This document shows positions 1 through 64,000 of a stretch of DNA of 64,000 nucleotides, one piece after another (position 1 is the stretch's first letter; each line of letters begins with the position of its first letter). Source of the DNA: Erysipelotrichaceae bacterium (GTDB taxonomy: Bacteria > Bacillota_I > Bacilli_A > RFN20 > CAG-449). Under the pieces are notes generated by a model. That model was not told the DNA's origin, searched no databases, and worked only from the letters and a program-made list of their open reading frames with translations. The stretch covers positions 30 through 64,029 of the forward strand of contig SVBA01000010.1 of NCBI GenBank assembly GCA_015059095.1, in the 5' to 3' direction. The position numbers and the translations under genes are program-made.

Positions 1-55
1 TAGGGAATAAACAAAGATTTGATAGATTTTATTAGATTTTTGGTAACGAAAAGTT

Positions 56-1273
56 ATGATTAGATCGTTATTATTTATTTTATTTTTTATAGTCTGTGGT
101 ATTGGTGTAGGATTATTAATTTACACAAATGCTAAAGGACAACCAAAAAAGAAAGGAGTAGTAGACTTCTCGTTTTCAGCGAAAAACAAGGCTAAATTAA
201 ATAAAATTGGTGGAAGCATTTTAGGTGCTGGATTATTATGTACAATTTTAATTCCAAGTTCGTTTCATCAAGTAGAAGCAGGACAAGTTGCCGTTGTTAA
301 AAGTTTAGGTACTGTTAAAGCGACTAGAACTCCAGGAACATATTTTGATTTTTATATGTTCAATGAATATATTGTTTTTGATACAACTGTTCAAAAATTA
401 GATATTGAAACTGTATCATATTCTAGCGACGCTCAAACTATGGATATTGCAATGACTATCCAATATAAGATTGACCCAGGTAAAGCGGAAAACATCTTAA
501 CTGAATATACAAATATGGAGTCTTTAGAACAACGTATTGAAAAAGTAGCAGATGACAACGTAAAAGCAATTTTATCAAAATATACTGCAATGGAAATTAT
601 TGAAACTAGAGCAGCAATCTCACCAGAAGTTGAAAAAGTAATTAGACAATCAGTTGATGAACATTATTATGTTACTATTACTGCTGTTAACTTAACGAAT
701 ATTGATTTTACAGATGAATTTGAACAATCAGTAGAAGATAAAGTAATTGCAGAACAACAAAAAGAAGCAGCAATTACTAAAGCGGAACAAGAATTAGAAG
801 TAGCAAAATTAACTGCACAAGCTAAAATTGAAGCGGCAAGAGGTGATGCTGAATCTCAAAAAATTATTGCTTCTGCAGCAGCAAAAGCTATGGCATTAAA
901 AATTGTCGAAATTGCTTCTTCTCAAGGTTATGAAGTAAAAGAAACATATACTAAATCGACTGAAACCGTATTAACAAATATCGAAACTGGAGAAGTAATA
1001 TCTTCTTTAGTAAATGAGGAAAGTGTTGATGTTAAGCCTCAAGAAAGTGTAACTATTGAAGAAAAAGATAATGTTAGAACAACTATTACAACAACCCTAA
1101 TTGATACTCATTATTCGATTCAATATGATGCAACACATACTCAAGAAAACATAAAAGGAGTTTTAGATTTTGTAAAATATATTGAATACCTTGAAAAATG
1201 GGATGGTAAACTTCCAAGTGTTACTACTGGTAGTGGTAGTACTGATATTATTGTGCCAAGTACAGGTTTATAA
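56..1273 (+). CDS. SPFH/Band-7 (prohibitin/HflC-like) membrane protein with a coiled-coil, Ala/Glu/Lys-rich C-terminal extension
   Basis: N-terminal TM helix. The SPFH core (QVAVVKSLG...TQDAMTI-like block) is followed by an AEQQKEAAITKAEQELEVAKLTAQAKIEAARGDAESQKI coiled-coil typical of stomatin/HflK/C proteins. Confidence 0.7.
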   Translation: MIRSLLFILFFIVCGIGVGLLIYTNAKGQPKKKGVVDFSFSAKNKAKLNKIGGSILGAGLLCTILIPSSFHQVEAGQVAVVKSLGTVKATRTPGTYFDFYMFNEYIVFDTTVQKLDIETVSYSSDAQTMDIAMTIQYKIDPGKAENILTEYTNMESLEQRIEKVADDNVKAILSKYTAMEIIETRAAISPEVEKVIRQSVDEHYYVTITAVNLTNIDFTDEFEQSVEDKVIAEQQKEAAITKAEQELEVAKLTAQAKIEAARGDAESQKIIASAAAKAMALKIVEIASSQGYEVKETYTKSTETVLTNIETGEVISSLVNEESVDVKPQESVTIEEKDNVRTTITTTLIDTHYSIQYDATHTQENIKGVLDFVKYIEYLEKWDGKLPSVTTGSGSTDIIVPSTGL

Positions 1274-1287
1274 TAGAAAAATGCAAG

Positions 1288-1324
1288 GATGGGCAAATAT
1301 TTGTCCATCTTTGTTTATTTTTAG
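1288..1324 (+). terminator. rho-independent terminator after the SPFH gene
   Basis: GATGGGCAAA/TTTGTCCATC stem followed by TTTGTTTATTTTT. Confidence 0.5.
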
Positions 1325-1384
1325 ATAAAAAAGTAGATAAATGTAAAAAAGTAAAAATATTTTAAATTAATTCAAAAATAAATG

Positions 1385-1413
1385 TTGATTTTATATCTTG
1401 TTTTCCTTATAAT
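1385..1413 (+). promoter_or_regulatory. sigma-A-type promoter for rpsU
   Basis: TTGATT (1385-1390), 17-bp spacer, TATAAT (1408-1413), about 45 nt upstream of the rpsU start. Confidence 0.45.
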
Positions 1414-1456
1414 TATCAATGGTTGAAGCAAAAAGCTTAAAAAAGGGGTGAACAAG

Positions 1457-1630
1457 ATGCCAAAAACAGTCGTTAGAGAAAACGAAACATTAGATGATGC
1501 ATTACGCAGATTTAAGAGACAAGTTAACAAAGCTGGAACCCTTCAAGAAGCAAGAAAACGCGAATTCTATTTAAAGCCAGGTATGAAGAGAAAACTTAAA
1601 TCTGAAATGGCTCGTAGAAATCATTATTAA
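1457..1630 (+). CDS. rpsU: 30S ribosomal protein S21
   Basis: [42 protein letters not shown]... is canonical S21. SD AAAAGGGG lies 8 nt before ATG 1457. The ORF-track start at 1448 is GTG and lacks an SD. Confidence 0.9.
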
Positions 1631-1645
1631 TTCTTAGAAGACATA

Positions 1646-1672
1646 AAGATCGGGTTATCCGGTCTTTTTTTG
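1646..1672 (+). terminator. rho-independent terminator after rpsU
   Basis: AAGATCGG-gttat-CCGGTCTT hairpin (one G.U pair) followed by TTTTTTT. Confidence 0.55.
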
Positions 1673-1703
1673 TTAACTAGGAAATTATATATTTTAACTA
1701 TAA

Positions 1704-2105
1704 ATAATAAATTATTCGTTTGTAAATGAAGGAAGAACATTATTATATTTAAAAGGTTGTGGAGATGCTACTCCTACTAAATTAGAAGATGTAAATCAAA
1801 TTAATGTACCTTCATTAAAAAAGGAATGGCAAGTATATACATCTCATAAAGGTTATGAAAAAATCTTTACAAGTGGATTAATTAAGGCTCTTAATAAGTT
1901 AGAATGTAATGATGTTATGAATGATGTTGTTATTTCTATTGCAGATGGAGTAGTAATTGTTGGTTTTTCTTATTCTGATGAAGCAATGGTGATTCCAATG
2001 CGTAATGAATATGAAACAAAACATTTAGAATTAAAAGAAGAAAATTATAAAGTATTTAAAATGATTAATAAAGCATTAATCGAAAATGATAATTTTGTAA
2101 AATAA
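1704..2105 (+). pseudogene. start-less open frame (about 134 codons), possible N-terminally truncated gene remnant; alternatively a 62-aa ORF from ATG 1917
   Basis: The frame is open from the stop at 1701-1703 to TAA 2105. There is no ATG/GTG/TTG before 1917, and no SD precedes ATG 1917. No recognisable family. Confidence 0.2.
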
Positions 2106-2226
2106 AGCTTATAATATTCTAGATAAAGTAGATATAGTAATGGAAGAAGTTGTTATTAAATAACTTCTTTTTATTATCTTTAGATAAGAAATTTAAAAAA
2201 TGTAAAAATACTTTTTCTAAAACAGA

Positions 2227-2294
2227 AGACTTTTTAGTGAAAAACACCGACTCTACTGTGAGTAGAGTTGAGAGTAACCAAAAAGTAACTACCA
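2227..2294. repeat. intergenic palindromic repeat element, copy 1 (core ACTCTACT-GTG-AGTAGAGT at 2250-2268)
   Basis: About 68 bp and roughly 85% identical to copy 3 at 18773-18840 (AGACTTTTTAG...AAAAACACCGAYTCTACTGTGAGTAGAGTTGA...CTACCA). The palindromic core is shared with 14081-14101. Confidence 0.6.
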
Positions 2295-2344
2295 CCTATA
2301 TATAAAATTAACATATAATTTGATTAAGAAGAGTGGTGATTATA

Positions 2345-2938
2345 ATGTTTAAGGAAAAATTAAAAGAATTAAGAGAAAAGAATAAAATATCTCAATATGA
2401 ATTAAGTACAATTATTCATGTTTCTAGAGCTGCTATAGCAAAGTGGGAAAGTGGAAAAGGTATTCCAAATAAAGAGAATATAAAAGTTTTAGCAGATTAT
2501 TTTAAAGTTAGTAAAGAGTATTTATTAGATATTGATGATTTATATCAAGAACTAAATAAAAGAGACAAAATAAAATCTAATATAAAATATCATCTACCAG
2601 TTATCTTTTTATCAATTGTCTTATTAATCTTAACAGCAGTCGAATTATTTGTGTTTGTTAGGGAGGGGATACATATTGCAAACCCACGTTATTATCCTAA
2701 TTTATCTATATTAACAGTGCTTAAAGGTTGGTCACTTATTCCTATAGGTATTTACATTATAATGATCATATTTAATATTTTATTTATATACAATACTTGG
2801 GAAATATCTAATAAAATAAGATTAATAATTTGTGTTTTATGTTCTATATTAGTTTTAATTTTATTTATTACGACTTTCATAATATCTTATGTGTTAATTG
2901 AACCACAAAACTATGGAATGTTTTGGAAACCACATTAA
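2345..2938 (+). CDS. membrane-anchored XRE-family HTH transcriptional regulator (N-terminal HTH_3, C-terminal 3-4 TM helices)
   Basis: LKELREKNKISQYELSTIIHVSRAAIAKWESGKGIPNKENIKVLADYF is a Cro/C1-type HTH, followed by hydrophobic segments. SD GAGTGGTG lies 6 nt before ATG 2345. The ORF-track start at 2333 is GTG. Confidence 0.75.
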   Translation: MFKEKLKELREKNKISQYELSTIIHVSRAAIAKWESGKGIPNKENIKVLADYFKVSKEYLLDIDDLYQELNKRDKIKSNIKYHLPVIFLSIVLLILTAVELFVFVREGIHIANPRYYPNLSILTVLKGWSLIPIGIYIIMIIFNILFIYNTWEISNKIRLIICVLCSILVLILFITTFIISYVLIEPQNYGMFWKPH

Positions 2939-2951
2939 AAGGAGGTATTAA

Positions 2952-3695
2952 ATGATTAATGAATTATTATTAACAGTCGCTTTATTAAGCAACAATATAT
3001 CTTACATTTCTACGCCTAAGGGGTCTACTGTTACGGTGTATACCAATAATGAACTTAGTTCAATTCTAATTTCTCAATATAATCAAATTTCAGATGCATA
3101 TTTTACTTCTGATATAAGAATTTCAGATGCTTCAAAGATATATAATAATTATTCTTACACTTTTTATTCACAAAATATAGATGAAAACGAATATTGTATA
3201 GATGATGCTTATCTATATATTAATGATGGAAGTTACATAGAAGTACCATATTCACAAGTACAAGTAAGAGATAGAATTGTATATTTTGATGAAGATGATA
3301 ATATAGTACATTCAGGTGTAGTAAGAGGAACAACAGGACAAACACCTAATGGAGTATGTGGATATTCTAATACTGTATTAGTTCAATCTAAATGGGGATA
3401 TTATGGATTATATGAACATAGAGGAGATCAGTGTCCATATACTAGTTTAGTAAATGGTGGGGCAGCAACTTATGTAAAATTTTATAGATATAATATGTCT
3501 CATACTCATAGTTATTCCTATGATGTATTTGATTCTAAATATCATTATTCGTCATGTGAATGTGGAGATGTTATAGTAGAACATACATTTGAACTTCAAT
3601 CAATATTTCCTTTAAGTAATGAGTATGATCCAAATTACATACCTAGTTATGTATGTACTGATTGTGGATATGTATCTAGAACTGGTGGATTATAG
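2952..3695 (+). CDS. hypothetical Tyr/Asn/Ser-rich protein with a C-terminal 4-Cys module (paralog of the 3802 gene C-terminus)
   Basis: SD AAAGGAGG before ATG 2952. The C-terminus YHYSSCECG...H...YVCTDCGYVSRTGGL aligns with YHYNYCKCG...H...QYCTCGAENPYYNDFGGL of the next gene. No catalytic Cys motif was found. Confidence 0.55.
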   Translation: MINELLLTVALLSNNISYISTPKGSTVTVYTNNELSSILISQYNQISDAYFTSDIRISDASKIYNNYSYTFYSQNIDENEYCIDDAYLYINDGSYIEVPYSQVQVRDRIVYFDEDDNIVHSGVVRGTTGQTPNGVCGYSNTVLVQSKWGYYGLYEHRGDQCPYTSLVNGGAATYVKFYRYNMSHTHSYSYDVFDSKYHYSSCECGDVIVEHTFELQSIFPLSNEYDPNYIPSYVCTDCGYVSRTGGL

Positions 3696-3801
3696 GAGTA
3701 ATAGTTTATGAAGAATAGATATTTATTTATAGGTGATTTGACTTTTAGTATAGAAAGGTAAATATGTTATTTTATTCTTATATTATAGAAAGGAGAAAGA
3801 T

Positions 3802-5019
3802 ATGAATAAATTTATTACTATTATTACTTTAAGTGGATTATTATTTGGAATGTCATCATTGGCTTTTACTGGTCTTCCTCATAAACATTCACATTATAAA
3901 AAGACTTCGAGTTATAAAGATTTAGGTGGTGGATCCGATGAAATATCAACATATGCAGTTAGTTCGAGTAAAACAAATTTAGTTAAATATTATACGAATT
4001 TAACTAATAATTTTGGAAACAATTTTTCTCAGTCTACTTGTGGATATGTTGCGATGGGTATGTTATTAACTTATTATGATGCTATATTAAATGGAAATAT
4101 CGTACCAAGTGTTTATGATGCAAAGAGTAATTATTCATCGATTAAATTAGATACATCTACAGCTGAATCACCAGGTTCGGATTTTGATACCAATTCTTCT
4201 TTTGCAAATCCACAAATTTATTGGAATCATTTAAATGTTACTCAACATACCAACTTACACGCAAAATTGTGCATTATCGGAACTACTTATGATAATTCGA
4301 CAAGCGGTTTAGAAAATATGACTTATATGAATGTATTTGGGACAAATTTAGATATTAATTTATATACATTAAATTCATATTTACAATCGTTAAGTACATC
4401 TTTCAGTTACACAATTGACTATAAGGCCTATGATAAAAATGTGGCTACGTATGGAAACGCAACTTCTTACGAACAAGTATTTGATTTTATTATTGATGAA
4501 ATTGATGCAGGAAGACCTGTTCTAATTGGTTTTAATGGGCATGCAAGAATTGCTTATAATTATGGATATACAAATGAACATATTTTTTATTTACATGAAG
4601 GTTATGTTGATACATTTAAACCACGATTAACTACAAATGGTCAATTAAAACTTTCATATTTAAATAGTAATGAAAGTTCGATTTCCGGTATTACTAAATT
4701 ATCAGCTATTTCTTTACATTTTGATGATTCGACTACAGTTTCTCCTGGATATAATTATCATTCAACATATTATAATGATGATAATACTTTTTTTGGAGCG
4801 TATACAAATCATAATACACATTATTATACATATAATTGTAGATATATAAGTAACAATTATCATTATAATTATTGTAAATGTGGATTATATCAACAAGAAT
4901 TGCATGCTTATAGGAAAGATATTACCTATTCTGAGCAATATTGTACTTGTGGAGCAGAAAATCCATATTATAATGATTTTGGTGGATTATCGAGTAAGGA
5001 GGAAGAATATGAAGAGTAA
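3802..5019 (+). CDS. secreted papain-fold cysteine peptidase-like protein (C39-like domain) with a C-terminal 4-Cys module
   Basis: Signal peptide MNKFITIITLSGLLFGMSSLAF. QSTCGYVAMGMLLTYYD matches the C39/C39-like Cys motif (Q..CG..A..M.L.YYG). GRPVLIGFNGHARIAYNYGY matches the His motif. SD AAAGGAGAAAG before ATG 3802. Confidence 0.6.
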   Translation: MNKFITIITLSGLLFGMSSLAFTGLPHKHSHYKKTSSYKDLGGGSDEISTYAVSSSKTNLVKYYTNLTNNFGNNFSQSTCGYVAMGMLLTYYDAILNGNIVPSVYDAKSNYSSIKLDTSTAESPGSDFDTNSSFANPQIYWNHLNVTQHTNLHAKLCIIGTTYDNSTSGLENMTYMNVFGTNLDINLYTLNSYLQSLSTSFSYTIDYKAYDKNVATYGNATSYEQVFDFIIDEIDAGRPVLIGFNGHARIAYNYGYTNEHIFYLHEGYVDTFKPRLTTNGQLKLSYLNSNESSISGITKLSAISLHFDDSTTVSPGYNYHSTYYNDDNTFFGAYTNHNTHYYTYNCRYISNNYHYNYCKCGLYQQELHAYRKDITYSEQYCTCGAENPYYNDFGGLSSKEEEYEE

Positions 5020-5869
5020 AAATTTGTTTTTAAAATTAATGATAGCATTTTTATCTATAACTAATGTATCTTGTGATTCGTCTTTTGTTTCATCAAGTGA
5101 TTCAACAAAAATATATTTAGATCCTTTAACTATGACATTAGAAGATTATAAGGGGATAGACTTCCGTGATGTAGTTGATGGTGAAGTTAAGTTGAGAGAA
5201 CCTAATGATGTAAGTAATATAAAAATTGAAGATGATAGAGAACCATTAGAAAATGAAATTAAGATACCAATATATATTTATGAAAATGATAAATTCGATG
5301 TAGCAAGATATCAGTATTTTATTAAAGGTGAAGATTATAGAGGATATCCGTACTCTAGTAATCATGTAGATACAGAAAGTAGTTGGGAAAAAGAAGGACG
5401 AGATTGGGGAGGAATAGGTTCAAAACCATATATAATTGGTTTTTATGAAGATTCTAAATTTGAAAAATTAATTGATCCTAATAAATTTATATCATTAGAT
5501 GAATCTATTAAAGAAATTCATGTTAGAAGAGCACAAGAACATTATGTTCCGAATCAAATGTATACTGGAACTTATAAATCAGAAAACTTAAATGTAGTTG
5601 CAGATGGAAGAAATTTTGATATTTATTTTGATAATATTCATTATAAAATTATAGGTAAAGGTACAGGTGGAGAATTTCACATAAAAGAAATGTATATAGA
5701 TAATGAATTAGTAGAAGATTTGGAGAATTATGAATTTTTACCAGAAATTATTTCATATTCAATTAACCATGCTATTTATTTTTGTTTCTGGAAAAATGGA
5801 ACAACTGTTATTCCGTTTTCGGAAATGGCAATTAGTGAAATAGCATATAGTGCAATAGCGAATTTATAA
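5009..5869 (+). CDS. hypothetical lipoprotein (final gene of the 2345-5869 operon)
   Basis: SD AGGAGG precedes ATG 5009, giving an 11-nt overlap with the upstream gene. Signal peptide with lipobox-like ...LSITNVSC. The ORF-track start at 4880 lies inside the upstream gene. Confidence 0.6.
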   Translation: MKSKNLFLKLMIAFLSITNVSCDSSFVSSSDSTKIYLDPLTMTLEDYKGIDFRDVVDGEVKLREPNDVSNIKIEDDREPLENEIKIPIYIYENDKFDVARYQYFIKGEDYRGYPYSSNHVDTESSWEKEGRDWGGIGSKPYIIGFYEDSKFEKLIDPNKFISLDESIKEIHVRRAQEHYVPNQMYTGTYKSENLNVVADGRNFDIYFDNIHYKIIGKGTGGEFHIKEMYIDNELVEDLENYEFLPEIISYSINHAIYFCFWKNGTTVIPFSEMAISEIAYSAIANL

Positions 5870-5910
5870 TTAACTTAATAAAAAGTCATACTTTTAGAAG
5901 CTATATAATT

Positions 5911-5942
5911 TAGACTACCATTAGGTAGTCTATTTTATTTTG
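5911..5942 (+). terminator. rho-independent terminator of the 2345-5869 operon
   Basis: TAGACTACC-atta-GGTAGTCTA followed by TTTTATTTT. Confidence 0.75.
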
Positions 5943-6066
5943 TTTACAGTTTAACAAAAACTATAAAAAAATATGTTGTTTTTTAACTATATTATATATA
6001 TAATAAACCCATAAAGTTTAGTTTTACTAAACAAAATAATTACAATATTTAAACAAAGGAGGGAAT

Positions 6067-6600
6067 ATGAAGTTAGGTAAGAAGATAAAAGAACTCCGTA
6101 CTTTATGTAATCTAACTCAAGAAGAGTTAGGAAATCGTACAGAACTGACAAAAGGGTATATTTCGCAGATAGAAAATGATCTTACAGAACCTTCAATTTC
6201 TACTCTGGAAGATATACTTAAGGCGTTAGGAACTAATCTAGGAGATTTTTTCTCTAGTCAAAATACTAATCAAGTTGTATTTAAGAATGGTGATTATTTT
6301 GATAAGGAAGCCGATGGTTATAAAATTAGGTGGCTTGTTCCAAATGCACAAAAAAATGAAATGGAACCTATATTAGTAACTATATATCCGAATGGACAAA
6401 CTGATAATGATTATCCTCATGAGGGTCAAGAATTTGGATATGTATTAGAAGGTGAATTATTATTGTGTATCGATAATAAGAAACTGAAAGTTAAAAAGGG
6501 TGAAACATTCTATTATGATTCTAACAAGAATCATTATTTAAAAAATGTTAAAGATAAGATATGTCGAGTTATTTGGGTTAGTAGCCCACCAAACTTTTAA
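6067..6600 (+). CDS. HTH (XRE) plus cupin-domain transcriptional regulator, PuuR-like
   Basis: N-terminal HTH_3 (LTQEELGNRTELTKGYISQIEN). The C-terminal cupin_2 fold (GYVLEGELLL...) is the architecture of polyamine-responsive PuuR regulators. It lies immediately upstream of potABCD. Confidence 0.8.
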   Translation: MKLGKKIKELRTLCNLTQEELGNRTELTKGYISQIENDLTEPSISTLEDILKALGTNLGDFFSSQNTNQVVFKNGDYFDKEADGYKIRWLVPNAQKNEMEPILVTIYPNGQTDNDYPHEGQEFGYVLEGELLLCIDNKKLKVKKGETFYYDSNKNHYLKNVKDKICRVIWVSSPPNF

Positions 6601-6617
6601 TTAATGGAGGTAGTAAT

Positions 6618-8132
6618 ATGAAAAAAGAAGATGTAATTTTAGAACTAATTAATGTCAATAAAAAATATGACGATAGTTTTGCAGTAGAAAATTTTAATTT
6701 GTATGTTAAAAAGGGTGAATTCGTTACTTTCTTAGGTCCTTCTGGTTGTGGTAAAACAACAACTTTAAGAATGATTGCAGGTTTTGAATTACCTACTAGT
6801 GGTGAAATTTTATTAAATGGTAAAGATATTTCTCAATTACCTCCATTTAAAAGACCATTAAATACAGTTTTCCAAAGATATGCATTATTCCCACATTTAG
6901 ATGTTTATGATAATATTGCATTTGGTTTAAAACTTAAAAAGATTCCATATAAAACAAAAGATAAAAAAGGAAATTTGGTAACTAAATTAAGAAAATTTAC
7001 TAGAGAAGAAATTGATGAAAAAGTTACTAAAGCTTTAAAAATTGTTGACCTAGAAGCTTTTGAAGGAAGAAATGTTTCTACTCTTTCAGGTGGTCAACAA
7101 CAAAGAGTAGCGATTGCTAGAGCAATCGTTAATGAACCTGAAATTTTATTATTAGATGAACCTTTAGGTGCTTTAGACTTAAAAATGAGAAAAGAAATGC
7201 AACTTGAGTTAAAAGAAATGCATAGAAAATTAGGTATCACATTTATCTATGTTACTCATGATCAAGAAGAAGCTTTAACAATGTCAGATACAATTGTCAT
7301 TATGAAAGATGGACAAATTCAACAAATTGGTACTCCACTTGATATTTATAATGAACCTCAAAATGCTTTCGTTGCAGACTTTATTGGTGAATCGAATATT
7401 TATTCTGGAACAATGATTGGTGAAAAGAAAGTTAGATTCTTAGGTAAACAATGGGATTGTGTTGACTCTTTCCCAATTAATGAAAAAGTTGATGTTGTTG
7501 TTAGACCTGAAGATATTAAAATTAAACCATTAGGTGAAGGAAATGTTAATGCAAAAATCGTTAATAAGATTTTCAAAGGAATTAACTATCAATTTACTGC
7601 GATGGTTGGTAATAATGAAGTATTAATTCAATCAACTAATGATAGAGCAATCAATCAAGAAGTTTCTTTATCTATTAAACCTGAATTAATTCACATTATG
7701 AAAAGAGAATTCTCTACTAATAGATACAGTGATGCTTACATTGATAAAAACAACCAAGTTGTATTTGCTGGAGTTTCTTGGGATTGTGATGTAACTCAAA
7801 TTTTACCAGGATCTTCATTAAATGAAGAAGGATATTTAATTTCTAAAGATGGTAAAAAATATGATTTAAGTGATTTTGATGTTATCGCAGATATTGATAT
7901 GCACGATATTGAAATTAGTGATGACTTAGAAGATGGTAATATAGTTGGTGAAATTATCCAAATGGTTTGGAAAGGTGACCACTATCAATTAATTGTTAGA
8001 ACAGAGGATGAAGAAGACTTTGTTGTTGATACAGTTTGGACTTGGAATGAATTTGATAAAGTAAGTGTAAAAATTGACCCTAAAAAGATTAAATTAAAAG
8101 CAAAGGCAGATTTATCAAAATATGAGATTTAA
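6618..8132 (+). CDS. potA: spermidine/putrescine ABC transporter ATP-binding protein with a C-terminal extension of about 130 aa
   Basis: Walker A GPSGCGKTT, Q-loop, signature LSGGQQQRVAIARA, Walker B ILLLDEPLGALD. Length is 504 aa versus about 370 typical. Confidence 0.9.
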   Translation: MKKEDVILELINVNKKYDDSFAVENFNLYVKKGEFVTFLGPSGCGKTTTLRMIAGFELPTSGEILLNGKDISQLPPFKRPLNTVFQRYALFPHLDVYDNIAFGLKLKKIPYKTKDKKGNLVTKLRKFTREEIDEKVTKALKIVDLEAFEGRNVSTLSGGQQQRVAIARAIVNEPEILLLDEPLGALDLKMRKEMQLELKEMHRKLGITFIYVTHDQEEALTMSDTIVIMKDGQIQQIGTPLDIYNEPQNAFVADFIGESNIYSGTMIGEKKVRFLGKQWDCVDSFPINEKVDVVVRPEDIKIKPLGEGNVNAKIVNKIFKGINYQFTAMVGNNEVLIQSTNDRAINQEVSLSIKPELIHIMKREFSTNRYSDAYIDKNNQVVFAGVSWDCDVTQILPGSSLNEEGYLISKDGKKYDLSDFDVIADIDMHDIEISDDLEDGNIVGEIIQMVWKGDHYQLIVRTEDEEDFVVDTVWTWNEFDKVSVKIDPKKIKLKAKADLSKYEI

Positions 8133-8916
8133 AAGAAAGTATTTATCAATTCCTTATATTTTATTTCTTATTTGTTTTGTTGTAATTCCAATATTATTTA
8201 TTGTTTATTACGCATTTACAAATAAAGGCGGTCAATTCTCATTTTCAAATTTAGTCAAATTTTTTCAAGATTCCACAAATGTCAATGTCTTATTAATTTC
8301 TTTTGTTTATGCGATTGCGAATACACTAATTTGTTTAGTGATCGGTTATCCTTTAGCAATGTTACTTGCTAATAAAAATATCAATAAGTCTTATGTTCTA
8401 GTTATGTTATTTATTATGCCTTCTTGGATTAATTTCGTTATTAGAACATCTGCAACTAGAGATGTATTAAACTGGATTGGTTTATCAACTGGTGAACATT
8501 CTCAATTAACTACTATTATTGGTTTAGTTTATAACTATTTACCATTTGTTATCTTACCTTTATATACTACTATGTTAAAAATGGATAAAAATCAAATTGA
8601 GGCTAGTAAAGATTTAGGTGCTAATAGTGTACAAACATTCTTCAAGGTTATTATTCCAATGACAATGCCAGGTATTGTTAGTGCTGCTACTATGGTCTTT
8701 ATGCCTACTTTATCTTCTTATGTTATTTCTGATATTTTATCAGAATATAACGTTGTATTATTTGGTAGTTATATCGACTTATATTTCAATCAAGCTGACT
8801 GGAACTTTGGTTCTTTCATGGCTTTAATTATGCTTCTATTAATTGGAGTTAGTGTTCTTATTTCAAGAAAATTCTCTAATGAAGATGAAACAGGAGGGAG
8901 GGCTTCTATATGGTAA
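8122..8916 (+). CDS. potB: spermidine/putrescine ABC transporter permease
   Basis: Six TM helices. ABC permease EAA-like loop (EASKDLGANSVQTFFKVIIP). Start overlaps potA. Confidence 0.85.
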   Translation: MRFKRKYLSIPYILFLICFVVIPILFIVYYAFTNKGGQFSFSNLVKFFQDSTNVNVLLISFVYAIANTLICLVIGYPLAMLLANKNINKSYVLVMLFIMPSWINFVIRTSATRDVLNWIGLSTGEHSQLTTIIGLVYNYLPFVILPLYTTMLKMDKNQIEASKDLGANSVQTFFKVIIPMTMPGIVSAATMVFMPTLSSYVISDILSEYNVVLFGSYIDLYFNQADWNFGSFMALIMLLLIGVSVLISRKFSNEDETGGRASIW

Positions 8917-9728
8917 AATTTCCACGTTTAAAGAAGTTTTTAGCTAAATTCTACATATATCTAGTTCTTCTAGTTATGTATCTTCCTATATTAGTATTAA
9001 TGATTTTTAGTTTTTCTCCAAGTGATACTTTAGGTAACTGGGATGAAGGATTTAGTTTTGAATTATATGGAAGATTATTTAGAAATGAAGCACTAATGAC
9101 TGCGGTTGGAAATACGTTATTAATTGCCATTGTTTCTGCTATTGTATCTACTATTATTGGTACTTTAGGAGCAGTTGGGGTTTTCTATTCTAAAAAGAAA
9201 ACTAGAAAAACTGTTGAAACTATGACTCAACTTCCAGTTGTAAATGCCGAAATTGTTATGGCTCTATCTTTAGCAGTTGTATTTAAGACTTTAAATACTT
9301 CATATAGTTTCTTTACTTTATTAATTGGACATGTAGTATTAACAGTAGCATTTGTTTATTTGAATGTTAAACCTAAGTTAGTTCAAATGGATCCAAATAC
9401 TTATGAAGCAGCATTAGATTTAGGCTCAACTCCATGGTTTGCAATGTTTAAAGTTATTCTTCCAGAAATTCTTCCTGGTATTCTTTCAGGATTTATGATT
9501 GCGTTAACATTATCTTTAGATGATTTTGTATTAACTCAATATTTAAAAGAACCTTCTTTTGAAACAATCTCTACATATATTCAAAAGATTGTTACTAAAC
9601 ATCCAATTCCTGCTGAAGTACGTGCTTTAACTACTTTATTAGCTTTAGCGGTTTTTGCTTCTGTAATTTTAATTACAATTTACAACAATAAAAAAGCAAA
9701 TGTAGTTGTAAAAGGAAGGAGAAAATAA
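8910..9728 (+). CDS. potC: spermidine/putrescine ABC transporter permease
   Basis: TM permease with EAALDLGSTPWFAMFKVILP motif. Start overlaps the end of potB. Confidence 0.85.
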   Translation: MVKFPRLKKFLAKFYIYLVLLVMYLPILVLMIFSFSPSDTLGNWDEGFSFELYGRLFRNEALMTAVGNTLLIAIVSAIVSTIIGTLGAVGVFYSKKKTRKTVETMTQLPVVNAEIVMALSLAVVFKTLNTSYSFFTLLIGHVVLTVAFVYLNVKPKLVQMDPNTYEAALDLGSTPWFAMFKVILPEILPGILSGFMIALTLSLDDFVLTQYLKEPSFETISTYIQKIVTKHPIPAEVRALTTLLALAVFASVILITIYNNKKANVVVKGRRK

Positions 9729-9729
9729 G

Positions 9730-11487
9730 ATGAAAAAGTTAAATTTAATTTTACCTATTTTATTAATTTCTTCTTGCTTAGCTGGATGTTCTTCTTCTAA
9801 TAATGGAGAATATGAAGGTAAGACATTAACTATCTATAATTGTGAAGACTATATTGCTCAAGGTGATGATGCGCTTATTGATATTATTGGTGAGTTTGAA
9901 AAGAAGTATGGATGTAAAGTAAACTATTATACTTACGATACAAACGAAACAATGTATAATCAATTCTCATTACAAAAAGAAGGAACTTATGATTTAATTT
10001 GTGCCTCTGAATATATGGTTCAAAAAATGGTTAAAGAAGGTTTAGTTCAAAAGATGAACGACTATAATGTTTCTATTCCAAATTATGAAAAATATGCATC
10101 AAAAGAATTAAGAAATAAACTTAAAAATATGAAAGTTGTTACTGATAGTGATATCGAAGTAAATCTTGATGAATATGCAGTTGGATATATGTGGGGAACT
10201 TTAGGAATTATTTATGATCCTTCTTGTAGTGACACAATTAAAGAAGATGTTAAATCTTGGGATATTTTCTGGAATGAGAATTATAAAGATTTAATTTCTA
10301 TTAAGAATTCAATGCGTGATACTTATGTTGTTGGACTAATGCATGCTTATTCACAAAGTGAAGAGTTTAAAACTTTAAAAGAAGCATATTTAAATGATCC
10401 AAATGATGAAAATTGTAATGCGTATAATCAATTAGTTCAAAATATTTTTGATTTTAAATTAGATGGATCAAAAGAATCAGAAGAAGAAAACTATCAAAAA
10501 ATTTCAACAGTTAAAGAAGAATTAATTGCATTAAAAGATAATATCTTTGGTTTTGAAGTTGACTCTGGTAAAACTGATATTATAACTGGAAAAATTAAAA
10601 TGAATCTTGCTTGGTCCGGTGATGCTGTTTATTCTATTGATACTGCAATGGAAGAATCAGGAAAAACATTAGAATATTCTGTTCCTGAAGATGGAGGAAA
10701 TATTTGGTATGATGGTTGGACTATTCCTTATGGTGCAGATAAAGAATTAGCATATAAATTCTTAGATTTTATTTCTACTCCAGAAAATGCCGCTTCAAAT
10801 ATGGATTATATTGGATATACTCCATTTATTGTTGGTGATCAATTATTTGATTTGGCTTCATCTTGGTATGGTATTTCTGATTATTCTTCTACTTATCAAT
10901 ATAGTGAAGGTGAAACTTGTGTATATAGTGGTAAATTATATACTGCTATTCAAGATAGTGTTGGTAATATTCCTACTAATGATTCTTATTTTGAAGAAGC
11001 AATATTTGATTCTAGTAAAGAGTATTATTATGGTAATGTAGTTTCTTATAATGATGAATGGTATTCTTGTGAATATTATGATGAAAATGATGAGGATAAA
11101 GGTATTGTAAATTCATCTATTACTGATGAAGAAGTATGGGTTAAAATGGATAAAAAAGGATATGATATTTCTTATCTATTTGAAGGTACTTTAGAAGAAG
11201 GTAGAAGTGGAATTATTTATCCTTATGCAAGTAGTGCTAATCAATTACAAACTCAATATCCTTCAAAAGAAATATCTGCTAGATGTGCGATTATGAATGA
11301 TTTTGGTGAATATAATGCAGACGTCATTATTATGTGGGGACAAGTAAAGGCTTATACTGATATGACTCCTGTCTATGTATTCTTAGGTGTTATTGTTGTT
11401 ATTGCAATTGCATTGATTATTATTTCAATTATTAGAAAGAACTTATCAGCGCATTATAAAAGATTATTAATGAATAAAAAGAAATAA
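9730..11487 (+). CDS. potD: spermidine/putrescine-binding lipoprotein with a large insertion and a C-terminal TM anchor
   Basis: Lipobox LAGC. PotD/PotF-like SBP blocks (TIYNCEDYIA..., DLICASEYMV, NIWYDGWTIP). Length is 585 aa versus about 350 typical. C-terminal hydrophobic helix VYVFLGVIVVIAIALIIISII plus a basic tail. Confidence 0.8.
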   Translation: MKKLNLILPILLISSCLAGCSSSNNGEYEGKTLTIYNCEDYIAQGDDALIDIIGEFEKKYGCKVNYYTYDTNETMYNQFSLQKEGTYDLICASEYMVQKMVKEGLVQKMNDYNVSIPNYEKYASKELRNKLKNMKVVTDSDIEVNLDEYAVGYMWGTLGIIYDPSCSDTIKEDVKSWDIFWNENYKDLISIKNSMRDTYVVGLMHAYSQSEEFKTLKEAYLNDPNDENCNAYNQLVQNIFDFKLDGSKESEEENYQKISTVKEELIALKDNIFGFEVDSGKTDIITGKIKMNLAWSGDAVYSIDTAMEESGKTLEYSVPEDGGNIWYDGWTIPYGADKELAYKFLDFISTPENAASNMDYIGYTPFIVGDQLFDLASSWYGISDYSSTYQYSEGETCVYSGKLYTAIQDSVGNIPTNDSYFEEAIFDSSKEYYYGNVVSYNDEWYSCEYYDENDEDKGIVNSSITDEEVWVKMDKKGYDISYLFEGTLEEGRSGIIYPYASSANQLQTQYPSKEISARCAIMNDFGEYNADVIIMWGQVKAYTDMTPVYVFLGVIVVIAIALIIISIIRKNLSAHYKRLLMNKKK

Positions 11488-11496
11488 TATATAAGA

Positions 11497-11527
11497 AAGA
11501 CTAGATTAAATTCTAGTCTTTTTTTCT
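11497..11527 (+). terminator. rho-independent terminator after potD
   Basis: AAGACTAGA-ttaaat-TCTAGTCTT followed by TTTTTTCTT. Confidence 0.75.
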
Positions 11528-11568
11528 TAGTATACTATTTGATATAATTAATAAAAGAAGGTGGTTAT

Positions 11569-14028
11569 ATGCTTAATAATTATAATAGACATGTTATTAG
11601 TAGTCCTGAAGAGATGATTAAATTAGTTGAAAAAGGTGTTGTACCTTGGGTGATTGATGTTCCTATACATCTAGAATCTAAAATAAAGGAAACTATTAAT
11701 AAATATATAATTTATAAAAATGAACGTCATTGGAAAAAAGAGCGTTCTAAAAATCATGGTTATGCTTATTTAGAAACTTATTTATATTTAACAGGAAAAT
11801 ATGGATATGAAGTAGATTCATTATATGATACTTATTTTAATATGAAACGTATTAAGAAATTTCCAAGTTTTTGTTTCATGCTTGCTATACAAAATTCTTT
11901 AAGAGAAAGTAAACAAACTTGGAATGTAAGTTATATCTATAATATTTTAGAAAAAGGCGTTAAATTAAAAGATCCTGAATGTCTATATACAGTTGGAAGA
12001 ATGTATATGGAAGGAATGAAATATACTAAAAATATTAAAAAAGGTATTAAACTTTTATCATTAGCGGCAAAACAAAATCATCCTGGAGCATTATCTCTTC
12101 TTTCTAATTATTATTCAAATGGGATGTTAGTTAAACAAGACTTAAAGAAGGCAAATAAACTAATGGAAAAGGCTAAAGAAATAGGTATTGGAAATGATTT
12201 TTATTCGAAACATCCTAGTTTTGTTCCATTTTGGGAATTTATGGTTAGTGTAGATCCGGAAAATATATTATTTGATTCTATTTTAACTAAGGTAAGTAAA
12301 TTAACTCCTAATAAGAATGTGACATTTACTAAATTATCAGATATTGCAAAACATTATGGTGAGAGTCATAAAAATGTATCTTACAAGATTCCTATGGAAG
12401 ATAGGGAGAGATTATTTAATGAACTAAAAAATAAAGTAGATGAATTTAGAAATAATGATTATCCTTTTGAATATGAAAAGTATCTTTTAGGGTATATTAA
12501 TTTTTTAAATAATGGTTATGGATGTGAAAAAGATCCAAATGAAATATTTAAAACGGTTATGGACTTAGATTTTATTGGTTCACAAAAACACTATAATATT
12601 AAAGGAATTTGTTATGAACTAGGAATTGGAGTAGAAAAGAATATAGAGCTAGCTAAAGAATATCTTTTAAAGGCTAGTGAACTTCCTTCAACTCAATCAA
12701 TTGCTTTTATTAATTTATCCAAATTATTTAGAGATAAAAAAAATGGTGTTTATGATGAAAAATTGGCTTTTGATTATGCTTTAAAAGCTTTAGAAAGTGG
12801 TGATGTTAGATCCATAATCGAACTTGCAAATTGCTATATGTTTGGAGTTAATGTAAAGGCAGATGAATATAAGGCAATTAATTTATTAAGATATGGGGAT
12901 AAATTAAATTATTTACCTTCTTTAAAAACTTTAGGAATTAGTTTTTTATATGGTAGAGGGGCAATTATTAAAAGTATTAGAAGTGCGATTGATACACTTA
13001 AAAAATGTGTAGAAAAATATGATGATACAGAATCTATGTATTATTTAGGTTTAGCATATAAAGGAAATATGCAATATGATTTATCTTTTGAATGTTTTAC
13101 TAAGTGTGAAAAGAAAAATTTTAAAAAGGTATATTTAGAATTAGCGATTGCTTATGATCTTGGATTAGGTGTGAAAAAAGATCAATCTAAGGCTCTTCAT
13201 TATTATTCTAAAATTGAAGATGTAGAATCTTCTGGTGCTGCACTTAATAATTTAGGTGTTATGTATAAATTAGGAAAAAGTGTACCAAAAGATTATGATA
13301 AAGCTTTCTACTACTATAAAAAAGCATATGAATTAAAAGTAAATCAAGCATATAAGAATTTGGCGAATTGTTATTTTGAAGGAATAGGAACAGAAGTTAA
13401 TATTAATAGAGGATTTGAAATTCTTGATGAAGGAATTAAAGATAATGTTTCTTCTTGTTATATAAGATATGGATATATTTATGAAAAAGGGTTATACGGC
13501 ATAACAGTAGATACTAAAAAAGCATTTGATTATTATTCTAAAGCTGTTGAATTGAAAGATCCTGATGGATATTATTTTTTAGCATGGTGCTACAATAAAG
13601 GTATTGGTTGTATTAAGAGTGATTACAACTTTATTAATTATTTGAAACTAGCAGATAAGAATGGTTATCGAGAAATTAATTATGCATTTGGCTTTGCTTA
13701 TTACTTTGGAGTAGGTGTTAGTAAAGATTATAAAGAAGCAGATAAATATTTGAAAAAGTCAATTGAAAATTGTGAAGGATATGATGCGAATTGTTATGGT
13801 ATTTTAGGTCATATATATGAGATTTTTTATAAGGATGGACATGCTGCTTTTCAATATTATAAAAAAGCTGCAGATTTAGATCATTCTTATGGCCATCTAG
13901 CTCTGGGAACTTGTTATTTTAATGGAATAGGCTGCATTAAAGATTTAGCTTTGGCTAGAGTTCATTGGAAAAAAGCAGTTGAATTAGGTGATAACAGAGC
14001 AAAAGATTTTTTAGAAAAATATAGATAA
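11569..14028 (+). CDS. Sel1/TPR-like repeat protein (819 aa) with a unique N-terminal domain of about 180 aa
   Basis: More than ten Sel1-type repeats (for example AALNNLGVMYKLGKSVPKDYDKAFYYYKKAYEL; YYLGLAYKG...). No signal peptide. SD AAGAAGGTGG before ATG 11569. Confidence 0.7.
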   Translation: MLNNYNRHVISSPEEMIKLVEKGVVPWVIDVPIHLESKIKETINKYIIYKNERHWKKERSKNHGYAYLETYLYLTGKYGYEVDSLYDTYFNMKRIKKFPSFCFMLAIQNSLRESKQTWNVSYIYNILEKGVKLKDPECLYTVGRMYMEGMKYTKNIKKGIKLLSLAAKQNHPGALSLLSNYYSNGMLVKQDLKKANKLMEKAKEIGIGNDFYSKHPSFVPFWEFMVSVDPENILFDSILTKVSKLTPNKNVTFTKLSDIAKHYGESHKNVSYKIPMEDRERLFNELKNKVDEFRNNDYPFEYEKYLLGYINFLNNGYGCEKDPNEIFKTVMDLDFIGSQKHYNIKGICYELGIGVEKNIELAKEYLLKASELPSTQSIAFINLSKLFRDKKNGVYDEKLAFDYALKALESGDVRSIIELANCYMFGVNVKADEYKAINLLRYGDKLNYLPSLKTLGISFLYGRGAIIKSIRSAIDTLKKCVEKYDDTESMYYLGLAYKGNMQYDLSFECFTKCEKKNFKKVYLELAIAYDLGLGVKKDQSKALHYYSKIEDVESSGAALNNLGVMYKLGKSVPKDYDKAFYYYKKAYELKVNQAYKNLANCYFEGIGTEVNINRGFEILDEGIKDNVSSCYIRYGYIYEKGLYGITVDTKKAFDYYSKAVELKDPDGYYFLAWCYNKGIGCIKSDYNFINYLKLADKNGYREINYAFGFAYYFGVGVSKDYKEADKYLKKSIENCEGYDANCYGILGHIYEIFYKDGHAAFQYYKKAADLDHSYGHLALGTCYFNGIGCIKDLALARVHWKKAVELGDNRAKDFLEKYR

Positions 14029-14058
14029 GATAGAATTAATTTCTATCTTTTTTATTTT
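14029..14058 (+). terminator. rho-independent terminator after the Sel1 gene
   Basis: GATAGAA-ttaat-TTCTATC followed by TTTTTTATTTT. Confidence 0.7.
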
Positions 14059-14080
14059 GATAAATCGGCGATTTTATATC

Positions 14081-14122
14081 AACTCTACTGTGAGTAGAGT
14101 TACTTTTACTCAAAGTAGAGTT
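14081..14122. repeat. palindromic repeat element, copy 2 (AACTCTACT-GTG-AGTAGAGTT plus a third half-site AGTAGAGTT 21 bp downstream)
   Basis: Perfect 9-bp inverted repeat at 14081-14101. An additional direct copy of the right arm lies at 14114-14122, two helical turns away. Confidence 0.55.
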
Positions 14123-14243
14123 AAAAAATTGGTCAGTTTACTTCATTTTTTACTTAGGAGAATTGATATATTAATTAGTAGGTTTAACTTTCATATACGT
14201 GTTCATATAATAAACTTGTAAATTGAATTTAAGGAGGTTTATT

Positions 14244-15203
14244 ATGAAAAAAGTTATACCATTATTCTTTGCAGTTGATGACAATTATGCTAAATTCTTA
14301 GTTATTACTTTAGAGTCGATTTTTGAAAATGCATCTAAAGATTATAAGTATGATGTAGTTGTCTTAAATACTGGATTAAAAGAAGAATCAAAAAATTTAA
14401 TTAAAAAATATAGTTCGGAAGATGTTAATATTATCTTCTTTGATGTTAGACATAAATTGCAATTAATTTCTCAAGATTTATCTATTAGAGATTATTATTC
14501 TAAAGCAACATATTATAGATTATTTATCGCAGATCTATTTCCTCAATATGAAAAAGCTTTATATTTAGATTGTGATATAGTGGTTCTAGGAGATATTTCT
14601 AAATTATATAATCATGATTTAAAGAATAATTTGGTGGGTGCAATTCCTGATGGAGCAGTTCAGTTAACAGAAGAATTTATAGAATACGTAAATAAAGGTT
14701 TAGGAATTAAAGAAGAAAATTATTTTAATGCCGGTGTATTATTAATGAATCTTAGTGAATTTAGAAGAACTGATTTAGAAGGAAGATTTATCAAATTATT
14801 AAAACAATATACATTTGAAATTGCACAAGACCAAGATTATTTAAATGTATTAACAAAGGATCATGTTTTATATATTGATGATTCATGGAATGTGATGCCT
14901 TTAGGAAATTATGTTAAACCAGTAAATTTAATTCATTATAATTTATCATTTAAACCTTGGAAGTATGATCATATCCAATATGAAGAATATTTTTGGGAAT
15001 ATGCTAAAAAAGCTGGAGTAATAGATAGTATTTTAGATATTAAAAATTCTTTTTCTCTTGAAGATGCAAAAAAGGATAAAAGAGGTGGAATTTTATTAAA
15101 ACAGAATGCACTTTATGAAGCTTATAGTAAATCTAATTATTATAATAGATATGTAAGGTATCATAAGATTAAAAATATATTTAAAAAATTATTTTCTTTT
15201 TAA
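14244..15203 (+). CDS. glycosyltransferase family 8 protein (GspA/LPS alpha-1,3-glycosyltransferase-like)
   Basis: IPLFFAVDDNYAKFLVITLESIFENAS...YLDCDIVVLGDISKLY...NAGVLLMNL are GT8 motifs including DxD. SD AAGGAGG before ATG 14244. The ORF-track start at 14223 is TTG. Confidence 0.8.
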   Translation: MKKVIPLFFAVDDNYAKFLVITLESIFENASKDYKYDVVVLNTGLKEESKNLIKKYSSEDVNIIFFDVRHKLQLISQDLSIRDYYSKATYYRLFIADLFPQYEKALYLDCDIVVLGDISKLYNHDLKNNLVGAIPDGAVQLTEEFIEYVNKGLGIKEENYFNAGVLLMNLSEFRRTDLEGRFIKLLKQYTFEIAQDQDYLNVLTKDHVLYIDDSWNVMPLGNYVKPVNLIHYNLSFKPWKYDHIQYEEYFWEYAKKAGVIDSILDIKNSFSLEDAKKDKRGGILLKQNALYEAYSKSNYYNRYVRYHKIKNIFKKLFSF

Positions 15204-15207
15204 AAAG

Positions 15208-15246
15208 AAGTCCTAGATAAACATAATTTATTTAGGACTTTTTTAT
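15208..15246 (+). terminator. rho-independent terminator after the GT8 gene
   Basis: Long stem AAGTCCTAGATAAA-cataa-TTTATTTAGGACTT followed by TTTTTAT. Confidence 0.7.
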
Positions 15247-15388
15247 CGATAAAATTTTATTTTATTTTAGGAATGATTCCTAAAAACGTACTTTTATTTT
15301 TTTATTATTGAATAATATATATATTAATGTTAAAATCACTTATGGTTAACATAAATATTTATTTATATTAACCACTTGAGGTGATAAA

Positions 15389-16105
15389 ATGTTAGGACGA
15401 ATTCATTCAATTGAAACATTTGGAACTGTTGATGGTCCAGGCATTAGATTTGTATTATTTCTTAAAGGTTGTCCATTAAGATGCCTATATTGCCATAATC
15501 CAGATACTTGGGGAATGGAAGGGGCAATTACAATGGAAGCTAGTGAAATAATAGAAAAAGTTCTTAAGTATAAAAATTATTATAAAAACGGTGGATTAAC
15601 GATTAGTGGTGGTGAACCTTTAGTTCAAATTGACTTCTTAATTGAAGTTTGTAAACTTGCTAAAGAAAATAAAATTCATACTGCAGTTGATACATCTGGA
15701 ATCACATTTAATTTTAATGATACATCTAAATTTGACGAGTTAATTAAGTATGTTGACTTATTTTTATTAGACATCAAACATATAAATGAAGAAAAATGTA
15801 TTAAATTAACAGGTAAATCTAATATTAATACTTTAGAATTTGCTAGATATTTAGATAGAAATAATAAAAAAATGTGGATTAGACAAGTTTTACTTCCTGG
15901 TTATACTTCTTCTAAAAATGATTTAATGAAAACTAAAGAGTTTATTAAAACATTAAAAAATGTCGAAAAAATTGAAGTGTTACCATATCATACTATGGGT
16001 GAAGTAAAATATAAAAATTTAAATATTCCATATCCTTTAAAAGGTGTTGATACTCCTAGTAAAGAGTTAGTTTTGGAAGCTAATAAGATATTAAAAGGAG
16101 AATAG
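15389..16105 (+). CDS. pflA: pyruvate formate-lyase activating enzyme (radical SAM)
   Basis: GRIHSIETFGTVDGPGIRFVLFLKGCPLRCLYCHNPDTW shows the CxxxCxxC radical-SAM cluster and an N-terminus typical of PFL-AE. Confidence 0.9.
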   Translation: MLGRIHSIETFGTVDGPGIRFVLFLKGCPLRCLYCHNPDTWGMEGAITMEASEIIEKVLKYKNYYKNGGLTISGGEPLVQIDFLIEVCKLAKENKIHTAVDTSGITFNFNDTSKFDELIKYVDLFLLDIKHINEEKCIKLTGKSNINTLEFARYLDRNNKKMWIRQVLLPGYTSSKNDLMKTKEFIKTLKNVEKIEVLPYHTMGEVKYKNLNIPYPLKGVDTPSKELVLEANKILKGE

Positions 16106-16107
16106 TT

Positions 16108-16398
16108 ATGGAAAAAAGAATAAAAGTAATTGAATTTAGTGGTGAAAGCTGTGCGAATTGTTATTCGCTTATGCCTATTCTTTATTCATTAGTTAGTTCA
16201 TATGATGATGTAGATTTAAAACATATTGAAGTAAGTGAAGAAAGCATGGAAGTAGTTGCTAAATATGAAATTGATCGCGTTCCTACAATATTAATTTTAA
16301 AAGATGAAGTTGAAGTAGGAAGGTGTAGAGGCTATCAACCAGAAGAAATTCTTGCTATATGGTTAGATAGTAAAATTGAAGATGCAAGAAAGAAGTAG
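16108..16398 (+). CDS. small thioredoxin-fold protein with an atypical CANC active-site motif, embedded in the pfl operon
   Basis: IKVIEFSGESCANCYSLMPIL...DRVPTILILKDEVEVGR aligns to the thioredoxin fold (beta1-CxxC-alpha1, cis-Pro region VPT). SD AAAAGGAG before the ATG. Confidence 0.65.
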   Translation: MEKRIKVIEFSGESCANCYSLMPILYSLVSSYDDVDLKHIEVSEESMEVVAKYEIDRVPTILILKDEVEVGRCRGYQPEEILAIWLDSKIEDARKK

Positions 16399-16413
16399 AA
16401 GTAGGAGAGAATT

Positions 16414-18444
16414 ATGAAATATATTGAGTGGCAAGGTTTCATTCCAGGAAAATGGAGTAATGATGAAGTTGATGTTCGTGATTTTATACAAAAAAACTAT
16501 ACTCCTTATGAAGGTGATGGTTCGTTTTTAAAACCTGCGACAGAAGCAACAAAAAAACTTTGGGATGAAATATTAGAATTATCAAGAAAAGAAAGAGAAG
16601 CAGGTGGTGTTTTAGATGCTGATACTTCAGTTGTTTCAAATTTAACATCTCATGCTCCTGGATATATTGATAAAGATTTAGAAAAAATAGTAGGTTTACA
16701 AACTGATAAACCGTTTAAAAGAGCCTTACAACCTTTTGGTGGTATTAAAATGGCAGAACAAGCTTTAAGCCTTTATGGATATCAAATTGATCCAGAAATT
16801 AAACATATTTTTACTAACTACAGAAAAACTCATAATGATGGAGTATTTGATGTTTATACTCCAGAGATGAGATTAGCTAGAAGAGCGCATATTTTAACAG
16901 GTTTACCAGATGCTTATGGTAGAGGTAGAATTATTGGTGACTATAGAAGAGTAGCTTTATATGGTGTTGATTATTTAATTAAGCAAAAAGAAGAAGATAA
17001 ATCTTTAATCGATGGAGAAATGACTCCAGAAAAAATTAGAAATAGAGAAGAAATTGCTGATCAAATTAAAGCTTTAAAAAGATTAAAATTAATGGCAGAA
17101 TCTTATGGATGTGATATTTCTAAACCTGCAGGAACGGCTAAAGAAGCAATTCAAGCAACTTATTTTGGTTATTTAGGTGCAATTAAAGATCAAAATGGAG
17201 CAGCTATGTCAATTGGTAGAATTTCCACATTCTTAGATATTTATATTCAAAGAGATCTAGATAATGGGTTAATTGATGAAACAGAAGCTCAAGAGTTAAT
17301 TGATCATTTAGTAATGAAATTAAGAATTGTTAAATTTATGAGAATTCAATCGTATAATGAATTATTCTCTGGTGATCCAACTTGGGTTACTGAAGCTATT
17401 GGTGGTATGGGAGTTGATGGAAGAACTTTAGTTACTAAAAACTCATTCCGTATCTTACATACATTAAGAAACTTAGGACCTGCTCCAGAACCAAATTTAA
17501 CAGTATTATGGAGTAAGAATTTACCTCTTAATTTCAAAAGATTCTGTGCTCAATTATCTATTGATACTTCTTCAGTTCAATATGAATCAGATGATTTAAT
17601 GAGACCAGAAATGGGAGATGATTATGCAATTGCGTGTTGTGTATCTGCAATGAGAGTAGGTAAAGATATGCAATTCTTTGGTGCAAGAGCTAACTTGGCA
17701 AAATGTTTATTATACGCATTAAATGGTGGTGCTGATGAAATGATGCTTGATAAAGAAACAGGTAAACCATTACAAGTTTCTCCAGTATATGCAAGAGTAA
17801 CTTCTGATGAAGCTTTAGATTATAATGATGTTATTCAAAAATTCGAACAAATGACTGAATGGTTAGCAGGTGTATATGTAAATGTATTAAATATCATTCA
17901 CTATATGCACGATAAATATGCTTATGAAGCTATTGAAATGGCTCTTCATGATTCTGAAGTAAGAAGATTCTTTGCAACAGGTATTGCTGGATTAAGTTGT
18001 GCTGCTGACTCATTAAGTGCAATTAAATATGCGAAAGTATATCCTATTAGAAATGAACATGGTATCATCGTCGATTTTAAAACAGAAGGTGATTTCCCAA
18101 AATATGGTAATAATGATGATCGAGTAGATTCTATTGCAGTATATTTAGTTAAATCATTTATGAATAAGATTAAAAAACATTTCTCTTATAGAGAAAGTGT
18201 AAAAACTATGTCAATTCTTACTATTACTTCTAACGTAGTATATGGTAAAAATACTGGTAATACTCCAGATGGAAGAAGAGCAGGTGAAGCTTTAGCTCCT
18301 GGAGCAAATCCAATGCATGGTAGAGATAGTAATGGTGCATTAGCATCTCTTGAATCAGTAGCAAAATTACCTTATAGCTATTCTAGAGATGGTATCTCAA
18401 ATACATTCTCAATTACACCTAACTCATTAGGTAAAGATGATTAA
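16414..18444 (+). CDS. pflB: pyruvate formate-lyase catalytic chain, lacking the C-terminal glycyl-radical domain, which is encoded separately
   Basis: Near-colinear with E. coli PflB from [15 protein letters not shown] through the active site CCVS...ANPMHGRD to [11 protein letters not shown]. It ends with TAA at 18442-18444, where canonical PflB continues for about 80 more residues. Confidence 0.95.
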
Positions 18445-18460
18445 GAAAGGAAGGTTAATT

Positions 18461-18697
18461 ATGTCAAATAGTAAAGTTGATAATTTAGTAAATATGCTTG
18501 ATGCATATGTAGAAAATGGAGGACATCATCTTAATGTTAACGTATTTAGCCGTGAAACATTATTAGATGCTCAAGCTCATCCTGAGAAATATCCTCAATT
18601 AACAATTAGAGTAAGTGGATATGCAGTTAACTTCATTAAACTATCTAAAGAACAACAAGATGAAGTTATTTCAAGAACTATTCACGAATCAATGTAG
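18461..18697 (+). CDS. separately translated glycyl-radical domain of pyruvate formate-lyase (GrcA/YfiD-like small subunit)
   Basis: [78 protein letters not shown] matches the PflB C-terminus, including the RVSGY glycyl radical motif. SD GAAAGGAAGG lies 6 nt before ATG 18461. It is in a different frame from pflB. An alternative ATG at 18437 lacks an SD. Confidence 0.8.
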
Positions 18698-18711
18698 TTT
18701 AAAATTTAATA

Positions 18712-18746
18712 GACGAGTTCAAAAAAACGGGCTCGTTTTTATTTTT
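18712..18746 (+). terminator. rho-independent terminator after the pfl operon
   Basis: GACGAG...CTCGT stem followed by TTTTTATTTTT. Confidence 0.5.
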
Positions 18747-18772
18747 AATAAAAATATATTTTCAAAAATAAT

Positions 18773-18840
18773 AGACTTTTTAGCAAAAAACACCGATTCT
18801 ACTGTGAGTAGAGTTGACAGTAGCAAAAAAGTCGCTACCA
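18773..18840. repeat. intergenic palindromic repeat element, copy 3 (core ATTCTACT-GTG-AGTAGAGT at 18796-18814)
   Basis: About 85% identical over 68 bp to copy 1, with the same flanks AGACTTTTTAG and CTACCA. It also contains a secondary hairpin GTAGC-aaaaaagtc-GCTAC. Confidence 0.6.
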
Positions 18841-18913
18841 TTTAATATTAATTTAATGTATAATATCATTACAAATAAAAACGGAGATTTGACTTTTAAA
18901 AAACAATAGTAAT

Positions 18914-18958
18914 GATACCTAGTTGTTTAACAATTAGGTATTTTTTATGTTTTTTTTA
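18914..18958 (+). terminator. strong terminator-like hairpin downstream of repeat copy 3
   Basis: ATACCTAGTTGTT-t-AACAATTAGGTAT 13-bp stem (one mismatch) followed by TTTTTATGTTTTTTTT. There is no annotated gene for it to terminate. Confidence 0.55.
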
Positions 18959-19007
18959 TATTAAAAAGTGTAAAATAATATTAATTATTATTTTAGGAGG
19001 CTAATTT

Positions 19008-21896
19008 ATGGAAATTAATGAAATTAAACATGGTTTTAAGTTAGTATCTATTAATTATGTAGAAGATATTAATTCTAACTTATATCAATATGAACATATT
19101 AAATCTGGAGGTAGAGTAGTTCATATTCAAAATGATGATCCACATTGTACATTTGCTATTGGATTTAGAACTTTGCCTAAAGATTCTACAGGTGTATGTC
19201 ATATTATTGAACACTCTTTATTATGTGGAAGTAAAAAATATCCATTAAAAGAACCATTTGTAAACTTATTAAAATCATCTTTAGCAACTTTCTTAAACGC
19301 ATTTACTGCATATGATTGGACAATGTATCCTTTTTCAAGTCAAGTTCCTCAAGATTTTGATAATATTCTTTCGATCTATTTAGATGCAGTATTTAATCCT
19401 ATTTCAATGATTGATAAGAAACCTTTCTTACAAGAAGGATGGCATTTAGAATTATTAAATAAAGAAGATTTACCAGTTATTAAAGGTGTAGTCTATAATG
19501 AAATGAAAGGTGCGACTTCTTCGGTTGATGATGTTTTAGAATCGACAGTAAATGAAATTATGTATAAAGATACAATCTATAGACATAATAGTGGTGGTGA
19601 TCCAGAAGTAATCCCAGAATTAACATATGAAGATTATGTTTCTTTCTATAAAGAACATTACACTCCACAAAATGCTTTAACTTTCTTCTATGGAGATATG
19701 GACATTGAAAAGAAATTAAAATATTTGAATGAAGAGTATTTTTCATCATTTACAAAAAGTGAAAAGGATATTGTAATTGATCCTCAAACTCCACATATTA
19801 ATACAACATATAAAAAAGAGTATGAAGTAGGTAAAGATGAAGATATTAAAGATAAGACTTATGTAGGATTATGTTATTCTTTAGGTAGTTATGAAAATTA
19901 TGAAGATATCTGTGCTATGTCATTAATCTTTAATTCGATTATGTCTAATAATGATTCTCCTTTAAAAAAGTCAATTTTAGATAAAAAGTTTGGTAAAAAT
20001 GTTAGATATAGTATTGATGATAATAATGTTGTTCCTTCATTACATATTGATTTATTAGAAACAGATTCATCTAAAAAAGAAGAATTTAAATTATTCTTTG
20101 AAGAACAAATTAGAAAGTTAGTTAATGAAGGAATTGATAGAGAATTATTAACTTCGACTTTAAATTTCTCAGAATTTAAAGATAAAGAAAGAAACTTAAC
20201 TTCATCAAATAAAGGATTGAATTATGCTCTTTCTATAATTGGCCCATTTATTTATCGTTCTTCTTTGATTAATAGATTAGAATTTACTTCTATTAATAAA
20301 AGTTTAAGAGAAAAATTACAAACTTCATATTATGAAGATTTATTAGATAAATATATTTTAAAATCAAATCATTATGTTTTAGTTGAAGTGAATCCTTCAA
20401 AGACTTTAGGTGATGAAAGAAAAGCGAAAGTATTAAAACAAATGAAAGAAATTAAAGATAAGATGTCTAATAAAGAAATCGATGCTTTAATTAAGCAAAC
20501 TAGAGAATTAATCGCATATCAAAATAAAGTTGATACTAAAAAAGAATTAGATACTTTACCAAAATTATCAATAAAAGATATTCCTTCTAGAATTGATTAT
20601 CTAGATACTAAAAAGACTTCAATTAAAGGAATGAAAACTATTTATCATAATGTTCCAACTAATAAAATTGGTTATTTAAGAATGTATTTTTCATTAGATT
20701 GTGTGGAATTAGAAGATTTTCCATATGTTCGACTATTAAGAAGTTTATTATTAAATGTTAAAACAAAATCTTATACTCCTTATGAATTAATGAAAAATAT
20801 TAAAACTAATCTAGGATCATTTGTATTAAGTATAGCCAATAATCCTATTAATAGATATGAAACACGAATTGATTTTACTTTAGCTACTAGTGCATTATTA
20901 GAAAATATTAAATATATTCCTAATATTATTAATGAAGTTTTATTAACATCTAAGTTTACAAAAAATGAAGTTAAAACTATTTTAAATCAAACTGTTATGG
21001 GATTAAGACAAAGTTTAATTGAAAATGGTAATTCTCATGCGATTATGGAAGCTAGATCTGCATATAGTAGTTTTGCAAACTATGAAAATCATTATAAAAC
21101 TGGTATTGGAGTATATAATTTCTTTAAAGATTTATTAGATAATTTTGATTATAAAAAGATCAATGAAAAACTTGTTTTTATTTCTAAAAAGATTTTTTCT
21201 AAAAATAATGTAACTATCTCTCTTTCAGGGGATGAAGAAACTATTCAAGCATTAAAAGAAGAATGTAGAAATCTTAAATTTAGAAAAGTTAGTATTGAAA
21301 AAGTATTAAAACCTAATTTTAATGAACCTAAAAAAGAGGCATTAGTTGTACCTAGTGGAGTTTCTTATAATGTAATTGCAAGTAATCTAGAAGAAATTGG
21401 TCATGTCTTCTCCGGTAAAGATGTAGTCTTATCTCATATTCTTTCGTATGATTATTTATGGAATGAAATAAGAGTTAAAGGTGGAGCATATGGTGCAGGC
21501 TTTGCATTAACTAAAATTAATGATACATTCTTCTATTCTTATCGAGATCCTAATGTTAAGAATTCATATGATGTATATCGTAATATTATTAATTATTTAG
21601 ATGAATTTAATCCTAGTAAAAAAGAATTCATTAACTATGTTATTGGTGCAGTAGGAGGAATTTCTACTCCTAATTCAATTGTTCAATTAATTGATCAATG
21701 GGATATTAATTATCTAATTAACGTTACTAAGAAAGATAAAATCAAATTAAAGAAAGAAGCATTAAAAACTACATTAAAGGATATTAAAGATTATAAGAAA
21801 GTATTTACATATATGATGTCATCAAATAGTGAATATACAGTCGGTGAAGAGAATAAAATTAACGAATATCCATTTAATAAAGTTAATAAATTATAA
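19008..21896 (+). CDS. M16C-family zinc metallopeptidase (PreP/presequence-protease-like)
   Basis: Inverted zinc motif HIIEH followed by SLLCGSKKYPLKEPFVNLLKSSLATFLNAFTAYDWTMYPFSSQ, near-identical in pattern to PreP. C-terminal EIRVKGGAYGAGF...YSYRDPN block. Length 962 aa. Confidence 0.85.
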   Translation: MEINEIKHGFKLVSINYVEDINSNLYQYEHIKSGGRVVHIQNDDPHCTFAIGFRTLPKDSTGVCHIIEHSLLCGSKKYPLKEPFVNLLKSSLATFLNAFTAYDWTMYPFSSQVPQDFDNILSIYLDAVFNPISMIDKKPFLQEGWHLELLNKEDLPVIKGVVYNEMKGATSSVDDVLESTVNEIMYKDTIYRHNSGGDPEVIPELTYEDYVSFYKEHYTPQNALTFFYGDMDIEKKLKYLNEEYFSSFTKSEKDIVIDPQTPHINTTYKKEYEVGKDEDIKDKTYVGLCYSLGSYENYEDICAMSLIFNSIMSNNDSPLKKSILDKKFGKNVRYSIDDNNVVPSLHIDLLETDSSKKEEFKLFFEEQIRKLVNEGIDRELLTSTLNFSEFKDKERNLTSSNKGLNYALSIIGPFIYRSSLINRLEFTSINKSLREKLQTSYYEDLLDKYILKSNHYVLVEVNPSKTLGDERKAKVLKQMKEIKDKMSNKEIDALIKQTRELIAYQNKVDTKKELDTLPKLSIKDIPSRIDYLDTKKTSIKGMKTIYHNVPTNKIGYLRMYFSLDCVELEDFPYVRLLRSLLLNVKTKSYTPYELMKNIKTNLGSFVLSIANNPINRYETRIDFTLATSALLENIKYIPNIINEVLLTSKFTKNEVKTILNQTVMGLRQSLIENGNSHAIMEARSAYSSFANYENHYKTGIGVYNFFKDLLDNFDYKKINEKLVFISKKIFSKNNVTISLSGDEETIQALKEECRNLKFRKVSIEKVLKPNFNEPKKEALVVPSGVSYNVIASNLEEIGHVFSGKDVVLSHILSYDYLWNEIRVKGGAYGAGFALTKINDTFFYSYRDPNVKNSYDVYRNIINYLDEFNPSKKEFINYVIGAVGGISTPNSIVQLIDQWDINYLINVTKKDKIKLKKEALKTTLKDIKDYKKVFTYMMSSNSEYTVGEENKINEYPFNKVNKL

Positions 21897-21901
21897 AAAA
21901 T

Positions 21902-21932
21902 AAGCATGAATTTTATTTCATGCTTTTATTAT
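21902..21932 (+). terminator. rho-independent terminator after the M16C gene
   Basis: AAGCATGA-attttatt-TCATGCTT followed by TTATTAT. Confidence 0.6.
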
Positions 21933-21971
21933 ATTTAGAAAATAATATATAATATTATTTGAGGTAAAAAA

Positions 21972-22817
21972 ATGGACGGTATTTTATTAATTAATAAACC
22001 AATAGGATTAACTTCTAGAGATGTTGTTAATAAATTAACAAAAAAGTTTGGTACTAAAAAAATAGGCCACACTGGTACTCTAGATCCTTTTGCTAGTGGA
22101 GTATTAATTTTAACCATTAATAAAGGAACTAAAATATCTTCTTATATAGAAGATTTAGATAAAGAATATATTGCTGAACTTCTATTAGGTATTTCTACAG
22201 ATACTTTAGATTTAGAAGGAGAAATAGTTTCTAAAAAAGAAGTGAAATTACCACTTAATAAAGAAAAAATATTAGAAGTAATTTCACATTATATTGGCCA
22301 AATTAAACAAGTTCCACCAATGTATTCGGCTTTAAAAGTAAATGGAGAACCTCTTTATAAACTAGCAAGAAGAGGAGAAGTAATTGAAAGAAAAGAAAGA
22401 GATATTATTATTCATAATATAGATTTATTATCAATTACTAATGAAAGATTATTAATAAATGTTAAGTGCTCTAAAGGAACATATATAAGAACTCTTGGTA
22501 ATGACATAGGAAATGAACTTGGTTATGGAGGACATTTAACTATGCTTACTAGAACTAGAGTAGGTAAATATAATTTAGATATGTGTAAAAGTATTGAAGA
22601 AGTAACTTTAGATGATGTAATACCTATTACCGAAGCTTTAGAACATTTACCATGTAAAGTAGTATATGGATTTTTAGAAACAAAAGTAAGAAATGGTGTC
22701 GCCTTATTTTTAGGTGAAGAAGAATTGTTATTTGTTAAAAATGATAAAGATGAACCATTAGCAATCTATAAAAAACAAGATGATGGAAAACATCATTGTT
22801 TAAGGGGGTTATTTTAA
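21972..22817 (+). CDS. truB: tRNA pseudouridine(55) synthase
   Basis: GILLINKPIGLTSRDVVNKL...GHTGTLDPFASGVLIL holds the catalytic Asp motif. It sits in the conserved truB-ribF-rpsO-pnp context. Confidence 0.9.
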   Translation: MDGILLINKPIGLTSRDVVNKLTKKFGTKKIGHTGTLDPFASGVLILTINKGTKISSYIEDLDKEYIAELLLGISTDTLDLEGEIVSKKEVKLPLNKEKILEVISHYIGQIKQVPPMYSALKVNGEPLYKLARRGEVIERKERDIIIHNIDLLSITNERLLINVKCSKGTYIRTLGNDIGNELGYGGHLTMLTRTRVGKYNLDMCKSIEEVTLDDVIPITEALEHLPCKVVYGFLETKVRNGVALFLGEEELLFVKNDKDEPLAIYKKQDDGKHHCLRGLF

Positions 22818-22818
22818 T

Positions 22819-23718
22819 ATGAAAGTATTTAGAATTTCGCCAAAAAGTCTAGTGAAATTAGATGATATTACTTTATGTCTAGGTTATTTTGATGCCTTGC
22901 ATTTAGGCCATATTTCGTTAATAAATAAATCAAAAAACTTAGGAAGAAAAGTTGGTGTTTTAACAATGGATCCTAATCCTAGTTCTTTCTTTAATAGTAA
23001 TGTAAAAGAAATCAATTCGCTTGAAGACAAAATTGAAATATTAGAAACTTTAGGTGTTGATTATTTTATTATTTTAGAAACAAATAAAGATGTATTAAAT
23101 ATGTCTCCAGAATCTTTTGTAAAGGAAATAATAATTCCTTTAGGGGTGAAAAATGTTGTTTCAGGTTTTGATTATCATTTTGGAAAGAATAAAAGTGGTG
23201 ATACTAACTTTTTAAGTTATTATGATGAATTTGATACTTATGTTTGTGATGAAGTTGATGATGAAAATGAAAAAGTATCGACAACTTTAATTAAGCGATT
23301 ATTAAATGAAGGTAATATTACTAGAATTAATAAATTATTAACTAGACCATATCAAATAAAAGGAAAAGTAATTAAAGGTAATTCTATTGGTCATACAATT
23401 GGTTTTCCAACTGCAAATATTGAATTAGATAGTAATAAAATATATCCTAAAAATGGGGTATATGCTGGATATTTAATTTGTGAAGGTAAGAAATATTTAT
23501 CAATGATAAATCTTGGAATTCATCCAACTATTAAAAAATTAGATAAAGAAATAGTTGAGGCTCACGTAATTAATGAAAGTATAGATTTATATGATAAAGA
23601 AGTTACATTAGTTTTTATTGATTATATTAGAGAAGAAAGAAAGTTTGACAATCTTGAAGATTTAGTGAATCAACTTAAGTGTGATAAGAAGATTATAAAA
23701 AGTTATGATAAGTTTTAA
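22819..23718 (+). CDS. ribF: bifunctional riboflavin kinase / FMN adenylyltransferase
   Basis: N-terminal FAD-synthetase nucleotidyltransferase region (GYFDALHLGH) and C-terminal riboflavin kinase (PTANIELD...GVYAGYL). Confidence 0.9.
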   Translation: MKVFRISPKSLVKLDDITLCLGYFDALHLGHISLINKSKNLGRKVGVLTMDPNPSSFFNSNVKEINSLEDKIEILETLGVDYFIILETNKDVLNMSPESFVKEIIIPLGVKNVVSGFDYHFGKNKSGDTNFLSYYDEFDTYVCDEVDDENEKVSTTLIKRLLNEGNITRINKLLTRPYQIKGKVIKGNSIGHTIGFPTANIELDSNKIYPKNGVYAGYLICEGKKYLSMINLGIHPTIKKLDKEIVEAHVINESIDLYDKEVTLVFIDYIREERKFDNLEDLVNQLKCDKKIIKSYDKF

Positions 23719-24145
23719 TTTAGTAAGTGCATCAGTAAAAAAGTTTATTAAAGAACAAATATCATATAAAGATTCTTTTTATAATGAAACAAATGATGGT
23801 CAAACTTTGAAGTTTGAATTTCATCATTTCACTTATTTTTTTAAAGCATATCTTGGTCCTAAAGCTAGAATTATTATGACCTATAATAATAAGGGATTAG
23901 GATTAAAGGTAATTTTTGATGAAGAAGAATCAAAAAAGATTGATTTCGATGCTTTAAGTAAAGTAGTAAAAGAAAATACTAAGCAAGGATATTTTGAGGT
24001 TAATATGACTAAGTGTAGTCCATATAATCCAAATTTGGTGATTGATTTAGCTATTCCTCATGAATACTTTGATTTAGAAACTTTAGATGATGCTGTCTAT
24101 ATCATTGGAATAGTTATTCAAACTATATTAATTAAGTATAGTTAG
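23705..24145 (+). CDS. hypothetical small cytoplasmic protein (146 aa)
   Basis: ORF overlapping the end of ribF. No recognisable motif. The SD is weak, so the start is uncertain. Confidence 0.45.
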   Translation: MISFNLVSASVKKFIKEQISYKDSFYNETNDGQTLKFEFHHFTYFFKAYLGPKARIIMTYNNKGLGLKVIFDEEESKKIDFDALSKVVKENTKQGYFEVNMTKCSPYNPNLVIDLAIPHEYFDLETLDDAVYIIGIVIQTILIKYS

Positions 24146-24172
24146 AACATGAAATATTAATTGGAGGTATAT

Positions 24173-24622
24173 ATGCAAAAAAGTGTTAAAGAAATAAGTT
24201 TAATCATTAAAGATTATTTAAAAGATGAAAGTGATTATAGAAGTATTAATTTTGAAAAATACGAGGATAAATATGGTGTTTCATATGTTTCTGATGAATT
24301 AAATGGTAAATTTTTATTAGGTTTTGGTGGTAATTATGAAAGTAGTATTACTTTTAGATACGCATTAAATTTAGGACTAGAAGTAGAAGTGTATTTAAGT
24401 AATAATAAAGCTTTAAGAATAGGTAATAATTTACTTCCAATTTTAAATAATGTTAATTCAGGATTAAATGCTCAAATTTCAACTACAAGGTATATTCCAA
24501 ATGAATCATCATTGACTTTTACTTTAAATTATCCAATTTCAAAAATTGATGATTATTTTCTTTCTCTTGTTACATTAGGAACAATGGTTAGTGTAATCGC
24601 AGAACGTCTAGAAAAATATTAA
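24173..24622 (+). CDS. hypothetical small cytoplasmic protein (150 aa)
   Basis: SD GGAGGT lies 6 nt before ATG 24173. It is similar in size and predicted alpha/beta character to the preceding ORF and may be a distant paralog. Confidence 0.45.
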   Translation: MQKSVKEISLIIKDYLKDESDYRSINFEKYEDKYGVSYVSDELNGKFLLGFGGNYESSITFRYALNLGLEVEVYLSNNKALRIGNNLLPILNNVNSGLNAQISTTRYIPNESSLTFTLNYPISKIDDYFLSLVTLGTMVSVIAERLEKY

Positions 24623-24656
24623 TTAGTAATTATTTTAATAAAATAAAGTAAAATTA

Positions 24657-24742
24657 TTGAAATTATATTGAATATCTAATATATTATAGGAGCGACTTGT
24701 TCTTGGATATACGATTCTCCAACGATATCTAGGTACAAGTTA
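24657..24742 (+). promoter_or_regulatory. rpsO promoter plus structured 5' leader (candidate S15 autoregulatory element)
   Basis: TTGAAA (24657-24662), 17-bp spacer, TATATT (24680-24685). The leader has nested inverted repeats ACTTGT...ACAAGT (24695-24740) and GATATaCG...CGaTATC, immediately upstream of the SD AAAAGGAGG. Confidence 0.45.
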
Positions 24743-24768
24743 AGATAAGCCAAAAGGAGGATAAATAA

Positions 24769-25038
24769 ATGGCACTTTCAAAAGCAAAAAAAGCAGAATT
24801 AATTGAAAAATTCGGCGAAAATGCAAATGATACAGGTTCTACAAAGGTTCAAATCGCAATCTTAACAGAAGAAATCAAAGCATTAACATTACACTTAAAG
24901 AGTAATAAACATGATGGATCTTCAAGAAGAGGATTATTCTCAAAAGTAGGACAAAGAAAAGGTTTATTAGCTTACTTAGCTAACAAAGACCATGATGCAT
25001 ATTTAGCTTTAATTAAAGAATTAGGCATCAGAAAATAG
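24769..25038 (+). CDS. rpsO: 30S ribosomal protein S15
   Basis: MALSKAKKAELIEKFGENANDTGSTKVQIAILTEEI...HLKSNKHDGSSRRGLFSKVGQRKGLLAYL is canonical S15. Confidence 0.95.
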   Translation: MALSKAKKAELIEKFGENANDTGSTKVQIAILTEEIKALTLHLKSNKHDGSSRRGLFSKVGQRKGLLAYLANKDHDAYLALIKELGIRK

Positions 25039-25054
25039 TTTGATAACTAAAAAT

Positions 25055-25081
25055 AGAGTACCTTAGGGTACTCTTTTTTGA
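25055..25081 (+). terminator. rho-independent terminator after rpsO
   Basis: AGAGTACC-ttag-GGTACTCT followed by TTTTTTG. Confidence 0.8.
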
Positions 25082-25143
25082 TGCATTAAATGAAAAGGTC
25101 TCAATTAAGAGACCTCAATAATAAAGATTAAATTTATCTACTA

Positions 25144-27543
25144 TTAAATTGCAGACCAAGTTCCGCCACCTTTATCCCATGTGTTTTCTTTAACTGTGTA
25201 ACAATTTGTACCATCAGTTGGGATTGTTAAGTCAGCAGTTTGATTCCATTTATTATTCCAATTGTTAGCAGATTGATTTGGATTCATTCTACAGAAGATG
25301 ATATTAACATAGCCTGTTAAATCTTCCATACATTCGTAGACACCATCTCCATCACTATCAGTTAGGTCAGCCCATTTGTTACCACCATTATTCCAATAGT
25401 AAATAGCAAATCTAGCATTATCAGCTTTCCAATTTGCATTTGGAACGAAGTATAAAGTAGGTTCTGCATCAGGATTAACTGGAGCAATTACTGTTACTTC
25501 GTGTTTTTTGTTTAAATAGAATGTGTGTTCGCCTGCAACTTCTACAGTGTATGTGTAGATTACAGCGTTGTCACCTTTAATAACAATATTATCGTTTACT
25601 TCTAAAGTAACTACATATTTTGCATAATCATTACCTTTGTCTTGAGAAGCAGTTTCAGTAATATCTTCTTGATTTAATTCAATAGTATATTTTTCACATT
25701 CTTGAACAAATTCTAAAACAGGGTAAACTTCGTTTGATTTGTTAATGTAAATAGTATATTTACCAGTTTTTTCGACATAGTAATCATCAGCAGATGTACC
25801 AACCTTTAATGGATTACCATCAGCATAGAAAACTACAGTTGATCCTGCTTCTAAATTACAAACTAATTCATAGTTATTATCAGTTGTAGGATTTGAAGTA
25901 AATTCTACGTGTTGATTATCAATCATGATTGAAGGACCTTCTGGATGAGGTAAAGATTGAGAAGGTTCGCTAGATTCTGGTTCAGAAGATCCAGGTTCGC
26001 TTGATTCTGGTTCACTTGATTCAGGAAGAGAACTTTCAGGTTCGCTTGATTCAGGTTCAGAAGAAGTGTTTTCGCTTGATGAAGGATCACCTGGAATAGG
26101 GTCAGTTGGAGTGTCGTCTCCACCATCATCTTCGCTTGGTGTATAAGGATAAGTACCATATGTATTACCTTCATTCCAATCCATATAGAAAGCTGTATTT
26201 TCTTCTACTTCAGAAAGTGAGATTTTTGGTGATTCATCTCTATTGCCAGAATCATCATTTTTTATACCATTGAAAATAACAGTATCATATTGAGCTAAAT
26301 CGATTTCAACAATATACATGTCATATTGTTGGCCTTCAGGGCCATCAACTCCAACTTTAGTTAACGGAGTACCAGGCCATGCAACTTCCCAGTTATTATC
26401 TTCTAATTTAGAGTTATAAACATATGCAGAAACATCAGACCATTTCCAGTTGTTTTGGAAGTAAACAGTTAAGACGTTTGGTTCTTCAGGTATTGGTTCA
26501 CTTGATCCTGGTTCACTAGATTCAGGAAGAGAACTTTCAGGTTCACTTGATTCTGGTTCACTAGATTCAGGAAGAGAACTTTCAGGTTCAGAAGATTCTG
26601 GTTCGCTTGATTCAGGAAGAGAACTTTCAGGTTCAGAAGATTCTGGTTCGCTTGATTCAGGAAGAGAACTTTCAGGTTCACTTGATTCTGGTAAAGAAGA
26701 TTCTGGTTCACTAGATTCTGGTTCAGAAGAAGTGTTTTCACTTGATGAAGGATCACCTGGGATAGGATCAGTTGGAGTATCATCGCCACCATCATTTTCA
26801 CTTGGTGTATAAGTGTAACTACCATATGAGTTAGCACTATTTTCTTCATCCCATAGCATATAGAACGCTGTATTTTCTTCTACACCTGTTAATGAAATAT
26901 CAGGCGTTTGATTGTTATCACCTATTCCAGCATCAAAGCCATTAAAGATAACATAATCGAATTGATTTAAATCAATTTCAACGATATACATATCGTGTTT
27001 GTTATCACCTTCGCCATCTTGACCCACACTTGTTAATGGAGTACCAGGCCATTCGACTTCTGGAGTATTAGTTGTAGAATTCCAAACGTAAGCAGAAACA
27101 TCTGTCCAATTCCAGTTGTTTTGGAAGTAAACAGTTAAGACGTTTGGTTCTTCAGGTGTTGGTTCACTCGATCCTGGTTCACTTGATTCAGGAAGAGAAC
27201 TTTCAGGTTCAGAAGATTCTGGTAAAGAACTTTCTGGTTCGCTTGATTCAGGTTCACTTGAATCAGGTTGTGAACTATCTGGTTTAGATTCAGATGATTC
27301 TTTTTCACTTGATTCTGGTTCTGATGACTCAGGTTTAGAATCTTCTGAACTTGAAGAAGGTTTTGAAGTTTCTTCGGATTTTTTATCTTCAGATGATTGT
27401 TTGTTTTCTGAAGATTGTTTTTCTTCGGAACTAACTTGTGATTGAGGTTCAGATGATGAACTATTTGGTTTTCCCAAATCACATGATGCTAATCCCAAAG
27501 TTAATAAAGAGCATAAAGCTATCGTTATTATTTTTTTGTTCAT
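25144..27543 (-). CDS. repetitive cell-surface lipoprotein with three CBM25/26-like starch-binding modules and acidic PESSE linkers
   Basis: Lipobox LGLASC. Two modules about 75% identical (PNVLTVYFQNNWNW.DVSAYV.N...WPGTPLT...DMYIVEIDL...VIFNG) plus a divergent C-terminal module (EPTLYFVPNANWKADNARFAIYYWNNGG...). Long (S/E/P)n linkers. SD AAAGGAAA before the ATG at 27543. Confidence 0.75.
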   Translation of the reverse strand: MNKKIITIALCSLLTLGLASCDLGKPNSSSSEPQSQVSSEEKQSSENKQSSEDKKSEETSKPSSSSEDSKPESSEPESSEKESSESKPDSSQPDSSEPESSEPESSLPESSEPESSLPESSEPGSSEPTPEEPNVLTVYFQNNWNWTDVSAYVWNSTTNTPEVEWPGTPLTSVGQDGEGDNKHDMYIVEIDLNQFDYVIFNGFDAGIGDNNQTPDISLTGVEENTAFYMLWDEENSANSYGSYTYTPSENDGGDDTPTDPIPGDPSSSENTSSEPESSEPESSLPESSEPESSLPESSEPESSEPESSLPESSEPESSEPESSLPESSEPESSEPESSLPESSEPGSSEPIPEEPNVLTVYFQNNWKWSDVSAYVYNSKLEDNNWEVAWPGTPLTKVGVDGPEGQQYDMYIVEIDLAQYDTVIFNGIKNDDSGNRDESPKISLSEVEENTAFYMDWNEGNTYGTYPYTPSEDDGGDDTPTDPIPGDPSSSENTSSEPESSEPESSLPESSEPESSEPGSSEPESSEPSQSLPHPEGPSIMIDNQHVEFTSNPTTDNNYELVCNLEAGSTVVFYADGNPLKVGTSADDYYVEKTGKYTIYINKSNEVYPVLEFVQECEKYTIELNQEDITETASQDKGNDYAKYVVTLEVNDNIVIKGDNAVIYTYTVEVAGEHTFYLNKKHEVTVIAPVNPDAEPTLYFVPNANWKADNARFAIYYWNNGGNKWADLTDSDGDGVYECMEDLTGYVNIIFCRMNPNQSANNWNNKWNQTADLTIPTDGTNCYTVKENTWDKGGGTWSAI
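26476..26700. repeat. 45-bp tandem DNA repeat array inside the lipoprotein gene (encodes the SSEPESSLPESSEPE linker)
   Basis: Units 26566-26610 and 26611-26655 are identical (TTCAGGAAGAGAACTTTCAGGTTCAGAAGATTCTGGTTCGCTTGA). Flanking units are near-identical. Related arrays lie at about 25960-26110 and 27175-27300. The whole 660-bp module is also duplicated (26461 versus 27121). Confidence 0.75.
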
Positions 27544-27716
27544 AATTTTAATTTCCTTTTCTATTATTTACTATAATTAATTTTATAGATAAATCAAGAG
27601 ATTTTGAACTAAAAAAGTTTTATTTAAAATAAAAAACGTCTAAATAGTATAAGAATTATCCTTTTTAGTGAAAAAAAATTATTTTTGTTTTATAATAATT
27701 CCAAGAGGGAAGAATT

Positions 27717-28400
27717 ATGGTAAAAGTACAGTTAGCAGATAGATTAGGTAATGTTCAAACTAGAAGAGTTGGTTTTTCTTGGTTACATTTCTTTTTAGGG
27801 CCTATTCATTCGATTGGGGTAGGACATATTTTAACTGCACTTTTTGAAATTATTTTTTGGTATATGTTATTACCTATTCCTGGCATGAATTTTATAGTAG
27901 GAGCAATTGGAAATCTTTCTTTTTTACCAGAAAGAATAATTAATTTAGCTTCTTATATCTTACTATTTTTTAGAAGTTTACCAAATATGGTGTTTGGTAT
28001 TATTCTTGTATTAATTGTTCATCTATTAATATGCAGTCGAATTTCATCGACTAAATTAAGAAGATACATGAGAAGAAAACAACTTAGACCAGTGGAAGAA
28101 AAAGATGCTAGAATATTAATTAGATATCGCGTGTGCGATATTAATATAGGTTTAGCAGAATCATTTGATATTAGAGGCACAACAAAATATAAATCTGCAG
28201 AAGAAAACTGGTATGAAAATAATCAAAATAGGATTTCTTCTGGACCAAGTTTTGAAACTAGATCAAGTTTAAGATTTACTACTGAACAAAAGATTTCAGT
28301 TAAAATTGAACAATTAAAAAATATTTATGATTTAGGGTTAATTACTAAAGAAGAATACAATCGTAGACTTAAAAAATTAAAAGAAGAAAAAACAAACTAA
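27717..28400 (+). CDS. membrane protein with a C-terminal SHOCT domain
   Basis: N-terminal TM helices. The C-terminal IEQLKNIYDLGLITKEEYNRRLKKLKEE matches the SHOCT (short C-terminal) motif. Confidence 0.55.
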   Translation: MVKVQLADRLGNVQTRRVGFSWLHFFLGPIHSIGVGHILTALFEIIFWYMLLPIPGMNFIVGAIGNLSFLPERIINLASYILLFFRSLPNMVFGIILVLIVHLLICSRISSTKLRRYMRRKQLRPVEEKDARILIRYRVCDINIGLAESFDIRGTTKYKSAEENWYENNQNRISSGPSFETRSSLRFTTEQKISVKIEQLKNIYDLGLITKEEYNRRLKKLKEEKTN

Positions 28401-28430
28401 AAGCATCACAAAGTGATGCTTTATTTTTTT
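28401..28430. terminator. bidirectional terminator shared by the SHOCT gene (+) and adhE (-)
   Basis: AAGCATCAC-aaa-GTGATGCTT, flanked by T-runs on both strands. Confidence 0.7.
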
Positions 28431-31038
28431 ACTTTTCAATTGCTAAATATGCTTTTCTTAATATTTCTTTCATATCAGAAACTAAAGGAACTCTAGGATT
28501 ACAAGGTGAACATTGATCTTCAAAAGCAAGATATGCTAATGATTCGATATTATCCATCCACTCTTTTTCATTTACTCCTGCTGCTTTAAATGAACATTCT
28601 AATCCAATTTCTTTTGATAAGTTTTCTACTGCTAGAGCTAATGATTCAACACCTTCTTCTACAGTGCTTGCTTTTAAACCTAATAATCTAGCAATTTTTT
28701 GATATTTCTTATCACAATTATAAGTATTATATTTTGGCCATACTGTTAATTTTGATGGTGTGACTCCATTATATCTAATGGTATATGGAAGTAAGATTGC
28801 ATTAGCGTAACCATGTGGAACATGGAATAATCCTCCAACTTTATGTGCCATAGAATGATTCATACCTAAGAATGCATTTGCAAATGCCATTCCTGCAATA
28901 CAAGAAGCATTATGCATTTTTTCTCTTGATTCTAAATCATTTTTACCATTTTTTACGGCTCTAGGAAGATATTCAAATACCATTTCTATAGCTTGTAAAG
29001 CAAGTCCATCTGTATAGTCATTAGCTAGAGCAGAAGTATATGCTTCAATTGCATGAGTTAATACATCCATTCCAGTCATTGCTGTTACTTTTGAAGGAAG
29101 AGAGGTAGTAAATTCTGGATCGATAATTGCAACTGTTGGAGTTAAAGAATAATCTGCAAGAGGGTATTTTTTATTATTTTTCTTATCAGAAATTACTGCA
29201 AATGGTGAAACTTCTGAACCTGTACCTGAAGTTGTAGGAATACATACTAATTTTGATTTTTTACCTAATTCAGGATATCTAATTGCTCTTTTTCTAATAT
29301 CCATAAATTTTTGTTTTAAATCATCGAAATTTACTTCTGGATGTTCATAGAAAAGCCACATACCTTTAGCAGCATCCATTGGTGAACCTCCACCAAGAGC
29401 AATAATTGTATCGGGTTTGAATGCATTCATTAATTCGACACCTTTTTTGACTGTTTCAATATCTGGGTCTGGTTCAACATCGCAGAATAATTGTACTTGA
29501 ACTGGATTTCTTCTAAGCGCTAATTGATCAGTTACCCAGTTAATATATCCTAAATCTACCATACTTCTATCTGTTACAATAAATACTTTATTTACATCTC
29601 TCATATCTTGTAAATATTGAATAGAATTTCTTTCGAAATAGATTTTTGGAGGAATTTTAAACCATTGCATATTATTTTTTCTTTTACCTACTTTCTTAAT
29701 ATTTAGTAAGTTAATAGCAGACACGTTTCCACCAATTGAGTTTTTACCATATGATCCACAACCAAGTGTTAATGATGGTAAGAATGCATTGTAAACATTT
29801 CCAATTCCACCAAATGTTGAAGGTGAATTCCAGATAATACGCATCGCTTTAACTTTATCGCCATAAATTTCTGAATATTCTTTGTTTGCAGTATGAATTG
29901 CAGCACTGTGTCCTAACCCATTAAAATTAACCATATCTTCTGCTAAAGATACACCTTGTTCAAAACTATTAGATTTTAATATCGCAAGAACAGGGGATAA
30001 TTTTTCTCTAGTTAATGGTTCTTCAATTCCTACTTTTTTACAAGAAGCCGCGAGAATTACAGTGTTTTCAGGAACTTCAAATCCTGCTTGCTTTGCTATC
30101 CATTTAGCATTTTGACCAACAATTACTGAATTTAGTTTTGCATCTTTTGAATTTTCACTATAACTAGTTACACCAAACATATATTTTTCTAATTTAGTTT
30201 TTTCTTCTTTATTAACAAAATATACACCAAATCTTTCAAATAATTTCTTTGATTCATCATATATTTCTTTATCGATAATAACTGCTTGTTCAGAAGCACA
30301 AATCATTCCGTTATCAAATGATTTTGATATAACAATATCATTGACTGCTTGTTCTATGTTACATGATTTTTCCATGTATGCAGGAACATTACCTGCACCT
30401 ACACCCATTGCAGGTTTTCCACATGAATAAGCAGCTTTTACCATTCCATTACCACCTGTTGCTAAAATTGAAGCAATTCCTGGATGATTCATTAAAGCGG
30501 AAGTCGCTTCCATTGAAGGGTATTCAATCCATTGAATGCAGTGTTTAGGAGCACCAGCAGCAACTGCTGCTTCATAAACTATTTGAGCAGCTTTTTTTGA
30601 ACATTGTTGTGCATTTGGATGAAATCCAAAAATAATTGGGTTTCTAGTTTTTAATGCTATTAAGGATTTAAATATTACTGTTGATGTAGGATTAGTTACT
30701 GGTGTTACACCTGCAAGTACTCCTAATGGCTCAGCAATTTCTGTGATTCCTGTTACTGGATCATCTTTAATTACACCTACAGTTTTTAGATGTCTAAAAT
30801 TATTTACTACATATTCACAAGCAAATAAGTTTTTTGTAGCCTTATCTTCAAAAATACCTCTTTTAGTTTCATTTATTGCATCAAGTGCTAATGAACCATG
30901 ATGATCAAGAGCAGATATTGAACATTTTGCAACGATATAATCTACTTGTTCTTGAGTGAAATTTTGAAATTCATCTAATGCTTTTAAACCTTTATTTACT
31001 AAATCATTTATCATTTTTTCTACATTTATATTTTCCAT
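28429..31038 (-). CDS. adhE: bifunctional acetaldehyde-CoA / alcohol dehydrogenase
   Basis: 869 aa. N-terminal aldehyde dehydrogenase domain (...GAGNVPAYMEKSCNIEQAVNDIVISKSFDNGMICASEQ...) and C-terminal Fe-ADH domain (GGGSPMDAAK...HSMAHKVG). SD AAAGGAG before the ATG. Confidence 0.95.
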   Translation of the reverse strand: MENINVEKMINDLVNKGLKALDEFQNFTQEQVDYIVAKCSISALDHHGSLALDAINETKRGIFEDKATKNLFACEYVVNNFRHLKTVGVIKDDPVTGITEIAEPLGVLAGVTPVTNPTSTVIFKSLIALKTRNPIIFGFHPNAQQCSKKAAQIVYEAAVAAGAPKHCIQWIEYPSMEATSALMNHPGIASILATGGNGMVKAAYSCGKPAMGVGAGNVPAYMEKSCNIEQAVNDIVISKSFDNGMICASEQAVIIDKEIYDESKKLFERFGVYFVNKEEKTKLEKYMFGVTSYSENSKDAKLNSVIVGQNAKWIAKQAGFEVPENTVILAASCKKVGIEEPLTREKLSPVLAILKSNSFEQGVSLAEDMVNFNGLGHSAAIHTANKEYSEIYGDKVKAMRIIWNSPSTFGGIGNVYNAFLPSLTLGCGSYGKNSIGGNVSAINLLNIKKVGKRKNNMQWFKIPPKIYFERNSIQYLQDMRDVNKVFIVTDRSMVDLGYINWVTDQLALRRNPVQVQLFCDVEPDPDIETVKKGVELMNAFKPDTIIALGGGSPMDAAKGMWLFYEHPEVNFDDLKQKFMDIRKRAIRYPELGKKSKLVCIPTTSGTGSEVSPFAVISDKKNNKKYPLADYSLTPTVAIIDPEFTTSLPSKVTAMTGMDVLTHAIEAYTSALANDYTDGLALQAIEMVFEYLPRAVKNGKNDLESREKMHNASCIAGMAFANAFLGMNHSMAHKVGGLFHVPHGYANAILLPYTIRYNGVTPSKLTVWPKYNTYNCDKKYQKIARLLGLKASTVEEGVESLALAVENLSKEIGLECSFKAAGVNEKEWMDNIESLAYLAFEDQCSPCNPRVPLVSDMKEILRKAYLAIEK

Positions 31039-31132
31039 AAAATAAAACTCCTTTGTATTTGATAATTTCTTATCGATAAAAATATATCAAAAATAAAATA
31101 TCTTTTGCAACATATTAATTATTCTTATTTTA

Positions 31133-31146
31133 TGAAAACGTTTTCT
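31133..31146. promoter_or_regulatory. cre-like (CcpA) box upstream of adhE
   Basis: TGAAAACGTTTTCT matches 13/14 positions of cre consensus TGWAANCGNTNWCA. It lies about 95 bp upstream of the adhE start and is followed on the minus strand by a TTGCAA-18-TATATT promoter-like pair. Confidence 0.5.
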
Positions 31147-31154
31147 AATTATTA

Positions 31155-31192
31155 AAAATTAAAGAAAAATAAAAACCCTACTTAAAGTAGGG
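31155..31192 (-). terminator. rho-independent terminator after the mreB-like gene
   Basis: On the minus strand CCCTACT-tta-AGTAGGG followed by TTTTTATTTTTCTTT. Confidence 0.7.
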
Positions 31193-31211
31193 TAAATAAG
31201 TTTAATATAAA

Positions 31212-32192
31212 TTAATCTCTATGAGCAAGAATTTTCATACCATTAGAAACTGCACTTGTTGGATCCATTGCAATTCTAACAGAAATGTTCAATGCATTTT
31301 CTAAATATTCTCTTAATCCACCTAGTAATGATGTTCCACCACTAATTACTAATCCTGATTCAATTAATTCAGATGCTACTTCAGGTGGTATTAATTCTAA
31401 ACAATCAATTAATGCATCGACTAATGGTCCTAAGCAAGAAGATAATGAAGATTTTAATTCGGAAGTTGAAATAACTACAGAGTGAGGTAAACTTGAAACA
31501 ATGTCGATACCTGATACTTCTAATAATCTATTTTCTGGGAATGCTTCAACAGAACCAATTTTCATTTTGATATATTCTGCAGTTTTAGTTCCAATGATTA
31601 AATGATGATTTTTTCTTAAGTGTCTAATAATAGCTTCATCTAAAACTCTACCAGAGAAGTTTACTGATTTAGAAATGATAACTTTACCATTTGTTAAAAC
31701 TGAAATATCAGTTAAACCTCCTCCTAAATTACATACAAAAGCAGCTTTATTAGCAGCACTATCAGAAATTCCTCCTAATGCTGATAAATAAGAAGAAGTA
31801 TGAATTACTACGTGTTTCATATCTAATTTTCTAGCAACATTACGTAACGCTGATTGTTCAATTTGTGAATATTCACTTGGACAAGAAAGAATTACAGTCG
31901 CCCTTTTTGCTTTCTTCAATAGTTTTAATTCTTTTAAAACTGATTTTAAAAAATGAACAGCAGCTGGACCATCATTAATAACACCATTCTTAACTGGTCT
32001 AATAACTTTAATAGGAGCTTGTTCTTTTCCTAATAATTTAAAAGCTAAATATCCATAGCTTTCTACTTTATTTTTTTCTGTGTTGATAGCAACAACAGTT
32101 GGTTCATTATAAATAATTCCTTTTTTAGGTAAATACACGATTGTACTTGATGAACCTAAATCAATTCCGATTACATTTTTCATATTCAACAT
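31212..32192 (-). CDS. mreB: MreB/Mbl-like actin homolog (orphan; no mreCD neighbours)
   Basis: VIGIDLGSSSTIVY...NEPTVVAI...VKNGVINDG...LGGGLTDISV...GRVLDEAIIRHLRKNH...IGTKTAEYIK...ISGGTSLLGGLREYL is colinear with MreB phosphate-1/2, connect and adenosine motifs. The start may be the second ATG (32183). Confidence 0.7.
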   Translation of the reverse strand: MLNMKNVIGIDLGSSSTIVYLPKKGIIYNEPTVVAINTEKNKVESYGYLAFKLLGKEQAPIKVIRPVKNGVINDGPAAVHFLKSVLKELKLLKKAKRATVILSCPSEYSQIEQSALRNVARKLDMKHVVIHTSSYLSALGGISDSAANKAAFVCNLGGGLTDISVLTNGKVIISKSVNFSGRVLDEAIIRHLRKNHHLIIGTKTAEYIKMKIGSVEAFPENRLLEVSGIDIVSSLPHSVVISTSELKSSLSSCLGPLVDALIDCLELIPPEVASELIESGLVISGGTSLLGGLREYLENALNISVRIAMDPTSAVSNGMKILAHRD

Positions 32193-32396
32193 ACCTGCCT
32201 TATGATTATTCTAACACAATATTATTTTAATAATAAAGTTAAAATGCATTAAAAATTAATGAAAATTTATATTTTCTTGCTTTTGAAACAATATAAAAAG
32301 CCTAATTTTTAGAAAAAATTAAAAAAAATGAAGATTATTATATTTAAATATAATTTAAAGTGTTAAAATAGTAATCGTACAAAAAGGAGAAAAAAG

Positions 32397-34598
32397 ATGG
32401 CAAAGCAAATTTTTAGTTTAGACTTTGAAGGAAAAAAATTGAGCGTTGAAACTGGCGAAATTGCTAAACAAGCTGATGGTGCTGTTTTAGTTCGCTTGGA
32501 TGATACCGTGATTTTATCCACAGCCTGTGGTTCAGATGAACCAAAAGATGCAGATTTCTTCCCATTAACAGTTACATACGAAGAGAAGCAATATGCAGTA
32601 GGAAAGATTCCAGGTTCTTTCTTAAGAAGAGAAGGTAGACCAGGAGAACATGCTACCTTAACAGCTCGTTTAATTGATAGACCAATTAGACCAATGTTCT
32701 CAGATGGCTTTAGAAATGAAGTTCAAATCATTAACACAGTTATGTCAGTTGATCCTGATGCAACTCCAGAAATGGCAGCTATGTTTGGTTCATCATTAGC
32801 ATTATGTATTTCAGATATTCCTTTTGATGGTCCTATCGCAGGTGTCTATGTTGGTAGAGTTGATGGACAATTTATTATTAACCCAACAGTTGAGCAAAGA
32901 GAAAAATCAGATTTAAATCTTGCAGTTGCAGGTACTTGTGAAGCAATCAATATGATTGAAGCAGGTGCTGCTGAATTAAGTGAAGATGAAATGGTTGATG
33001 CTATTATGTTTGGTCATGAAGCAATTAAGAAATTATGTCAATTCCAAAAAGAAATTGCTGTTCAAATTGGTAAAGATAAGAAAACAGTTTCTTTATATTC
33101 TGTTGATGAATCAATTAATTCTCATGTAAGAGGAATGGCTCAAGATAGATTAGTAAAAGCCGTATCTATCGTAGATAAATTAGAAAGATATGATGCAATT
33201 GATGCTATCAATAATGAAGTAAGAGCATTATATGAAGAAAAAGCTTACAAGGACGATAAAGAAAAGAAATCTACTATCATGCAAGTAAACGATGTTTTAG
33301 AAGCTATCGTTGCTGAAGAAGTAAGAAGATTAATTACAGTTGATAAAGTAAGACCTGATGGAAGAAAAGTCGATGAAATTAGACCATTAGATGCTCAAGT
33401 AGATTTATTACCAAGAGTTCATGGTTCTGCTATGTTCACTCGTGGACAAACTCAAGTTGTTGATGTTTGTACATTAGGTCCAAAAACAGATGAACAAATT
33501 TTAGATAGTTTATCAAGTGAAGATACTAAGAGATGGATGCATCATTATAACTTCCCACCATTCTCAGTTGGTGAGATTGGAAGAACTGGTTCTCCAGGTA
33601 GAAGAGAAATCGGTCATGGTGCCTTAGGTGAAAGAGCATTATCTTATGTAATTCCTTCTGAAGAAGAATTCCCATATACAATTAGATGTGTATCTGAAGT
33701 TGTTGAATCAAATGGTTCTTCATCTCAAGCTTCTATTTGTGCTGCTTGTATGGCATTAATGGCTGCTGGTGTACCAATTAAAGCTCCTGTTTCAGGTATT
33801 GCTATGGGTTTAATTACTTCTGGACCATTAGATGGTAACCACCCATATACTATTTTAACTGATATTCAAGGTATGGAAGATCACTATGGTGATATGGACT
33901 TCAAGTGTGCTGGTACTCCAAAAGGTATTACAGCTTTACAAATGGATATTAAGATTAAAGGTGTAACAAAAGAAATTTTCCAAGAAGCATTAGCGCAAGC
34001 TCATAAAGCAAGAAAACAAATTCTTGATGTCATGTTAAAAGCAATTGATAAACCAAGAGAAGATGTCGGTAAATATGCTCCAAAAGTAGGTCAAATGAAT
34101 ATCGATGTTGATAAGATTAAAGATGTTATCGGTTCTCAAGGTAAAGTAATTAATGATATCATTGCAAAATGTAATGATGTTAAAATTGATATTTCAGATG
34201 ATGGACACGTAGTTGTTTACCATATGGAAAGAGAACCAATCAACAAAGCTTTAGCAATGATTGAAGCAATCGTAAAAGAAGCAAAAGTTGGTGAAATTTA
34301 TGAAGGTACAGTAGTAAGAGTTGAATCTTATGGTTGCTTTGTAAATTTATTTGGAAATGTTGATGGATTATGCCATGTTTCTAGATTAGATTGGGAAAGA
34401 GTAAATCATCCTCAAGATGTAGTCAAAGTAGGTCAAAAATTAAAAGTAATTGTTACTGAAATTGATGAAAAAGGAAGAGTAAATGTTTCTCATAAAGAGT
34501 TTGTTCCAAAGAAACCAAAACCTGAAAAAAAAGCTCCTAAAAAAGAGGAAGTAAAGGTTGAAGAAACAAAGGTTGAAGAAGCTAAAGTTGAAGAATAA
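32397..34598 (+). CDS. pnp: polynucleotide phosphorylase
   Basis: Two RNase PH domains, KH and S1 ([27 protein letters not shown]), 733 aa. SD AAAAGGAGA before the ATG. Confidence 0.95.
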
Positions 34599-34611
34599 AT
34601 GAATACTTGAA

Positions 34612-34640
34612 AGGATTAGTTTACTAATCCTTTTTTTATT
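34612..34640 (+). terminator. rho-independent terminator after pnp
   Basis: AGGATTAG-ttta-CTAATCCT followed by TTTTTTTATT. Confidence 0.8.
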
Positions 34641-34738
34641 AATTTATAGTTATTAAAAATTATAATATTTTTGCTTTACTATTTATGAAAAATTATATAC
34701 TATATTAATAAGCAATTAATGTTTTAGAGGTAGAAAAA

Positions 34739-35584
34739 ATGAGTAAAGAAAAGAACGTAAATTTGGAAAATAAAAGTGTAATTGAACCAAATTCAAAACC
34801 ACATATTATTAATAGAATTATTAGTGGATTAATCGATGCGTGCATCGTATTTTTGACTTTTACTATTTTATATGGCATCTTTTTAAATACTCCTATTTCT
34901 AATACTAGTTTGGCTTATAGAGACGAGATGATTGTTATTCAAGATTCATATTTATATTCAACTGGAATGGGATATAAAGAATATGATTTTAAAGATGATG
35001 AAGATTATGCGTCCTATAGAATTTATAAAGATGATCAAGATAAAGAATACGTTATTGTAGGAATATCTGCTCCTAGTGATGATGCTAGTCAAAGTGAATG
35101 GGATATCTATAATGAGAAATTTGTTGAGTATAATACTAAATTAAATAATGACGCATCGTACGCAAGCGCGAAGGGATTATATACTGCTTCTAATTTTGCT
35201 TTAATTAGTTTAGATGCATTAATTGTTGAAGGTATATTCTTTTTAGCAATTCCTTTAATTGATAAGAAAAGAAGAACTATTGGTAAAATGATTGCTAAAA
35301 CTCAATTATTTAGTACTAAACATCAGGGTAGAGTAAGATGGCATCAAGTAGTTGGTAGCTTTGCTTGGAAATTAATAGTAGAGTCTTTAATTCCATTTAT
35401 ATTCTTAAATCAGGCAACAGTATTTGCGACATCCTTTATTAATTTAATATTTGCTATGTCGAATAGAGATAATAAAACTTTCCATGATTTAGTGTCAAGA
35501 ACTAAAGTAATTACAGTTGAATCATATAAACCTATGTTTTGTGATTCAATCACAAATGAAAATGATAAAAATGGTACAAAATAA
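34739..35584 (+). CDS. RDD-family membrane protein with a large inserted loop
   Basis: N-terminal IINRIISGLIDACIVFLTF and later RRTIGKMIAKTQLF fit the RDD-family pattern. Three TM helices. Confidence 0.5.
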   Translation: MSKEKNVNLENKSVIEPNSKPHIINRIISGLIDACIVFLTFTILYGIFLNTPISNTSLAYRDEMIVIQDSYLYSTGMGYKEYDFKDDEDYASYRIYKDDQDKEYVIVGISAPSDDASQSEWDIYNEKFVEYNTKLNNDASYASAKGLYTASNFALISLDALIVEGIFFLAIPLIDKKRRTIGKMIAKTQLFSTKHQGRVRWHQVVGSFAWKLIVESLIPFIFLNQATVFATSFINLIFAMSNRDNKTFHDLVSRTKVITVESYKPMFCDSITNENDKNGTK

Positions 35585-35646
35585 GTGCCATTTTTTTAGT
35601 AAATATTAATTTATTAATAATTTTATCAAATTTGTTAAAATTGCTA

Positions 35647-35695
35647 TTGCAAACAAAAAATAAAATTACTATAATCTTTTTAGTAAGCGCTTTCC
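35647..35695 (+). promoter_or_regulatory. promoter with an overlapping cre-like box for the maltodextrin ABC transporter operon
   Basis: TTGCAA (35647-35652), 17-bp spacer, TATAAT (35670-35675). AGTAAGCGCTTTCC (35682-35695) matches 12/14 positions of the cre consensus and sits at the predicted +1 region. Confidence 0.45.
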
Positions 35696-35725
35696 GTTGG
35701 TGATCGCGCAGAAAAGGAGAAAACA

Positions 35726-37141
35726 ATGAATATTAAAAAATTATTAATTTCAGCTGCTGTTCTTGCTTCATGTGTAAGTTTATCTGCATGTGGTGGAAAT
35801 AGTAGTTCTGAAGGTCCTGCTGGTGGTTCTCAAAATGGTCCAACTACAGCAAGAACAATCAAAGTAGCAGTAGGTAAAGAATCTGCTGAATTCTACACAA
35901 AAGTATTAGCTGACTACGCTGCTAATACACCAGGCTTCATTCACAAAATTGAAGTAGTTGCTGCAGATACAGGTGCTGCTGCTGATAATGTTATTTCTGA
36001 CCCTGAAGCTGCTGCTGATATTTTCACAGTTGCTCACGATAACATTGGTAAATTAATTGAAGCAAACTGTGTATTACCATTAACAAACGAAGCATTAGTT
36101 GCTCAAGTTGAAGGTGATAACCCACAATCATTCTTAGATGTAATTTATTCTAAACTTGATGGTGTTGATTATGTATATGCTGCACCATACATCTCTCAAG
36201 CATTAGTATTAATGTACAATAAATCAAAAGTTACTGCTGAACAAGCAAAAACATTTGAAGGTTTAATGGAAGCTGCTGTTGCTAACAAATCTGAAGCAGT
36301 TTCAGTAACAGGTACAGATGGTTTCAACTTCTCATTTGTTACATTATCTAGAAAAGCTAGCGATGGTTCTACAACTGCTAAGCTTTATAAAGATGGTGTT
36401 AAAAATGATTGTTACTTCCAAGGTGATGACACTGTTGCAGCTGTTAGATGGGCTCAAGATTTCTTCGGCTCAGATAATGGTGGTCACTTCCCATCAAGTG
36501 CTGGTTGGGAATCAGACGCTATGAATAATAAAGTAATCTCTGTTATCGGTGGTGCATGGCAATTCAAAGCATTCGAAGATGCAGTAGGTTCTACAAATGC
36601 TGGTTATACAGTATTACCAACTTTCACAGTTGACGCTGACGATGTTGAAGGTACTTCAATTCCAGAAGGAACTAAATTCCAAGCAGGCTCTTTCGTTGAC
36701 TGTAAATGTTTAATGTTAAACGCTTATTCTGATGAAGATATGTACGATACATATTGCGATATTATCACTTACCTTTCTTCAAAAGATATTCAAAACAAGT
36801 CATTCAAAGAAGCAAACAACTTACCAGCTTACGTTGGTGCTACTGAATACATTGAAACAATTAAAGATACAATTACAGAAAATCAATATCAAGGTGCATG
36901 CGCTCAAAATGGTATGGCTGCTCATGGTATTGCTCAACCATTCGTTAACTCAATTTTAAATACTTACTACTACTCTAAAGGTGCACCAGAAGTATTCTTA
37001 AACATTGTTAATAATACAGATTCAGCATATACAACTTTAGATCAAGTAAGACAAGGCTTATATAGAGTTGAACACATTTGGCAAAAAGGTAAGGAACCAG
37101 CAGCTGCTGATATTCCAGCTTCTTTACCACAAGATATTTAA
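35726..37141 (+). CDS. maltose/maltodextrin-type ABC transporter substrate-binding lipoprotein (MalE/MdxE-like)
   Basis: Lipobox LSAC. Extracellular SBP family-1 architecture, 471 aa. Codon usage is GC-richer (GCT/GGT/ACA-rich) than the surroundings, as in highly expressed genes. Confidence 0.75.
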   Translation: MNIKKLLISAAVLASCVSLSACGGNSSSEGPAGGSQNGPTTARTIKVAVGKESAEFYTKVLADYAANTPGFIHKIEVVAADTGAAADNVISDPEAAADIFTVAHDNIGKLIEANCVLPLTNEALVAQVEGDNPQSFLDVIYSKLDGVDYVYAAPYISQALVLMYNKSKVTAEQAKTFEGLMEAAVANKSEAVSVTGTDGFNFSFVTLSRKASDGSTTAKLYKDGVKNDCYFQGDDTVAAVRWAQDFFGSDNGGHFPSSAGWESDAMNNKVISVIGGAWQFKAFEDAVGSTNAGYTVLPTFTVDADDVEGTSIPEGTKFQAGSFVDCKCLMLNAYSDEDMYDTYCDIITYLSSKDIQNKSFKEANNLPAYVGATEYIETIKDTITENQYQGACAQNGMAAHGIAQPFVNSILNTYYYSKGAPEVFLNIVNNTDSAYTTLDQVRQGLYRVEHIWQKGKEPAAADIPASLPQDI

Positions 37142-37157
37142 TAATAGTAAAACTATA

Positions 37158-37182
37158 AGAGGTGAGGTTTTACTTCACCTCT
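37158..37182 (+). terminator. intercistronic hairpin (partial terminator/attenuator) between the SBP and permease genes
   Basis: AGAGGTGAGG-tttta-CTTCACCTCT 10-bp stem followed by only a weak U-tract (AAATTATTT). Confidence 0.4.
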
Positions 37183-37211
37183 AAATTATTTAAGAAAGGA
37201 GAATAAAATTT

Positions 37212-38666
37212 ATGGCAAATGCTTTATCAAAAAAGCGTTCTTCATTCTTTGAACCAGTTATAAATTTCTTTCAGGGATTTCATAAAAGATTCGTAGATGG
37301 AAGTATTGGTACTAAATTATCACACTTTATTTTAGGTGCAGGTAATTTATATCACAAACAATTTGTTAAAGGCTTTATTTATTTAGCACTTCAAATTGTT
37401 TTTGTTCTATACATGGTTCTTTGTCCAGAAGTTAATGGCACTCCATTCGGTTACAAATCTTTAGGTAATTTAATTACATTAGGTACTGAAGAAGGTGGAA
37501 CTACTATTGTTGGTGGTCGTCCTGTACAAATTCCAACTGATAACTCTGTATTAATGTTATTATTTGGTATTGTTACATTAGGTATTATTGCAGTTTATTT
37601 AATTGCTTGGATTTCTAATATTAAGAGTTCTGCATTAGCAGATTTAGCAATTGAACAAGGTAAAAAACCTTCTACAATTGTTGAAGATATTAAATCATTA
37701 TTAGATGACAGATTCCACGTATTAATGTTAACTCCTACTCTTATTGCTTGTTTGGTTTTCACAATCATTCCTACTATATTCATGATTAGTATGGCATTTA
37801 CTTCTTATAATGAATTAGATATGAAGATTGAAGGAACTAGATTATTCAATTGGAATGGATTTGACAACTTTGTCTATATGTTCTCAGGTGGGAACACATT
37901 AGGTGAAGAAATTAAAAACCGTTTCATTCCTGTTCTTATTTGGACAATGATTTGGGCGGTATTTGCAACATTCACTTGTTACTTTGGCGGTATTATCCTT
38001 GCTATTTTAATTAATAAGAAGGGTGTAAAAGGTAAAAAGATTTTCAGAACAGTATTTATTATGACAATCGCATTACCTACATTTATTTCATTACTTGCTG
38101 TTCGTAACTTATTAAATGCTAATGGTCCAGTTAATGCATGGCTAATGAATATGGGCATTACGGATAAACCAATTTCGTTCTTGCAATTAGAACCATTTGA
38201 TAATAGTCCTATGATTGCTAGAATTATGGTTATTATCATTAACATGTGGGTAGGTATACCTTATACTATGTTAATGACTTCAGGTATTTTAATGAATATT
38301 CCTGAAGATTTATATGAAGCTGCAACTGTTGATGGTGCAAGTAAGATGAAGATGTTCTTCAAGATTACTTTACCATATATTATCTTCGTTACAACTCCAT
38401 ATTTAATCGGTTCATTCGTTGGTAATATTAACTCATTCAATATTATCTTCTTATTAACTGGTGGTGGTCCAGCTATTCCAAACTCTAAGTTCTCAGCTGG
38501 TCAAACTGACTTACTTGTTACTTGGTTATATAAATTAACAATTACTGATAAACAATATAATACAGGTGCAGTTGTTGGTATCTTAACATTTATTATTACA
38601 TCTACATTAACATTATTCACATATCGTAGATCTAAAGCTTACAATGAGGAGGACACTTTCCAATGA
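37212..38666 (+). CDS. carbohydrate ABC transporter permease (MalF-like, long N-terminal region)
   Basis: Eight TM segments. EAA loop (EAATVDGASKMKMFFKITLPYI). Confidence 0.8.
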   Translation: MANALSKKRSSFFEPVINFFQGFHKRFVDGSIGTKLSHFILGAGNLYHKQFVKGFIYLALQIVFVLYMVLCPEVNGTPFGYKSLGNLITLGTEEGGTTIVGGRPVQIPTDNSVLMLLFGIVTLGIIAVYLIAWISNIKSSALADLAIEQGKKPSTIVEDIKSLLDDRFHVLMLTPTLIACLVFTIIPTIFMISMAFTSYNELDMKIEGTRLFNWNGFDNFVYMFSGGNTLGEEIKNRFIPVLIWTMIWAVFATFTCYFGGIILAILINKKGVKGKKIFRTVFIMTIALPTFISLLAVRNLLNANGPVNAWLMNMGITDKPISFLQLEPFDNSPMIARIMVIIINMWVGIPYTMLMTSGILMNIPEDLYEAATVDGASKMKMFFKITLPYIIFVTTPYLIGSFVGNINSFNIIFLLTGGGPAIPNSKFSAGQTDLLVTWLYKLTITDKQYNTGAVVGILTFIITSTLTLFTYRRSKAYNEEDTFQ

Positions 38667-39577
38667 TGACTGAAACTTCAAAAAAGCCTACTCTAGGTTT
38701 AAAAGCTAAAAAAAGAATTGGCGTTATTTCTACATATGTAGTGTTAACTATTCTTTCAATTATTTGGATTATTCCTATTTTATGGATTATCCTTCACTCA
38801 TTTAGAGAAGAATACAATGCTTCTGGTGACTTTGTTGGAATCGTTGTATCTCACTATTTCCCAAAATCATATGGGGTAGAAAATTATAGATTATTATTTA
38901 CTGCTTCATATTATGGTGTTCAAAATGCATTTATTAAATGGTGGACAAATACATTAATCGTCGCAGTATTCTGTTGTCTTATTTCAACTTTCTTAGTATT
39001 ATCTGTTGGTTACTGTATGTCAAAATTACGTTTCAAAATGCGTAAGCCATTCATGAACTTATCAATGGTTCTTGGATTATTCCCAGGATTCATGTCAATG
39101 GTTGCTATTTATTATTTATTGAAAGCAATTGGATTAACACAAAATTTATTTGGTTTAATTTTGGCTTATTCTGCTGGTGCAGGTATGGGATTCCAAGTTC
39201 CAAAAGGATTCTTCGATGTTATCCCATCTTCTCTTGTTGAGTCTGCTAAATTAGATGGTTGTTCTAACTTTAAAATCTTTATTAGAATTATCTTACCATT
39301 ATCAAAACCAATTATTATTTACCAATTATTAATGGCATTTACAGGTCCATGGATGGACTTCATCTTTGCAAAAGTAATTATGGGTGATATGAACCCTGAT
39401 AAATGGACAGTTTCAGTTGGATTATATTCATTACTATTCGGTCCTCAAGCAGATACTTCATTGTTCTCACAATTCGCTGCAGGATGTGTATGCGTTGGTG
39501 TACCTATCGTATTATTATTTATGTTCTTACAAAAATACTATGTCGAAGGTGTTACTGCAGGTGCAGTTAAAGGCTAG
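38663..39577 (+). CDS. carbohydrate ABC transporter permease (MalG-like)
   Basis: Six TM segments. EAA loop (ESAKLDGCSNFKIFIRIILP). Start overlaps the upstream stop. Confidence 0.8.
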   Translation: MMTETSKKPTLGLKAKKRIGVISTYVVLTILSIIWIIPILWIILHSFREEYNASGDFVGIVVSHYFPKSYGVENYRLLFTASYYGVQNAFIKWWTNTLIVAVFCCLISTFLVLSVGYCMSKLRFKMRKPFMNLSMVLGLFPGFMSMVAIYYLLKAIGLTQNLFGLILAYSAGAGMGFQVPKGFFDVIPSSLVESAKLDGCSNFKIFIRIILPLSKPIIIYQLLMAFTGPWMDFIFAKVIMGDMNPDKWTVSVGLYSLLFGPQADTSLFSQFAAGCVCVGVPIVLLFMFLQKYYVEGVTAGAVKG

Positions 39578-39592
39578 AATACAAAAAGATAA

Positions 39593-39628
39593 TAGATTAG
39601 GCATTAATTTGTCTAATCTATTTTTTTA
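39593..39628 (+). terminator. hairpin with T-run after the permease genes
   Basis: TAGATTAG-gcattaatttgt-CTAATCTA followed by TTTTTTT. Confidence 0.6.
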
Positions 39629-39643
39629 AAAAAGGAGAGAGTT

Positions 39644-41236
39644 ATGAAAACAAAATTATTAACTATATCACTTATTGGATTATTAATATTAGGTTTATCT
39701 TCTTGTAAAAAAGAAAAATTAGAAGGAACTCCATTAGAAAGCAATAAGATTAGTGATAATTATCGTTCTTTCTATGAAATCTTTGTTGGAGGTTTTTCAG
39801 ATAGTAATAATGACGGTATGGGCGATTTAAAGGGGATTACAAAGAGATTTGATTATCTTAACGATGGCAAACCAAATAGTGGAGAATCGCTCGGTATTGA
39901 TGGAATTTGGCTAATGCCAATTATGCCTTCGCCTTCTTATCATAAATATGATGCTACTGATTATAAAGAGATTGATCCAAAATATGGCACAATGCAAGAT
40001 TTTGAAGAATTATCAAGAATTTGTGATGAAAGAGATGTTAAATTAATTATTGATTTAGTATTGAATCATACATCAAATAAACATCCTTGGTTTAAAGCGT
40101 GCACTGAAGCTTATATTAAAGGCGATTTAAATAATAAATATGCAAAATATTATACTGTAGTAACAGAAGAAGAAAAATCTGAATCTTTAAGTACGTATTA
40201 TCGAATAGGTAATACTAATTACTACTATGAAGGTAACTTTTCACCAGTAATGCCAGAGTTAAATTATGATAATGATGAAGTAAAACAAGAAATCATAGAT
40301 ATTATTAATTTCTGGGTAGGTAAGGGCGTAGATGGATTTAGATTAGACGCTGTTAAATACATTTATAATAATGATGATAGAAAGACTATCGATTTCTTAA
40401 AATGGTTTGATAGTGAATGTAAAAAAGCTAAAGAAGATATGTATTTAGTTGGTGAGGACTGGTCGCCAGATTATCATATTCAAGATTATTATGAGGCTAT
40501 CAACTGTTTTGATTTTTCTTTCGCTCAAGCTGGAGGCCAAATTGGTCAAGTAGTAAATGGAACTAGTAGTGTTAGCGATTTTACTAATTATACAGAAGAA
40601 TACTATAATAAAGTAAAAGCAAAGAATAAAGATGCAATACTTCACCCATTCTTATCAAATCACGATATGGATAGAATTGGTGGATCTATGACTATAAAAA
40701 CCGGAAAAGCATTTATTGCAAGTAATATTTATATGCTAAGTTCAGGTAATCCATATATTTATTATGGTGAAGAAATTTGTATGAAAGGATCAAGAGGTAG
40801 TGCTAATACAGATGCAAATAGACGTTTGGCAATGCTTTGGGGGGATGAAGATACAGTTTCTGACCCTGAAGGTAGTACATATGATAAAGAACTTCAAGTA
40901 AATGGTACTGTAGTTTCTCATTTAAATGATGAAAATAGTTTATTAAATCACTATAAAAAATTAATTCAAATTAGGAATGCTTATCCAGAAATTGCTAGAG
41001 GTGAATATCATTCTATTGAAACAGATAATCATTACTTCGGTGGATTCTATGCGTCTTATAATGATAGTATTGTAGGAGTTTTCCATAATACTTCGAAAGA
41101 TGAAATTAGTATAGACTTATCTAAGTATACTAATATTGATTTTAAAGATTTAAAAGTATCAGTTGGTTTAAGTGATGCAACATATAAAAATAATGTATTA
41201 ACTATTGGAGGATATACTTCGGTAGTTATGAAATAA
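39644..41236 (+). CDS. GH13 alpha-amylase-family lipoprotein (neopullulanase/cyclomaltodextrinase/alpha-glucosidase-like)
   Basis: Lipobox LSSC. GH13 regions I (DLVLNHTS), II (GFRLDAVKYI), III (LVGEDW), IV (FLSNHDMDR). Confidence 0.85.
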   Translation: MKTKLLTISLIGLLILGLSSCKKEKLEGTPLESNKISDNYRSFYEIFVGGFSDSNNDGMGDLKGITKRFDYLNDGKPNSGESLGIDGIWLMPIMPSPSYHKYDATDYKEIDPKYGTMQDFEELSRICDERDVKLIIDLVLNHTSNKHPWFKACTEAYIKGDLNNKYAKYYTVVTEEEKSESLSTYYRIGNTNYYYEGNFSPVMPELNYDNDEVKQEIIDIINFWVGKGVDGFRLDAVKYIYNNDDRKTIDFLKWFDSECKKAKEDMYLVGEDWSPDYHIQDYYEAINCFDFSFAQAGGQIGQVVNGTSSVSDFTNYTEEYYNKVKAKNKDAILHPFLSNHDMDRIGGSMTIKTGKAFIASNIYMLSSGNPYIYYGEEICMKGSRGSANTDANRRLAMLWGDEDTVSDPEGSTYDKELQVNGTVVSHLNDENSLLNHYKKLIQIRNAYPEIARGEYHSIETDNHYFGGFYASYNDSIVGVFHNTSKDEISIDLSKYTNIDFKDLKVSVGLSDATYKNNVLTIGGYTSVVMK

Positions 41237-41242
41237 TTAACT

Positions 41243-41275
41243 AAAGGTTCTATTTTTATAGGACCTTTTATTTAA
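41243..41275 (+). terminator. rho-independent terminator after the GH13 gene
   Basis: AAAGGTTCTA-ttttta-TAGGACCTTT followed by TATTT. Confidence 0.55.
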
Positions 41276-41323
41276 TAAATAAAAGAATAATATAAAAATT
41301 AGTAATAATTGCGTGAAATAATG

Positions 41324-41353
41324 TTGACAAAATGACACGGAGGAGGGTATAAT
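41324..41353 (+). promoter_or_regulatory. near-consensus sigma-A promoter for the 41471 lipoprotein gene
   Basis: TTGACA (41324-41329), 18-bp spacer, TATAAT (41348-41353). A leader of about 115 nt contains a TCGCTT...AAGCGA stem-loop. Confidence 0.6.
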
Positions 41354-41470
41354 TTTTTTGTGTTATGAAATCGCTTTCTTTTTTATTGAGTAAGCGACTG
41401 ATTATTGTTACTTCGGCTAATTAATAATCGATAACCAGTTCATAAAATTTTGATAATAGGAGGATTTAAT

Positions 41471-42580
41471 ATGAACAAAAAATTATTGATAGGCTTATTA
41501 GCAGCTGTTTCAGTTGTTGGCCTAGTTGCTTGTGGCGGTAACTCAATTAGCGAACAACCTTCTTCTGGAAATCCAAGTAGTGAAGTCTCTGAAGACCCAA
41601 ACGATAAAGTTTTAGAAGATACATTACATCATTCATGGGTAATTCAAGGACAACATGAAATTAAAGATCCTGAAACAGGTGAATGGATTCAAAATGGCTG
41701 GAATGGTAAATCAGATGATTTATATGCTAAGAGTGCATTAACAGCTACTTCAATTAATGCAGTTAAAGAATTAGATGCTGATTTAGGTGCTGCATTAGCA
41801 AGCAAAAATGTTCAATACTTATACACTGGCGAAGTTCGTTTTGGTGTAATTGATGCAGGTTGGACATATAAATGCATTAAAGAAGATGGTAAAGTTTATG
41901 TTCGTAATGGTTCTTACGTATTCAAAGTATGTCCACTTACTTACGTAGAAGAAGACCAAGTCTTTGCAGAAGATGGTTGGTTACCAGATCCACATAAAGC
42001 ACACGTTGAATCATTAACTCCATCTACAGTTTGGTATCCAAAATGGCAAGAAGCTGCTGATGAAAATGGATTCTCATGGGCTAACGATGGTGGTTGTATT
42101 GCTCAAGCTGGTGTTTATACATTAGTAATCGCTAAATATAAAGAAGTTTCTGCTGCTGATGTTCCAGGTTATGGTGTTGCATTAGTATTAAAAGAAGCTG
42201 GTACAGCTGCAACTGAAGACGTTGAATACGTTCCACCAGTTGAAAACTCATTCGGCGTTGTTGGTACAATCAATAGCTGGGGTGGTACAGCTGATACAGT
42301 ATTAGTAAAAGCTGGTGAAGGTAAATTCGAAGCTACAGTTGAATTACCAGCTGGTGCTGAAATTAAAGTAAGAGCTAACAACGCTTGGGATGGCGATGCT
42401 GGTTTCGCTGCTTTAGAAGCAAATGAAAACTTTGAAGATAAAGGTGGAAACATTGGTTGTAAAGTTGCTGGTACTTATAAAATTACTTTAGAAGTTACTG
42501 AAACTCCATCTGAAACTGCAGGTGTTGCTCCAACAATCGATTGGTCAACAGCTAAAATTACAATTACTGCTGCTGCATAA
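41471..42580 (+). CDS. surface lipoprotein with a SusE/SusF-like C-terminal starch-binding domain
   Basis: Lipobox LVAC (SD TAGGAGGA before ATG 41471). The C-terminal FGVVGTINSWGGTADTVLVKAGEGKFEATVELPAGAEIKVRANNAWDGDAGF carries the KxRANNAWD motif of SusE/F-type starch-binding modules. GC-richer codon usage. Confidence 0.55.
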   Translation: MNKKLLIGLLAAVSVVGLVACGGNSISEQPSSGNPSSEVSEDPNDKVLEDTLHHSWVIQGQHEIKDPETGEWIQNGWNGKSDDLYAKSALTATSINAVKELDADLGAALASKNVQYLYTGEVRFGVIDAGWTYKCIKEDGKVYVRNGSYVFKVCPLTYVEEDQVFAEDGWLPDPHKAHVESLTPSTVWYPKWQEAADENGFSWANDGGCIAQAGVYTLVIAKYKEVSAADVPGYGVALVLKEAGTAATEDVEYVPPVENSFGVVGTINSWGGTADTVLVKAGEGKFEATVELPAGAEIKVRANNAWDGDAGFAALEANENFEDKGGNIGCKVAGTYKITLEVTETPSETAGVAPTIDWSTAKITITAAA

Positions 42581-42603
42581 TCGTAATTGACTATGTTTAA
42601 TAA

Positions 42604-42632
42604 AACGTCACTTCGGTGGCGTTTTTCTTTTG
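42604..42632 (+). terminator. rho-independent terminator after the 41471 gene
   Basis: ACGTCAC-ttcg-GTGGCGT (one G.U pair) followed by TTTTCTTTTG. Confidence 0.7.
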
Positions 42633-42701
42633 TATTAAAAATATTTCATTTTTTACATAAAAGTTATATAATTTAGTAAATAGTAATAGTGAGGTAAGAT
42701 T

Positions 42702-43913
42702 ATGAAGTTAGATCCAATTATTATTAGTTTATTAGATACTGATTTTTATAAATTTAATATGAATCAAGTTATTTTCCATAAGCATACTGATGCTAATGGT
42801 GAATATTATTTTAAATGTAGAAACGAGAAGATCGTATTTACAGATGAAATGGTTGAAGAAATTAACGCTCAAATTGATCATTTATGTACATTAAGATTTC
42901 AAAAAGATGAATTAGATTATCTTAGAAGTATTCGTTTTATTAAAAATGACTATGTTGAGTTTTTAAAATTGTGGCATCCTTTAAGGGAATACGTTGAAGT
43001 TAATAAATTAGATAATGGTGAATTATCAATTGTTGTTAAAGGACCATGTTTTTCTGCGATGCAATTTGAAATATATCTTTTAGAAATCGTAAATGAAGTA
43101 TATTTTAGAATGCAATATAATTATGAAGAATTAGTAGAATCTGCTAAAGTTAGATTAGAAGAAAAAATTAGAAAATTAAATGATGGCACATATACCTTTA
43201 AATTCGCTGAATTTGGTTGTAGAAGAAGACTCTCTAGAGAATGGCAAGATTATATGGTAAAAGAATTTGTTACAAGAACAAATGCATGTGTAGGTACTTC
43301 TAATGTATATTTAGCAAAAAAATATGGTATCACACCAATTGGTACATTTGCCCATGAATTTGTTCAAATGTATCAAGGATTTCCAAATATTCCTTTAGCA
43401 TATACTAATAGACATGCTTTAAAAGACTGGTTTGCAGAATATCATGGAGATAATGGTACTGCATTAACTGATACATTAACTACTGATTTATTCTTATTAG
43501 ACTTTGATTATTTAGAATCTTCAGTTTATTCTGGGGTAAGACATGATTCAGGTGATCCTTATATTTGGGGAGACAAGATGATTGAACATTATAAAAAATT
43601 TAATATTGATAGTAAAACTAAAACATTATTGTTCTCTGATAGTCTTAATTTTGACAAAGCTCAATCATTATATGATTATTTTAAAGATAGAGTTAAAGTA
43701 GCATTTGGTATAGGTACTTTCCTTTCAAATGATACTAAATTTGGCTCATTAAATATCGTCATTAAATTACAAAGAGTAAATGGAAGACCAGTAGCAAAAT
43801 TATCTGATGATGTTGGTAAAACAATGTGTTTAGATGAAAACTATTTTGAATATTTAAAAAGAGCAGTTTCTTATCGTATTGAAGAAGAAAAAAAGCTTAA
43901 TTCCTCTAAATAA
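42702..43913 (+). CDS. pncB: nicotinate phosphoribosyltransferase
   Basis: IISLLDTDFYKFNMNQVIFHKH...FGCRRR...GTFAHEF...GVRHDSGDP...TLLFSDSLNF...FGIGT is colinear with E. coli PncB. Confidence 0.9.
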   Translation: MKLDPIIISLLDTDFYKFNMNQVIFHKHTDANGEYYFKCRNEKIVFTDEMVEEINAQIDHLCTLRFQKDELDYLRSIRFIKNDYVEFLKLWHPLREYVEVNKLDNGELSIVVKGPCFSAMQFEIYLLEIVNEVYFRMQYNYEELVESAKVRLEEKIRKLNDGTYTFKFAEFGCRRRLSREWQDYMVKEFVTRTNACVGTSNVYLAKKYGITPIGTFAHEFVQMYQGFPNIPLAYTNRHALKDWFAEYHGDNGTALTDTLTTDLFLLDFDYLESSVYSGVRHDSGDPYIWGDKMIEHYKKFNIDSKTKTLLFSDSLNFDKAQSLYDYFKDRVKVAFGIGTFLSNDTKFGSLNIVIKLQRVNGRPVAKLSDDVGKTMCLDENYFEYLKRAVSYRIEEEKKLNSSK

Positions 43914-43934
43914 GGGATTAAGCCTTTTTTTATT
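43895..43934. terminator. bidirectional terminator (pncB on + / permease gene on -)
   Basis: GCTTAATTCC-tctaaataa-GGGATTAAGC with the pncB stop codon in the loop. T-runs follow on both strands. Confidence 0.6.
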
Positions 43935-44823
43935 TTAATAATAAATTTTCAATAATTAATCCTAAATACCCACTTATTAATGATGTTAAAAGTAGTATTC
44001 CAATTATTAATAAAGTTTGTTTAATATTCTTTTTACTTTTTAATAAGAATGCTAATCCAAGGCCAGCATTAGTAATTAGACCTGCTAGACAAGAACTAAA
44101 ACCAATTGAACCCTGAATATATAGATTAGTAATAATAACACTAGAAGCACAATTTGGAATTAGTCCAATTAAGGAAGCGATTAGTGGTGTTAATAATTCG
44201 AATTTGATTAAGAAGTTAGAAATTGTATCTTCACCAACAAAATGAACTATAGTTCCAAAAAGAAGATTGATAATAAATACATAAATAAATATTTTAAATG
44301 AATGGAGAATAGGGTGAATAATGTGATCTTTAATGAAAACTTTATTTTTATCTCCATGTTCTTCAATTGTATGAGAGCAACATCCTTTATGAATTACTTC
44401 TTCATTATTAATTAACGCATCGTCAAATGATTGAGGTTTATTTATTTTATCAATAATAAAATCTACTATAGTTCCAACGATAAAGCCGATAATTAATTTT
44501 GATAATATTAATGGAAAAATCATAAAGAATTTACTATCAGAAGATAACATTATTGATAATGCTTCATCTGATGTGGCGATAAATACTGCGATCAATGTCC
44601 CCATCGTAATCTTTTTCTTTTGATACATATCACTTGCAACAATAGAAAATCCACATTGTGGAATAATACCGATTCCTGCACCTAAAAGGGAAGAAAATTT
44701 TGATTGTTTATTTATTCTATTTGCAAGTTTTCCTTCAAAGAAAGAAATGATAATGTTCAATATGATTACAACGATTAAAACTCTGATACTATCTTTAATT
44801 GAATGTTCAAGTACATGTAACAT
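43930..44823 (-). CDS. predicted permease with internal two-fold repeat (DUF318/ArsP-like) and a central HKGCCSH cysteine cluster
   Basis: Repeated GIIPQCGFSIV / GLIPNCASSVI P-x-C-x-x-S motifs in the two halves. About 8 TM segments. Strong SD AAAGGAGTGA before the ATG at 44823. The ORF-track extension to 44937 lacks an SD. Confidence 0.45.
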   Translation of the reverse strand: MLHVLEHSIKDSIRVLIVVIILNIIISFFEGKLANRINKQSKFSSLLGAGIGIIPQCGFSIVASDMYQKKKITMGTLIAVFIATSDEALSIMLSSDSKFFMIFPLILSKLIIGFIVGTIVDFIIDKINKPQSFDDALINNEEVIHKGCCSHTIEEHGDKNKVFIKDHIIHPILHSFKIFIYVFIINLLFGTIVHFVGEDTISNFLIKFELLTPLIASLIGLIPNCASSVIITNLYIQGSIGFSSCLAGLITNAGLGLAFLLKSKKNIKQTLLIIGILLLTSLISGYLGLIIENLLLK

Positions 44824-45010
44824 AATATCACTCCTTTCATTAAGCGTAGTAATTATAATTAAATTACTCTTATTATTCAATAAAAGTGAAAAAATAATCA
44901 AAAAAAGGTAAAAAAAATAGACCCTATAGGTCATCATCTATTTCCACATCAATTTCTTGATGATATATCTGTATGTAATCCGAACCCGAAGGTTCGACGA
45001 CTTCTTAAGA

Positions 45011-45084
45011 ATGGAGCGAGTGACGGGAATCGAACCCGCATATCAACCTTGGCAAGGTCGTGTTCTACCACTGAACTACACTCG
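45011..45084 (-). tRNA. tRNA-Gly (anticodon GCC), CCA encoded
   Basis: The reverse complement folds as a cloverleaf. Acceptor stem GCGAGTG/CACTCGC, D-arm GTTC-AGTGGTA-GAAC, anticodon loop TTGCCAA, T-arm GCGGG-TTCGATT-CCCGT, discriminator T, then CCA. Confidence 0.9.
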
Positions 45085-45201
45085 CATATTCGTCATAAGC
45101 AAGTATTATTATATAGGGTATTAAATATTATTGCAAGAACTTTTTTCATTTTTTTAAAAAAATTTTTAATAAAAAAATAATCTATTATCAAAGATAATAG
45201 A

Positions 45202-45513
45202 TTAAATATTCTTTTTAATAAAATTAATAATAGATGGTTTTGGTAAAAAGCCGATGTTATGTGCCGAAACTTCGCCGTTGATTAGCAAATACATTGTTGG
45301 AATAGCACTAACTCCATATTCACTAGCAAGTTCATGAAATGAGTCAACATTAACTTTTAAAATTTGTACTTCAGGCATTTCTTCTGAAACTGCTTCAAGT
45401 TGAGGCGCTAACATTTTACATGGACCACACCATGGAGCCCAGAAGTCAATTAGTACAACACCCTTTTTTTTGAGTTCATTGAATTGTTCAATTGTTTCAA
45501 TATTAATAATCAT
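45202..45513 (-). CDS. trxA: thioredoxin
   Basis: VLIDFWAPWCGPCKMLAP...IPTMYLLINGEV is canonical TrxA. SD AAAGGAGGT before the MIINIE start. The ORF-track extension to 45543 is spurious. Confidence 0.9.
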   Translation of the reverse strand: MIINIETIEQFNELKKKGVVLIDFWAPWCGPCKMLAPQLEAVSEEMPEVQILKVNVDSFHELASEYGVSAIPTMYLLINGEVSAHNIGFLPKPSIINFIKKNI

Positions 45514-45532
45514 AAATTTACCTCCTTTCATA

Positions 45533-46369
45533 TTATACCACAAATAATGTTATTAAATAAATAATGATTAAGTGAAGTGGAAAAAATATATAAGATCCAT
45601 ATTTAAACCATTTTTTGTTATATCCTCGTTTACCATTATATAGTAAAATTGGAATTAAAGCAAATATTGCATATGCTTGAATAGAATTCATTTCAGTAAA
45701 TAGACCCTTATTATTCCAAATAGGATTAATAAAATAAATAATCATTGCAAATCCTAGAAATAAAATGCTTGATAGAGTATTGCGTAAACTTAATTTATAT
45801 GAAGAATTTTCAAATGTCTCTTCATCTAGATGATAAGATTTAATAATAAATTTGGAACTAAAATTGGATAATAAATAACCTATATAGAAAATCATAATAG
45901 TGCATAATCCATATAAATCATAATCACAATACAATGGAATTACTTCTAATGATATTAATAGAACATAAGTAATAGGAAGTATAGATAAAAACTTTTTCCA
46001 TAAAGGTTTGCTTTCTAAAAAATATATTGTTAATGCTCCCAAAAATAGGGTAGTAATTGGATTTCCAAAATAGTTACCAGTTGCTATATATAATAATAAA
46101 TCCATTGAAACTGCTAGTATTCCTAATCTAGATAAATACCTTATTTTATTAGAAGATTTTAGTATACCTTCAACAGTTAAAAAAGCAAAAATGATAAATG
46201 AAAATCTTCCTATAATTCTAAATATAGTTACTAGATTTATGCTAAAAAACGGCACCAAATCAATTTTGTCTACCATTTCAAAAACTACGATGATATGATC
46301 AAAAATCATCGATATAATACCAATAATCTTTAAATGAAATGCGTTTAAAAAATGTTGTTTATTTTTCAT
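45533..46369 (-). CDS. TraX-family membrane protein
   Basis: The N-terminal FHLKIIGIISMIFDHIIVVF fits the TraX-family signature (LK-I-I-a-x-I-s-M-x-x-DH-I). Multi-TM, 278 aa. Its start is coupled to the upstream CPBP stop (3-nt gap). Confidence 0.5.
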   Translation of the reverse strand: MKNKQHFLNAFHLKIIGIISMIFDHIIVVFEMVDKIDLVPFFSINLVTIFRIIGRFSFIIFAFLTVEGILKSSNKIRYLSRLGILAVSMDLLLYIATGNYFGNPITTLFLGALTIYFLESKPLWKKFLSILPITYVLLISLEVIPLYCDYDLYGLCTIMIFYIGYLLSNFSSKFIIKSYHLDEETFENSSYKLSLRNTLSSILFLGFAMIIYFINPIWNNKGLFTEMNSIQAYAIFALIPILLYNGKRGYNKKWFKYGSYIFFPLHLIIIYLITLFVV

Positions 46370-46372
46370 AAA

Positions 46373-47203
46373 TTAAAATAATCTAAATAATTCTTCTACT
46401 GGAATAAATGCTTGTACAAATGCGATAAAGTTATTTGTCATATGTGCAGTAATTGAAGTTGCAATTGAATCTTCTTTAGTATATGCAATAGCCATTACAA
46501 CACCTGAAATGATGTAAGAAGGAAGAGCAACAATTTCATTAATTACTTCTTGTTGAGTCATTTCTAAGAATGATCCATTTAAGAATGCTGAATGAATTAA
46601 TCCAAATAATGTTGATGAAATAACAATGCCAAGAATTTTATTCTTTTTAGCAATAGTTCCTGTTAAACATAAACGGTATGTGATTTCTTCGGTAATAGGT
46701 GCAAATAATACGACGCTAAAGAAGGAGATAACAGGCATTTGTGTAATCATATTTACCACTTCATTTTGATTTTGATTGGCTCCAAAATCAGGATAAATTA
46801 ATAATACGATCATGTTGTAAGCAATTGAAGAACCAAGTAAGATGCCACCATACATTAAACCTCTACCGAGTTTTTCTAAGCTTTTAAATTGCTTTAAAAA
46901 TTTAATAATAATCTTTTTTCCTAAAACAGCGAATAGAGAAATAAAAATAATTGCATAAGCAGCAAAGTTTATCCAACCAACTAAATTAGCTTCTTGTACT
47001 GGAGTTAAATTAGTAGGATCATCTATAAATAGTAAAGCAATTGTGCTAATAATTGTAGCGACTATACTTAATCCGATCCATCCTATAGCAATACAAGCTA
47101 ATGATTTAATTAAAGGTACATCAATTGTATTACTTTCTTTTTCGATAGGATCATTTGATTCTGGACTAGTCATATAATAAGGTTCATAATTGTTATCTTC
47201 CAT
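46373..47203 (-). CDS. CPBP-family (CAAX protease / Abi) intramembrane glutamic metalloprotease
   Basis: All three CPBP motifs are present: EEITYR (EExxxR), FGLIHSAF (FxxxH), HMTNN (HxxxN). SD GGAGGT before the ATG at 47203. Confidence 0.8.
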   Translation of the reverse strand: MEDNNYEPYYMTSPESNDPIEKESNTIDVPLIKSLACIAIGWIGLSIVATIISTIALLFIDDPTNLTPVQEANLVGWINFAAYAIIFISLFAVLGKKIIIKFLKQFKSLEKLGRGLMYGGILLGSSIAYNMIVLLIYPDFGANQNQNEVVNMITQMPVISFFSVVLFAPITEEITYRLCLTGTIAKKNKILGIVISSTLFGLIHSAFLNGSFLEMTQQEVINEIVALPSYIISGVVMAIAYTKEDSIATSITAHMTNNFIAFVQAFIPVEELFRLF

Positions 47204-47346
47204 AAAGATACCTCCATAATTAATATATATTGTAATGATTTATGGAAAATAATTCAAATTATTTTAAAAGGTTTGAAAAATATATATGAATATTTATTAC
47301 ATATATATTATAATATTGTAAATTAAGGTAAAGACAGGTGAAAATT

Positions 47347-50300
47347 ATGGAAGAAATTATTAGAACTTTAGTTGAAATGGATCCTAGTATGATTAGTCAA
47401 TATGTTGATTACTTCTTTTTAGCAATTGCTGCTGTTGGATTAATTGGCTTTATAATTGGCTTTATTAAAGGATTCTATAAAGAATCAACAACTTTTATTC
47501 TCACTGCTGTCTATTTTGTTTTACTAGCGTTTGTAAACAAATGGATATCAAGTGCGATTTATGAACTAGATATTACTAGTTTTGTACCTCAACTCCCTGA
47601 AGGGGTAAAAACGGTTGGGGATTACTTGAATTATATTTTATTAGATTTATGTGAAAAGAATGGAATAACCATTAGTAATTCTCAAGAGTTAGTAAATGCT
47701 ATTGTTTCTATAGCGTTAGCATTTATTAATTTAGTTGTATATCTTGTTTTACTACTCGCCGGTATTATTATTGTCGGGGTAGTAGATTTTATTGTATATT
47801 TTTTAATTGTAAGATTAATTGTTCCTAAATCAGCAAGAAAATATAGAAAGAAAAGATTATTTGGTGGAGGACTAGCGTTAATACGTTATGTAGTTGCATT
47901 CTCTTTACTATTATCTCCTTTCACTGCTATAGTCAACTCAACTGTTGGTAACTTGAGAGATGAAAATGGCAAAGTTCAAAGAAATGAACTCGATAATGAT
48001 TTCTATAATGCTTTAATGAATGTTTTAGAAGGATATAATAATTCAACTGTAGCTAAAGTTTTCTTTATTGTTGAAGATGAAGATGGTAGATCAATTGACG
48101 TAAGATTGATGGATTATATTACTAAATCTAAAATTGATGAAGAAACTGCTTTTTCTTTATACAATGAAATTGGCAATTTAGGTTCTTTAGCGATTGATGC
48201 TGTCTCTACTGGTTTTATTCAATCAACAAGTGCGATTGATTTAGCTTTATTATTACAAGCTGAATTTGTTGGACATGCGATTGATACTTTGGCTAAATCA
48301 ACTTTAGTACAAACAGTTTTATCTGTCGGTGTTACTTTAGCAGTTAACATGGATAAAGTTAAAGAATTTGTTGATTTGTCAAGTATTGATTTTATGCATG
48401 TGGATTGGAGTTCAACTTTAAATGCTGTTTCTACTGCTTATGAAGAATTATATGAAACTGGTTTAGTAGATGAAGTAATTGAAAATCCTGAAACTTTCTT
48501 AAATGATTTCTATCTTGATGGAGACCATGCTAATGGTATTAAAAATGCTCTAAAGAGTTTAGGAGATAATGAATTAATTTGTAAAATTATGCCTCCACTA
48601 ATTGCTTCTTTTATTTCTTCAATGAATAATCAATCTAGTGAAGAAAGTAATGGAGCAAAACGTTCTGATAATTTTGAAATTCCTGATGCTTTACAAGACG
48701 CGGATACATATAAAGATATTAGATGGGGTAGCGAACTAGCTAATTTATATGAGGTATTAGAAAATTTATCAAAACAATATTATGGTTATGAAAATGAACA
48801 TTTGACATTTAATATGATTAATACTTTACAACCAGATATTATTTTAAATGCTTTATTTGGTACAGGTATTGATTTTTCTAAAGAAGATGACACTTCTTAT
48901 AAGCAAGAATATGAACGCAACGTATTTGTTTATGGTGGAGAATATATTAATGAAGAAGTTACTCATAAACTTCCTGGTATTAAGAATATTTTAGGTGTTG
49001 ATACTTCTTCTACAGCAGGTTTATTGAACCTTCAAATCATTGATGTAATGTTTGAAAAAGATTTATTTAATGATTTTATTAGTTTATTAGACTTAAATCA
49101 ATTATTAAGTCTTGATGCAAATAAAATAGACTTGAATGAAGAAGTAGTAGATGTTGTTTCTAATTGGAAAAAAGTAGATTGGCAAAATGAACTTTCTGCA
49201 ATTGTGGATGTAGTATGTCCTATTATGAAATTAGTTGGTATTATTGGTGGGGAAAATGCTACTGTTAGTGAAGCAAAAAGAGCAGCATCTGAACCAGAAA
49301 TTGATTTAGATACAATTTTAGGTGATGATAGTTTGAATTGTTTAAAACGTGTAACTGATGTTTTGGTTGATTCACAAATCTTCAATGAAATTCTTCCAGA
49401 TGTATTAGAAGTTTATACTGATGATATGCAAGATGAATTAATTGAAGGTCTAGCTCTATCTGATTTGAACTTTACATATTTTGCATCTAATGATGATTCA
49501 ATGGTTAAAGAATTAAGAAGTTTCATTGATGATGTTGATACAATTAATGAAGATTTATCTTCATTATTAGATGATATCACTGGAGAGAATGCGATTGATG
49601 CATTGGTTAGTGATTGTGCAAAGGATCAATCTGTATTAGGTGAATTATTAAAAATTATTAAAGATAATCAAATCTTAAATAAACCTCTTACTCCAGAAGA
49701 AAAGTTAAATAATGTAAATACGACATTTACTAATGTTATGATTGGATTACTTTCTAATGGCGCTAATCCAGACAATACAATGAATATTTATAATATGACT
49801 GATGGTATGATAGAAATTGAAAAAGATACTATCGTTAATTTTGATAAGAATCCTGCTGGTTGGGATAATGAAATTGATGGAATCATTGGATTTATTGGGT
49901 CATTAAAAGATCCTAATGGAACAGAAGAACAAGTTATTCTAGACTTCGTATCTGGTAAAACAAGTGAAGATTTTGATTTGACAAATGAAATTTTTGGCTG
50001 TGGCAATGAAATTGAAAGAATTTTCGCAAGCGTCGATGATTCAGTAATTTTAAAAGAAGCATTCCCAAAAACTTTTGAAGGTTTACTTGGTGATACTTTT
50101 AAAGATGTAATCGGTGAAAATCCTGATTTCTATAATGTCGATAGTTGGGCTAGTGAAGGTCATTATTTTAACTTATTATTAGGTAGTATTGATGATTTAA
50201 GAGAAGGCGGACAAGATTTATCTTCTATTGATTGGATGAATGTTGAGGAAGCAAAATTAACTAATATATTAACTTCTTTATACAACACTCAATCAGTTGG

Positions 50301-53300
50301 TGGATCTTATGTAGAAGATTCTAGAGAAAATGGTATATTCCATAGCATGTTAAAAAATATTATTTCTCAAGCTTTAGAAAATTTAGAGATTAATATTGAA
50401 AGTGATGTAGATAATGGCATTATCGTATTAGAAGAAGATGTAATTAATAGAGACTTTGATATCGATAATGAAGAAAAAGTAATTTATAAAAAGGTTAGTG
50501 GAACTAATGTTTATGTCTCATGGTTAGGTGATAGTGAACATGACTATGATGGTGAAATTAAAAACATTGTTTCAATGATTGGGGAAGTTAAAGATCTTAC
50601 TGAAGGCGCAAGCATTGAAGATATGCAATCAATCTTAGAAAAGGTTAATAATTGCTATATTTTAAGAAATACTTTAGGTTTAATTATCGATTCTAAAACT
50701 GAATCTTTATTAAACGGTGAAGATGAATTAATGAGTGAGTTTATTGATCGTTCAGACTTTGAAGTATTCCACAAAGAAAACTTATCAATGACTCCTTATG
50801 AAATCGTTGATGAAGAATTGATTGAAGGAGATCCTTCTATAGTTATTAAAACGAGAGAAGATGAAATTAATGCTCGTCAAGAAGAATTAAATAGTATCGT
50901 AGATATTATTAATGATGCTCAAGATATTGGTGATAAACTAAATCAAGAAACTACAGGAGAAACTCAATTTGATCCTATTAAAGAAATTTTAGTTAATAAA
51001 ACATTATCAACTTCTGTAACAAATGAACAATCTAGTATTGAAGCAGTTTTAAATAATATGCATAATTCGGAAATCTTCAATGCGGTTGAATCGTTTACAA
51101 ATAATGATGAAAGAACATCATTAACTGCATTTGAATATTTCTTCCAATATGTTATGTCAAATGATGCATTAAATTCAGAAGAAGATAATGATGGAGATGG
51201 TCAATTAGATAAATTATTAAATGCTCCAACTGATCAATACATTTACTCTATTACAGAAGAAAATGGATGGATTAATACAGAAACTCAAGTTGGTGAAATT
51301 ACTAACTTTAATAATGGTTTATATAACTTTATTGAAAATCCATTAATCGACATTGTATTAGATACATCATTAGACTTTATTGATGCGGTAGAAGGTACAT
51401 TAAAAGATGATCTAGGAAATCCATTAACTCCAATTCAAGATATGTTATTAGATTTACATAGTTCTAAGATTTTAGACTTATCTACTGGTAAAATTATTGA
51501 TGATTATATTTTAAAGCAATTATTAAAAGCTCTAGATTATGATTATGAAACTGAATCAAATAACAAATATCATAGTGATAAAAAAGTATTTGATAATAGA
51601 GTTTCTAAGATTGACCAATTTATTACTGATCCAAATGCCTTAAAATTAGCATTAGTATCATTTGGTTGGGAATTATCAGAAGTAAGTGGAATTACTGAAG
51701 ATAATATGATGGAATATGTTTGGAGAAATGAAGGTAAGAGCATTGAATCATTAATCGGACATTTAAATGATTTTAAATTTGATAGTTTTGATATGAATGA
51801 TATTGATTCCGATTTCATTGACGAAGTAACTATTTCATTAAAGAATTCATTTGGATTAAATTATTTGGAAACTACTTCAAGTGAATATAATAATTCTACT
51901 TATCCATGTAGAAGTGCATACCAATTATTAGTTATTAAAATTACTGATACTTCGGTAGATGCGATTGAAGATGCATTAGGATTAGAAGATAGTGAAAGAA
52001 CAACAACTTCTGAAATGATTAAAGATTATGATCATGAAAGAAATATTATCGTTTCATTAATTGATGAATATAACAATGTTAAAGATATTATTGAAAAACC
52101 AGATATGGATAGTTTCTCTATTGGAAAATATAGTGAATATGATGGTTCTTCAAAGGATGATTTAGATAAAATTGATGGATTAATTGAAATTTTAGATGAT
52201 TCAGAAGTATATAATTATGGATATGAAAGAACAAGTACTTCACTAGAAAGAAATATCTATGAACGCATGATTATGAAATTAGTTAACACTGTTAAGACAG
52301 GATTTGAATCATCAAATATTGTAACTCCTGAAGAAAGTGAATATACATCAAGTTATGATATCGCTCAAGGTGAATATGATTCTGAAAAACAAATTACATT
52401 TAATATCGCTCGTCGTTATAAAGATGTTGAAGAATTATTAGAAGGCGGAGATATTGTTAATGATGTAAATGATGATTCAAGAAATCATATTGAAGGATTA
52501 GTTGGTGAATTAGAAGATTCTAAAGTATTCAACTATACTCAAATTGGTGTTGGTCATAAAGAAAATGATAATTCAGATCATTCTTACTATGAACATATCG
52601 TTATTTATATGATTGAAAAGACTAATGACGCATTTGAAGAAGCTCTTGAATTAGATACTACTAATTCTCAAGAAGATAAGATTATTTCTTATAATAAAGA
52701 ATTAGATGTTATCTTGGATGTAATGCAAGCATATCAAAGTGTAAGTTCTAATTTTGAAAATTCGAATTCTATTGATTTTGATGCTATTAGTGATAAAGAA
52801 GCATTTATGTTATCAATGGAAGATGTATTAAAACCTCTTTATTCTTCAGATGTTTACCACTATGTTAGAAATAATGTTAGAACTTCCAAAGAAGGAGATA
52901 ATCAATTATCTAACTTATCAATCTTTGAACAAATGATTTATACTATGTTATCTTCTTCAAGTGAAGTAATTGAGAACTTACATATTGAACATACTGGTAT
53001 TAACTATTCTGAAGTTGTTTCTTCTGATAAAGATGTATTGAACTTAAGAATTAGAGAAGTATCTAATTCTGATTTGAATAATGAAGAAGTTCGTTGGTGG
53101 GATTATGAAGTTAGTGAAGATACAATGCTAGGTGAAGTTACTAAGATTAGACATATTACAGGTGAAGATTTTGGTAGTGCACTTGATACTACTAATGGTG
53201 TTGATTTAACAGGATTAATTAGAGATATTGAAAATCCTTTAAGCGAAGATGGATTGTTAAATTTAATTAATAAATCATTTATTTTACATGATACTGTACC

Positions 53301-54042
53301 AAATATTATTGAAAAATACATCGATAGCCATGAAGCTGAAGAAGAAGATGGTATTGCAGAAGAAGATCAAGCAATTGCAGTTAATGATTTATTATTCTTA
53401 AAAGCAATTCCTGAAAATGGATATCATGATTACTCTAATACAAGAGGCTATGCAGGTGAACATGTTGATACTTATAGAATTGATAATCATATTGGTTATA
53501 CATTCTTAGATAAAGTTGAACATTGGGATAATGATTTATATCATGTTTCTAAATTAATCGAGTTATTAGAAAACTTAAAAGAAGCAGGTGAAGATATTAA
53601 TCAATTAGAAGGTAATTTCTTCCAATACTTATTTGATCATCTTGCTCAAACTGAAACATATCATATGATTGTTCCTCAAATTACAATCTCAATCTTAAAT
53701 GATTATTTAAGTGTTGATATTTTTGGTACACCTTATGGATTAGGTTCTTTCATTAATGGTCATGATGATGTTGAAAAATTATCTACATATTTCTATATTA
53801 TCGATAATCATGCAATGTATTTATTAGATGAATCTAAATACTATGAAGAAGATGAATTAGGAAATGTCTTAGATTATACTAATGAAACTCACCATAATGA
53901 AGGTTTAGGTATCGATATGTTTGTTAAGTATTTAACTACATTAAATAGTGAAAATAAACCTTCTAGTTCAGTTTATGCTTTAGGTGGATTAATGATGGAA
54001 AATTATGACGCACACCAAATTGATGGAGATCCACTCGTTTAA
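47347..54042 (+). CDS. giant (2231 aa) membrane-anchored, highly acidic hypothetical protein with degenerate internal repeats
   Basis: Uninterrupted ORF. SD AGGTGA lies 6 nt before ATG 47347. The first 200 or so aa carry about 5 TM helices. The remaining 2000 or so aa are D/E/N/S/I-rich with no recognisable catalytic motif and show a recurrent degenerate unit around [DS]S[EKQ][VI][FY]N[YAE] (for example DDSEVYNYGYER, EDSKVFNYTQIG, YSSDVYHYVRNN, VDSQIFNEILPD, HNSEIFNAVESF). Confidence 0.8.
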   Translation: MEEIIRTLVEMDPSMISQYVDYFFLAIAAVGLIGFIIGFIKGFYKESTTFILTAVYFVLLAFVNKWISSAIYELDITSFVPQLPEGVKTVGDYLNYILLDLCEKNGITISNSQELVNAIVSIALAFINLVVYLVLLLAGIIIVGVVDFIVYFLIVRLIVPKSARKYRKKRLFGGGLALIRYVVAFSLLLSPFTAIVNSTVGNLRDENGKVQRNELDNDFYNALMNVLEGYNNSTVAKVFFIVEDEDGRSIDVRLMDYITKSKIDEETAFSLYNEIGNLGSLAIDAVSTGFIQSTSAIDLALLLQAEFVGHAIDTLAKSTLVQTVLSVGVTLAVNMDKVKEFVDLSSIDFMHVDWSSTLNAVSTAYEELYETGLVDEVIENPETFLNDFYLDGDHANGIKNALKSLGDNELICKIMPPLIASFISSMNNQSSEESNGAKRSDNFEIPDALQDADTYKDIRWGSELANLYEVLENLSKQYYGYENEHLTFNMINTLQPDIILNALFGTGIDFSKEDDTSYKQEYERNVFVYGGEYINEEVTHKLPGIKNILGVDTSSTAGLLNLQIIDVMFEKDLFNDFISLLDLNQLLSLDANKIDLNEEVVDVVSNWKKVDWQNELSAIVDVVCPIMKLVGIIGGENATVSEAKRAASEPEIDLDTILGDDSLNCLKRVTDVLVDSQIFNEILPDVLEVYTDDMQDELIEGLALSDLNFTYFASNDDSMVKELRSFIDDVDTINEDLSSLLDDITGENAIDALVSDCAKDQSVLGELLKIIKDNQILNKPLTPEEKLNNVNTTFTNVMIGLLSNGANPDNTMNIYNMTDGMIEIEKDTIVNFDKNPAGWDNEIDGIIGFIGSLKDPNGTEEQVILDFVSGKTSEDFDLTNEIFGCGNEIERIFASVDDSVILKEAFPKTFEGLLGDTFKDVIGENPDFYNVDSWASEGHYFNLLLGSIDDLREGGQDLSSIDWMNVEEAKLTNILTSLYNTQSVGGSYVEDSRENGIFHSMLKNIISQALENLEINIESDVDNGIIVLEEDVINRDFDIDNEEKVIYKKVSGTNVYVSWLGDSEHDYDGEIKNIVSMIGEVKDLTEGASIEDMQSILEKVNNCYILRNTLGLIIDSKTESLLNGEDELMSEFIDRSDFEVFHKENLSMTPYEIVDEELIEGDPSIVIKTREDEINARQEELNSIVDIINDAQDIGDKLNQETTGETQFDPIKEILVNKTLSTSVTNEQSSIEAVLNNMHNSEIFNAVESFTNNDERTSLTAFEYFFQYVMSNDALNSEEDNDGDGQLDKLLNAPTDQYIYSITEENGWINTETQVGEITNFNNGLYNFIENPLIDIVLDTSLDFIDAVEGTLKDDLGNPLTPIQDMLLDLHSSKILDLSTGKIIDDYILKQLLKALDYDYETESNNKYHSDKKVFDNRVSKIDQFITDPNALKLALVSFGWELSEVSGITEDNMMEYVWRNEGKSIESLIGHLNDFKFDSFDMNDIDSDFIDEVTISLKNSFGLNYLETTSSEYNNSTYPCRSAYQLLVIKITDTSVDAIEDALGLEDSERTTTSEMIKDYDHERNIIVSLIDEYNNVKDIIEKPDMDSFSIGKYSEYDGSSKDDLDKIDGLIEILDDSEVYNYGYERTSTSLERNIYERMIMKLVNTVKTGFESSNIVTPEESEYTSSYDIAQGEYDSEKQITFNIARRYKDVEELLEGGDIVNDVNDDSRNHIEGLVGELEDSKVFNYTQIGVGHKENDNSDHSYYEHIVIYMIEKTNDAFEEALELDTTNSQEDKIISYNKELDVILDVMQAYQSVSSNFENSNSIDFDAISDKEAFMLSMEDVLKPLYSSDVYHYVRNNVRTSKEGDNQLSNLSIFEQMIYTMLSSSSEVIENLHIEHTGINYSEVVSSDKDVLNLRIREVSNSDLNNEEVRWWDYEVSEDTMLGEVTKIRHITGEDFGSALDTTNGVDLTGLIRDIENPLSEDGLLNLINKSFILHDTVPNIIEKYIDSHEAEEEDGIAEEDQAIAVNDLLFLKAIPENGYHDYSNTRGYAGEHVDTYRIDNHIGYTFLDKVEHWDNDLYHVSKLIELLENLKEAGEDINQLEGNFFQYLFDHLAQTETYHMIVPQITISILNDYLSVDIFGTPYGLGSFINGHDDVEKLSTYFYIIDNHAMYLLDESKYYEEDELGNVLDYTNETHHNEGLGIDMFVKYLTTLNSENKPSSSVYALGGLMMENYDAHQIDGDPLV

Positions 54043-54045
54043 TTT

Positions 54046-54648
54046 ATGTATAGAATTTTAGAAAGATATCAAAGTGAGATAGTCATCAATAAATCCAGAT
54101 TTATATCTGTTATGATGCCTATCTCCACTGATAGTGAAGTAAAAGAGATTTTAAAAGATTTAAATAAAGAGTATCCTAAGGCTACACACTATTGTTATGC
54201 TTATCGAGTAAAAGGAAAAGAAAAATCTTCTGATGATGGTGAGCCTAGTGGTACAGCAGGAAGACCGATGCTTGAATTTTTAATTAATAATGAACTTGAA
54301 AATATCCTTGTTGTTGTAATAAGATATTTTGGAGGCATCAAATTAGGTGCTGGTGGTCTATTAAGAGCGTATGTAGATTCTTGTAGAAGCGTTTATAGTG
54401 TTAGTAAAATTTATAAAGTAGAAAAACACAGTTTATATAGTTTAGTAGTAGATTATAAATATTATGATGCTTTAAGAAACTACTTAATTCATCAAGATGG
54501 AAGTATCAAAGATACTTCATACGATGAAGAAATTACGATTATTTATTTATCATCTTTAATTAACAAAGATGATTTATTAGAAATCACTAATGGTAATATT
54601 AAAATTGAATCATTAGGTGTACAAGAAGTATTTATAGAAAGGAAATGA
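54046..54648 (+). CDS. yigZ: IMPACT/YigZ-family protein
   Basis: KSRFISVMMPISTDSEVKEIL...ATHYCYAYRV...DDGEPSGTAGRPML...GGIKLGAGGL matches the UPF0029/IMPACT N-terminal domain. Confidence 0.8.
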   Translation: MYRILERYQSEIVINKSRFISVMMPISTDSEVKEILKDLNKEYPKATHYCYAYRVKGKEKSSDDGEPSGTAGRPMLEFLINNELENILVVVIRYFGGIKLGAGGLLRAYVDSCRSVYSVSKIYKVEKHSLYSLVVDYKYYDALRNYLIHQDGSIKDTSYDEEITIIYLSSLINKDDLLEITNGNIKIESLGVQEVFIERK

Positions 54649-55466
54649 TAATTATGGGTTGTAATCATGATTGTGCCTCTTGTAGTGGAAACTGTAATGG
54701 GGGAGAGATTCAAAAATTAATTTTAAATGATAAATCTTCAATTAAATGTATCATTGGAGTTTTATCAGGCAAAGGAGGAGTAGGTAAATCTTTAGTTACA
54801 AGTTTAGCTGCTTCTAAGTTAGCGCAACTTGGCTATAAAGTTGGTGTATTAGACGCTGATATTACTGGTCCAAGTATGGCAAGAACTTTTGGTATAAAAG
54901 ATAAAGCATGGCAAAAAGAAGGATTAATTTTGCCATATACTACTCAAAAAGGTATTAAGGTAATTTCATCTAATATGTTATTAGAAAATGATGATGATCC
55001 TATCTTATGGAGAGGATCAATGATTTCATCATTAGTTTCTCAATTTTATAAGGACGTTCTTTGGGAAGAATTAGATGTATTATTAATCGATATGCCTCCA
55101 GGAACAGGTGATGTAAGTTTAACTACTTTCCAAATGATACCTCTTGATGGATTAGTAATTGTTACTACTCCTCAAGAATTAGTCTCTATGATTGTAAAAA
55201 AATCAATTAATATGGCAGAAACAATGAACATTCCTTTATTAGGTGTAGTAGAAAATATGTCTTATGTTGTATGTCCTACATGTAATGAAAGTATCTACAT
55301 TTATGGAAATAAAGATAATCAAGAATATTATGGCCATCCAATTTTAGGAAAAATTCCTTTTGATGGAGAATTAACTAGATTAGTTGATGGTGGTAAAGTA
55401 GAAGATTTTAATAAAGATTATGTAGATGAACTTGTTAATCAAATTCAAGGAAAGATGAGGGAATAA
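54645..55466 (+). CDS. mrp: Mrp/NBP35-family Fe-S cluster carrier ATPase (ApbC-like) with a Cys-rich N-terminal leader
   Basis: Deviant Walker A GVLSGKGGVGKS. CPTC motif (VVCPTCNESIY). N-terminal MGCNHDCASCSGNCNGG. Confidence 0.85.
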   Translation: MIIMGCNHDCASCSGNCNGGEIQKLILNDKSSIKCIIGVLSGKGGVGKSLVTSLAASKLAQLGYKVGVLDADITGPSMARTFGIKDKAWQKEGLILPYTTQKGIKVISSNMLLENDDDPILWRGSMISSLVSQFYKDVLWEELDVLLIDMPPGTGDVSLTTFQMIPLDGLVIVTTPQELVSMIVKKSINMAETMNIPLLGVVENMSYVVCPTCNESIYIYGNKDNQEYYGHPILGKIPFDGELTRLVDGGKVEDFNKDYVDELVNQIQGKMRE

Positions 55467-55468
55467 TT

Positions 55469-56713
55469 ATGAGTAATTATGTAAATAATAGACAAAAATT
55501 ATATAAAGAAATTCCAGATAATTCATTAGTTGTGTTATATTCTGGAGCATTAAAGCAATGTTCTGCTGATGAAAATTATCCTTTTAAAGTCAATACCAAT
55601 TTCTATTATATGACTGGTATTGATCAAGACAATGCTTACTTAGTAGTTACAAAAGTAAGAGGTGAAATTGAAGAACATTTATTTATTTATGAAAATGACC
55701 CAATCAAAGTTAAATGGATTGGTGCATATCTTTATCCTAATGAGGCTAAAGAAATTTCTGGAGTTGAAAATATTCATTTTATTAAGGAATTTGATGCTTA
55801 TTTATTAAAACAAGCAAAAAGAAAAGGTATTAAAAATATATGTTTAGATCTAGAAAAATCACCTTTTGAAGGACAAGTTGACTTTGGTAAAGTTTTAAAA
55901 GATAAGGTAAATGCTTATTGTTATGATAAAAAGATTGTTGATATCTATCAAACTATTACTCTAATTAGAGGTGTTAAAGAAGATTGGGAGATTGAAATTT
56001 ATCAAAAGGCTGTTGATACAACTAGACTTGCTTTAGAGGAAGTAATGAAAGAATTACCTTCTCTTGAATATGAATATCAAGTTCAAGGTTTATTTGAATA
56101 CCAAATTAAAAAGATTTCTAATGCTGGAGTTTCTTTTGAAACAATCGCTGCTTGTGGTAAGAACGCTGCTATTTTACATTACAGAACTAATGATGCTAAA
56201 TTAGAAGGTAAAAATATGATTTTACTAGATTTAGGAGCAGAAGTAGGTAAATATCATGCTGATATTACTAGAACTTATCCAATTAAAGGTAAATATGGTG
56301 AATTAGAAAAGAAAATTTATCAAAGCGTATTAGATTGTAATAAATATATTATTTCTATTATTAAACCAGGTGTTACTATTATGGATTTACAAAAAGAAAC
56401 AGTATCTTTCTTAGCAAATGAATGTTTAAAACATGGTTTAATTAGTGAAAAAGAAGGTATTAGAAATCATTATTTCCATGGTATTTCTCATCATATCGGG
56501 TTAGATACTCATGATCCACATCCTAGATATGCTGGTACTTTAGTTCCTGGAATGATCATTTCTGTTGAACCAGGTTTATATTTTGAAGATTTAGGCATTG
56601 GTGTTAGAATTGAAGATGATATTCTTGTAACTGAAGATGGTTGTAAAAACTTATCTAAAGATATCATAAAAGAAATCGATGAAATTGAAGAATTCATGGC
56701 AAAATTTAATTAA
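55469..56713 (+). CDS. pepP: M24B Xaa-Pro aminopeptidase
   Basis: Pita-bread-fold metal ligands. DLGAEVGKYHADITRTYP, HGISHHIGLDTHD, VEPGLYF, IRIEDDILVTEDG. Confidence 0.85.
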   Translation: MSNYVNNRQKLYKEIPDNSLVVLYSGALKQCSADENYPFKVNTNFYYMTGIDQDNAYLVVTKVRGEIEEHLFIYENDPIKVKWIGAYLYPNEAKEISGVENIHFIKEFDAYLLKQAKRKGIKNICLDLEKSPFEGQVDFGKVLKDKVNAYCYDKKIVDIYQTITLIRGVKEDWEIEIYQKAVDTTRLALEEVMKELPSLEYEYQVQGLFEYQIKKISNAGVSFETIAACGKNAAILHYRTNDAKLEGKNMILLDLGAEVGKYHADITRTYPIKGKYGELEKKIYQSVLDCNKYIISIIKPGVTIMDLQKETVSFLANECLKHGLISEKEGIRNHYFHGISHHIGLDTHDPHPRYAGTLVPGMIISVEPGLYFEDLGIGVRIEDDILVTEDGCKNLSKDIIKEIDEIEEFMAKFN

Positions 56714-56788
56714 TAAAATCACCTTTGGGTGATTTTTTCTTAATAATTGTTTAATATTATTTATGTATTATTAGTAAGGAGGTAGTCT

Positions 56789-58636
56789 ATGAAAAAAAGT
56801 ATTTTATGTATTATTTCTTTAGTATTATTATCTAGTTGTTCTTTAATTTCTCCAAATAATGGTAGTAATTTTGATCCTTGGGATAAACTAGGCGGAGGAG
56901 GAATTGCTAGTGTAGGTAGTGAAGAAAATATTTCTATTAATGATTATGATAATATGTCTTCTTCTTTTTCTGATATTCAATTAGATGAATCTATTAGTGA
57001 AAGTAATATTGTTAATTTTAACGATTTATCTTCTCTTCCTAATGGAGTAAGTTTATCTAGTTCAACTTTAACAATTTCTTTAGGTGGAACTTATTTACTT
57101 AAAGGAGAATTTATTGGTCAGTTAGTAGTCGATAAGTGTAATGATAAAGATGTTAGAATTATTTTTGATAATGTAAAAATAACTTCTAAAGGTAGTACTG
57201 CTCCTATCACTTTTAAAAAGACTACTGCTCATAGAGTATTAACTTTAAAAGAAGGTACAACTTCTTATATTGAAGATAATATTTTAAATAGTGGAGTAAA
57301 TAGTGATGAAAGTGTTATTGAAGTAAAATCTTGTCCTTTTACTATTAATGGAAAAGGAAAATTAATGATTAATGCAAAAGGTGATAATTCTAATGGTATT
57401 GAGGCTAATGATACTTTAAATATCTTGAATTCGAATCTAGAAATAAATGCAAATAATCATGGTATTAAAGTAAATAATAAAATCGTTATTGAAAATAGTA
57501 CTATTAAGATTAATGCTAAAATGGATGGAATTAAAACAGATATTAATCCTGTTTCTTTAGAAGAAGCTAAAACATTAGCAAATTCGCTTGAAAACGGCTT
57601 TATTTCAATCAAAAATACATCACTAGATATTAATTCATCAGATGATGGAATATCGTCTAATTCTTTTATTTATATCGAAAATGATTTGCAAGATATTATC
57701 AATATTACTACAAATGGAGGAGCACCTACTTCTAATAAGAATTATGGTAGTGATTCTTTAAATGGAAAAGGAATTAAAGTAGAAGGTATATCGTATTTCA
57801 ATGGAACTACTGAAACAAAAATTGCATCTACTCATGAAGATAATTATTCTTTAATTATTAATGGTGGAACGTATTCTATTAATTCAAATAATGATAGTAT
57901 TTCTTCAAGTGGAAATACTTTAATTGAAGATGGTAAATTTAGTATAAATGCTGGCGATGATGGAATTCATAGTGAATATACTAGCGTTATTCGTAATGGT
58001 GAAATTAATATTTTAAGTAGCTATGAAGGTATTGAAGGATCAGGCGTAGAAATATTTAATGGAATTATTAATGTTAACTCATATGATGATGGAATTAATG
58101 CTTCTAATTCTGAAGTTAAAGATTATGATTTCCACATTTATATTAATGGAGGAAATATTAGTGTTGATTCTATGGGTGATGGAGTTGATAGTAATGGTTG
58201 GATTAAAATGGATGGTGGAACACTATTAATTAATGGTCCAACTAGTGGAATGAATGGATCATTAGATACTGATAAAGGATTTTTATTAACTAATGGTAAT
58301 TTAATTGCAGTTGGTTCTAGGGGGATGGTTGAAACTCCTTCTTCTAATTCGACTCAATGCTATATAAATGTTAATTTATCTTCGATTGTTGAAGATTCAA
58401 TTATAGTAAAAGATAAGTCAGGTAAAGAAATTATTAATGTTACGCCAAATAAAAAGTATCAATCAATTGTTTTATCAAGCGAAGAATTTATTAAAGGTGA
58501 AACTTATTCTATAGTAATTGGTAGTAATCAATATGAAGCAACATTAACTTCAATTGGTACTGCATTAGGCACAAATAGTTCTGGAAATCAAAATCAAGGT
58601 CATATGCCAGGAGGACCTGGAGGAAGACCTAGATAA
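56789..58636 (+). CDS. surface lipoprotein with parallel beta-helix repeats (putative adhesin / carbohydrate-binding domain protein)
   Basis: Lipobox LSSC. Many repeats of the DGI / NGI.x.N type (DNSNGIEANDTLNILNSNLEINANNHGIKV; DDGISSN; DDGIHSE; DDGINAS; GDGVDSN) typical of right-handed beta-helix proteins. Gly/Pro-rich C-terminus. Confidence 0.55.
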   Translation: MKKSILCIISLVLLSSCSLISPNNGSNFDPWDKLGGGGIASVGSEENISINDYDNMSSSFSDIQLDESISESNIVNFNDLSSLPNGVSLSSSTLTISLGGTYLLKGEFIGQLVVDKCNDKDVRIIFDNVKITSKGSTAPITFKKTTAHRVLTLKEGTTSYIEDNILNSGVNSDESVIEVKSCPFTINGKGKLMINAKGDNSNGIEANDTLNILNSNLEINANNHGIKVNNKIVIENSTIKINAKMDGIKTDINPVSLEEAKTLANSLENGFISIKNTSLDINSSDDGISSNSFIYIENDLQDIINITTNGGAPTSNKNYGSDSLNGKGIKVEGISYFNGTTETKIASTHEDNYSLIINGGTYSINSNNDSISSSGNTLIEDGKFSINAGDDGIHSEYTSVIRNGEINILSSYEGIEGSGVEIFNGIINVNSYDDGINASNSEVKDYDFHIYINGGNISVDSMGDGVDSNGWIKMDGGTLLINGPTSGMNGSLDTDKGFLLTNGNLIAVGSRGMVETPSSNSTQCYINVNLSSIVEDSIIVKDKSGKEIINVTPNKKYQSIVLSSEEFIKGETYSIVIGSNQYEATLTSIGTALGTNSSGNQNQGHMPGGPGGRPR

Positions 58637-58665
58637 AGTAAAAAGATGATGGAAACATCATCTTT

Positions 58666-59163
58666 TTATTCGTTAACTAGTATTTTTTCAATTTCTCCAA
58701 TGTATTGAGTATGATATTCATTTTCATTGTAGTGACGAGAAATACTAATATCTGTATGTTCATTAATTGGCATATCTATTTGATATATTTTCTTTAAAAT
58801 AAAGGTATATTGAGCTTCTTTTAGATAAAGAGTAGAATTATCTTTTACTCTAGTAAATTTACATTCACTAATTTTATCTAAATTCGAGCGAGATTTTGTT
58901 CCACAAATACCTAATTTTTCTTTGTAAGAATCTTCAAAAAAGCATACTGAAAATTTATTTACATTATCAAGCATATGTTTAGTGTAACGATTGTTTCTTA
59001 CATATACACTCATTACAGGTTTGCTCCATAATATACCAAGTTGACCCCATGCAATAGTCATTGCATTATCTTCTTTTTCATCTTCTACTACTATTAACGC
59101 CCATTCTTTTCCAAACTTATTAAAAGCATTAAAATCTAATTCATTTGGTAATAATTCTTTCAT
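58666..59163 (-). CDS. flavin reductase-like (FMN-binding split-barrel) domain protein
   Basis: The ...MTIAWGQLGILWSKPVMSVYVRNNRYT... block resembles the Flavin_Reduct/flavoredoxin split-barrel family. 165 aa. Confidence 0.45.
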   Translation of the reverse strand: MKELLPNELDFNAFNKFGKEWALIVVEDEKEDNAMTIAWGQLGILWSKPVMSVYVRNNRYTKHMLDNVNKFSVCFFEDSYKEKLGICGTKSRSNLDKISECKFTRVKDNSTLYLKEAQYTFILKKIYQIDMPINEHTDISISRHYNENEYHTQYIGEIEKILVNE

Positions 59164-59176
59164 AAATATCTACTCC

Positions 59177-59983
59177 TTATTTAATAAATATTATACAAAA
59201 TAAGGCTAATAGAAGTAAATAATAAGAAAAGTAATATAATTTATCTTTATTAATAATTCTTTTTAGAAGTTTCATACTTAATAATGTAAAAATAAAACTA
59301 AATAAAATTCCTATTAAATAATAATAAATAGGGAAATTTAGGGAGTAATTATTATTAATTAATTTTATTAGTTCTAATAGAAATGAAGATAGTGTAATTG
59401 GTATAAAAAGTAAATAAGAGTATTTAAAAGTTGACTTACTATCTAATTTAGATAGTTTTCCTCCTAGTAATGTACTTCCACTTCTTGATATTCCTGGAAA
59501 TAATCCAATTACTTGAGTTAATCCAATAATTATAGAATCAATATAGGTCATATTAAATAATGTTTTATGGGAATTATTGAATTTACAGAAATATAAAATT
59601 ATTGAGGTAATAAGAAAAAAGATAGGAAGATAAGTAATATTTGAGAGATGATTTTCAATAAAAGGACTAAGAAAGATTCCAAATAAACCTGTAATTAATG
59701 TAGAAATAAATAAAAAAATTATTATATTAAAACTTTGTTTTTTATTTTTATCTTTATTGTATAGATAAATAACGCTATCAGATAATAGAATTTTTATATC
59801 CTTAAAATAGTAAATTATAACTGCAAATAAGGATCCTAAATGAAGAAAAATTTCTAGTATTAATCCTTCTTCTTTGATTCTTAAAAGATGTTTTATTAAG
59901 ATTAAATGACCACTACTAGAAATGGGAAGTATTTCACTGATACCTTGAATTATACCTAAAATGATGATTTTAAAAATTTCCAT
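59177..59983 (-). CDS. uppP: undecaprenyl-diphosphate phosphatase
   Basis: The N-terminal GIIQGISEILPISSSGHLIL is the signature UppP/BacA motif. Eight TM helices. Confidence 0.9.
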   Translation of the reverse strand: MEIFKIIILGIIQGISEILPISSSGHLILIKHLLRIKEEGLILEIFLHLGSLFAVIIYYFKDIKILLSDSVIYLYNKDKNKKQSFNIIIFLFISTLITGLFGIFLSPFIENHLSNITYLPIFFLITSIILYFCKFNNSHKTLFNMTYIDSIIIGLTQVIGLFPGISRSGSTLLGGKLSKLDSKSTFKYSYLLFIPITLSSFLLELIKLINNNYSLNFPIYYYLIGILFSFIFTLLSMKLLKRIINKDKLYYFSYYLLLLALFCIIFIK

Positions 59984-60175
59984 TTTCTCACCTAATGTAA
60001 GTATATTAATTAAAGAAAAAGTTATTCTCAGTATAATAAGTCGAAAAAATGGAAAAGGAAAATGAAGATATTAAAAATGCCATAAAAAGCTAATAAAATT
60101 ATCTAATAAATAAGAATTAAAGATTGTATATTTTCTCCTTTGAATTTATAATAAATTCATAAGGAGATTTTTATT

Positions 60176-61750
60176 ATGGAAAAAGGTTCAGGATTATTAG
60201 TACATATTTCTTCTTTACCTAGTAAACATGGTATTGGTACTTTTGGTAGAGAGGCTCATGCATTTGTAAAATTCTTAGCTAAAGCAGGTCAAAAATATTG
60301 GCAAATGTTACCACTAAATCCAACTTCATATGGTGATTCACCATATCAAAGTTTCTCAGCATTTGCATTAAATCCATATTTTATTGATTTAGATGTTTTA
60401 GTTAGAGAAGGATTATTAACTAAAAAAGAAGCAAAGAAATGTAAAGGCGGATCAAATCCTCATTTTGTTGATTATGGTAAAGTATATAATGAAAGATTTG
60501 ATGTCTTACGAATTGCTTACCAAAGAGGTTATGAAAAACAAGAAGCTGAAATTAATAAGTTCTATCATAAACATAGATATTGGTTAGAAGATTATGCTTG
60601 CTTTATGTTATTAAAAGGTATGCATGGTGGTAAATCATTCCAAGAATGGAAAAGAGATTATCGTTTACATAAAAAAACTGCGATTAGAAAAGCAAAAGAA
60701 GCAAATATTGATGAATATCGTTTCTGGATTTTCTTACAATATCATGCATATAAACAATATGCTAGATTAAAGAAACATGCAAATAGAAGAGGAATTGAAA
60801 TCATTGGTGATATGCCAATTTATGTTTCTCTTGACTCTGCAGATGTTTGGTCTCATCCAAAATTATTTATGTTAGATCAAAATAGAAGACCAACTAAAGT
60901 CGCAGGTGTACCACCTGATTTCTTCTCAGAAACTGGTCAATTATGGGGTAATCCTATTTATGATTGGAAGAAAAATAAAGCTACTAATTACTTCTGGTGG
61001 AGAAAACGTGTTCAAGCTATGGCTAAATTATGTGACAATATTAGAATTGACCATTTTAGAGGATTTGAAGCTTATTGGGAAGTTCCTTTCGGTGAAGAAA
61101 CTGCAATTAATGGTCAATGGGTAAAAGGCCCAGGATATGACTTATTTGAAGCTTTAAAACCTGTAACTAAAAATTGTCAAATTATTGCTGAAGATTTAGG
61201 TGTTATTACTCAAGGAGTAAAAGACTTAAAAGAAAAATGTGGTTTCCCAGGTATGAAATTAATGCAATTTGCATTCGATGATTATGAAAGACATTTATCT
61301 GGTGTTTACTATGATGATGATCCAAATGAATGCAAAGGCCCAGATTTTTCGAATTGTTATACTCCAAGACAATTTAAAGAAGCTAAATTATTAAATCCTT
61401 TCTTACCACATAACTATGAATCAAATTGTTTAGCATATTTAGGAACTCATGATAATGATGTCATGACTAACTTCTTAGATGAACATCCAGAATTAAAAGG
61501 ACCAATGAAAGATTATTTATGTATTTGGAGAGATGAAGATATCTTAGATACAATGATCGGATCATTGATGAGAAGTAATGCTAATGTTGTTATTTTCTGT
61601 CCTCAAGATTTATTGCACATGGACAAATATTCAAGAATGAATACTCCAGGGGCAGCAGTTGGAAACTGGCAATTTAGATTAGATAAAAAAGATTTATCAG
61701 ATGAATTAGCATATCATTTATATGTAATGACTAAAGAAGCAGGTAGATAA
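60176..61750 (+). CDS. malQ: 4-alpha-glucanotransferase (amylomaltase, GH77)
   Basis: GSGLLVHISSLPSKHGIGTFG...WQMLPLNPT...DSPYQSFSAFALNPYFID...RIDHFRGFEAYW...GDMPIYV is colinear with MalQ/DPE. SD AAGGAGA before the ATG. Confidence 0.9.
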   Translation: MEKGSGLLVHISSLPSKHGIGTFGREAHAFVKFLAKAGQKYWQMLPLNPTSYGDSPYQSFSAFALNPYFIDLDVLVREGLLTKKEAKKCKGGSNPHFVDYGKVYNERFDVLRIAYQRGYEKQEAEINKFYHKHRYWLEDYACFMLLKGMHGGKSFQEWKRDYRLHKKTAIRKAKEANIDEYRFWIFLQYHAYKQYARLKKHANRRGIEIIGDMPIYVSLDSADVWSHPKLFMLDQNRRPTKVAGVPPDFFSETGQLWGNPIYDWKKNKATNYFWWRKRVQAMAKLCDNIRIDHFRGFEAYWEVPFGEETAINGQWVKGPGYDLFEALKPVTKNCQIIAEDLGVITQGVKDLKEKCGFPGMKLMQFAFDDYERHLSGVYYDDDPNECKGPDFSNCYTPRQFKEAKLLNPFLPHNYESNCLAYLGTHDNDVMTNFLDEHPELKGPMKDYLCIWRDEDILDTMIGSLMRSNANVVIFCPQDLLHMDKYSRMNTPGAAVGNWQFRLDKKDLSDELAYHLYVMTKEAGR

Positions 61751-61831
61751 TTAATTAACTCTTATTTAAGAATTTCTTAAGTAAGAGTTTTTTATTTCAT
61801 AAAAAAAGAGTGAAGTTAATCACTCTTTTAA

Positions 61832-62992
61832 TTATGCTGCTGTAGCATTTTTAATTTCAATTTCTAAATCTTTTACAATAATGAAACCACGAGTTTCTTT
61901 GTTATAAGCAATATATGTTGCTTTATATTTACCAGATAAAGTTGGTAATTTATTGATTGTATGAGTATCTTCAACAACAGGAACATCATCGATTTCATAA
62001 TCGAAATAGAATAAATCGTAATCTTCAATAGCTTGAGTTACTGATTCTGGAATATATAAATCAAATTTAGAGTCAGAAGTGTTTTGCCATTTTTTAGCTG
62101 AGTTATTAATTGAATAATTTTCATCAGCTTTTGCATAAATAATTTCATAAGTTTTATGTTTAATAGAGATGACATCTAGAGTTTCAGGAAGTTCAACTTG
62201 TATTTTTTCTCTTATAGCATCGATAGAACTATCATCATACTTTGTATTAACAGACATTGCTTTAGTTAATCCAGAAAGTAATAATACTAAACAACAGATA
62301 CCAGAAGTAATAGCATTTGCTTTAAAATAAACTTTTTCGTTTCTATTTAAATAAGCAAGTACTAATGCAGCGATAGGAATAGGGATAAATAGGAATGAAA
62401 CCCAAGAATGTTCGATTACACCATGTAATTTAAATACTGATACTTCAGTTGCGCAGAATTGAATAAAGATTGCAACTACGATAGCTAAACAAGAAGCATA
62501 GGATACTCCACATACAATTAATTTTTTAACATCTTTAAATTCAATAATTCTTTGGTAGATTTGAAGAGCAAATCCAGCTAGAGAAAGAACGACTGAAATA
62601 ATAGATAATATAATAAATACAATAAATAAAGGTTTTACACTTGTTTGAACATCGACTGTCTTTAAAATAAACGCTTCAGATTGTAGGTAAGCAGGATACA
62701 TAAAGATATTTAAAATATTAAGTAAAATACCACCTGCAATAATTGCTAAACCTTTATATGTGACGTCAAATAGATTCATATATAATCCCCAAAGGATTAA
62801 AGCACCACCTGCAATACCTGTCATTAATCCATAGATTACAAAACCAACAGAAGTATTTAAGTTAATGTCAGCAAATATGTTATAGACTAAACCGACGACT
62901 AAAGATAATAATGATCCAACTAATAATGATATCTTTTCAACTTTTCTATTATTACTTTTGAACCATGTAAATGCTTTTTCTACAAAACTCAT
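61832..62992 (-). CDS. hypothetical polytopic membrane protein with a C-terminal soluble domain
   Basis: About 8 TM helices, then a C-terminal domain of about 150 aa. SD AAGGAGA lies 8 nt before the second ATG (62992). The first ATG (63001) abuts the SD. Confidence 0.5.
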   Translation of the reverse strand: MSFVEKAFTWFKSNNRKVEKISLLVGSLLSLVVGLVYNIFADINLNTSVGFVIYGLMTGIAGGALILWGLYMNLFDVTYKGLAIIAGGILLNILNIFMYPAYLQSEAFILKTVDVQTSVKPLFIVFIILSIISVVLSLAGFALQIYQRIIEFKDVKKLIVCGVSYASCLAIVVAIFIQFCATEVSVFKLHGVIEHSWVSFLFIPIPIAALVLAYLNRNEKVYFKANAITSGICCLVLLLSGLTKAMSVNTKYDDSSIDAIREKIQVELPETLDVISIKHKTYEIIYAKADENYSINNSAKKWQNTSDSKFDLYIPESVTQAIEDYDLFYFDYEIDDVPVVEDTHTINKLPTLSGKYKATYIAYNKETRGFIIVKDLEIEIKNATAA

Positions 62993-63112
62993 AAAATACA
63001 TCTCCTTATAATTCTTAATTTACTAATTTATTTTAACATAAAATAAACAATAAGCAAAATGTTTATTTCATAAATATAAAGAAAACTCCATATCTTATTA
63101 TTGGGTGAAAAT

Positions 63113-63583
63113 ATGAAAAATAAAATTTACAGAATATTAAGAACGATTTTACCAGTTGTTATTACTGGAGTACTAGGAAGTGTCTTTATGATAATAGGAA
63201 AAGTTGACTATGAAAATCTAGTTAAGCCGCCTTTATCACCAAATAAGATAGTTTTTCCAATAGCTTGGACTATTTTATATATTGTAATAGCAATATCAGC
63301 CTTTTTATATGATAAAAAAGTTGATAATAAAGAAGATAAAATTAAAGGACTAATTATTTACTATATCGGTTTATTTTTTAACGCTTTTTGGACATTGTTT
63401 TATTTTACCTTAGATATGAAAGTGTTCTCTAGTATTTGGTTAGGGGCATTATACGTAATCAGTGCGAGTAATTATGTAATTTTTTCTAGAAAAAATAAAA
63501 TTAGTGGATATTTGTTTTTACCATATTTAGTTTGGTTATTATTCGCATTATATTTAAATATAGGAACTGCTATATTAAATTGA
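63113..63583 (+). CDS. tspO: TspO/MBR-family tryptophan-rich sensory protein
   Basis: YENLVKPPLSPNKIVFPIAWTILYIVIAISAF...FFNAFWTLFYF...LPYLVWLLFALYLN shows the five-TM TspO pattern. The ORF-track start at 63101 is TTG; ATG is at 63113. Confidence 0.8.
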   Translation: MKNKIYRILRTILPVVITGVLGSVFMIIGKVDYENLVKPPLSPNKIVFPIAWTILYIVIAISAFLYDKKVDNKEDKIKGLIIYYIGLFFNAFWTLFYFTLDMKVFSSIWLGALYVISASNYVIFSRKNKISGYLFLPYLVWLLFALYLNIGTAILN

Positions 63584-63679
63584 TAGATAAATCGAGTAAA
63601 ATTAGAAAAAAAATAAAATCTTATAGATTTTTAAATGGATTATGTTATAATAATAAGCGTCTTTTAAGGAGAGATGTTT

Positions 63680-64000
63680 ATGGATAAGATTTATGTTACA
63701 AAAGAAGGCTATGAAAGTTTAAAAGCTGAATTAAGATATTTAATTGATGTTGAAAGACCTCAAGTATTACAAGAAATTAAAGAAGCAAGAGCACAAGGTG
63801 ACCTTTCAGAAAACGCTGATTATGATGCTGCTAGAGATAAACAAGCTATCATTGAAGCAAAAATTACTGAATTAACAGAAAAAATTGAAAATGCTCAAAT
63901 TATTGCTACTACAGGTAATTCTAACGTCGTTAAAATTGGCTGCTATGTAGTATTAAAATTCTCTAATGGCTTACCTGAAGCAGAATATCACATTGTTGGT
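63680..64000 (+). CDS. greA: transcription elongation factor GreA (5' part; continues past the window end)
   Basis: MDKIYVTKEGYESLKAELRYLIDVERPQVLQEIKEARAQGDLSENADYDAARDKQAIIEAKITELTEKIENAQII matches the GreA N-terminal coiled-coil. SD AAGGAGAG before ATG 63680. It is absent from the ORF track because no stop falls within the window. Confidence 0.85.
   Translation, partial: MDKIYVTKEGYESLKAELRYLIDVERPQVLQEIKEARAQGDLSENADYDAARDKQAIIEAKITELTEKIENAQIIATTGNSNVVKIGCYVVLKFSNGLPEAEYHIVG

Follow-up and report, generated by a model that had tools for sequence, protein, structure and literature searches.

Are the four adjacent genes at positions 2345-5869 of the window (the whole stretch of 64,000 nucleotides analysed here) parts of one functional unit, and what might this unit do? 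The gene models agree with the NCBI calls for the MAG (197, 247, 405, and 286 aa; MBE6143283-86), and the NCBI annotation of all four proteins, here named g1 to g4, is generic only. The locus, which comes from an uncultured gut bacterium that is Erysipelotrichaceae-like and low in GC, is best read as a single conserved operon with two halves, g1 plus g2 and g3 plus g4. In our tentative interpretation, to which we assign a probability of roughly 40%, g1 and g2 are a transmembrane regulator and sensor split over two proteins. They would control an exchangeable secreted protease along with its cognate lipoprotein, the latter probably serving inhibition or immunity. The features of the locus are as follows.

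2190..2344, + strand: conserved upstream region, putative promoter, with the palindrome ACTCTACTGTGAGTAGAGT, the motif AAAAGTAACTACCAC, and a TATAAT box
2345..2938, + strand: g1, XRE/Cro-C1 HTH (aa 1-65) plus three predicted TM helices
2952..3695, + strand: g2, papain-fold NlpC/P60-CHAP-like domain plus C-terminal His/Cys module
2994-3497, + strand: NlpC/P60-CHAP-like domain of g2 (aa 15-182), from family alignments and fold matches
3147-3152, + strand: lost nucleophile site of g2, Asn66-Tyr67 (Cys-His in the family)
3498-3680, + strand: C-terminal His/Cys module of g2 (aa 183-243), from module homology with g3
3802..5019, + strand: g3, predicted clan-CA cysteine peptidase (C39_2/C10-like) with a signal peptide (aa 1-23) and a disordered linker
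3964-4701, + strand: catalytic domain of g3 (aa 55-300), from homologue alignment, AF2, and Foldseek
4039-4041, + strand: Cys80 of g3, invariant in 42 sequences
4540-4542, + strand: His247 of g3, invariant in 42 sequences
4807-4977, + strand: His/Cys module of g3 (aa 336-392), from module homology with g2
5009..5869, + strand: g4, lipoprotein of 286 aa, 11-nt overlap with g3
5911..5940, + strand: intrinsic terminator, 9-bp stem (4 G-C pairs), 4-nt loop, tail TTTTATTTTG

The four genes lie on one strand and are closely packed. The distance between g1 and g2 is 13 nt (14 nt in the initial annotation), whereas the 106-nt gap between g2 and g3 and the 11-nt overlap of g3 and g4 were reproduced. 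An AGGAG-type ribosome-binding site precedes each gene, and a stem-loop at 5911-5932 with a T-run follows g4; the region contains five such sites compared to 0.4 expected. Spacing, ribosome-binding sites, and terminator support a single unit, which makes co-transcription of g1-g4 plausible. Together with a gene order that recurs in divergent relatives, they bear out the tight, terminator-closed four-gene operon proposed previously. An internal promoter could sit in the 106-nt gap, which is a point against reading the locus in this way.

A copy of a palindromic repeat had been noted in front of the operon and was found at 2250-2268; it belongs to a dispersed repeat with three copies in the window, the others being at 14082 and 18796. 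The region 2190-2344 aligns to the second repeat copy and to the same-species locus L008, and the AAAAGTnnCTACCAC...TATAAT segment recurs 5' of g1 in L031, L032, L034, and L035. This region may serve as operator or promoter, and it is a candidate for the promoter under g1 control. Synteny of the window with L008 ends at about nt 2103, and a 62-aa ORF upstream of g1 falls outside the conserved block.

The composition of sister cassettes supports the division into two halves. In L011-13, the order is g1-g2-(lipoprotein)-g3-g4, with identities of 38, 57, 39, and 31% for g1, g2, g3, and g4, respectively. In L031, L032/33, and L035, g1 and g2 are followed by a Peptidase_S8 gene, such that a subtilisin bearing the C-terminal module takes the place of g3. 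In L031 and L032/33, the next gene encodes an unrelated lipoprotein; the contig of L035 stops at the S8 gene. L034 contains g1-g2 followed by other genes and no module-bearing protease. Thus, cassettes are exchanged: g1-g2 is constant and g3-g4 is swapped. The cassette is under purifying selection and shows more rapid evolution than the adjacent housekeeping genes (dN/dS 0.1-0.5 compared to approximately 0).

By homology, g3 is a member of an unannotated clan-CA cysteine peptidase family of C39_2/C10-like character, which comprises 275 representative clusters (E<=1e-3). Cys80, His247, and N74 are invariant across 42 homologues, and the motifs QSTCGYVAMGMLLTYYD and NGHARIAYNYGY, which had been quoted for the Cys and the His, are both present. 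Among these relatives, 18/42 match PF13529 (Peptidase_C39_2), 10/42 match PF03412, and 8/42 match PF01640 (Peptidase_C10), whereas g3 itself stays below every Pfam threshold. The assignment as a C39-like papain-fold peptidase therefore holds at the family level. The family profile aligns to streptopain near the catalytic His (E 0.023). Foldseek searches with the AF2 model (pLDDT 82) agree with a papain fold: the top matches are all papain-like peptidases, although weak (best E 6.5e-3). With an intact Cys80/His247 dyad, the invariant N74, and these family and fold matches, g3 is apparently active. A prodomain is lacking; only a short disordered linker separates the signal peptide (aa 1-23) from the catalytic domain, which starts at aa 55.

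The C-terminal module of about 60 aa that g2 and g3 have in common is aligned by hhalign with a probability of 97.1% (E 5.3e-11), and this similarity, judged from the profiles, is true homology. The shared module proposed earlier is thus confirmed, but four Cys alone do not describe it: seven ligand-type residues are invariant, in the order H, H, C, C, H, C, C. They suggest metal binding, and the module is probably a previously unannotated, zinc-binding domain. It is not specific to the g2-g3 pair, because the S8 subtilisins that replace g3 also end in it (module HMM, E 1e-13 to 6e-10). It was found on three enzyme classes. Most likely, it would provide the secreted members with a common property, namely cell-surface retention or recognition by the g1-g2 sensor.

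A GG(L/I) motif lies close to the C-termini of g2 and g3. Along with the weak C39/C39_2 HMM matches among the g3 relatives, it could be taken to indicate a C39-type maturation, in which g3 acts on g2 or a secreted peptide and strips off a double-glycine leader. This is highly improbable: GG is not a conserved feature of the modules in the S8 proteins and in the fused proteins described below, and the best C10 match of the relatives (9.4e-10) is stronger than the best C39 match (1.1e-3). Furthermore, g3 has a signal peptide of its own and does not form the N-terminal part of an ABC exporter, and no conserved precursor gene adjoins it, the 62-aa ORF being outside the conserved block. These last features also leave no indication of a C39-type role in peptide export, as the earlier idea of a processing or export system would have it.

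The proteins g2 and g3 are the richest in Tyr+Asn in the window (19.4% and 21.0%; window: 11.6 +/- 3.3%), as had been noticed, but they are not paralogs. Only the module is common to both; a g2 derived from g3 by loss of the Cys motif was rejected, since the N-terminal domain of g2 belongs to a separate papain-like lineage that is NlpC/P60-CHAP-like. The family consensus is YNCHSYAW...HSG...SKWG..GLYEHRGDQCPY (alignments A1 and A3), and some members match CHAP or carry CHAP as name; in Pfam, the family in its entirety goes unrecognised. For the AF2 model of g2 (pLDDT 86), the best low-rmsd matches are NlpC/P60, CHAP, and C39 domains, among them MepS, LytE, and RipD, with weak E-values. In the window copy, the nucleophile motif NCHSYAW reads NNYSYTF, and both Cys and His are gone. 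The nucleophile was lost at least two times within the subfamily; according to the best reading, catalysis by g2 is dispensable. Despite this loss, g2 is the best-conserved protein of the cassette (57-80% identity compared to 38-72% for g1), which argues that it is maintained rather than decaying across the subfamily. In its own species, however, g2 may be decaying and not sensing, because a 1-nt deletion truncates the module in the assemblies L008 and L009 and dN/dS is 0.54. The N-terminus (MINELLLTVALLS...) is weakly hydrophobic and has no positive n-region; export of g2, as would befit an extracellular subunit, is therefore uncertain. Nothing points to g2 as an inhibitor of g3, which had been suggested as a protease/inhibitor pair.

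The state of g2 can also be explained if the locus is an ordinary nutritional or host-directed protease operon. Here, g3 would scavenge peptides under regulation by g1, g2 would be a remnant losing its function, g4 would be unrelated, e.g. a binding protein, and the module would be a stabilising domain. The host genome does appear fermentative (amylase, GH77, AdhE, PflB), g3-family genes elsewhere mostly lack an accompanying g1 or g2, and the distribution of the module over three enzyme classes as well as the missing residues and the frameshift of g2 would fit. We nevertheless regard this explanation as rather unlikely, given the constancy of g1-g2 across cassettes, the conservation of g2, and the genetic links of g2 relatives to regulators that are described next. 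Moreover, g4 retains its position, still overlaps g3, and remains under purifying selection.

The membrane-tethered XRE regulator recognised previously is supported by an HTH_3 match of g1 (Pfam, E 3.7e-15) and by hydrophobic segments at approximately 78-112, 120-152, and 153-188 with K/R-rich inside flanks. Accordingly, g1 is best read as a transcription regulator that spans the membrane three times and has its XRE HTH in the cytoplasm; its C-terminal tail NYGMFWKPH is predicted to be extracellular. All sister cassettes begin with an orthologue (38-72% identity), and the tail motif NYG(M/L)FWK is kept among these proteins. In other bacteria, the two components are found in a single polypeptide: in the fusion proteins P0215 and P0199 (~505 aa), HTH_3 and two TM helices are followed by a CxxC...CxxC segment, another TM helix, a g2-like domain that is intact, and the module. 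For this reason, g1 and g2 are most likely a split regulator and sensor and would interact with each other. Note that the fusion is architectural evidence and no proof of orthology, since likeness to g1 is limited to the HTH (E 4e-5). L004 contains two tandem sets of an HTH-TM gene, a lipoprotein gene, and a g2-like gene, and in L003 and L038 a g2 homologue is accompanied by an ECF sigma factor and an anti-sigma-like TM protein; both arrangements couple g2 relatives to membrane regulators. The anti-sigma-like ectodomain of L038 is 78% identical to the lipoprotein across the hydrolase gene. That of L003 carries a 135-aa 'P' domain, which elsewhere constitutes a lipoprotein adjoining g2 homologues (8 loci).

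The conserved extracellular tail of g1, the sigma/anti-sigma forms of the neighbourhood, and the presence of the module on g2 and on whichever protease occupies the third position would also be compatible with a proteolytic switch. Modelled on regulated anti-sigma proteolysis, the protease would recognise g2 or g1-g2 via the module and cleave it, and the HTH would be released or activated. Such a switch seems quite improbable, as the cassette lacks a site-2 protease gene and L034 has g1-g2 yet no module-bearing protease. Furthermore, BcrR and other known XRE-type transmembrane regulators act while membrane-bound.

In the preferred reading of g1-g2 as regulator and sensor, the constant half would comprise g1 as the regulator and g2 as an exported extracellular sensing or binding subunit; g3 and its partner lipoprotein g4 would be the exchangeable cargo. 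The designation of g4 as a lipoprotein was correct: its signal peptide ends in the relaxed lipobox NVSC (Cys22). Searches of Pfam, NCBIfam, PADLOC, PHROG, and PDB sequences found no relatives, and g4 has no sequence similarity to Spi, staphostatins, or Bfi. The orthologue in L011 occupies the same position (31% identity). The pairing of g3 and g4 is indicated by the 11-nt overlap, which is best explained by translational coupling of g4 to g3, by similar dN/dS values (0.12 for g3 compared to the same-species locus L008, 0.10 for g4), and by an adjoining same-strand lipoprotein gene in 7/7 assessable g3-family loci (window, L011, L015, L020, L023, L026, L030). As a qualification, about one in ten ORFs (10%) of these loci is lipoprotein-like. 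The adjoining lipoproteins are mutually unrelated, and L030 contains an array of three such genes. Most likely, g4 is a membrane-anchored inhibitor or immunity protein of the protease, or its docking partner, which would parallel Spi, staphostatins, and Bfi; it may thus inhibit g3.

Diverse, non-homologous lipoproteins that are swapped together with a protease are likewise expected of an antagonism cassette, in which the g2/g3-type hydrolases and S8 would be bacteriolysin-like effectors against competing bacteria, the module a target-binding or delivery domain, the lipoproteins surface immunity, and g1 merely the on-switch. The elevated dN/dS of the cassette, the nucleophile loss and module frameshift that resemble decaying toxins, and the variable, island-like context (the synteny break to L008; AbiH and SymE adjoining the cassette in L011) agree with this. 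A copy of the lipoprotein partner in anti-sigma ectodomains would suit the sensing of an incoming hydrolase, and the transmembrane regulator BreG controls bacteriocin synthesis (PMC10269533). On the other hand, no dedicated secretion system, known toxin/immunity family, PADLOC, PHROG, phage, or plasmid link was found, g2 is strongly conserved even when catalytically dead, and a hydrolase domain fused to a membrane-anchored HTH fits a diffusible toxin poorly. We consider antagonism possible, if doubtful.

Neither the architecture nor the module seems to have been described before; as presumed, no annotated family or system matched the architecture. For the individual components, known systems offer counterparts. 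Like streptopain (SpeB), the staphopains (C47), and the C10 proteases Bfp of Bacteroides, which are paired with Spi, staphostatins, and Bfi, respectively, g3 is presumably a secreted papain-fold cysteine protease; the link to SpeB (C10) consists of the PF01640 matches and of the profile alignment at the catalytic-His segment. In contrast to these proteases, g3 is below all Pfam thresholds, lacks a prodomain (about 100 aa), and carries the additional His/Cys module. The RopB gene adjoins speB, and g1 is likewise encoded near a protease gene but is a membrane-embedded XRE protein and not an Rgg. Co-transcription with an adjoining inhibitor gene is documented for proteases of the C10 and C47 families, and some of these inhibitors are lipoproteins (PMC2873492). 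The g4 gene is similarly placed and apparently co-transcribed; with 286 aa compared to about 110-140 aa of known inhibitors, g4 is twice the size of staphostatins or Bfi.

With Peptidase_C39_2/C39, g3 shares a Cys motif at a helix start (xxCGxxAxxMxLxYY) that is followed by a His motif; it differs from these families, of which C39 (PF03412) is the domain of ABC exporters that processes bacteriocins, by export through a signal peptide, the lack of an ABC fusion, and no evident GG-leader substrate. The g2 family keeps the Cys...His layout of CHAP (PF05257) and NlpC/P60 (NCHSYAW ... HSG), and catalytically dead members also exist there, e.g. RipD of M. tuberculosis. Compared to these families, the window copy of g2 is devoid of the nucleophile, contains the His/Cys module, and has a genetic link to regulators that are bound to the membrane.

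BcrR and BreG exemplify a known class of transmembrane regulators with one component (PMC10269533). As in these proteins, an N-terminal XRE-type HTH precedes the TM helices of g1 in one polypeptide, and g1 heads an operon that is presumably under its own control. BcrR of Enterococcus senses bacitracin directly through four TM helices, whereas g1 has three and a constant partner, g2; in other species, the partner and the regulator are fused. RsiV-sigmaV, which senses lysozyme, and the RsgI factors of C. thermocellum represent anti-sigma sensors whose ectodomains bind or resemble enzymes. The window has an XRE-TM protein instead of a sigma/anti-sigma pair and no sequence relationship to these systems; however, distant g2 homologues adjoin ECF sigma/anti-sigma-like pairs whose ectodomain is a duplicate of the hydrolase's partner lipoprotein. 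The putative logic is therefore alike: an extracellular protein-binding domain would be wired to transcription.

The operon under study lies in a window with a G+C content of about 27% and consists of four genes on the forward strand, g1 to g4. The features considered are the following:

2345-2938, + strand: g1, membrane regulator with a helix-turn-helix (HTH) domain, 197 aa
2952-3695, + strand: g2, NlpC/P60-CHAP-like protein, 247 aa
3802-5019, + strand: g3, cysteine peptidase, 405 aa
5009-5869, + strand: g4, lipoprotein, 286 aa
5911-5932: intrinsic terminator downstream of g4
2250-2268, 14082-14100 and 18796-18814: palindrome ACTCTACTGTGAGTAGAGT, three copies in the window, each of them intergenic

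The analysis of open reading frames, ribosome-binding sites and terminators bore out the initial annotation, which had described four genes, a terminator, a palindrome and a lipoprotein. The gap of 106 nt between g2 and g3 and the overlap of 11 nt between g3 and g4 were also correct; the gap between g1 and g2 is 13 nt and not 14 nt. An AGGAG-type ribosome-binding site is located 5' of all four start codons. That of g4 lies inside g3, and this g3/g4 arrangement is kept in L011, one of the comparison loci with g2- or g3-family genes (L001-L040). Five terminator-type sites were observed in the region compared to 0.4 expected. The gene products correspond to the NCBI accessions MBE6143283-86, whose lengths agree with the present gene models; g1 is named 'helix-turn-helix transcriptional regulator' and g2, g3, and g4 are named 'hypothetical'.

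Because the window contains two copies of ACTCTACTGTGAGTAGAGT in addition to the one upstream of g1, the palindrome is a dispersed repeat and not specific for the operon. Copies 1 and 3 are part of a conserved element, about 110 nt long and with TATAAT at its end, which precedes g1 and an M16-type peptidase gene (19008-21896). Read on the minus strand, the palindrome is terminator-like; the flanking genes are on the plus strand. An operon-specific operator was rejected on account of the three window copies and because the palindrome is missing 5' of g1 in the sister cassettes, i.e. in the relatives of the operon. A motif neighbouring the palindrome is kept 5' of g1 in these cassettes, and by sequence the conserved region at this position is only a candidate for the operator. 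A search with Rfam for RNA elements in leader or intergenic regions yielded nothing credible. L008 and L009, which stem from the same species, share 97.5% identity with the window from nt 2103 on and differ upstream. As synteny begins exactly at this nucleotide (about 8290 in L008), the left edge of the cassette corresponds to a rearrangement point. Upstream of it, the window contains an SPFH/Band_7 gene, rpsU and a 62-aa ORF; the L008 counterpart contains rplM-rpsI, an NTP_transf_2/HepT pair and a kinase gene. Pfam gave no match at E<=1e-5 for a 2236-aa ORF elsewhere in the window (47332-54042, +). Furthermore, a pyruvate formate-lyase-like gene is seemingly split into a 676-aa ORF (16414-18444, +) and an overlapping 86-aa ORF (18437-18697, +) that bears the C-terminal glycyl-radical segment, which could reflect a frameshift, an error in sequencing or a small glycyl-radical protein in its own right.

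The g1 product contains an XRE-type HTH (HTH_3, E 3.7e-15; 56 bits at a cut-off of 23), followed by three strongly hydrophobic segments. The Cro/C1 HTH with transmembrane (TM) helices proposed initially is thereby confirmed. The cytoplasmic flanks of the segments are rich in Lys and Arg, and the short tail ...NYGMFWKPH, the motif of which is kept in orthologues, is therefore predicted to be outside the cell. DNA-binding domain and TM helices are combined in one chain as in BcrR, and g1 fits the known class of transmembrane one-component regulators typified by BcrR and BreG (PMC10269533).

The g3 product comprises a signal peptide (aa 1-23), a short disordered linker and a catalytic domain from aa 55 on; in the AF2 model (pLDDT 82), residues 20-53 have a pLDDT <50. 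An exhaustive HMMER search identified 275 representative clusters (50% identity). In the family alignment (n=42), Cys80, His247, and Asn74 are invariant; Asn74, at position -6 from Cys80, is a candidate for the oxyanion hole. Helix 80-95 of the model begins at Cys80, such that g3 possesses the catalytic Cys at a helix N-terminus and the downstream His that define clan CA. As to the papain fold proposed initially, the best PDB fold matches are all papain-like cysteine peptidases, but they are weak (best E 6.5e-3). By sequence, g3 itself matches nothing in Pfam, NCBIfam or the PDB, and nothing at E<=1 when compared to Pfam C39_2/C10. Peptidase_C39_2 (PF13529) is matched weakly by 18 of the 42 relatives (best 1.4e-6), Peptidase_C39 by ten, and Peptidase_C10 (PF01640) by eight (best 9.4e-10). 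The family profile aligns with the catalytic-His segment of streptopain (E 0.023), which is the sole signal, and a weak one, in the PDB sequence searches of g2, g3, and g4. Since g3 misses the curated thresholds and its relatives match weakly, the family is read as a sister of C39_2/C10 and not as a member; the label 'C39-like' holds at the level of the family. A literature search on YvpB, a C39_2 member, was of no help. Overall, g3 is read as an active, secreted clan-CA peptidase. C10 (streptopain) is a zymogen whose N-terminal prodomain comprises about 100 aa; g3 has no prodomain. Maturation of leader peptides by a C39-type enzyme could be suspected from the family matches. However, Peptidase C39 proper is the N-terminal domain of an ABC exporter and cleaves GG-leader peptides, whereas g3 stands alone and carries a signal peptide, and the sole ABC transporter nearby is PotABCD in a separate operon. 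We consider a bacteriocin-processing role hardly credible.

It had been assumed that g2 and g3 are paralogs. This did not hold for the full-length proteins: BLASTP and hhalign align the C-terminal 50-60 residues only, and the N-terminal 170 residues of g2 represent a family of their own with 21 close relatives. A profile search with this family retrieved 348 clusters (90% identity). Compared to the consensus YNCHSYAW...GDxICYF...HSGIV...SKWG..GLYEHRGDQCPY, the window protein contains the motif YNNYSYTF/NNYSYTF with an Asn instead of Cys66 and a Tyr instead of His67; His120 is retained. The Cys-His catalytic pair of CHAP and NlpC/P60 enzymes is therefore incomplete. PF05257 (CHAP) is matched by one of 14 close relatives (E 0.0017) and is precomputed for two distant ones; one relative carries the NCBI name CHAP. 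The AF2 model (pLDDT 86) was aligned by Foldseek with NlpC/P60, CHAP, MepS, LytE, and RipD at an rmsd of 3.7-5 A for about 90-100 residues, with weak E-values no better than 0.01. A comparison of g2 to PDB sequences gave no signal, and a plasmid search with a distant relative gave two weak matches only.

Cys-less copies of g2 occur in two separate clades of a neighbour-joining tree, and the nucleophile was thus lost at least twice. Although the nucleophile has been lost, no cassette protein is better conserved than g2; for example, the identities of g1/g2/g3/g4 to their counterparts in L011-13 are 38/57/39/31%. The repeated loss combined with otherwise strong conservation fits a putative role in binding or sensing. 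In two independent same-species assemblies (L008 9141-9803 and L009 1-231), a 1-nt deletion at window position ~3581 shifts the reading frame of the C-terminal module of g2 and results in a 220-aa product. The function of g2 may consequently be weakening in the species of the window. dN/dS values compared to L008 are 0.54 for g2, 0.30 for g1, 0.12 for g3, and 0.10 for g4; those of potA, potB, and the cupin regulator are about 0. An ordinary nutritional protease operon in which g2 is decaying would agree with these alleles, less so with the conservation of g2 among cassettes, and is in our view unlikely.

The C-terminal module of about 60 aa, a His/Cys tail, is indeed common to g2 and g3: hhalign of the two family alignments gave a probability of 97.1% (E 5.3e-11, 50 columns). 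Within the window, no other protein carries it; in other genomes it is also found on Peptidase_S8 subtilisins and on fused proteins. An alignment of all four groups contains seven invariant positions, among them four Cys, in the pattern H-x13-H-x3-C-x(1,2)-C-x(6,7)-H-x(15-26)-C-x(1,2)-C. No Pfam or NCBIfam model matches the module and no zinc-ribbon HMM passes its threshold. In the AF2 models of g2 and g3, the module consists of short beta hairpins (pLDDT 85-94 in g3). A zinc ribbon binds one zinc through two Cys knuckles (CxC/CxxC) that sit on beta hairpins; by reasonable inference, the module would bind metal in this manner.

The most informative results came from the comparison of gene neighbourhoods, which is based on a small sample of loci: the cassette combines a constant regulatory half, g1-g2, with an exchangeable cargo half made up of a module-bearing protease and a lipoprotein. 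In L011-13, the order is g1, g2 with intact Cys, an extra lipoprotein, g3, and g4. In L031, L032/33, and L035, g1-g2 are kept and a Peptidase_S8 subtilisin is encoded in place of g3. The His/Cys module forms the C-terminal end of these subtilisins (HMM E 1e-13 to 6e-10). An unrelated lipoprotein takes the place of g4 in L031 and L032/33; the contig of L035 stops at the S8 gene. The cargo of L034 is different again and has no module. Because the module is present on g2 and on whichever protease accompanies it, it would have a common function, namely surface retention or recognition by g1-g2. We also considered that a catalytic g2 requires a downstream lipoprotein, which is lost with a dead g2; this rule was rejected, as NCHSYAW is intact in L031 and L032 and the protease gene follows g2 there with no lipoprotein gene in between. 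The g3 relatives elsewhere occur without g1 and g2. A proteolytic switch is, in our view, a very improbable reading of the cassette.

Two single polypeptides of about 505 aa, P0199 and P0215, contain HTH_3, two TM helices, a CxxC...CxxC segment, a third TM helix, an intact g2-like domain, and the module. Distant g2 homologues are flanked by a recurrent unannotated domain of about 135 aa (YYMDVID...NFYVxxDG...YYS..AVDY), designated 'P', which occurs mostly as a small lipoprotein:

L001, 214-726: lipoprotein with 'P'
L002, 7295-7807: lipoprotein with 'P'
L004, 7218-7781: lipoprotein with 'P'
L006, 7335-7688: lipoprotein with 'P'
L036, 3480-3992: lipoprotein with 'P'
L040, 4917-5438 and 6586-7074: lipoproteins with 'P'
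L010: possibly a further lipoprotein with 'P'

For g4 and x181, a search for 'P' gave no significant match (best E 5.5). In L003 (6075-9170), an ECF sigma gene is followed by the gene of an anti-sigma-like TM protein with 'P' as C-terminal ectodomain, and then by the genes of a g2 homologue and a lipoprotein. L038 (2628-5976), and likewise L039, encodes an ECF sigma factor, an anti-sigma-like TM protein, a g2 homologue, and a lipoprotein; in L038, this lipoprotein and the ectodomain of the anti-sigma-like protein, between which the g2 homologue is encoded, share 78% identity. Thus, anti-sigma ectodomains copy the lipoprotein partner of the hydrolase, which is a third link to signalling. Fused proteins, split g1/g2, and sigma/anti-sigma neighbourhoods together tie g2-type domains to transmembrane transcriptional signalling. 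In L004, a set of HTH-TM, lipoprotein, and g2-like genes occurs twice in tandem; Cys and His are both missing from one of the g2-like copies. In L010, a Clostridiales MAG, two tandem serpin genes (4484-7107, -) lie directly downstream of a fused HTH-TM-g2-like gene; these neighbours may be coincidental.

The g4 product has a signal peptide with a relaxed lipobox at its end. No match was found in Pfam, NCBIfam, PADLOC or PHROG, and the best PDB-sequence match has an E-value of 0.19. Its gene adjoins that of the protease, as is the case for the inhibitors Staphostatin, Spi, and Bfi, and co-transcription would be expected from the layout. These inhibitors comprise about 110-140 aa and form a lipocalin-like barrel or mimic a propeptide, whereas g4 has 286 aa and no similarity to them. 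The closest precedent is provided by C10 and C47 proteases, whose genes adjoin and are co-transcribed with those of dedicated inhibitors, some of which are lipoproteins (PMC2873492). As g4 matches these in position and coupling and not in size or sequence, it may work like such an inhibitor, and we do not assign it to the group. In all seven g3-family loci that are long enough to judge, a same-strand lipoprotein gene directly adjoins the protease gene; these lipoproteins are mutually unrelated. Upstream of the g3 homologue of L026, H-x-Y...C-x-x-C motifs (CSKHTHSYEW...HQECTICKEKQEY) occur in a lipoprotein (5042-5767); they are similar to the module and are not detected by the module HMMs.

The pairing of a secreted protease with a varying lipoprotein would also be expected of an interbacterial effector-immunity cassette. 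PADLOC and PHROGs gave generic HTH matches only, and a defence system was rejected; a phage or plasmid element was likewise rejected, as there were no phage matches and no plasmid match for g3. We regard an effector-immunity function as doubtful. The cassette of L011 is situated between an AbiH-like gene (2505-3671) and a SymE-toxin-like gene (11905-12108) with several small HTH genes beside it, a context that is island-type in appearance.

Our preferred reading, to which we assign a probability of about 0.4, is that g1 and g2 constitute a split regulator/sensor, encoded together with a protease and its cognate lipoprotein. In a wider and more speculative interpretation, which is questionable in its full extent, the window would be one variant of undescribed hydrolase-sensing envelope circuits of gut Bacillota. 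Secreted CHAP-like, C10/C39-like, and S8 hydrolases would be tagged by the new metal-binding His/Cys module and paired with cognate lipoproteins that bind them. Binding would be wired to transcription through an XRE transmembrane regulator, with the hydrolase-like domain either fused to it or split from it, or, alternatively, by a lipoprotein domain copied onto an anti-sigma factor. Cells would in this way sense their own or incoming hydrolases, with pseudo-enzymes such as the window g2 as dedicated sensor subunits.

The g3 (275 clusters) and g2 (348 clusters) families constitute a large uncharacterised set of secreted proteins, all annotated as 'hypothetical'. They stem from gut Bacilli that are uncultured and have small genomes (RF39, Anaeroplasmataceae, Erysipelotrichaceae). 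The secreted proteases and wall hydrolases of these bacteria may target proteins of the host, the diet or competitors. If only the ordinary reading is true, four hypothetical genes are now correctly annotated and a new peptidase subfamily has been added. Beyond this, we hypothesize that a new extracellular His/Cys domain moves among three unrelated hydrolase classes, that the natural split/fused pair hints at how a transmembrane XRE regulator could gain an extracellular sensor, and that protease-lipoprotein pairs are swapped as units and may conceal new protease inhibitors.

Each component is of a known kind: g3 is a clan-CA peptidase, g2 an NlpC/P60-like pseudo-enzyme, g1 a transmembrane XRE regulator, and g4 a lipoprotein. 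The His/Cys module, the cassette of constant regulator and variable protease, the split/fused regulator-hydrolase pair, and the anti-sigma ectodomain copying a lipoprotein appear to be undescribed, and none of Pfam, NCBIfam, PADLOC, and PHROGs covers them. The copying of a neighbouring lipoprotein by the anti-sigma ectodomain suggests a general 'hydrolase sensing', comparable to that of RsiV and lysozyme.

Follow-up and report, generated by a model that had tools for sequence, protein, structure and literature searches.

A predicted two-chain pyruvate formate-lyase whose glycyl-radical domain is encoded as a separate small chain

The 64,000-nt stretch of DNA that we analyzed (here called the window) contains a four-gene operon that is predicted to encode an obligate two-chain pyruvate formate-lyase (PFL), with the radical domain acting in trans. 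We assign this reading a probability of about 0.85. Judged from the sequence, the small chain takes up PflB colinearly at exactly the point where the large chain leaves off, and it holds the glycyl-radical site. The features of the locus are as follows.

15389 to 16105, plus strand: pflA, radical SAM pyruvate formate-lyase activating enzyme (TIGR02493, PFLA, 312 bits; cutoff, 231.75)
16108 to 16398, plus strand: thioredoxin-like protein, 96 aa, with a CxxC motif, SCANCY (Pfam Thioredoxin, E = 2.1e-11)
16414 to 18444, plus strand: PflB large (catalytic) chain, 676 aa (PF02901, E = 6e-208; TIGR01255)
18442 to 18444, plus strand: TAA stop codon of the large chain, in the loop preceding the radical domain (from the sequence)
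18445 to 18454, plus strand: Shine-Dalgarno sequence (SD) of the small chain, GAAAGGAAGG, 6 nt 5' of the ATG (from the sequence)
18461 to 18697, plus strand: glycyl-radical small chain, 78 aa, GrcA3 family (NF038360, PF01228)
18711 to 18748, plus strand: intrinsic terminator-like hairpin with a T-run, at the end of the four-gene operon (terminator scan)

The first gene of the operon, pflA, is followed after 2 nt by the thioredoxin-like gene, then after 15 nt by pflB-large, and last by the gene for the radical small chain. A terminator scan of the locus found no terminator-like site between the large and small chains. In a profile search the pflA product was also matched by Pfam Fer4_12 and Radical_SAM. 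A cognate activase is encoded near PflB at this locus, and pflA lies 5' of pflB in all clade-A loci. The source organism is a gut or rumen anaerobe.

The initial annotation proposed that PflB is naturally split here, with a catalytic chain on one side and, on the other, a radical mini-subunit that has its own start, and the arrangement it described at the junction is indeed present. The large ORF ends ...SLGKDD and then TAA; a strong SD follows, and 6 nt farther on ATG 18461 opens the small-chain ORF. Shifted by +1 from the frame of the large ORF, the small-chain ORF runs to TAG 18695 to 18697. The spacer between the two chains is 16 nt. The ORF listing gives a longer, 86-aa version of the small ORF that starts at ATG 18437. 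We prefer ATG 18461 because the SD precedes it, because homologues are 76 to 80 aa long, and because the match to NF038360 runs end to end.

The two pieces were also said to total 754 aa with nothing lost, and this is what we found (676 + 78). The 744 positions of TIGR01255 are shared without loss, with positions 2 to 663 on the large chain and 664 to 744 on the small chain, which bears out the colinearity of the 78-aa ORF with the PflB C terminus. The 106 positions of Pfam Gly_radical (PF01228) are likewise divided, with positions 2 to 48 on the large chain and 51 to 106 on the small chain. The two chains cover the PflB profiles without loss or overlap. In E. coli PFL, the large chain corresponds to residues ∼10 to 678, and the small chain corresponds to residues 677 to 759.

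By profile score the large chain is a PflB equivalog (TIGR01255, 1076.8 bits; cutoff, 994.2). It carries the adjacent cysteines of PflB (AIACCVSA at 17626 to 17649, with Cys codons at 17635 to 17640); these are Cys408 and Cys409, equivalent to E. coli C418 and C419, and the pair is invariant in the alignment. The glycyl-radical site is not on the same polypeptide, since the large chain ends at profile position 663 of 744. An AF2 model of the large chain, built from a 31-sequence alignment, had a pLDDT of 92.3, and in a Foldseek search of the PDB it matched 2pfl_A with a TM score of 0.97, an rmsd of 1.2 Å, and 63% identity. On the evidence of this model, the 676-aa chain has the PFL fold. In a representative search with the large chain, the closest full-length match was a single representative of 756 aa with 56% identity; the other matches were mostly fragments.

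The small chain has the features of a GrcA3 protein: it is an independent ORF with its own SD and start codon, and it contains the motif RVSGY (codons 18608 to 18622), in which the radical glycine is Gly53 (codon 18617 to 18619). It aligned to 1H16 residues 684 to 759, and it matched Pfam Gly_radical with E = 3.6e-23. Against NF038360 it scored 159.5 bits, a narrow margin over the cutoff of 158, across positions 2 to 78 of 78 (E = 1.6e-47), which agrees with the likeness to GrcA/YfiD noted at the outset by placing the chain in the NCBIfam GrcA3 family. This was the best model for the small chains of both split lineages, although those of L008, L077, and P0120 scored 154 to 157, slightly below the cutoff. 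Against the GrcA/YfiD model itself, TIGR04365, the small chain scored 92 bits (cutoff, 170) and matched positions 65 to 126 only, so it falls outside that family. Stand-alone homologues of the small chain numbered >120; they were 76 to 111 aa long, mostly 76 to 80 aa.

Frameshifts are plausible a priori in MAG-derived sequence, and this is all that favors reading the junction as a sequencing or assembly indel or as a recent strain-specific pseudogene. We give that reading almost no chance and consider it refuted by the identity of the junction among assemblies, its conservation, the selection on the two chains, and the size of the difference. We compared the junction with that in eight other contigs, drawn from separate assemblies (ENA, JGI, and Logan). 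Seven of them match it at every base, and one of these loci is only 98.1% identical overall. In the eighth contig (L097), TAA has become TAT and the large chain has 9 extra residues, but the chains are still split. The difference from the contiguous relatives is not an indel of 1 or 2 nt but a cassette of 31 nt that consists of the stop, the SD, and the ATG plus three codons.

Nor is the split specific to one strain. PflB was split in the same loop in 17 of 80 GTDB loci, and 7 further metagenomic lineages were also split. Of the clade-A lineages with a split that we examined, all 15 besides the window keep it together with a strong SD. So do five loci of a second PflB lineage, where the split falls in the same loop but the genes of the operon are ordered differently. 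All examined clade-A loci of the split type encode PflA, the thioredoxin-like protein, and both PflB chains. One split-type strain, Breznakia blatticola DSM 28867, is in culture. The values of dN/dS were 0.03 to 0.10 for the large chain and 0 to 0.08 for the small chain, far below 1 on either side of the junction, with dS values up to >1. These ratios indicate that both chains are under strong purifying selection. The identities of the large and small chains co-vary, in keeping with coupled evolution. Together, the other assemblies, the conservation, and the selection support the natural, separately initiated split that was first proposed.

The spacers between the chains varied among the split relatives, from overlapping or abutting ORFs up to 296 nt, and all three frame relations occurred. 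An AGGAGG-like SD was visible at the printed junction in most of these relatives, and spacers of 30 to 90 nt consisted of AT-rich sequence plus the SD. Neither the 16-nt spacer of the window nor the printed spacers of the relatives contained a mobile-element ORF or an intron between the halves. We considered whether this is a gene in pieces produced by a mobile element (an intron or homing endonuclease), but we rejected this on the content of the spacers and the diversity of frames. A promoter scan found a consensus promoter in the spacers of L005 and L006 only (a perfect TTGACA-17-TATAAT, in one lineage). A dedicated small-chain promoter is not a general feature.

The same spacers bear on recoding, in which a programmed +1 frameshift or a bypass of the stop would yield a fused PflB of ∼760 aa and the SD-like element would act as a stimulator. 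The small-chain frame is open from 14 nt before the TAA (stop-to-stop segment from 18431), so a +1 shift would fuse the chains. However, there is no slippery sequence at GAT GAT TAA, the frame relations in the relatives are 0, +1, and +2 with spacers as long as 296 nt, the spacer of L012 contains two in-frame stops, and the spacer of one lineage contains the consensus promoter. In addition, gene callers, like the 78-position NF038360 profile, give the small chain a start of its own. We therefore dismiss recoding, on the spacer content and frame diversity of the relatives, as very improbable.

A different reading accepts the two proteins but makes the 78-aa chain only a spare part that repairs a full-length PflB encoded elsewhere, with the truncated pflB being a decaying or noncatalytic paralogue. 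The NCBI name of the family, "autonomous glycyl radical cofactor," implies this function, and in another organism there is a stand-alone copy (P0120) that is 88% identical to the small chain of the window and has no PflB within 10 kb in any contig. Judging from P0120, some members of the family may be true spare parts. Our view of the locus spans the 64-kb window, and a full-length PflB could sit elsewhere in the genome. However, the truncated chain is under strong purifying selection, with a dN/dS of 0.03 to 0.10 across lineages with dS of >1; it retains the Cys-Cys pair and a score above the PflB equivalog cutoff; and the small chain adjoins a truncated large chain in 17 of 17 split GTDB loci, with no large chain found alone. 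Within the window RVSGY occurs once and there is no other PFL. The claim that no radical domain exists besides the detached one is therefore true of the operon and the window, and we consider the spare-part function alone to be improbable.

If the two-chain reading is correct, the enzyme would work much as is known from E. coli PflB and GrcA. PflA would generate the radical at Gly53, and the small chain would then bind noncovalently within the open barrel that the large chain forms. From Gly53 the radical would move to Cys409 and on to Cys408, and catalysis would proceed as in a single-chain PFL. The rationale may be that the oxygen-labile part becomes a cheap, exchangeable cartridge of 9 kDa. 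After O2 cleavage at Gly53, only the small piece would need replacement, and PflA would be reached without a radical domain swinging out of a protein of 85 kDa.

The role of the 96-aa thioredoxin-like protein is the weakest step in this proposal. The protein scored 44.1 bits against Pfam Thioredoxin PF00085 (cutoff, 23.5) but only 43.4 against TIGR01068 (cutoff, 96.8), and it fell below all of the NCBIfam thioredoxin cutoffs. Because its TIGR01068 score is so far below the cutoff, it appears to represent a distinct thioredoxin-like family. The CxxC and the motif GYQPEEILE.W were kept in 12 of 12 aligned orthologues. The initial annotation made no mention of this gene, which in clade A tracks the split state. 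All 22 split loci of clade A that we viewed carry the gene, and all 7 contiguous loci of this clade lack it. The support for this correlation is limited to two inferred independent transitions and NJ trees. Contiguous relatives that are 87% identical have a PflB of about 750 aa and lack the thioredoxin-like gene. In the NJ trees the contiguous forms were nested within the split clade: the window plus the P0297 group had 100% bootstrap support, and the monophyly of the split forms alone had 0%. One candidate counterexample was a 12,856-bp contig on which a thioredoxin-like gene (P0459) and a contiguous PflB (P0307) were both listed. We dismissed this pairing; the PflB fragment beside P0459 is cut by the end of the contig, and it is nearest (80%) to the split-type L103 and L106, not to P0307.

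The co-conserved CxxC protein might serve the split state. It is conceivable, but in our estimation doubtful, that it is a dedicated third component of PFL that is required only if the radical domain can detach, and that clade-A PflB has switched repeatedly between a three-protein form (large, small, and thioredoxin-like) and a one-protein form. As such a component, it may keep the active-site cysteines, Cys408 and Cys409, reduced in the open barrel when the barrel is unplugged; alternatively, it may control the radical on undocked small chains by quenching or guarding it. If the association is real, PFL would gain a redox component to which it had not been linked before.

How the activase reaches a glycine that is buried in the barrel and how a trans-acting GrcA docks onto PFL are open questions. 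A natural PFL whose radical domain is a chain of its own, of 9 kDa, would allow both to be addressed directly, and it could be compared with the 87%-identical fused versions. The arrangement also suggests that the oxygen-labile part was made cheap to replace, and that autonomous GrcA-type cofactors may have originated by gene fission and subsequent relocation. In current annotation the large chain passes for a complete formate C-acetyltransferase, and the small chain is named a spare part; the two-chain enzyme is thereby hidden.

Our literature search, which missed most subscription papers, found no paper that mentions "GrcA3" or that describes a naturally split PFL, and in the material searched there was no statement that GrcA3 members follow a C-terminally truncated PflB. 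A 2026 PDB sequence file lists two entries, 38la and 38lb, named "Formate acetyltransferase," with four chains each, and the ends of their sequences match large-chain ends. 38la_A (687 aa) aligned to residues 6 to 676 of the window's large chain and ends ...NSLGKED, just where the natural stop falls. The 739-aa chain 38lb_A ends in a Cys-containing tail (ALGKSGNVMFGECDMCEM...), as do the large chains of the second split lineage. The source organisms of both differ from that of the window; identities were 79% to L077 and 74.5% to L080. Neither entry includes a small chain, neither was in the PDB structure library of releases to 2026-04-08 (Foldseek), and the literature search found no paper that cites them.

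An unrelated radical enzyme that is single chain elsewhere, the class II ribonucleotide reductase, is made as two polypeptides in Pseudomonas aeruginosa (PMC4520616), but there the cofactor domain that bears the radical is not set apart by the split. The closer parallel is E. coli GrcA/YfiD (and phage T4 Y06I), a small, separate homologue of the PflB C terminus with the RVSGY glycine. GrcA is activated by PflA and delivers its radical in trans to Cys419 of PflB (PMC8683613, PMC12338860), with Gly102 of GrcA taking H from Cys419 intermolecularly (PMC12338860). GrcA/YfiD restores O2-cleaved PFL (PMC8683613), and a strain with PflB G734A, which loses formate production, regains it through GrcA (PMC12338860). 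The window's small chain, a full-length member of NF038360, aligned to residues 68 to 127 of GrcA (6owr). However, GrcA is 127 aa long with a disordered N terminus of ∼60 aa, whereas the window's chain is 78 aa and, unlike GrcA, carries the equivalent of PFL 677 to 692. In E. coli, grcA is unlinked to pflB; in the window, the two chains are in one operon. Moreover, E. coli PflB is full length and GrcA is a back-up, whereas the PflB of the window has no radical domain of its own, and for this reason the adjacent small chain would be required.

The model of tPFL(1-695) plus YfiD from the Drennan laboratory likewise has a barrel that lacks the last strand and glycine loop and is completed by a separate radical-domain protein (PMC8683613). 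The engineered E. coli PFL 1-695 gave weaker YfiD binding and activation than O2-cleaved PFL (PMC8683613). The natural break, at ∼678, is 17 residues upstream of the end of tPFL(1-695), and the natural small chain also supplies PFL 677 to 692. Because the E. coli truncation binds YfiD less well, a large chain that ends at ∼678 would need recognition contacts beyond those of the E. coli pair. Our best reading of the locus is that a two-chain PFL with an adjacent radical subunit is a fresh variation on the PflB/GrcA theme.

Pyruvate formate-lyase (PFL) is encoded in the window by two consecutive genes, one for a large chain containing the catalytic cysteines and one for a small chain containing the radical glycine. 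They are the last two genes of an operon in the order pflA, thioredoxin-like gene, large chain, and small chain, with gaps of 2, 15, and 16 nt.

Features of the split PFL operon (window coordinates)
15389-16105: pflA, first gene of the operon (TIGR02493, 312 bits)
16108-16398: thioredoxin-like gene, second gene of the operon, between pflA and the large chain (96 aa, CxxC)
16414-18444, + strand: PflB large chain, 676 aa (PF02901, E = 6e-208)
18442-18444, + strand: TAA stop of the large chain, read from the sequence
18445-18454, + strand: Shine-Dalgarno sequence (SD) GAAAGGAAGG, directly after the TAA
18461 (ATG) to 18695-18697 (TAG), + strand: small chain, 78 aa, in the +1 frame
18711-18738: terminator-like hairpin 3' of the small chain, the sole such hairpin in the operon

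The flanking genes, encoding a glycosyltransferase, a Sel1-repeat protein, an M16 peptidase, and TruB, are unrelated to the operon. Elsewhere in the window, a 2234-aa ORF with a GTG start (47338-54042, + strand) had no Pfam match at E ≤ 1e-5.

Together the two ORFs show exact colinearity with a normal PflB, from which no part is missing. The large and small chains cover, respectively, positions 2-663 (1076.8 bits versus a cutoff of 994.2) and 664-744 of the TIGR01255 PflB equivalog, and positions 2-48 and 51-106 of the 106-position Gly_radical model. When aligned with E. coli PFL, the large chain corresponds to residues 10-678 and the small chain to residues 684-759, which places the break at about residue 678. 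The initial annotation had described a stop, an SD, and an ATG in succession with no loss of PflB; the positions listed bear this out, with six bases between the SD and the ATG. The catalytic Cys-Cys pair (AIACCVSA, 17626-17649) is on the large chain and the radical glycine (RVSGY, Gly53, codon 18617-19) is on the small chain; there is no second RVSGY motif in the 64-kb window. An AF2 model of the large chain (pLDDT 92.3) matches 2pfl_A with a TM score of 0.97, an rmsd of 1.2 Å, and 63% identity. In the large chain, the PFL fold and the catalytic cysteines are present and the radical site is not; the C-terminal piece that it lacks is the small chain, which has its own start and is kept under selection.

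The initial annotation had raised the possibility that an indel of 1 or 2 nt had broken a contiguous gene. We rejected this because the difference from the closest contiguous relatives is a 31-nt cassette (stop, 16-nt SD spacer, ATG, and three codons), and because the 60 nt 5' of the ATG are the same as in the window in seven of eight contigs examined, which derive from separate samples in ENA, JGI, and Logan. One of these seven loci is only 98.1% identical to the window overall. The eighth contig (L097:231-290, equivalent to window 18401-18460) represents a naturally occurring variant, in the same organism, with TAT in place of TAA, so that the large chain gains nine residues and overlaps the start of the small chain. 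The split is kept there, and thus the exact position of the stop is not critical. The small chain occurs with exactly the same sequence on 18 contigs. By the Nei-Gojobori method, the large chain had a dN/dS of 0.03-0.10 and the small chain one of 0-0.08 (pairs with dS of 0.04 to >1). The split PflB is neither an error nor a pseudogene. With its own SD and ATG, colinear profiles, and conservation under selection, it is real, and its interpretation as a natural division into a catalytic chain and a separately initiated radical mini-subunit holds.

The split is widespread. Stand-alone proteins 81-100% identical to the small chain form >120 clusters, mostly of 76-80 aa. Scanning GTDB species genomes with the concatenated query gave 80 PflB loci, 17 of which are split; these include loci from Christensenellaceae, Ca. 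Scatosoma, Ca. Gallimonas, Gastranaerophilales, Blautia, Oscillospiraceae, Faecousia, and Collinsella, as well as from a cultured strain, Breznakia blatticola DSM 28867. The same pattern is seen in additional loci from metagenomes. The initial annotation had suggested checking whether relatives share the split and its SD; both recur in many lineages, and contiguous relatives also occur.

Between the chains, the arrangement ranges from overlapping or abutting ORFs to a spacer of 296 nt; all three frame relations occur, and an AGGAGG-like SD is visible at the junction in most split loci. In one Clostridia lineage (L005-L007) the spacer, 85-90 nt long in L005 and L006, contains a perfect TTGACA-17-TATAAT sigma-70 consensus (L005:5935-5963; L006:2835-2863), which suggests that the small chain of this lineage can be transcribed on its own. 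No such consensus was found in the other inter-chain spacers. Such diversity rules out fusion by frameshifting as a general mechanism. In one metagenome-assembled genome (L009:3013-3747), the gene calls divide the pflA 5' of the split PflB into a 63-aa and a 160-aa ORF; in the near-identical L008 it is a single 244-aa gene, and the two-ORF form is probably an assembly frameshift.

A neighbor-joining tree separates two split groups. In clade A, which includes the window, the large chain stops right after SLGK[DE][DE] and the operon is ordered as in the window. In clade B (L019, L038, L047, L072, and L080), the usual order of large chain, small chain, and pflA is kept, without the thioredoxin-like gene, and the large chain continues after ALGK into an acidic tail of 20-50 aa. 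In four of the five tails there are cysteines, grouped in CxxC-like or similar motifs (CSSC, CACC, CAGGAC, and CNTC); L080 has none. The contiguous relatives L044 and L089 carry this stretch as an in-frame insertion.

Contiguous forms also occur within clade A, where they nest among the split ones. Relatives of the window large chain at 90-100% identity have 676-677 aa; those at 86-88% identity (P0297-P0319) have 750-756 aa and the junction ...SLGKED-KVDNLV...; and those at 81-84% identity again have 675-679 aa, save one 700-aa call (P0322), which is longer at its N terminus and likewise ends in ...SLGKDD. Bootstrap support was 100% for the window plus the P0297 group, 100% for a core clade including the contiguous L014 and L015, and 0% for monophyly of the split forms. 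Parsimony favors an ancestor that was split and at least two subsequent re-fusions in clade A, because the opposite direction would require many parallel fissions; the number of events is provisional since the trees are neighbor joining with limited taxa. Two contiguous relatives, L099:8001-10256 and L108:10001-12253, are 87% identical to the window and encode PflBs of 750-751 aa directly after pflA, without the thioredoxin-like gene. Such relatives can serve as a naturally fused control to set against the split enzyme.

The thioredoxin-like gene lies between pflA and the large chain in all 22 clade A split loci with a visible upstream region; in all seven contiguous clade A loci (L014, L015, L099-101, and L108-109), pflA is directly 5' of pflB and the gene is absent. 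The remaining 63 loci of the GTDB set, both contiguous and clade B split, lack it as well. One apparent counterexample was examined and dismissed. The protein family of this gene comprises just 324 clusters, carries no name beyond "thioredoxin family protein," and has an invariant CxxC and a GYQPEEILE.W motif. That the gene tracks the split state in clade A is suggestive rather than proven, because no more than two independent transitions are inferred; hypothetically, its product has a role in the split PFL.

By analogy with the E. coli system, PflA would form the radical at Gly53, and the small chain would complete the barrel and hand the radical to the Cys pair. The radical domain may serve as a replaceable cartridge and may, when detached, be easier for the activase to reach. 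In E. coli, GrcA (YfiD) rescues O2-cleaved PFL (PMC8683613) and a G734A PflB strain (PMC12338860). YfiD residues 61-127 reproduce PFL 693-759, a segment made up of strand beta10, the glycine loop, and the C-terminal helix (PMC8683613); the window small chain covers these elements plus the equivalent of PFL 677-692. An engineered E. coli tPFL(1-695) binds YfiD more weakly and is activated more poorly (PMC8683613; restated in the 2026 review PMC13450708). Therefore, the natural pair must rely on other contacts, perhaps made by the additional residues at the N terminus of the small chain.

Two PDB entries entitled "Formate acetyltransferase," with four chains each, resemble the large chains: 38la_A (687 aa) ends in ...NSLGKED, the natural end of the clade A large chain, and 38lb_A (739 aa) has a clade B-type Cys tail (CDMC). 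The small chain is absent from both. Neither entry is among structure-library releases up to 2026-04-08, and no citing paper was found in the searchable literature; the entries suggest that such proteins are already under study. In the accessible portions of a 2021 JBC paper, the only validated spare parts are YfiD and T4 Y06I, and in those of a 2026 GRE review YfiD is the sole one discussed; a naturally split PFL appears in neither. Absent from the literature searched were an obligate two-chain PFL architecture, the recurrence and reversibility of the split, and a thioredoxin-like partner of PFL.

The split PFL is nonetheless not a new kind of system, because annotation curators already class the small-chain family as a GrcA type. 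The window small chain belongs to NCBIfam NF038360, "autonomous glycyl radical cofactor GrcA3" (159.5 bits versus a cutoff of 158), which is the best match for the small chains of both clades, some just below the cutoff, and for a stand-alone 77-aa GrcA3 (P0120; L001-L004:6001-6234 and L110-L119:10001-10234). The latter, 88% identical to the window small chain, is encoded in a common gut organism (28.5% GC) by a monocistronic gene preceded by two ABC-transporter genes and followed by a helicase gene; within 10 kb of it there is no PflB at these loci. Compared with the GrcA/YfiD equivalog, the window small chain lacks the N-terminal region and scores 92 bits against a cutoff of 170.

Follow-up and report, generated by a model that had tools for sequence, protein, structure and literature searches.

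What does an open reading frame of 6.7 kb encode, and on which side of the membrane would a product of this size act? The question is raised by a single locus in a window of 64,000 nucleotides, which is the whole stretch of DNA that was analysed (Table 1).

The gene, its family and its neighbours

On the plus strand, the frame 47347-54042 is uninterrupted and comprises 2231 codons without a stop. The mechanically called ORF begins at a GTG in position 47338. The ATG at position 47347 is supported as the start codon, because AGGTGA is found 6 nt upstream and because Met1 is invariant in the alignment of homologues; GGTGAAAATT is also kept ahead of the start codon in the related loci L001 and L002. 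The continuous ORF with a good Shine-Dalgarno sequence described by the sequence-only reading is thus confirmed. Three homologues align over 100% of the length, with 99% (P0001), 79% (P0002) and 52% (P0003) identity. Since the full-length copies are on independent contigs, the gene is not an assembly artefact. The 6.7-kb gene codes for a real and conserved protein of 2231 residues.

An exhaustive profile search recovered 659 clusters at 50% identity (E<=1e-3), with 346 representatives at E<=1e-10 and 210 at E<=1e-30, and the protein can no longer be called an ORFan. Most members are 1500-3000 aa long and match profile positions ~8-1100; the first ~1100 aa are conserved family-wide. All members that were looked up have a metagenome or a MAG as their source ("Bacilli", "Bacillales", "Erysipelotrichaceae bacterium"), and they bear no other names than "hypothetical protein" or "CvpA family protein". 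The giant protein belongs to an undescribed family, composed of hundreds of giants in uncultured gut-type Bacilli.

Present in single copy and in conserved synteny, the giant gene belongs to the core genes. It is the first gene of a compact operon, giant-yigZ-mrp-pepP (junctions of 3 nt, -4 nt and 2 nt), in which a terminator-like hairpin is found only after pepP. The operon diverges from a minus-strand group of CPBP protease, TraX and thioredoxin genes, as previously noted, and this arrangement is kept in every relative examined. The order thioredoxin<-TraX<-CPBP <> giant->YigZ->(Mrp)->PepP was observed in 12/12 independent relatives that were inspected, with identities as low as ~20-25% (window, L001 for the downstream half only, L002, L003, L005-L008, L010, L011, L013 and L014). 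In all relatives, yigZ follows the giant gene directly and often overlaps its stop (L010, L011 and L014), pepP is downstream wherever the contig extends that far (L001-L003, L010-L014), and CPBP is kept in all relatives whose contig extends upstream. The Mrp/ApbC gene is present in closer relatives and absent in distant ones. As all these relatives belong to one bacterial class, the conservation of gene order may partly be inherited rather than reflect functional coupling. The true thioredoxin start is probably internal to the mechanical ORF, since the homologues have 101-104 aa against 113 aa.

The divergent genes share the 143-bp intergenic region announced earlier (47204-47346). The 8-bp inverted repeat reported there exists, but it is longer than described, AATATATATG-N11-CATATATATT, and a perfect TATAAT (47309-47314) abuts it. 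The 52%-identical homologue (L001) is preceded by an identical 33-nt block, and L002 carries a variant palindrome.

Table 1. Features of the giant gene and its surroundings (window positions)
Feature	Position	Strand	Basis or remark
Thioredoxin	45202..45543	-	Mechanical ORF of 113 aa from TTG; conserved in relatives
TraX-family membrane protein	45533..46369	-	Conserved in relatives
CPBP (Rce1-like) glutamic intramembrane protease	46373..47203	-	Divergent neighbour
Inverted repeat	47279..47309		Candidate operator in divergent promoter region
Shine-Dalgarno AGGTGA	47335..47340	+	6 nt before ATG of giant gene
Giant protein CDS	47347..54042	+	2231 aa + stop; frame without breaks, full-length homologues, family of 659 clusters
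N-terminal membrane domain, aa 1-200	47347..47946	+	Hydropathy, AF2 helices, PF02674 matches in relatives, loop charges
Juxtamembrane + "head", aa 201-759	47947..49623	+	Family conservation (184 members), helical in AF2
Repeat copy, aa 760-855	49624..49911	+	Repeat HMM i-E 2.7e-10
Repeat copy, aa 970-1084	50254..50598	+	Repeat HMM i-E 7.8e-11
Weak repeat copy, aa 1091-1194	50617..50928	+	Repeat HMM i-E 0.0067
Repeat copy, aa 1229-1323	51031..51315	+	Repeat HMM i-E 7.9e-12; NSEIFN at aa 1240
Repeat copy, aa 1487-1580	51805..52086	+	hhalign prob 96%; HMM i-E 4.3e-11, iteration 6
Repeat copy, aa 1605-1693	52159..52425	+	hhalign + repeat HMM; DSEVYN at aa 1618
Repeat copy, aa 1714-1798	52486..52740	+	hhalign + repeat HMM; DSKVFN at aa 1724
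Repeat copy, aa 1823-1913	52813..53085	+	Repeat HMM; SSDVYH at aa 1833
C-terminal helical region, aa 1914-2231	53086..54039	+	AF2 C-terminal model
yigZ/IMPACT-family gene	54046..54648	+	3 nt past giant's stop; same operon
Mrp/ApbC-type Fe-S carrier ATPase	54645..55466	+	4-nt overlap with yigZ
Xaa-Pro aminopeptidase (M24), PepP	55469..56713	+	Last operon gene
Terminator-like hairpin + T-run	56715..56746	+	Probable operon end

The membrane domain and the side of the membrane

Hydrophobic segments are found at residues ~18-45, 49-68, 113-163 and 171-200, and the AF2 helices of the N-terminal domain at 13-41, 43-72, 113-158 and 170-200. The claim of a membrane domain in the first ~200 aa stands, but the count of about five TM helices is not firm: it is 4, possibly 5, because residues 113-158 form a single long helix in the AF2 model. 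A further, moderately hydrophobic segment (aa 615-636) corresponds to a buried helix in the model, although it could conceivably cross the membrane.

These ~200 residues, previously without an identity, are probably a divergent CvpA/Colicin_V membrane domain. PF02674 is the sole Pfam family matched by more than one of the N-terminal domains of 33 relatives; it is matched by six of them (best E 7.2e-6, all below the gathering score) and not by the window protein itself, even at E<=10. In P0015, which carries the NCBI name "CvpA family protein", residues 24-203 align to positions 3-125 of the 144 of the profile. With hhalign, the N-terminal domain compared with eight proteobacterial CvpA proteins gives a probability of 54% (E 1.3e-4) over TM1-TM2 only. 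The motifs of the giant are G34xxxG38xxxG42, K41-G-F-Y-K-E46 and the basic loop P160-KSARKYRKKR-L171; the first two correspond to the conserved glycines and the R-G-F-x-x-E motif of CvpA (Warr et al., bioRxiv 10.1101/2020.09.25.314492). The giant and CvpA (E. coli CvpA b2313) share a ~200-aa N-terminal polytopic domain of ~4 TM helices, a GxxxG-rich TM1 followed by (K/R)-G-F-x-x-E, a basic loop, a last helix with a glycine-rich start and a C-terminal segment that varies in length and that prediction places outside the membrane, in the periplasm for CvpA (bioRxiv 10.1101/2020.09.25.314492). On the other hand, CvpA has only 160-200 aa in total, whereas the giant adds a 2000-aa helical-repeat domain; both loop 2, external in the giant (~45-55 aa), and TM3 (~45 aa) exceed their CvpA counterparts in length; and the window protein remains below every Pfam threshold, with profile-profile similarity significant over TM1-TM2 only.

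By composition and the positive-inside rule, the remaining ~2000 aa are probably outside the cell. The mean net charges in the 33 relatives are -1.0 for the N-tail, +0.8 for loop 1, -3.2 for loop 2 and +5.9 for loop 3, and this strongly basic loop 3 sits immediately ahead of the last TM helix; the argument holds for 4 or 5 helices. The protein, acidic and membrane-tethered as first described (N-terminal TM helices), has a pI of 4.1 and a net charge of -273. Its composition is L 10.2%, D 9.7%, E 9.2%, I 9.1%, S 8.1% and N 7.9%, with only 6.7% of K+R and 0.36% of Cys (window mean 1.2%). Other proteins of the window that are predicted to be exported have a low pI as well (two solute-binding proteins, one CBM26 protein and one Cthe_2159 protein), and the clearly cytoplasmic enzymes have a pI of ~5-7 or higher. 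As the acidity is also seen in these exoproteins, it may be a general trait of the organism's exoproteome and not a special polyanion function; the earlier ideas of a cation sink and of a surface fibril are neither strengthened nor contradicted. Neither an LPXTG motif nor a lipobox was found in the giant protein, and its C-terminal end has no anchor signal, in agreement with the view that it is not a lipoprotein and lacks cell-wall anchoring signals.

The reverse topology, in which the acidic 2000 aa would remain in the cytoplasm as a scaffold anchored on the inner side of the membrane, with a cytoskeletal or organising role, had been considered from the start and is unlikely. In its favour, alpha-solenoid/HEAT-like folds are typically intracellular, the weak Foldseek matches are all cytoplasmic eukaryotic scaffolds, the downstream genes of the operon encode cytoplasmic proteins (YigZ, Mrp and PepP), and a 2000-aa domain is costly to export. 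Moreover, the topology of E. coli CvpA is a prediction only, and a functional N-terminal sfGFP fusion fits a periplasmic N-terminus poorly (bioRxiv 10.1101/2020.09.25.314492). Against this, the charge of loop 3 places the following domain outside, the Cys content is low for the window, and the acidity and the low K+R content are those of the window's exoproteins. The TM part of MarP is probably a CvpA family member, and one relative of the giant displays a faint NCBIfam match to "MarP family serine protease" through its TM part (E 0.031). MarP (Rv3671c, Mycobacterium tuberculosis) combines, as is proposed for the giant, an N-terminal module of 4 TM helices with an exported C-terminal effector domain, in its case a periplasmic protease (PMC4992679). 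The giant differs from MarP by the absence of a protease domain and of a trypsin-like motif, and by an added domain ~10 times larger and built of repeats.

The probable ectodomain and its helical repeats

Prediction shows the ectodomain to be folded and nearly all alpha-helical. The two AF2 models (pLDDT 73.6 and 72.3, pTM 0.54 and 0.66) were built on alignments of only 10-11 sequences and are of medium confidence, with unreliable inter-domain geometry. The best Foldseek matches, weak and none of them significant, are to HEAT/ARM solenoids and to helical bundles of ~90 aa. The nearest structural neighbours at this non-significant level, alpha-solenoids of the HEAT/ARM type (CAND1, importins) and the helical-bundle rods of talin, vinculin and alpha-catenin, have a general all-alpha repeat architecture in common with the giant. 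The elongated helical-repeat architecture suggested by the sequence-only reading agrees with these models. No match was obtained in Pfam or NCBIfam for the giant protein, even with pieces at E<=10, nor for the ectodomain among PDB sequences or, at significance, PDB folds; a recognisable catalytic domain is therefore absent from these searches, as first stated.

The recurring motif noticed earlier is real. The pattern [DSNHKEG]S.[IVL][FYLI][NHKDT], picked after inspection, occurs 8 times against 1.7 expected. Internal repeats are aligned by hhalign (1491-1625 with 1715-1840, prob 96%, E 1e-9), and an iterated repeat HMM detects 7-8 copies at i-E<0.01 in the giant protein, 839 copies in 190 relatives and no copies in shuffled controls. 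The ectodomain holds at least 7-8 degenerate repeats of ~100 aa. The family is best conserved in the juxtamembrane/"head" part (aa 201-759), which contains only faint repeat traces (weak HMM matches at 421-475 and 563-625). AF2 also places small beta-hairpins in the C-terminal region and models one stretch of it with low confidence.

Among the positions conserved in at least 80% of 184 members, no catalytic constellation was found. Conservation in the ectodomain falls on the structural W..E and S.(I/V)(F/Y) positions that recur in the repeats. A scaffold role is therefore suggested.

A proposed extracytoplasmic scaffold and its alternatives

An exported rod could also be an adhesin or surface fibril, attached to mucus, matrix, cells or dietary particles such as starch, in the manner of Ebh/Embp of staphylococci. 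These proteins are likewise giant, membrane-tethered, extracytoplasmic and largely alpha-helical, with helical-bundle repeats of ~100-126 aa in variable number; the rod structure of Ebh, made of helical bundles, was reportedly described by Tanaka et al. in 2008. The giant size, the membrane tether and the variable number of ~100-aa repeats in the relatives (1370 to ~3000 aa in length) are typical of adhesins, the window holds a starch/maltodextrin set (CBM26 protein, alpha-amylase, GH77 and solute-binding proteins), and for Ebh, itself giant and on the surface, a TM domain and a signal sequence are documented (PMC4856396). We nevertheless consider an adhesin improbable. Pfam/NCBIfam searches detected no known domain of an adhesive, lectin, CBM, Ig-like, FIVAR/GA or collagen-like type, and the distal part, although the most variable, has no distinct "tip" domain. 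The conserved first ~1100 aa and the syntenic single-copy gene are at odds with adhesins, which are usually fast-evolving and strain-variable; Ebh itself is a variable accessory gene. Ebh/Embp have no sequence or Pfam relation with the giant (FIVAR, GA and DUF1542 unmatched), and the giant has an N-terminal, polytopic, CvpA-like anchor and no YSIRK signal peptide, in contrast to the C-terminal single TM of Ebh.

CPBP proteases process membrane-proximal substrates and TraX N-acetylates F-pilin. It is very unlikely that CPBP cleaves the giant near S-P191-F-T-A-x-V-N197 and TraX modifies it to give a released or re-anchored polymer, with the CvpA-like part as an export or "production" module like that of colicin V production: the invariant divergent pairing with CPBP-TraX-Trx in relatives whose contig extends upstream, the conserved palindromes of the shared promoter region and the conservation of P191, N197, Y230, S233 and D251 (88-97% in 184 members, the highest of the family) are in its favour, but the support comes from gene context, the synteny within one class may simply be inherited, and literature searches gave no link between TraX, CPBP and thioredoxin.

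As the family has no characterised relative, its function is deduced from architecture alone. With a probability of roughly 0.6, the giant is a member of an undescribed family of membrane-tethered extracytoplasmic helical-bundle scaffolds or envelope coats in uncultured Bacilli. The relation of its 4-5-helix membrane domain to CvpA is established in part. From charge distribution and exoprotein-like composition, the basic loop would stay cytoplasmic and the last TM helix would act as a signal-anchor, exporting the acidic, cysteine-poor domain. The conserved "head" followed by the repeats would most likely work as a rod or solenoid scaffold tethered on the outer face of the membrane, analogous in principle to Ebh of Staphylococcus aureus; Ebh/Embp act as structural proteins of the envelope or surface. 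The neighbouring CPBP protease, TraX and thioredoxin are candidates for a role as its partners or in its processing. The giant could serve as an envelope spacer or coat, or as a platform on which other exoproteins dock, and a coupling to envelope homeostasis may be provided by its CvpA-like module.

The giant gene and its family

The giant gene lies in frame 1 and encodes 2231 residues with no internal stop, exactly as the sequence-only reading had placed it. The mechanical ORF starts at a GTG codon. The ATG is nevertheless the supported start, since it is preceded by a good Shine-Dalgarno motif (AGGTGA), the first methionine is invariant in the homologues and two of these keep the block GGTGAAAATT-ATG upstream. 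An assembly chimera or a pseudogene was rejected, as independent contigs hold full-length copies (99%, 79% and 52% identity). The strong acidity of the protein was confirmed (D+E 19%, K+R 6.7%, net charge -273, pI 4.13), its Cys content is 0.36%, and its hydrophobic segments are found only at aa ~18-200, except for a moderately hydrophobic helix (aa 615-636).

The protein had been taken for an ORFan, a description which does not hold. An exhaustive HMM search with a profile of aa 1-1200 against 1.84 billion cluster representatives recovered 659 relatives at E<=1e-3, of which 346 reach E<=1e-10 and 210 reach E<=1e-30. The word-indexed search had found only 12 relatives, and its profile version added no members to those already found. 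The distant member P0101, used as query, recovered 22 relatives, none of which bears a name. Nearly all relatives comprise 1500-3000 aa (from 1370 aa at locus L006 to about 3000 aa) and the majority align with profile positions about 8 to 1100. The transmembrane (TM) domain together with about 1100 aa forms the conserved core; it is the distal repeat region that grows or shrinks among relatives. Acidity is common to all members among the matches listed (D+E 10-17.6%, K+R 3.5-10.5%). The 20 clusters looked up all originate from metagenomes or MAGs (giant hypothetical envelope proteins are common in the latter), and the only names encountered were "CvpA family protein [Bacillales bacterium]" and "hypothetical protein [Bacilli bacterium]". 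The four matches in genome collections are likewise all MAGs (uncultured Bacillales, Erysipelotrichaceae bacterium, Bacilli bacterium). From the profile-search counts and these Bacilli origins, all from metagenomes or MAGs, the giant protein represents a large, unannotated and uncharacterised family restricted to uncultured Bacilli.

Membrane anchor, predicted topology and ectodomain

The giant protein is anchored by an N-terminal polytopic domain that shows features of CvpA. Hydropathy and the AF2 model give four TM helices, or five if aa 113-158 form a hairpin; the polytopic domain announced from the sequence is thus present, its count of about five being lowered to four, possibly five, in line with the approximately four of a CvpA-like domain. 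CvpA displays conserved glycines, a GXXXG motif and the motif R-G-F-x-x-E (Warr et al., bioRxiv 10.1101/2020.09.25.314492). The giant protein shows a similar arrangement, G34xxxG38xxxG42 followed by K-G-F-Y-K-E, where K41-G42-F43-Y44-K45-E46 aligns with CvpA R22-G23-F-x-x-E27. The three glycines are invariant in close relatives, and G38 and G42 are conserved in 82% and 90%, respectively, of 184 members. Among 33 diverse N-terminal domains, six match PF02674 below the gathering score (best E 7.2e-6), no other Pfam family being matched by two or more of them, and the relative P0015 reaches 20.8 bits for a cut-off of 29.3 over profile positions 3-125 of 144. The window protein has no match to PF02674 even at E<=10. 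The alignment of the 33 domains with eight proteobacterial CvpA sequences, assembled from plasmid and chromid records, gave an hhalign probability of 54% (E 1.3e-4) over 48 columns covering TM1-loop-TM2 only, and the probability with E. coli CvpA alone was 6%. Because the window protein stays below every Pfam threshold, despite the motif and the matches of its relatives, we consider its N-terminal domain as probably CvpA-related and not as a demonstrated member.

The mean net charge in the 33 relatives is of -1.0 for the N-terminal tail, +0.8 for loop 1, -3.2 for loop 2 and +5.9 for the loop preceding the last helix (P-KSARKYRKKR-L in the window protein). According to the positive-inside rule, this basic loop would lie in the cytoplasm, with export of the downstream part by the last helix (aa ~174-197), an orientation that is unchanged whether aa 113-158 form one long helix, as in the AF2 model, or a hairpin. 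The predicted export agrees with the C-terminus of CvpA, predicted to be periplasmic and of variable length (Warr et al., bioRxiv 10.1101/2020.09.25.314492), and with the layout of MarP, composed of 4 TM helices and a periplasmic domain (PMC4992679). Composition supports this independently, as the giant protein resembles exoproteins of the window (high D+E, low K+R, low Cys). Two solute-binding proteins, one CBM26 protein and one Cthe_2159 carbohydrate-binding protein, all of them exoproteins, are among the window proteins whose pI is lower than about 4.6. From charge distribution and composition, we infer that the ectodomain (the ~2000 aa after the membrane domain) is extracytoplasmic; a scaffold lying in the cytoplasm is, on the same data, unlikely. 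The recognisable exoproteins of the window all have a pI of 4.05-4.53 and low K+R, and the pI of its cytoplasmic enzymes is about 5-7 or higher. The exoproteome of this organism appears systematically acidic, and since acidity is common to these exoproteins, the "polyanion" character may be a normal exoproteome signature. A regular-expression search for LPXTG-like motifs downstream of aa 190 and for a lipobox was negative, in agreement with the earlier reading, and both a lipoprotein and a sortase-anchored protein were rejected. The presence of MreB and BacA/UppP in the window suggests a rod-shaped, probably walled cell and not a wall-less mollicute-like one, which bears on the site of an exported giant.

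Both AF2 models, resting on alignments of only 10-11 sequences, are nearly all helix with few hairpins (aa 1-1200: pLDDT 73.6, pTM 0.54; aa 1330-2231: pLDDT 72.3, pTM 0.66). Internal repeats were also recovered: hhalign aligns residues 1491-1625 with 1715-1840 (probability 96%, E 1e-9) and adjacent repeat pairs at offsets of ~105-110 aa. Four seed units iterated over the family yielded an HMM of a ~100-aa unit with the consensus ...L..L.NSKIFN...TVFEQLIYKIL...W.GW.GEIDKLV.VL..L., whose core is the motif [DS]-S-x-[VI]-[FY]-N...YE..I..M already noticed in the sequence. In the window protein, this HMM finds 7-8 copies (i-E<0.01). A set of 190 relatives contains 839 copies, with a median of 4 and a maximum of 9; shuffled controls contain none. 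About 60 positions are invariant among close relatives, many of them W, G, P or Y. Such conservation, together with the predicted folding, rejects a disordered low-complexity polyanion. In 184 members, conservation of at least 80% is seen at the TM glycines, at R164, at P191, N197, Y230, S233 and D251 next to the membrane, and at the recurring S and W..E of the repeats; these positions contain no catalytic or metal-binding constellation, which bears out the reported lack of such motifs.

Concerning known folds, neither Pfam nor NCBIfam gave a match, up to E 10, for the whole protein, its 600-830-aa pieces or the repeat consensus. When profiles built from aa 1-1200 and from the TM domain were searched against PDB sequences, a designed helical bundle was the sole match. 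Foldseek against the PDB found nothing at E<0.02 for either model; the best matches (E 0.023 and 0.067) were CAND1, HUWE1, importins and TBCD with a TM-score of ~0.1, and neither a significant superposition nor a repeat-family HMM match places the protein among the HEAT/ARM alpha-solenoids. The predicted models and the repeat HMM thus support well a large domain that is folded, helical and repeat-built, without known homologue. Of the elongated helical-repeat scaffold proposed earlier, the helical and repeat-built nature is borne out, and the scaffold role is probable: a membrane-tethered rod or solenoid would serve as envelope spacer, coat or docking platform.

An RTX protein, a beta-rich adhesin or a toxin was rejected on the lack of any Pfam or NCBIfam match and on the nearly all-helical prediction; an adhesin of whatever kind is improbable. 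The closest analogue by working principle, not by descent, is the staphylococcal Ebh, a membrane-tethered helical-bundle rod that influences envelope properties. Proteins of the Ebh/Embp type have a signal peptide of the YSIRK type and are anchored by a TM segment at the C-terminus, whereas the giant protein starts with a polytopic domain, has no C-terminal hydrophobic segment and is anchored at the opposite end; no Pfam match to FIVAR, GA or DUF1542 modules was found in it.

Gene neighbourhood and divergent promoter region

The divergent neighbours were confirmed: a CPBP/Rce1-like protease, TraX and thioredoxin are encoded on the minus strand across an intergenic region of 143 bp. Downstream, yigZ (IMPACT family) follows after 3 nt, mrp overlaps by 4 nt and pepP begins after a gap of 2 nt, and the sole terminator-like hairpin is located after pepP, so that the four genes look like one operon. 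The order Trx<-TraX<-CPBP <> giant->YigZ->(Mrp)->PepP is found wherever the contig of a relative extends far enough, including members ~20-25% identical to the window protein from far more GC-rich genomes, and the giant stop codon overlaps the yigZ start in several loci. The genes outside this core vary from locus to locus. It is well supported that the giant gene is real, that it is conserved as the leading gene of an operon and that its neighbourhood is invariant. At L010, the two operons are separated by an inserted HTH_3 regulator gene. The thioredoxin ORF of the window (113 aa, TTG start overlapping the end of traX) probably has its true start at an internal codon, as the homologues at all other loci comprise 101-104 aa.

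The inverted repeat described in the intergenic region is present, with arms of 10 nt and not of 8 bp. It adjoins a perfect TATAAT, the expected position of an operator; this hexamer was spotted by eye, its -35 element is weak, and a consensus promoter scan of the intergenic plus strand gave no sigma-70 site above chance. An identical 33-nt block is found upstream of the 52%-identical homologue (L001) and a variant upstream of the 55% homologue (L002). A different palindrome is conserved beside the CPBP start in a more distant subgroup (L003, L007, L008). These subgroup-specific palindromes are candidate operators.

Features of the window and of loci carrying giant-gene homologues
Sequence	Feature	Position	Strand	Remark
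Window	Giant gene	47347-54042	+	ATG start
Window	AGGTGA	47335-47340
Window	Start of mechanical ORF	47338		GTG
Window	Divergent promoter region	47204-47346		AATATATATG-N11-CATATATATT, candidate operator
Window	Palindrome arms	47279-47309
Window	TATAAT	47309-47314
Window	Terminator-like hairpin	56715-56736
Window	Thioredoxin ORF	45202-45543	-
L001	Palindrome region	1-64
L002	Palindrome region	6183-6322
L003	Palindrome region	2083-2181		TTATAAGT-N3/4-ACTTATAA
L007	Palindrome region	5452-5546		as L003
L008	Palindrome region	5905-6000		as L003
L001 (downstream half), L002, L003/4, L005, L006, L007, L008, L010, L011/12, L013, L014	Trx-to-PepP arrangement
Window	Exoprotein	9730-11487
Window	CBM26 exoprotein	25144-27543	-	799 aa, D+E 20%, pI 4.05
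Window	Exoprotein	35726-37141
Window	Exoprotein	56789-58636
Window	MreB	31212-32192	-
Window	BacA/UppP	59177-59983	-
Window	Split pyruvate formate-lyase	16414-18697	+
Window	its 676-aa ORF	16414-18444
Window	its 86-aa ORF	18437-18697
Window	PFL activating enzyme (radical SAM)	15389-16105
Window	Solute-binding protein and ABC permease	35726-38666	+
Window	Alpha-amylase	39644-41236	+
Window	GH77 4-alpha-glucanotransferase	60176-61750	+
Window	AdhE	28429-31038	-
Window	Sel1-repeat protein	11569-14028	+	819 aa, pI 8.8
Window	ORF	2952-3695		acidic, Cys-rich (2.8% Cys)
Window	ORF	3802-5019
Window	ORF	4880-5869
Window	ORF	27717-28400
Window	ORF	41450-42580		acidic, pI 4.48
Window	ORF	61832-63001

Elsewhere in the window, the starch/maltodextrin set (CBM26 protein, solute-binding protein with ABC permease, alpha-amylase, GH77 enzyme), pyruvate formate-lyase (PFL) and AdhE point to a fermentative starch-degrading organism. 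The first PFL ORF ends within the glycyl-radical domain, and an overlapping ORF in another frame holds the remainder with the RVSGYAV radical motif; this is due to a frameshift introduced in sequencing or assembly, or else pflB is genuinely frameshifted or split. One basic protein contains many Sel1 repeats (Pfam E 3e-60), and the six ORFs listed last in the table (227-405 aa) have no Pfam match at E<=1e-5.

Possible roles and significance

On the whole, the observation made from the sequence is confirmed and its interpretation is partly borne out. The conserved pairing with CPBP and TraX invites a further alternative, in which the giant would be a surface polymer processed by these two proteins; this is very doubtful. 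Beyond the tethered scaffold that we favour, a more speculative proposal, for which the odds are similarly long, is that trx-traX-CPBP <> giant-yigZ-pepP might constitute a dedicated envelope system defining an uncultured Bacilli clade. In this proposal, the CvpA-like module would act as a membrane channel or sensor, and its extracellular chain of talin-like helical bundles would be an antenna, mechanical or chemical, or else a surface polymer matured by CPBP and TraX by analogy with F-pilin processing. If true, CvpA-type domains and the chromosomal TraX proteins of Gram-positive bacteria would both gain their first functional context. In the literature, nothing relevant was found on CvpA in giant proteins, nor on TraX with CPBP and thioredoxin or with a CAAX protease.

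The combination of a CvpA-like anchor with a giant helical-repeat ectodomain is a new variant in architecture. In enteric pathogens, members of the CvpA family are important both for resisting bile and for colonising the gut. If the present reading is right, an uncultured Bacilli clade devotes 5-9 kb of a small genome to an exported giant without database description, which would bring a new ectodomain family and a new repeat type, and would give the CvpA family, itself poorly understood, a strikingly novel architecture. Once modelled in Pfam or NCBIfam, the family of the giant protein could serve to annotate hundreds of giant genes labelled "hypothetical". What makes this protein a well-defined target is its conservation across the family, its probable relation to CvpA and its invariant pairing with CPBP, TraX and thioredoxin, and that pairing provides a concrete, testable hypothesis of envelope biogenesis.
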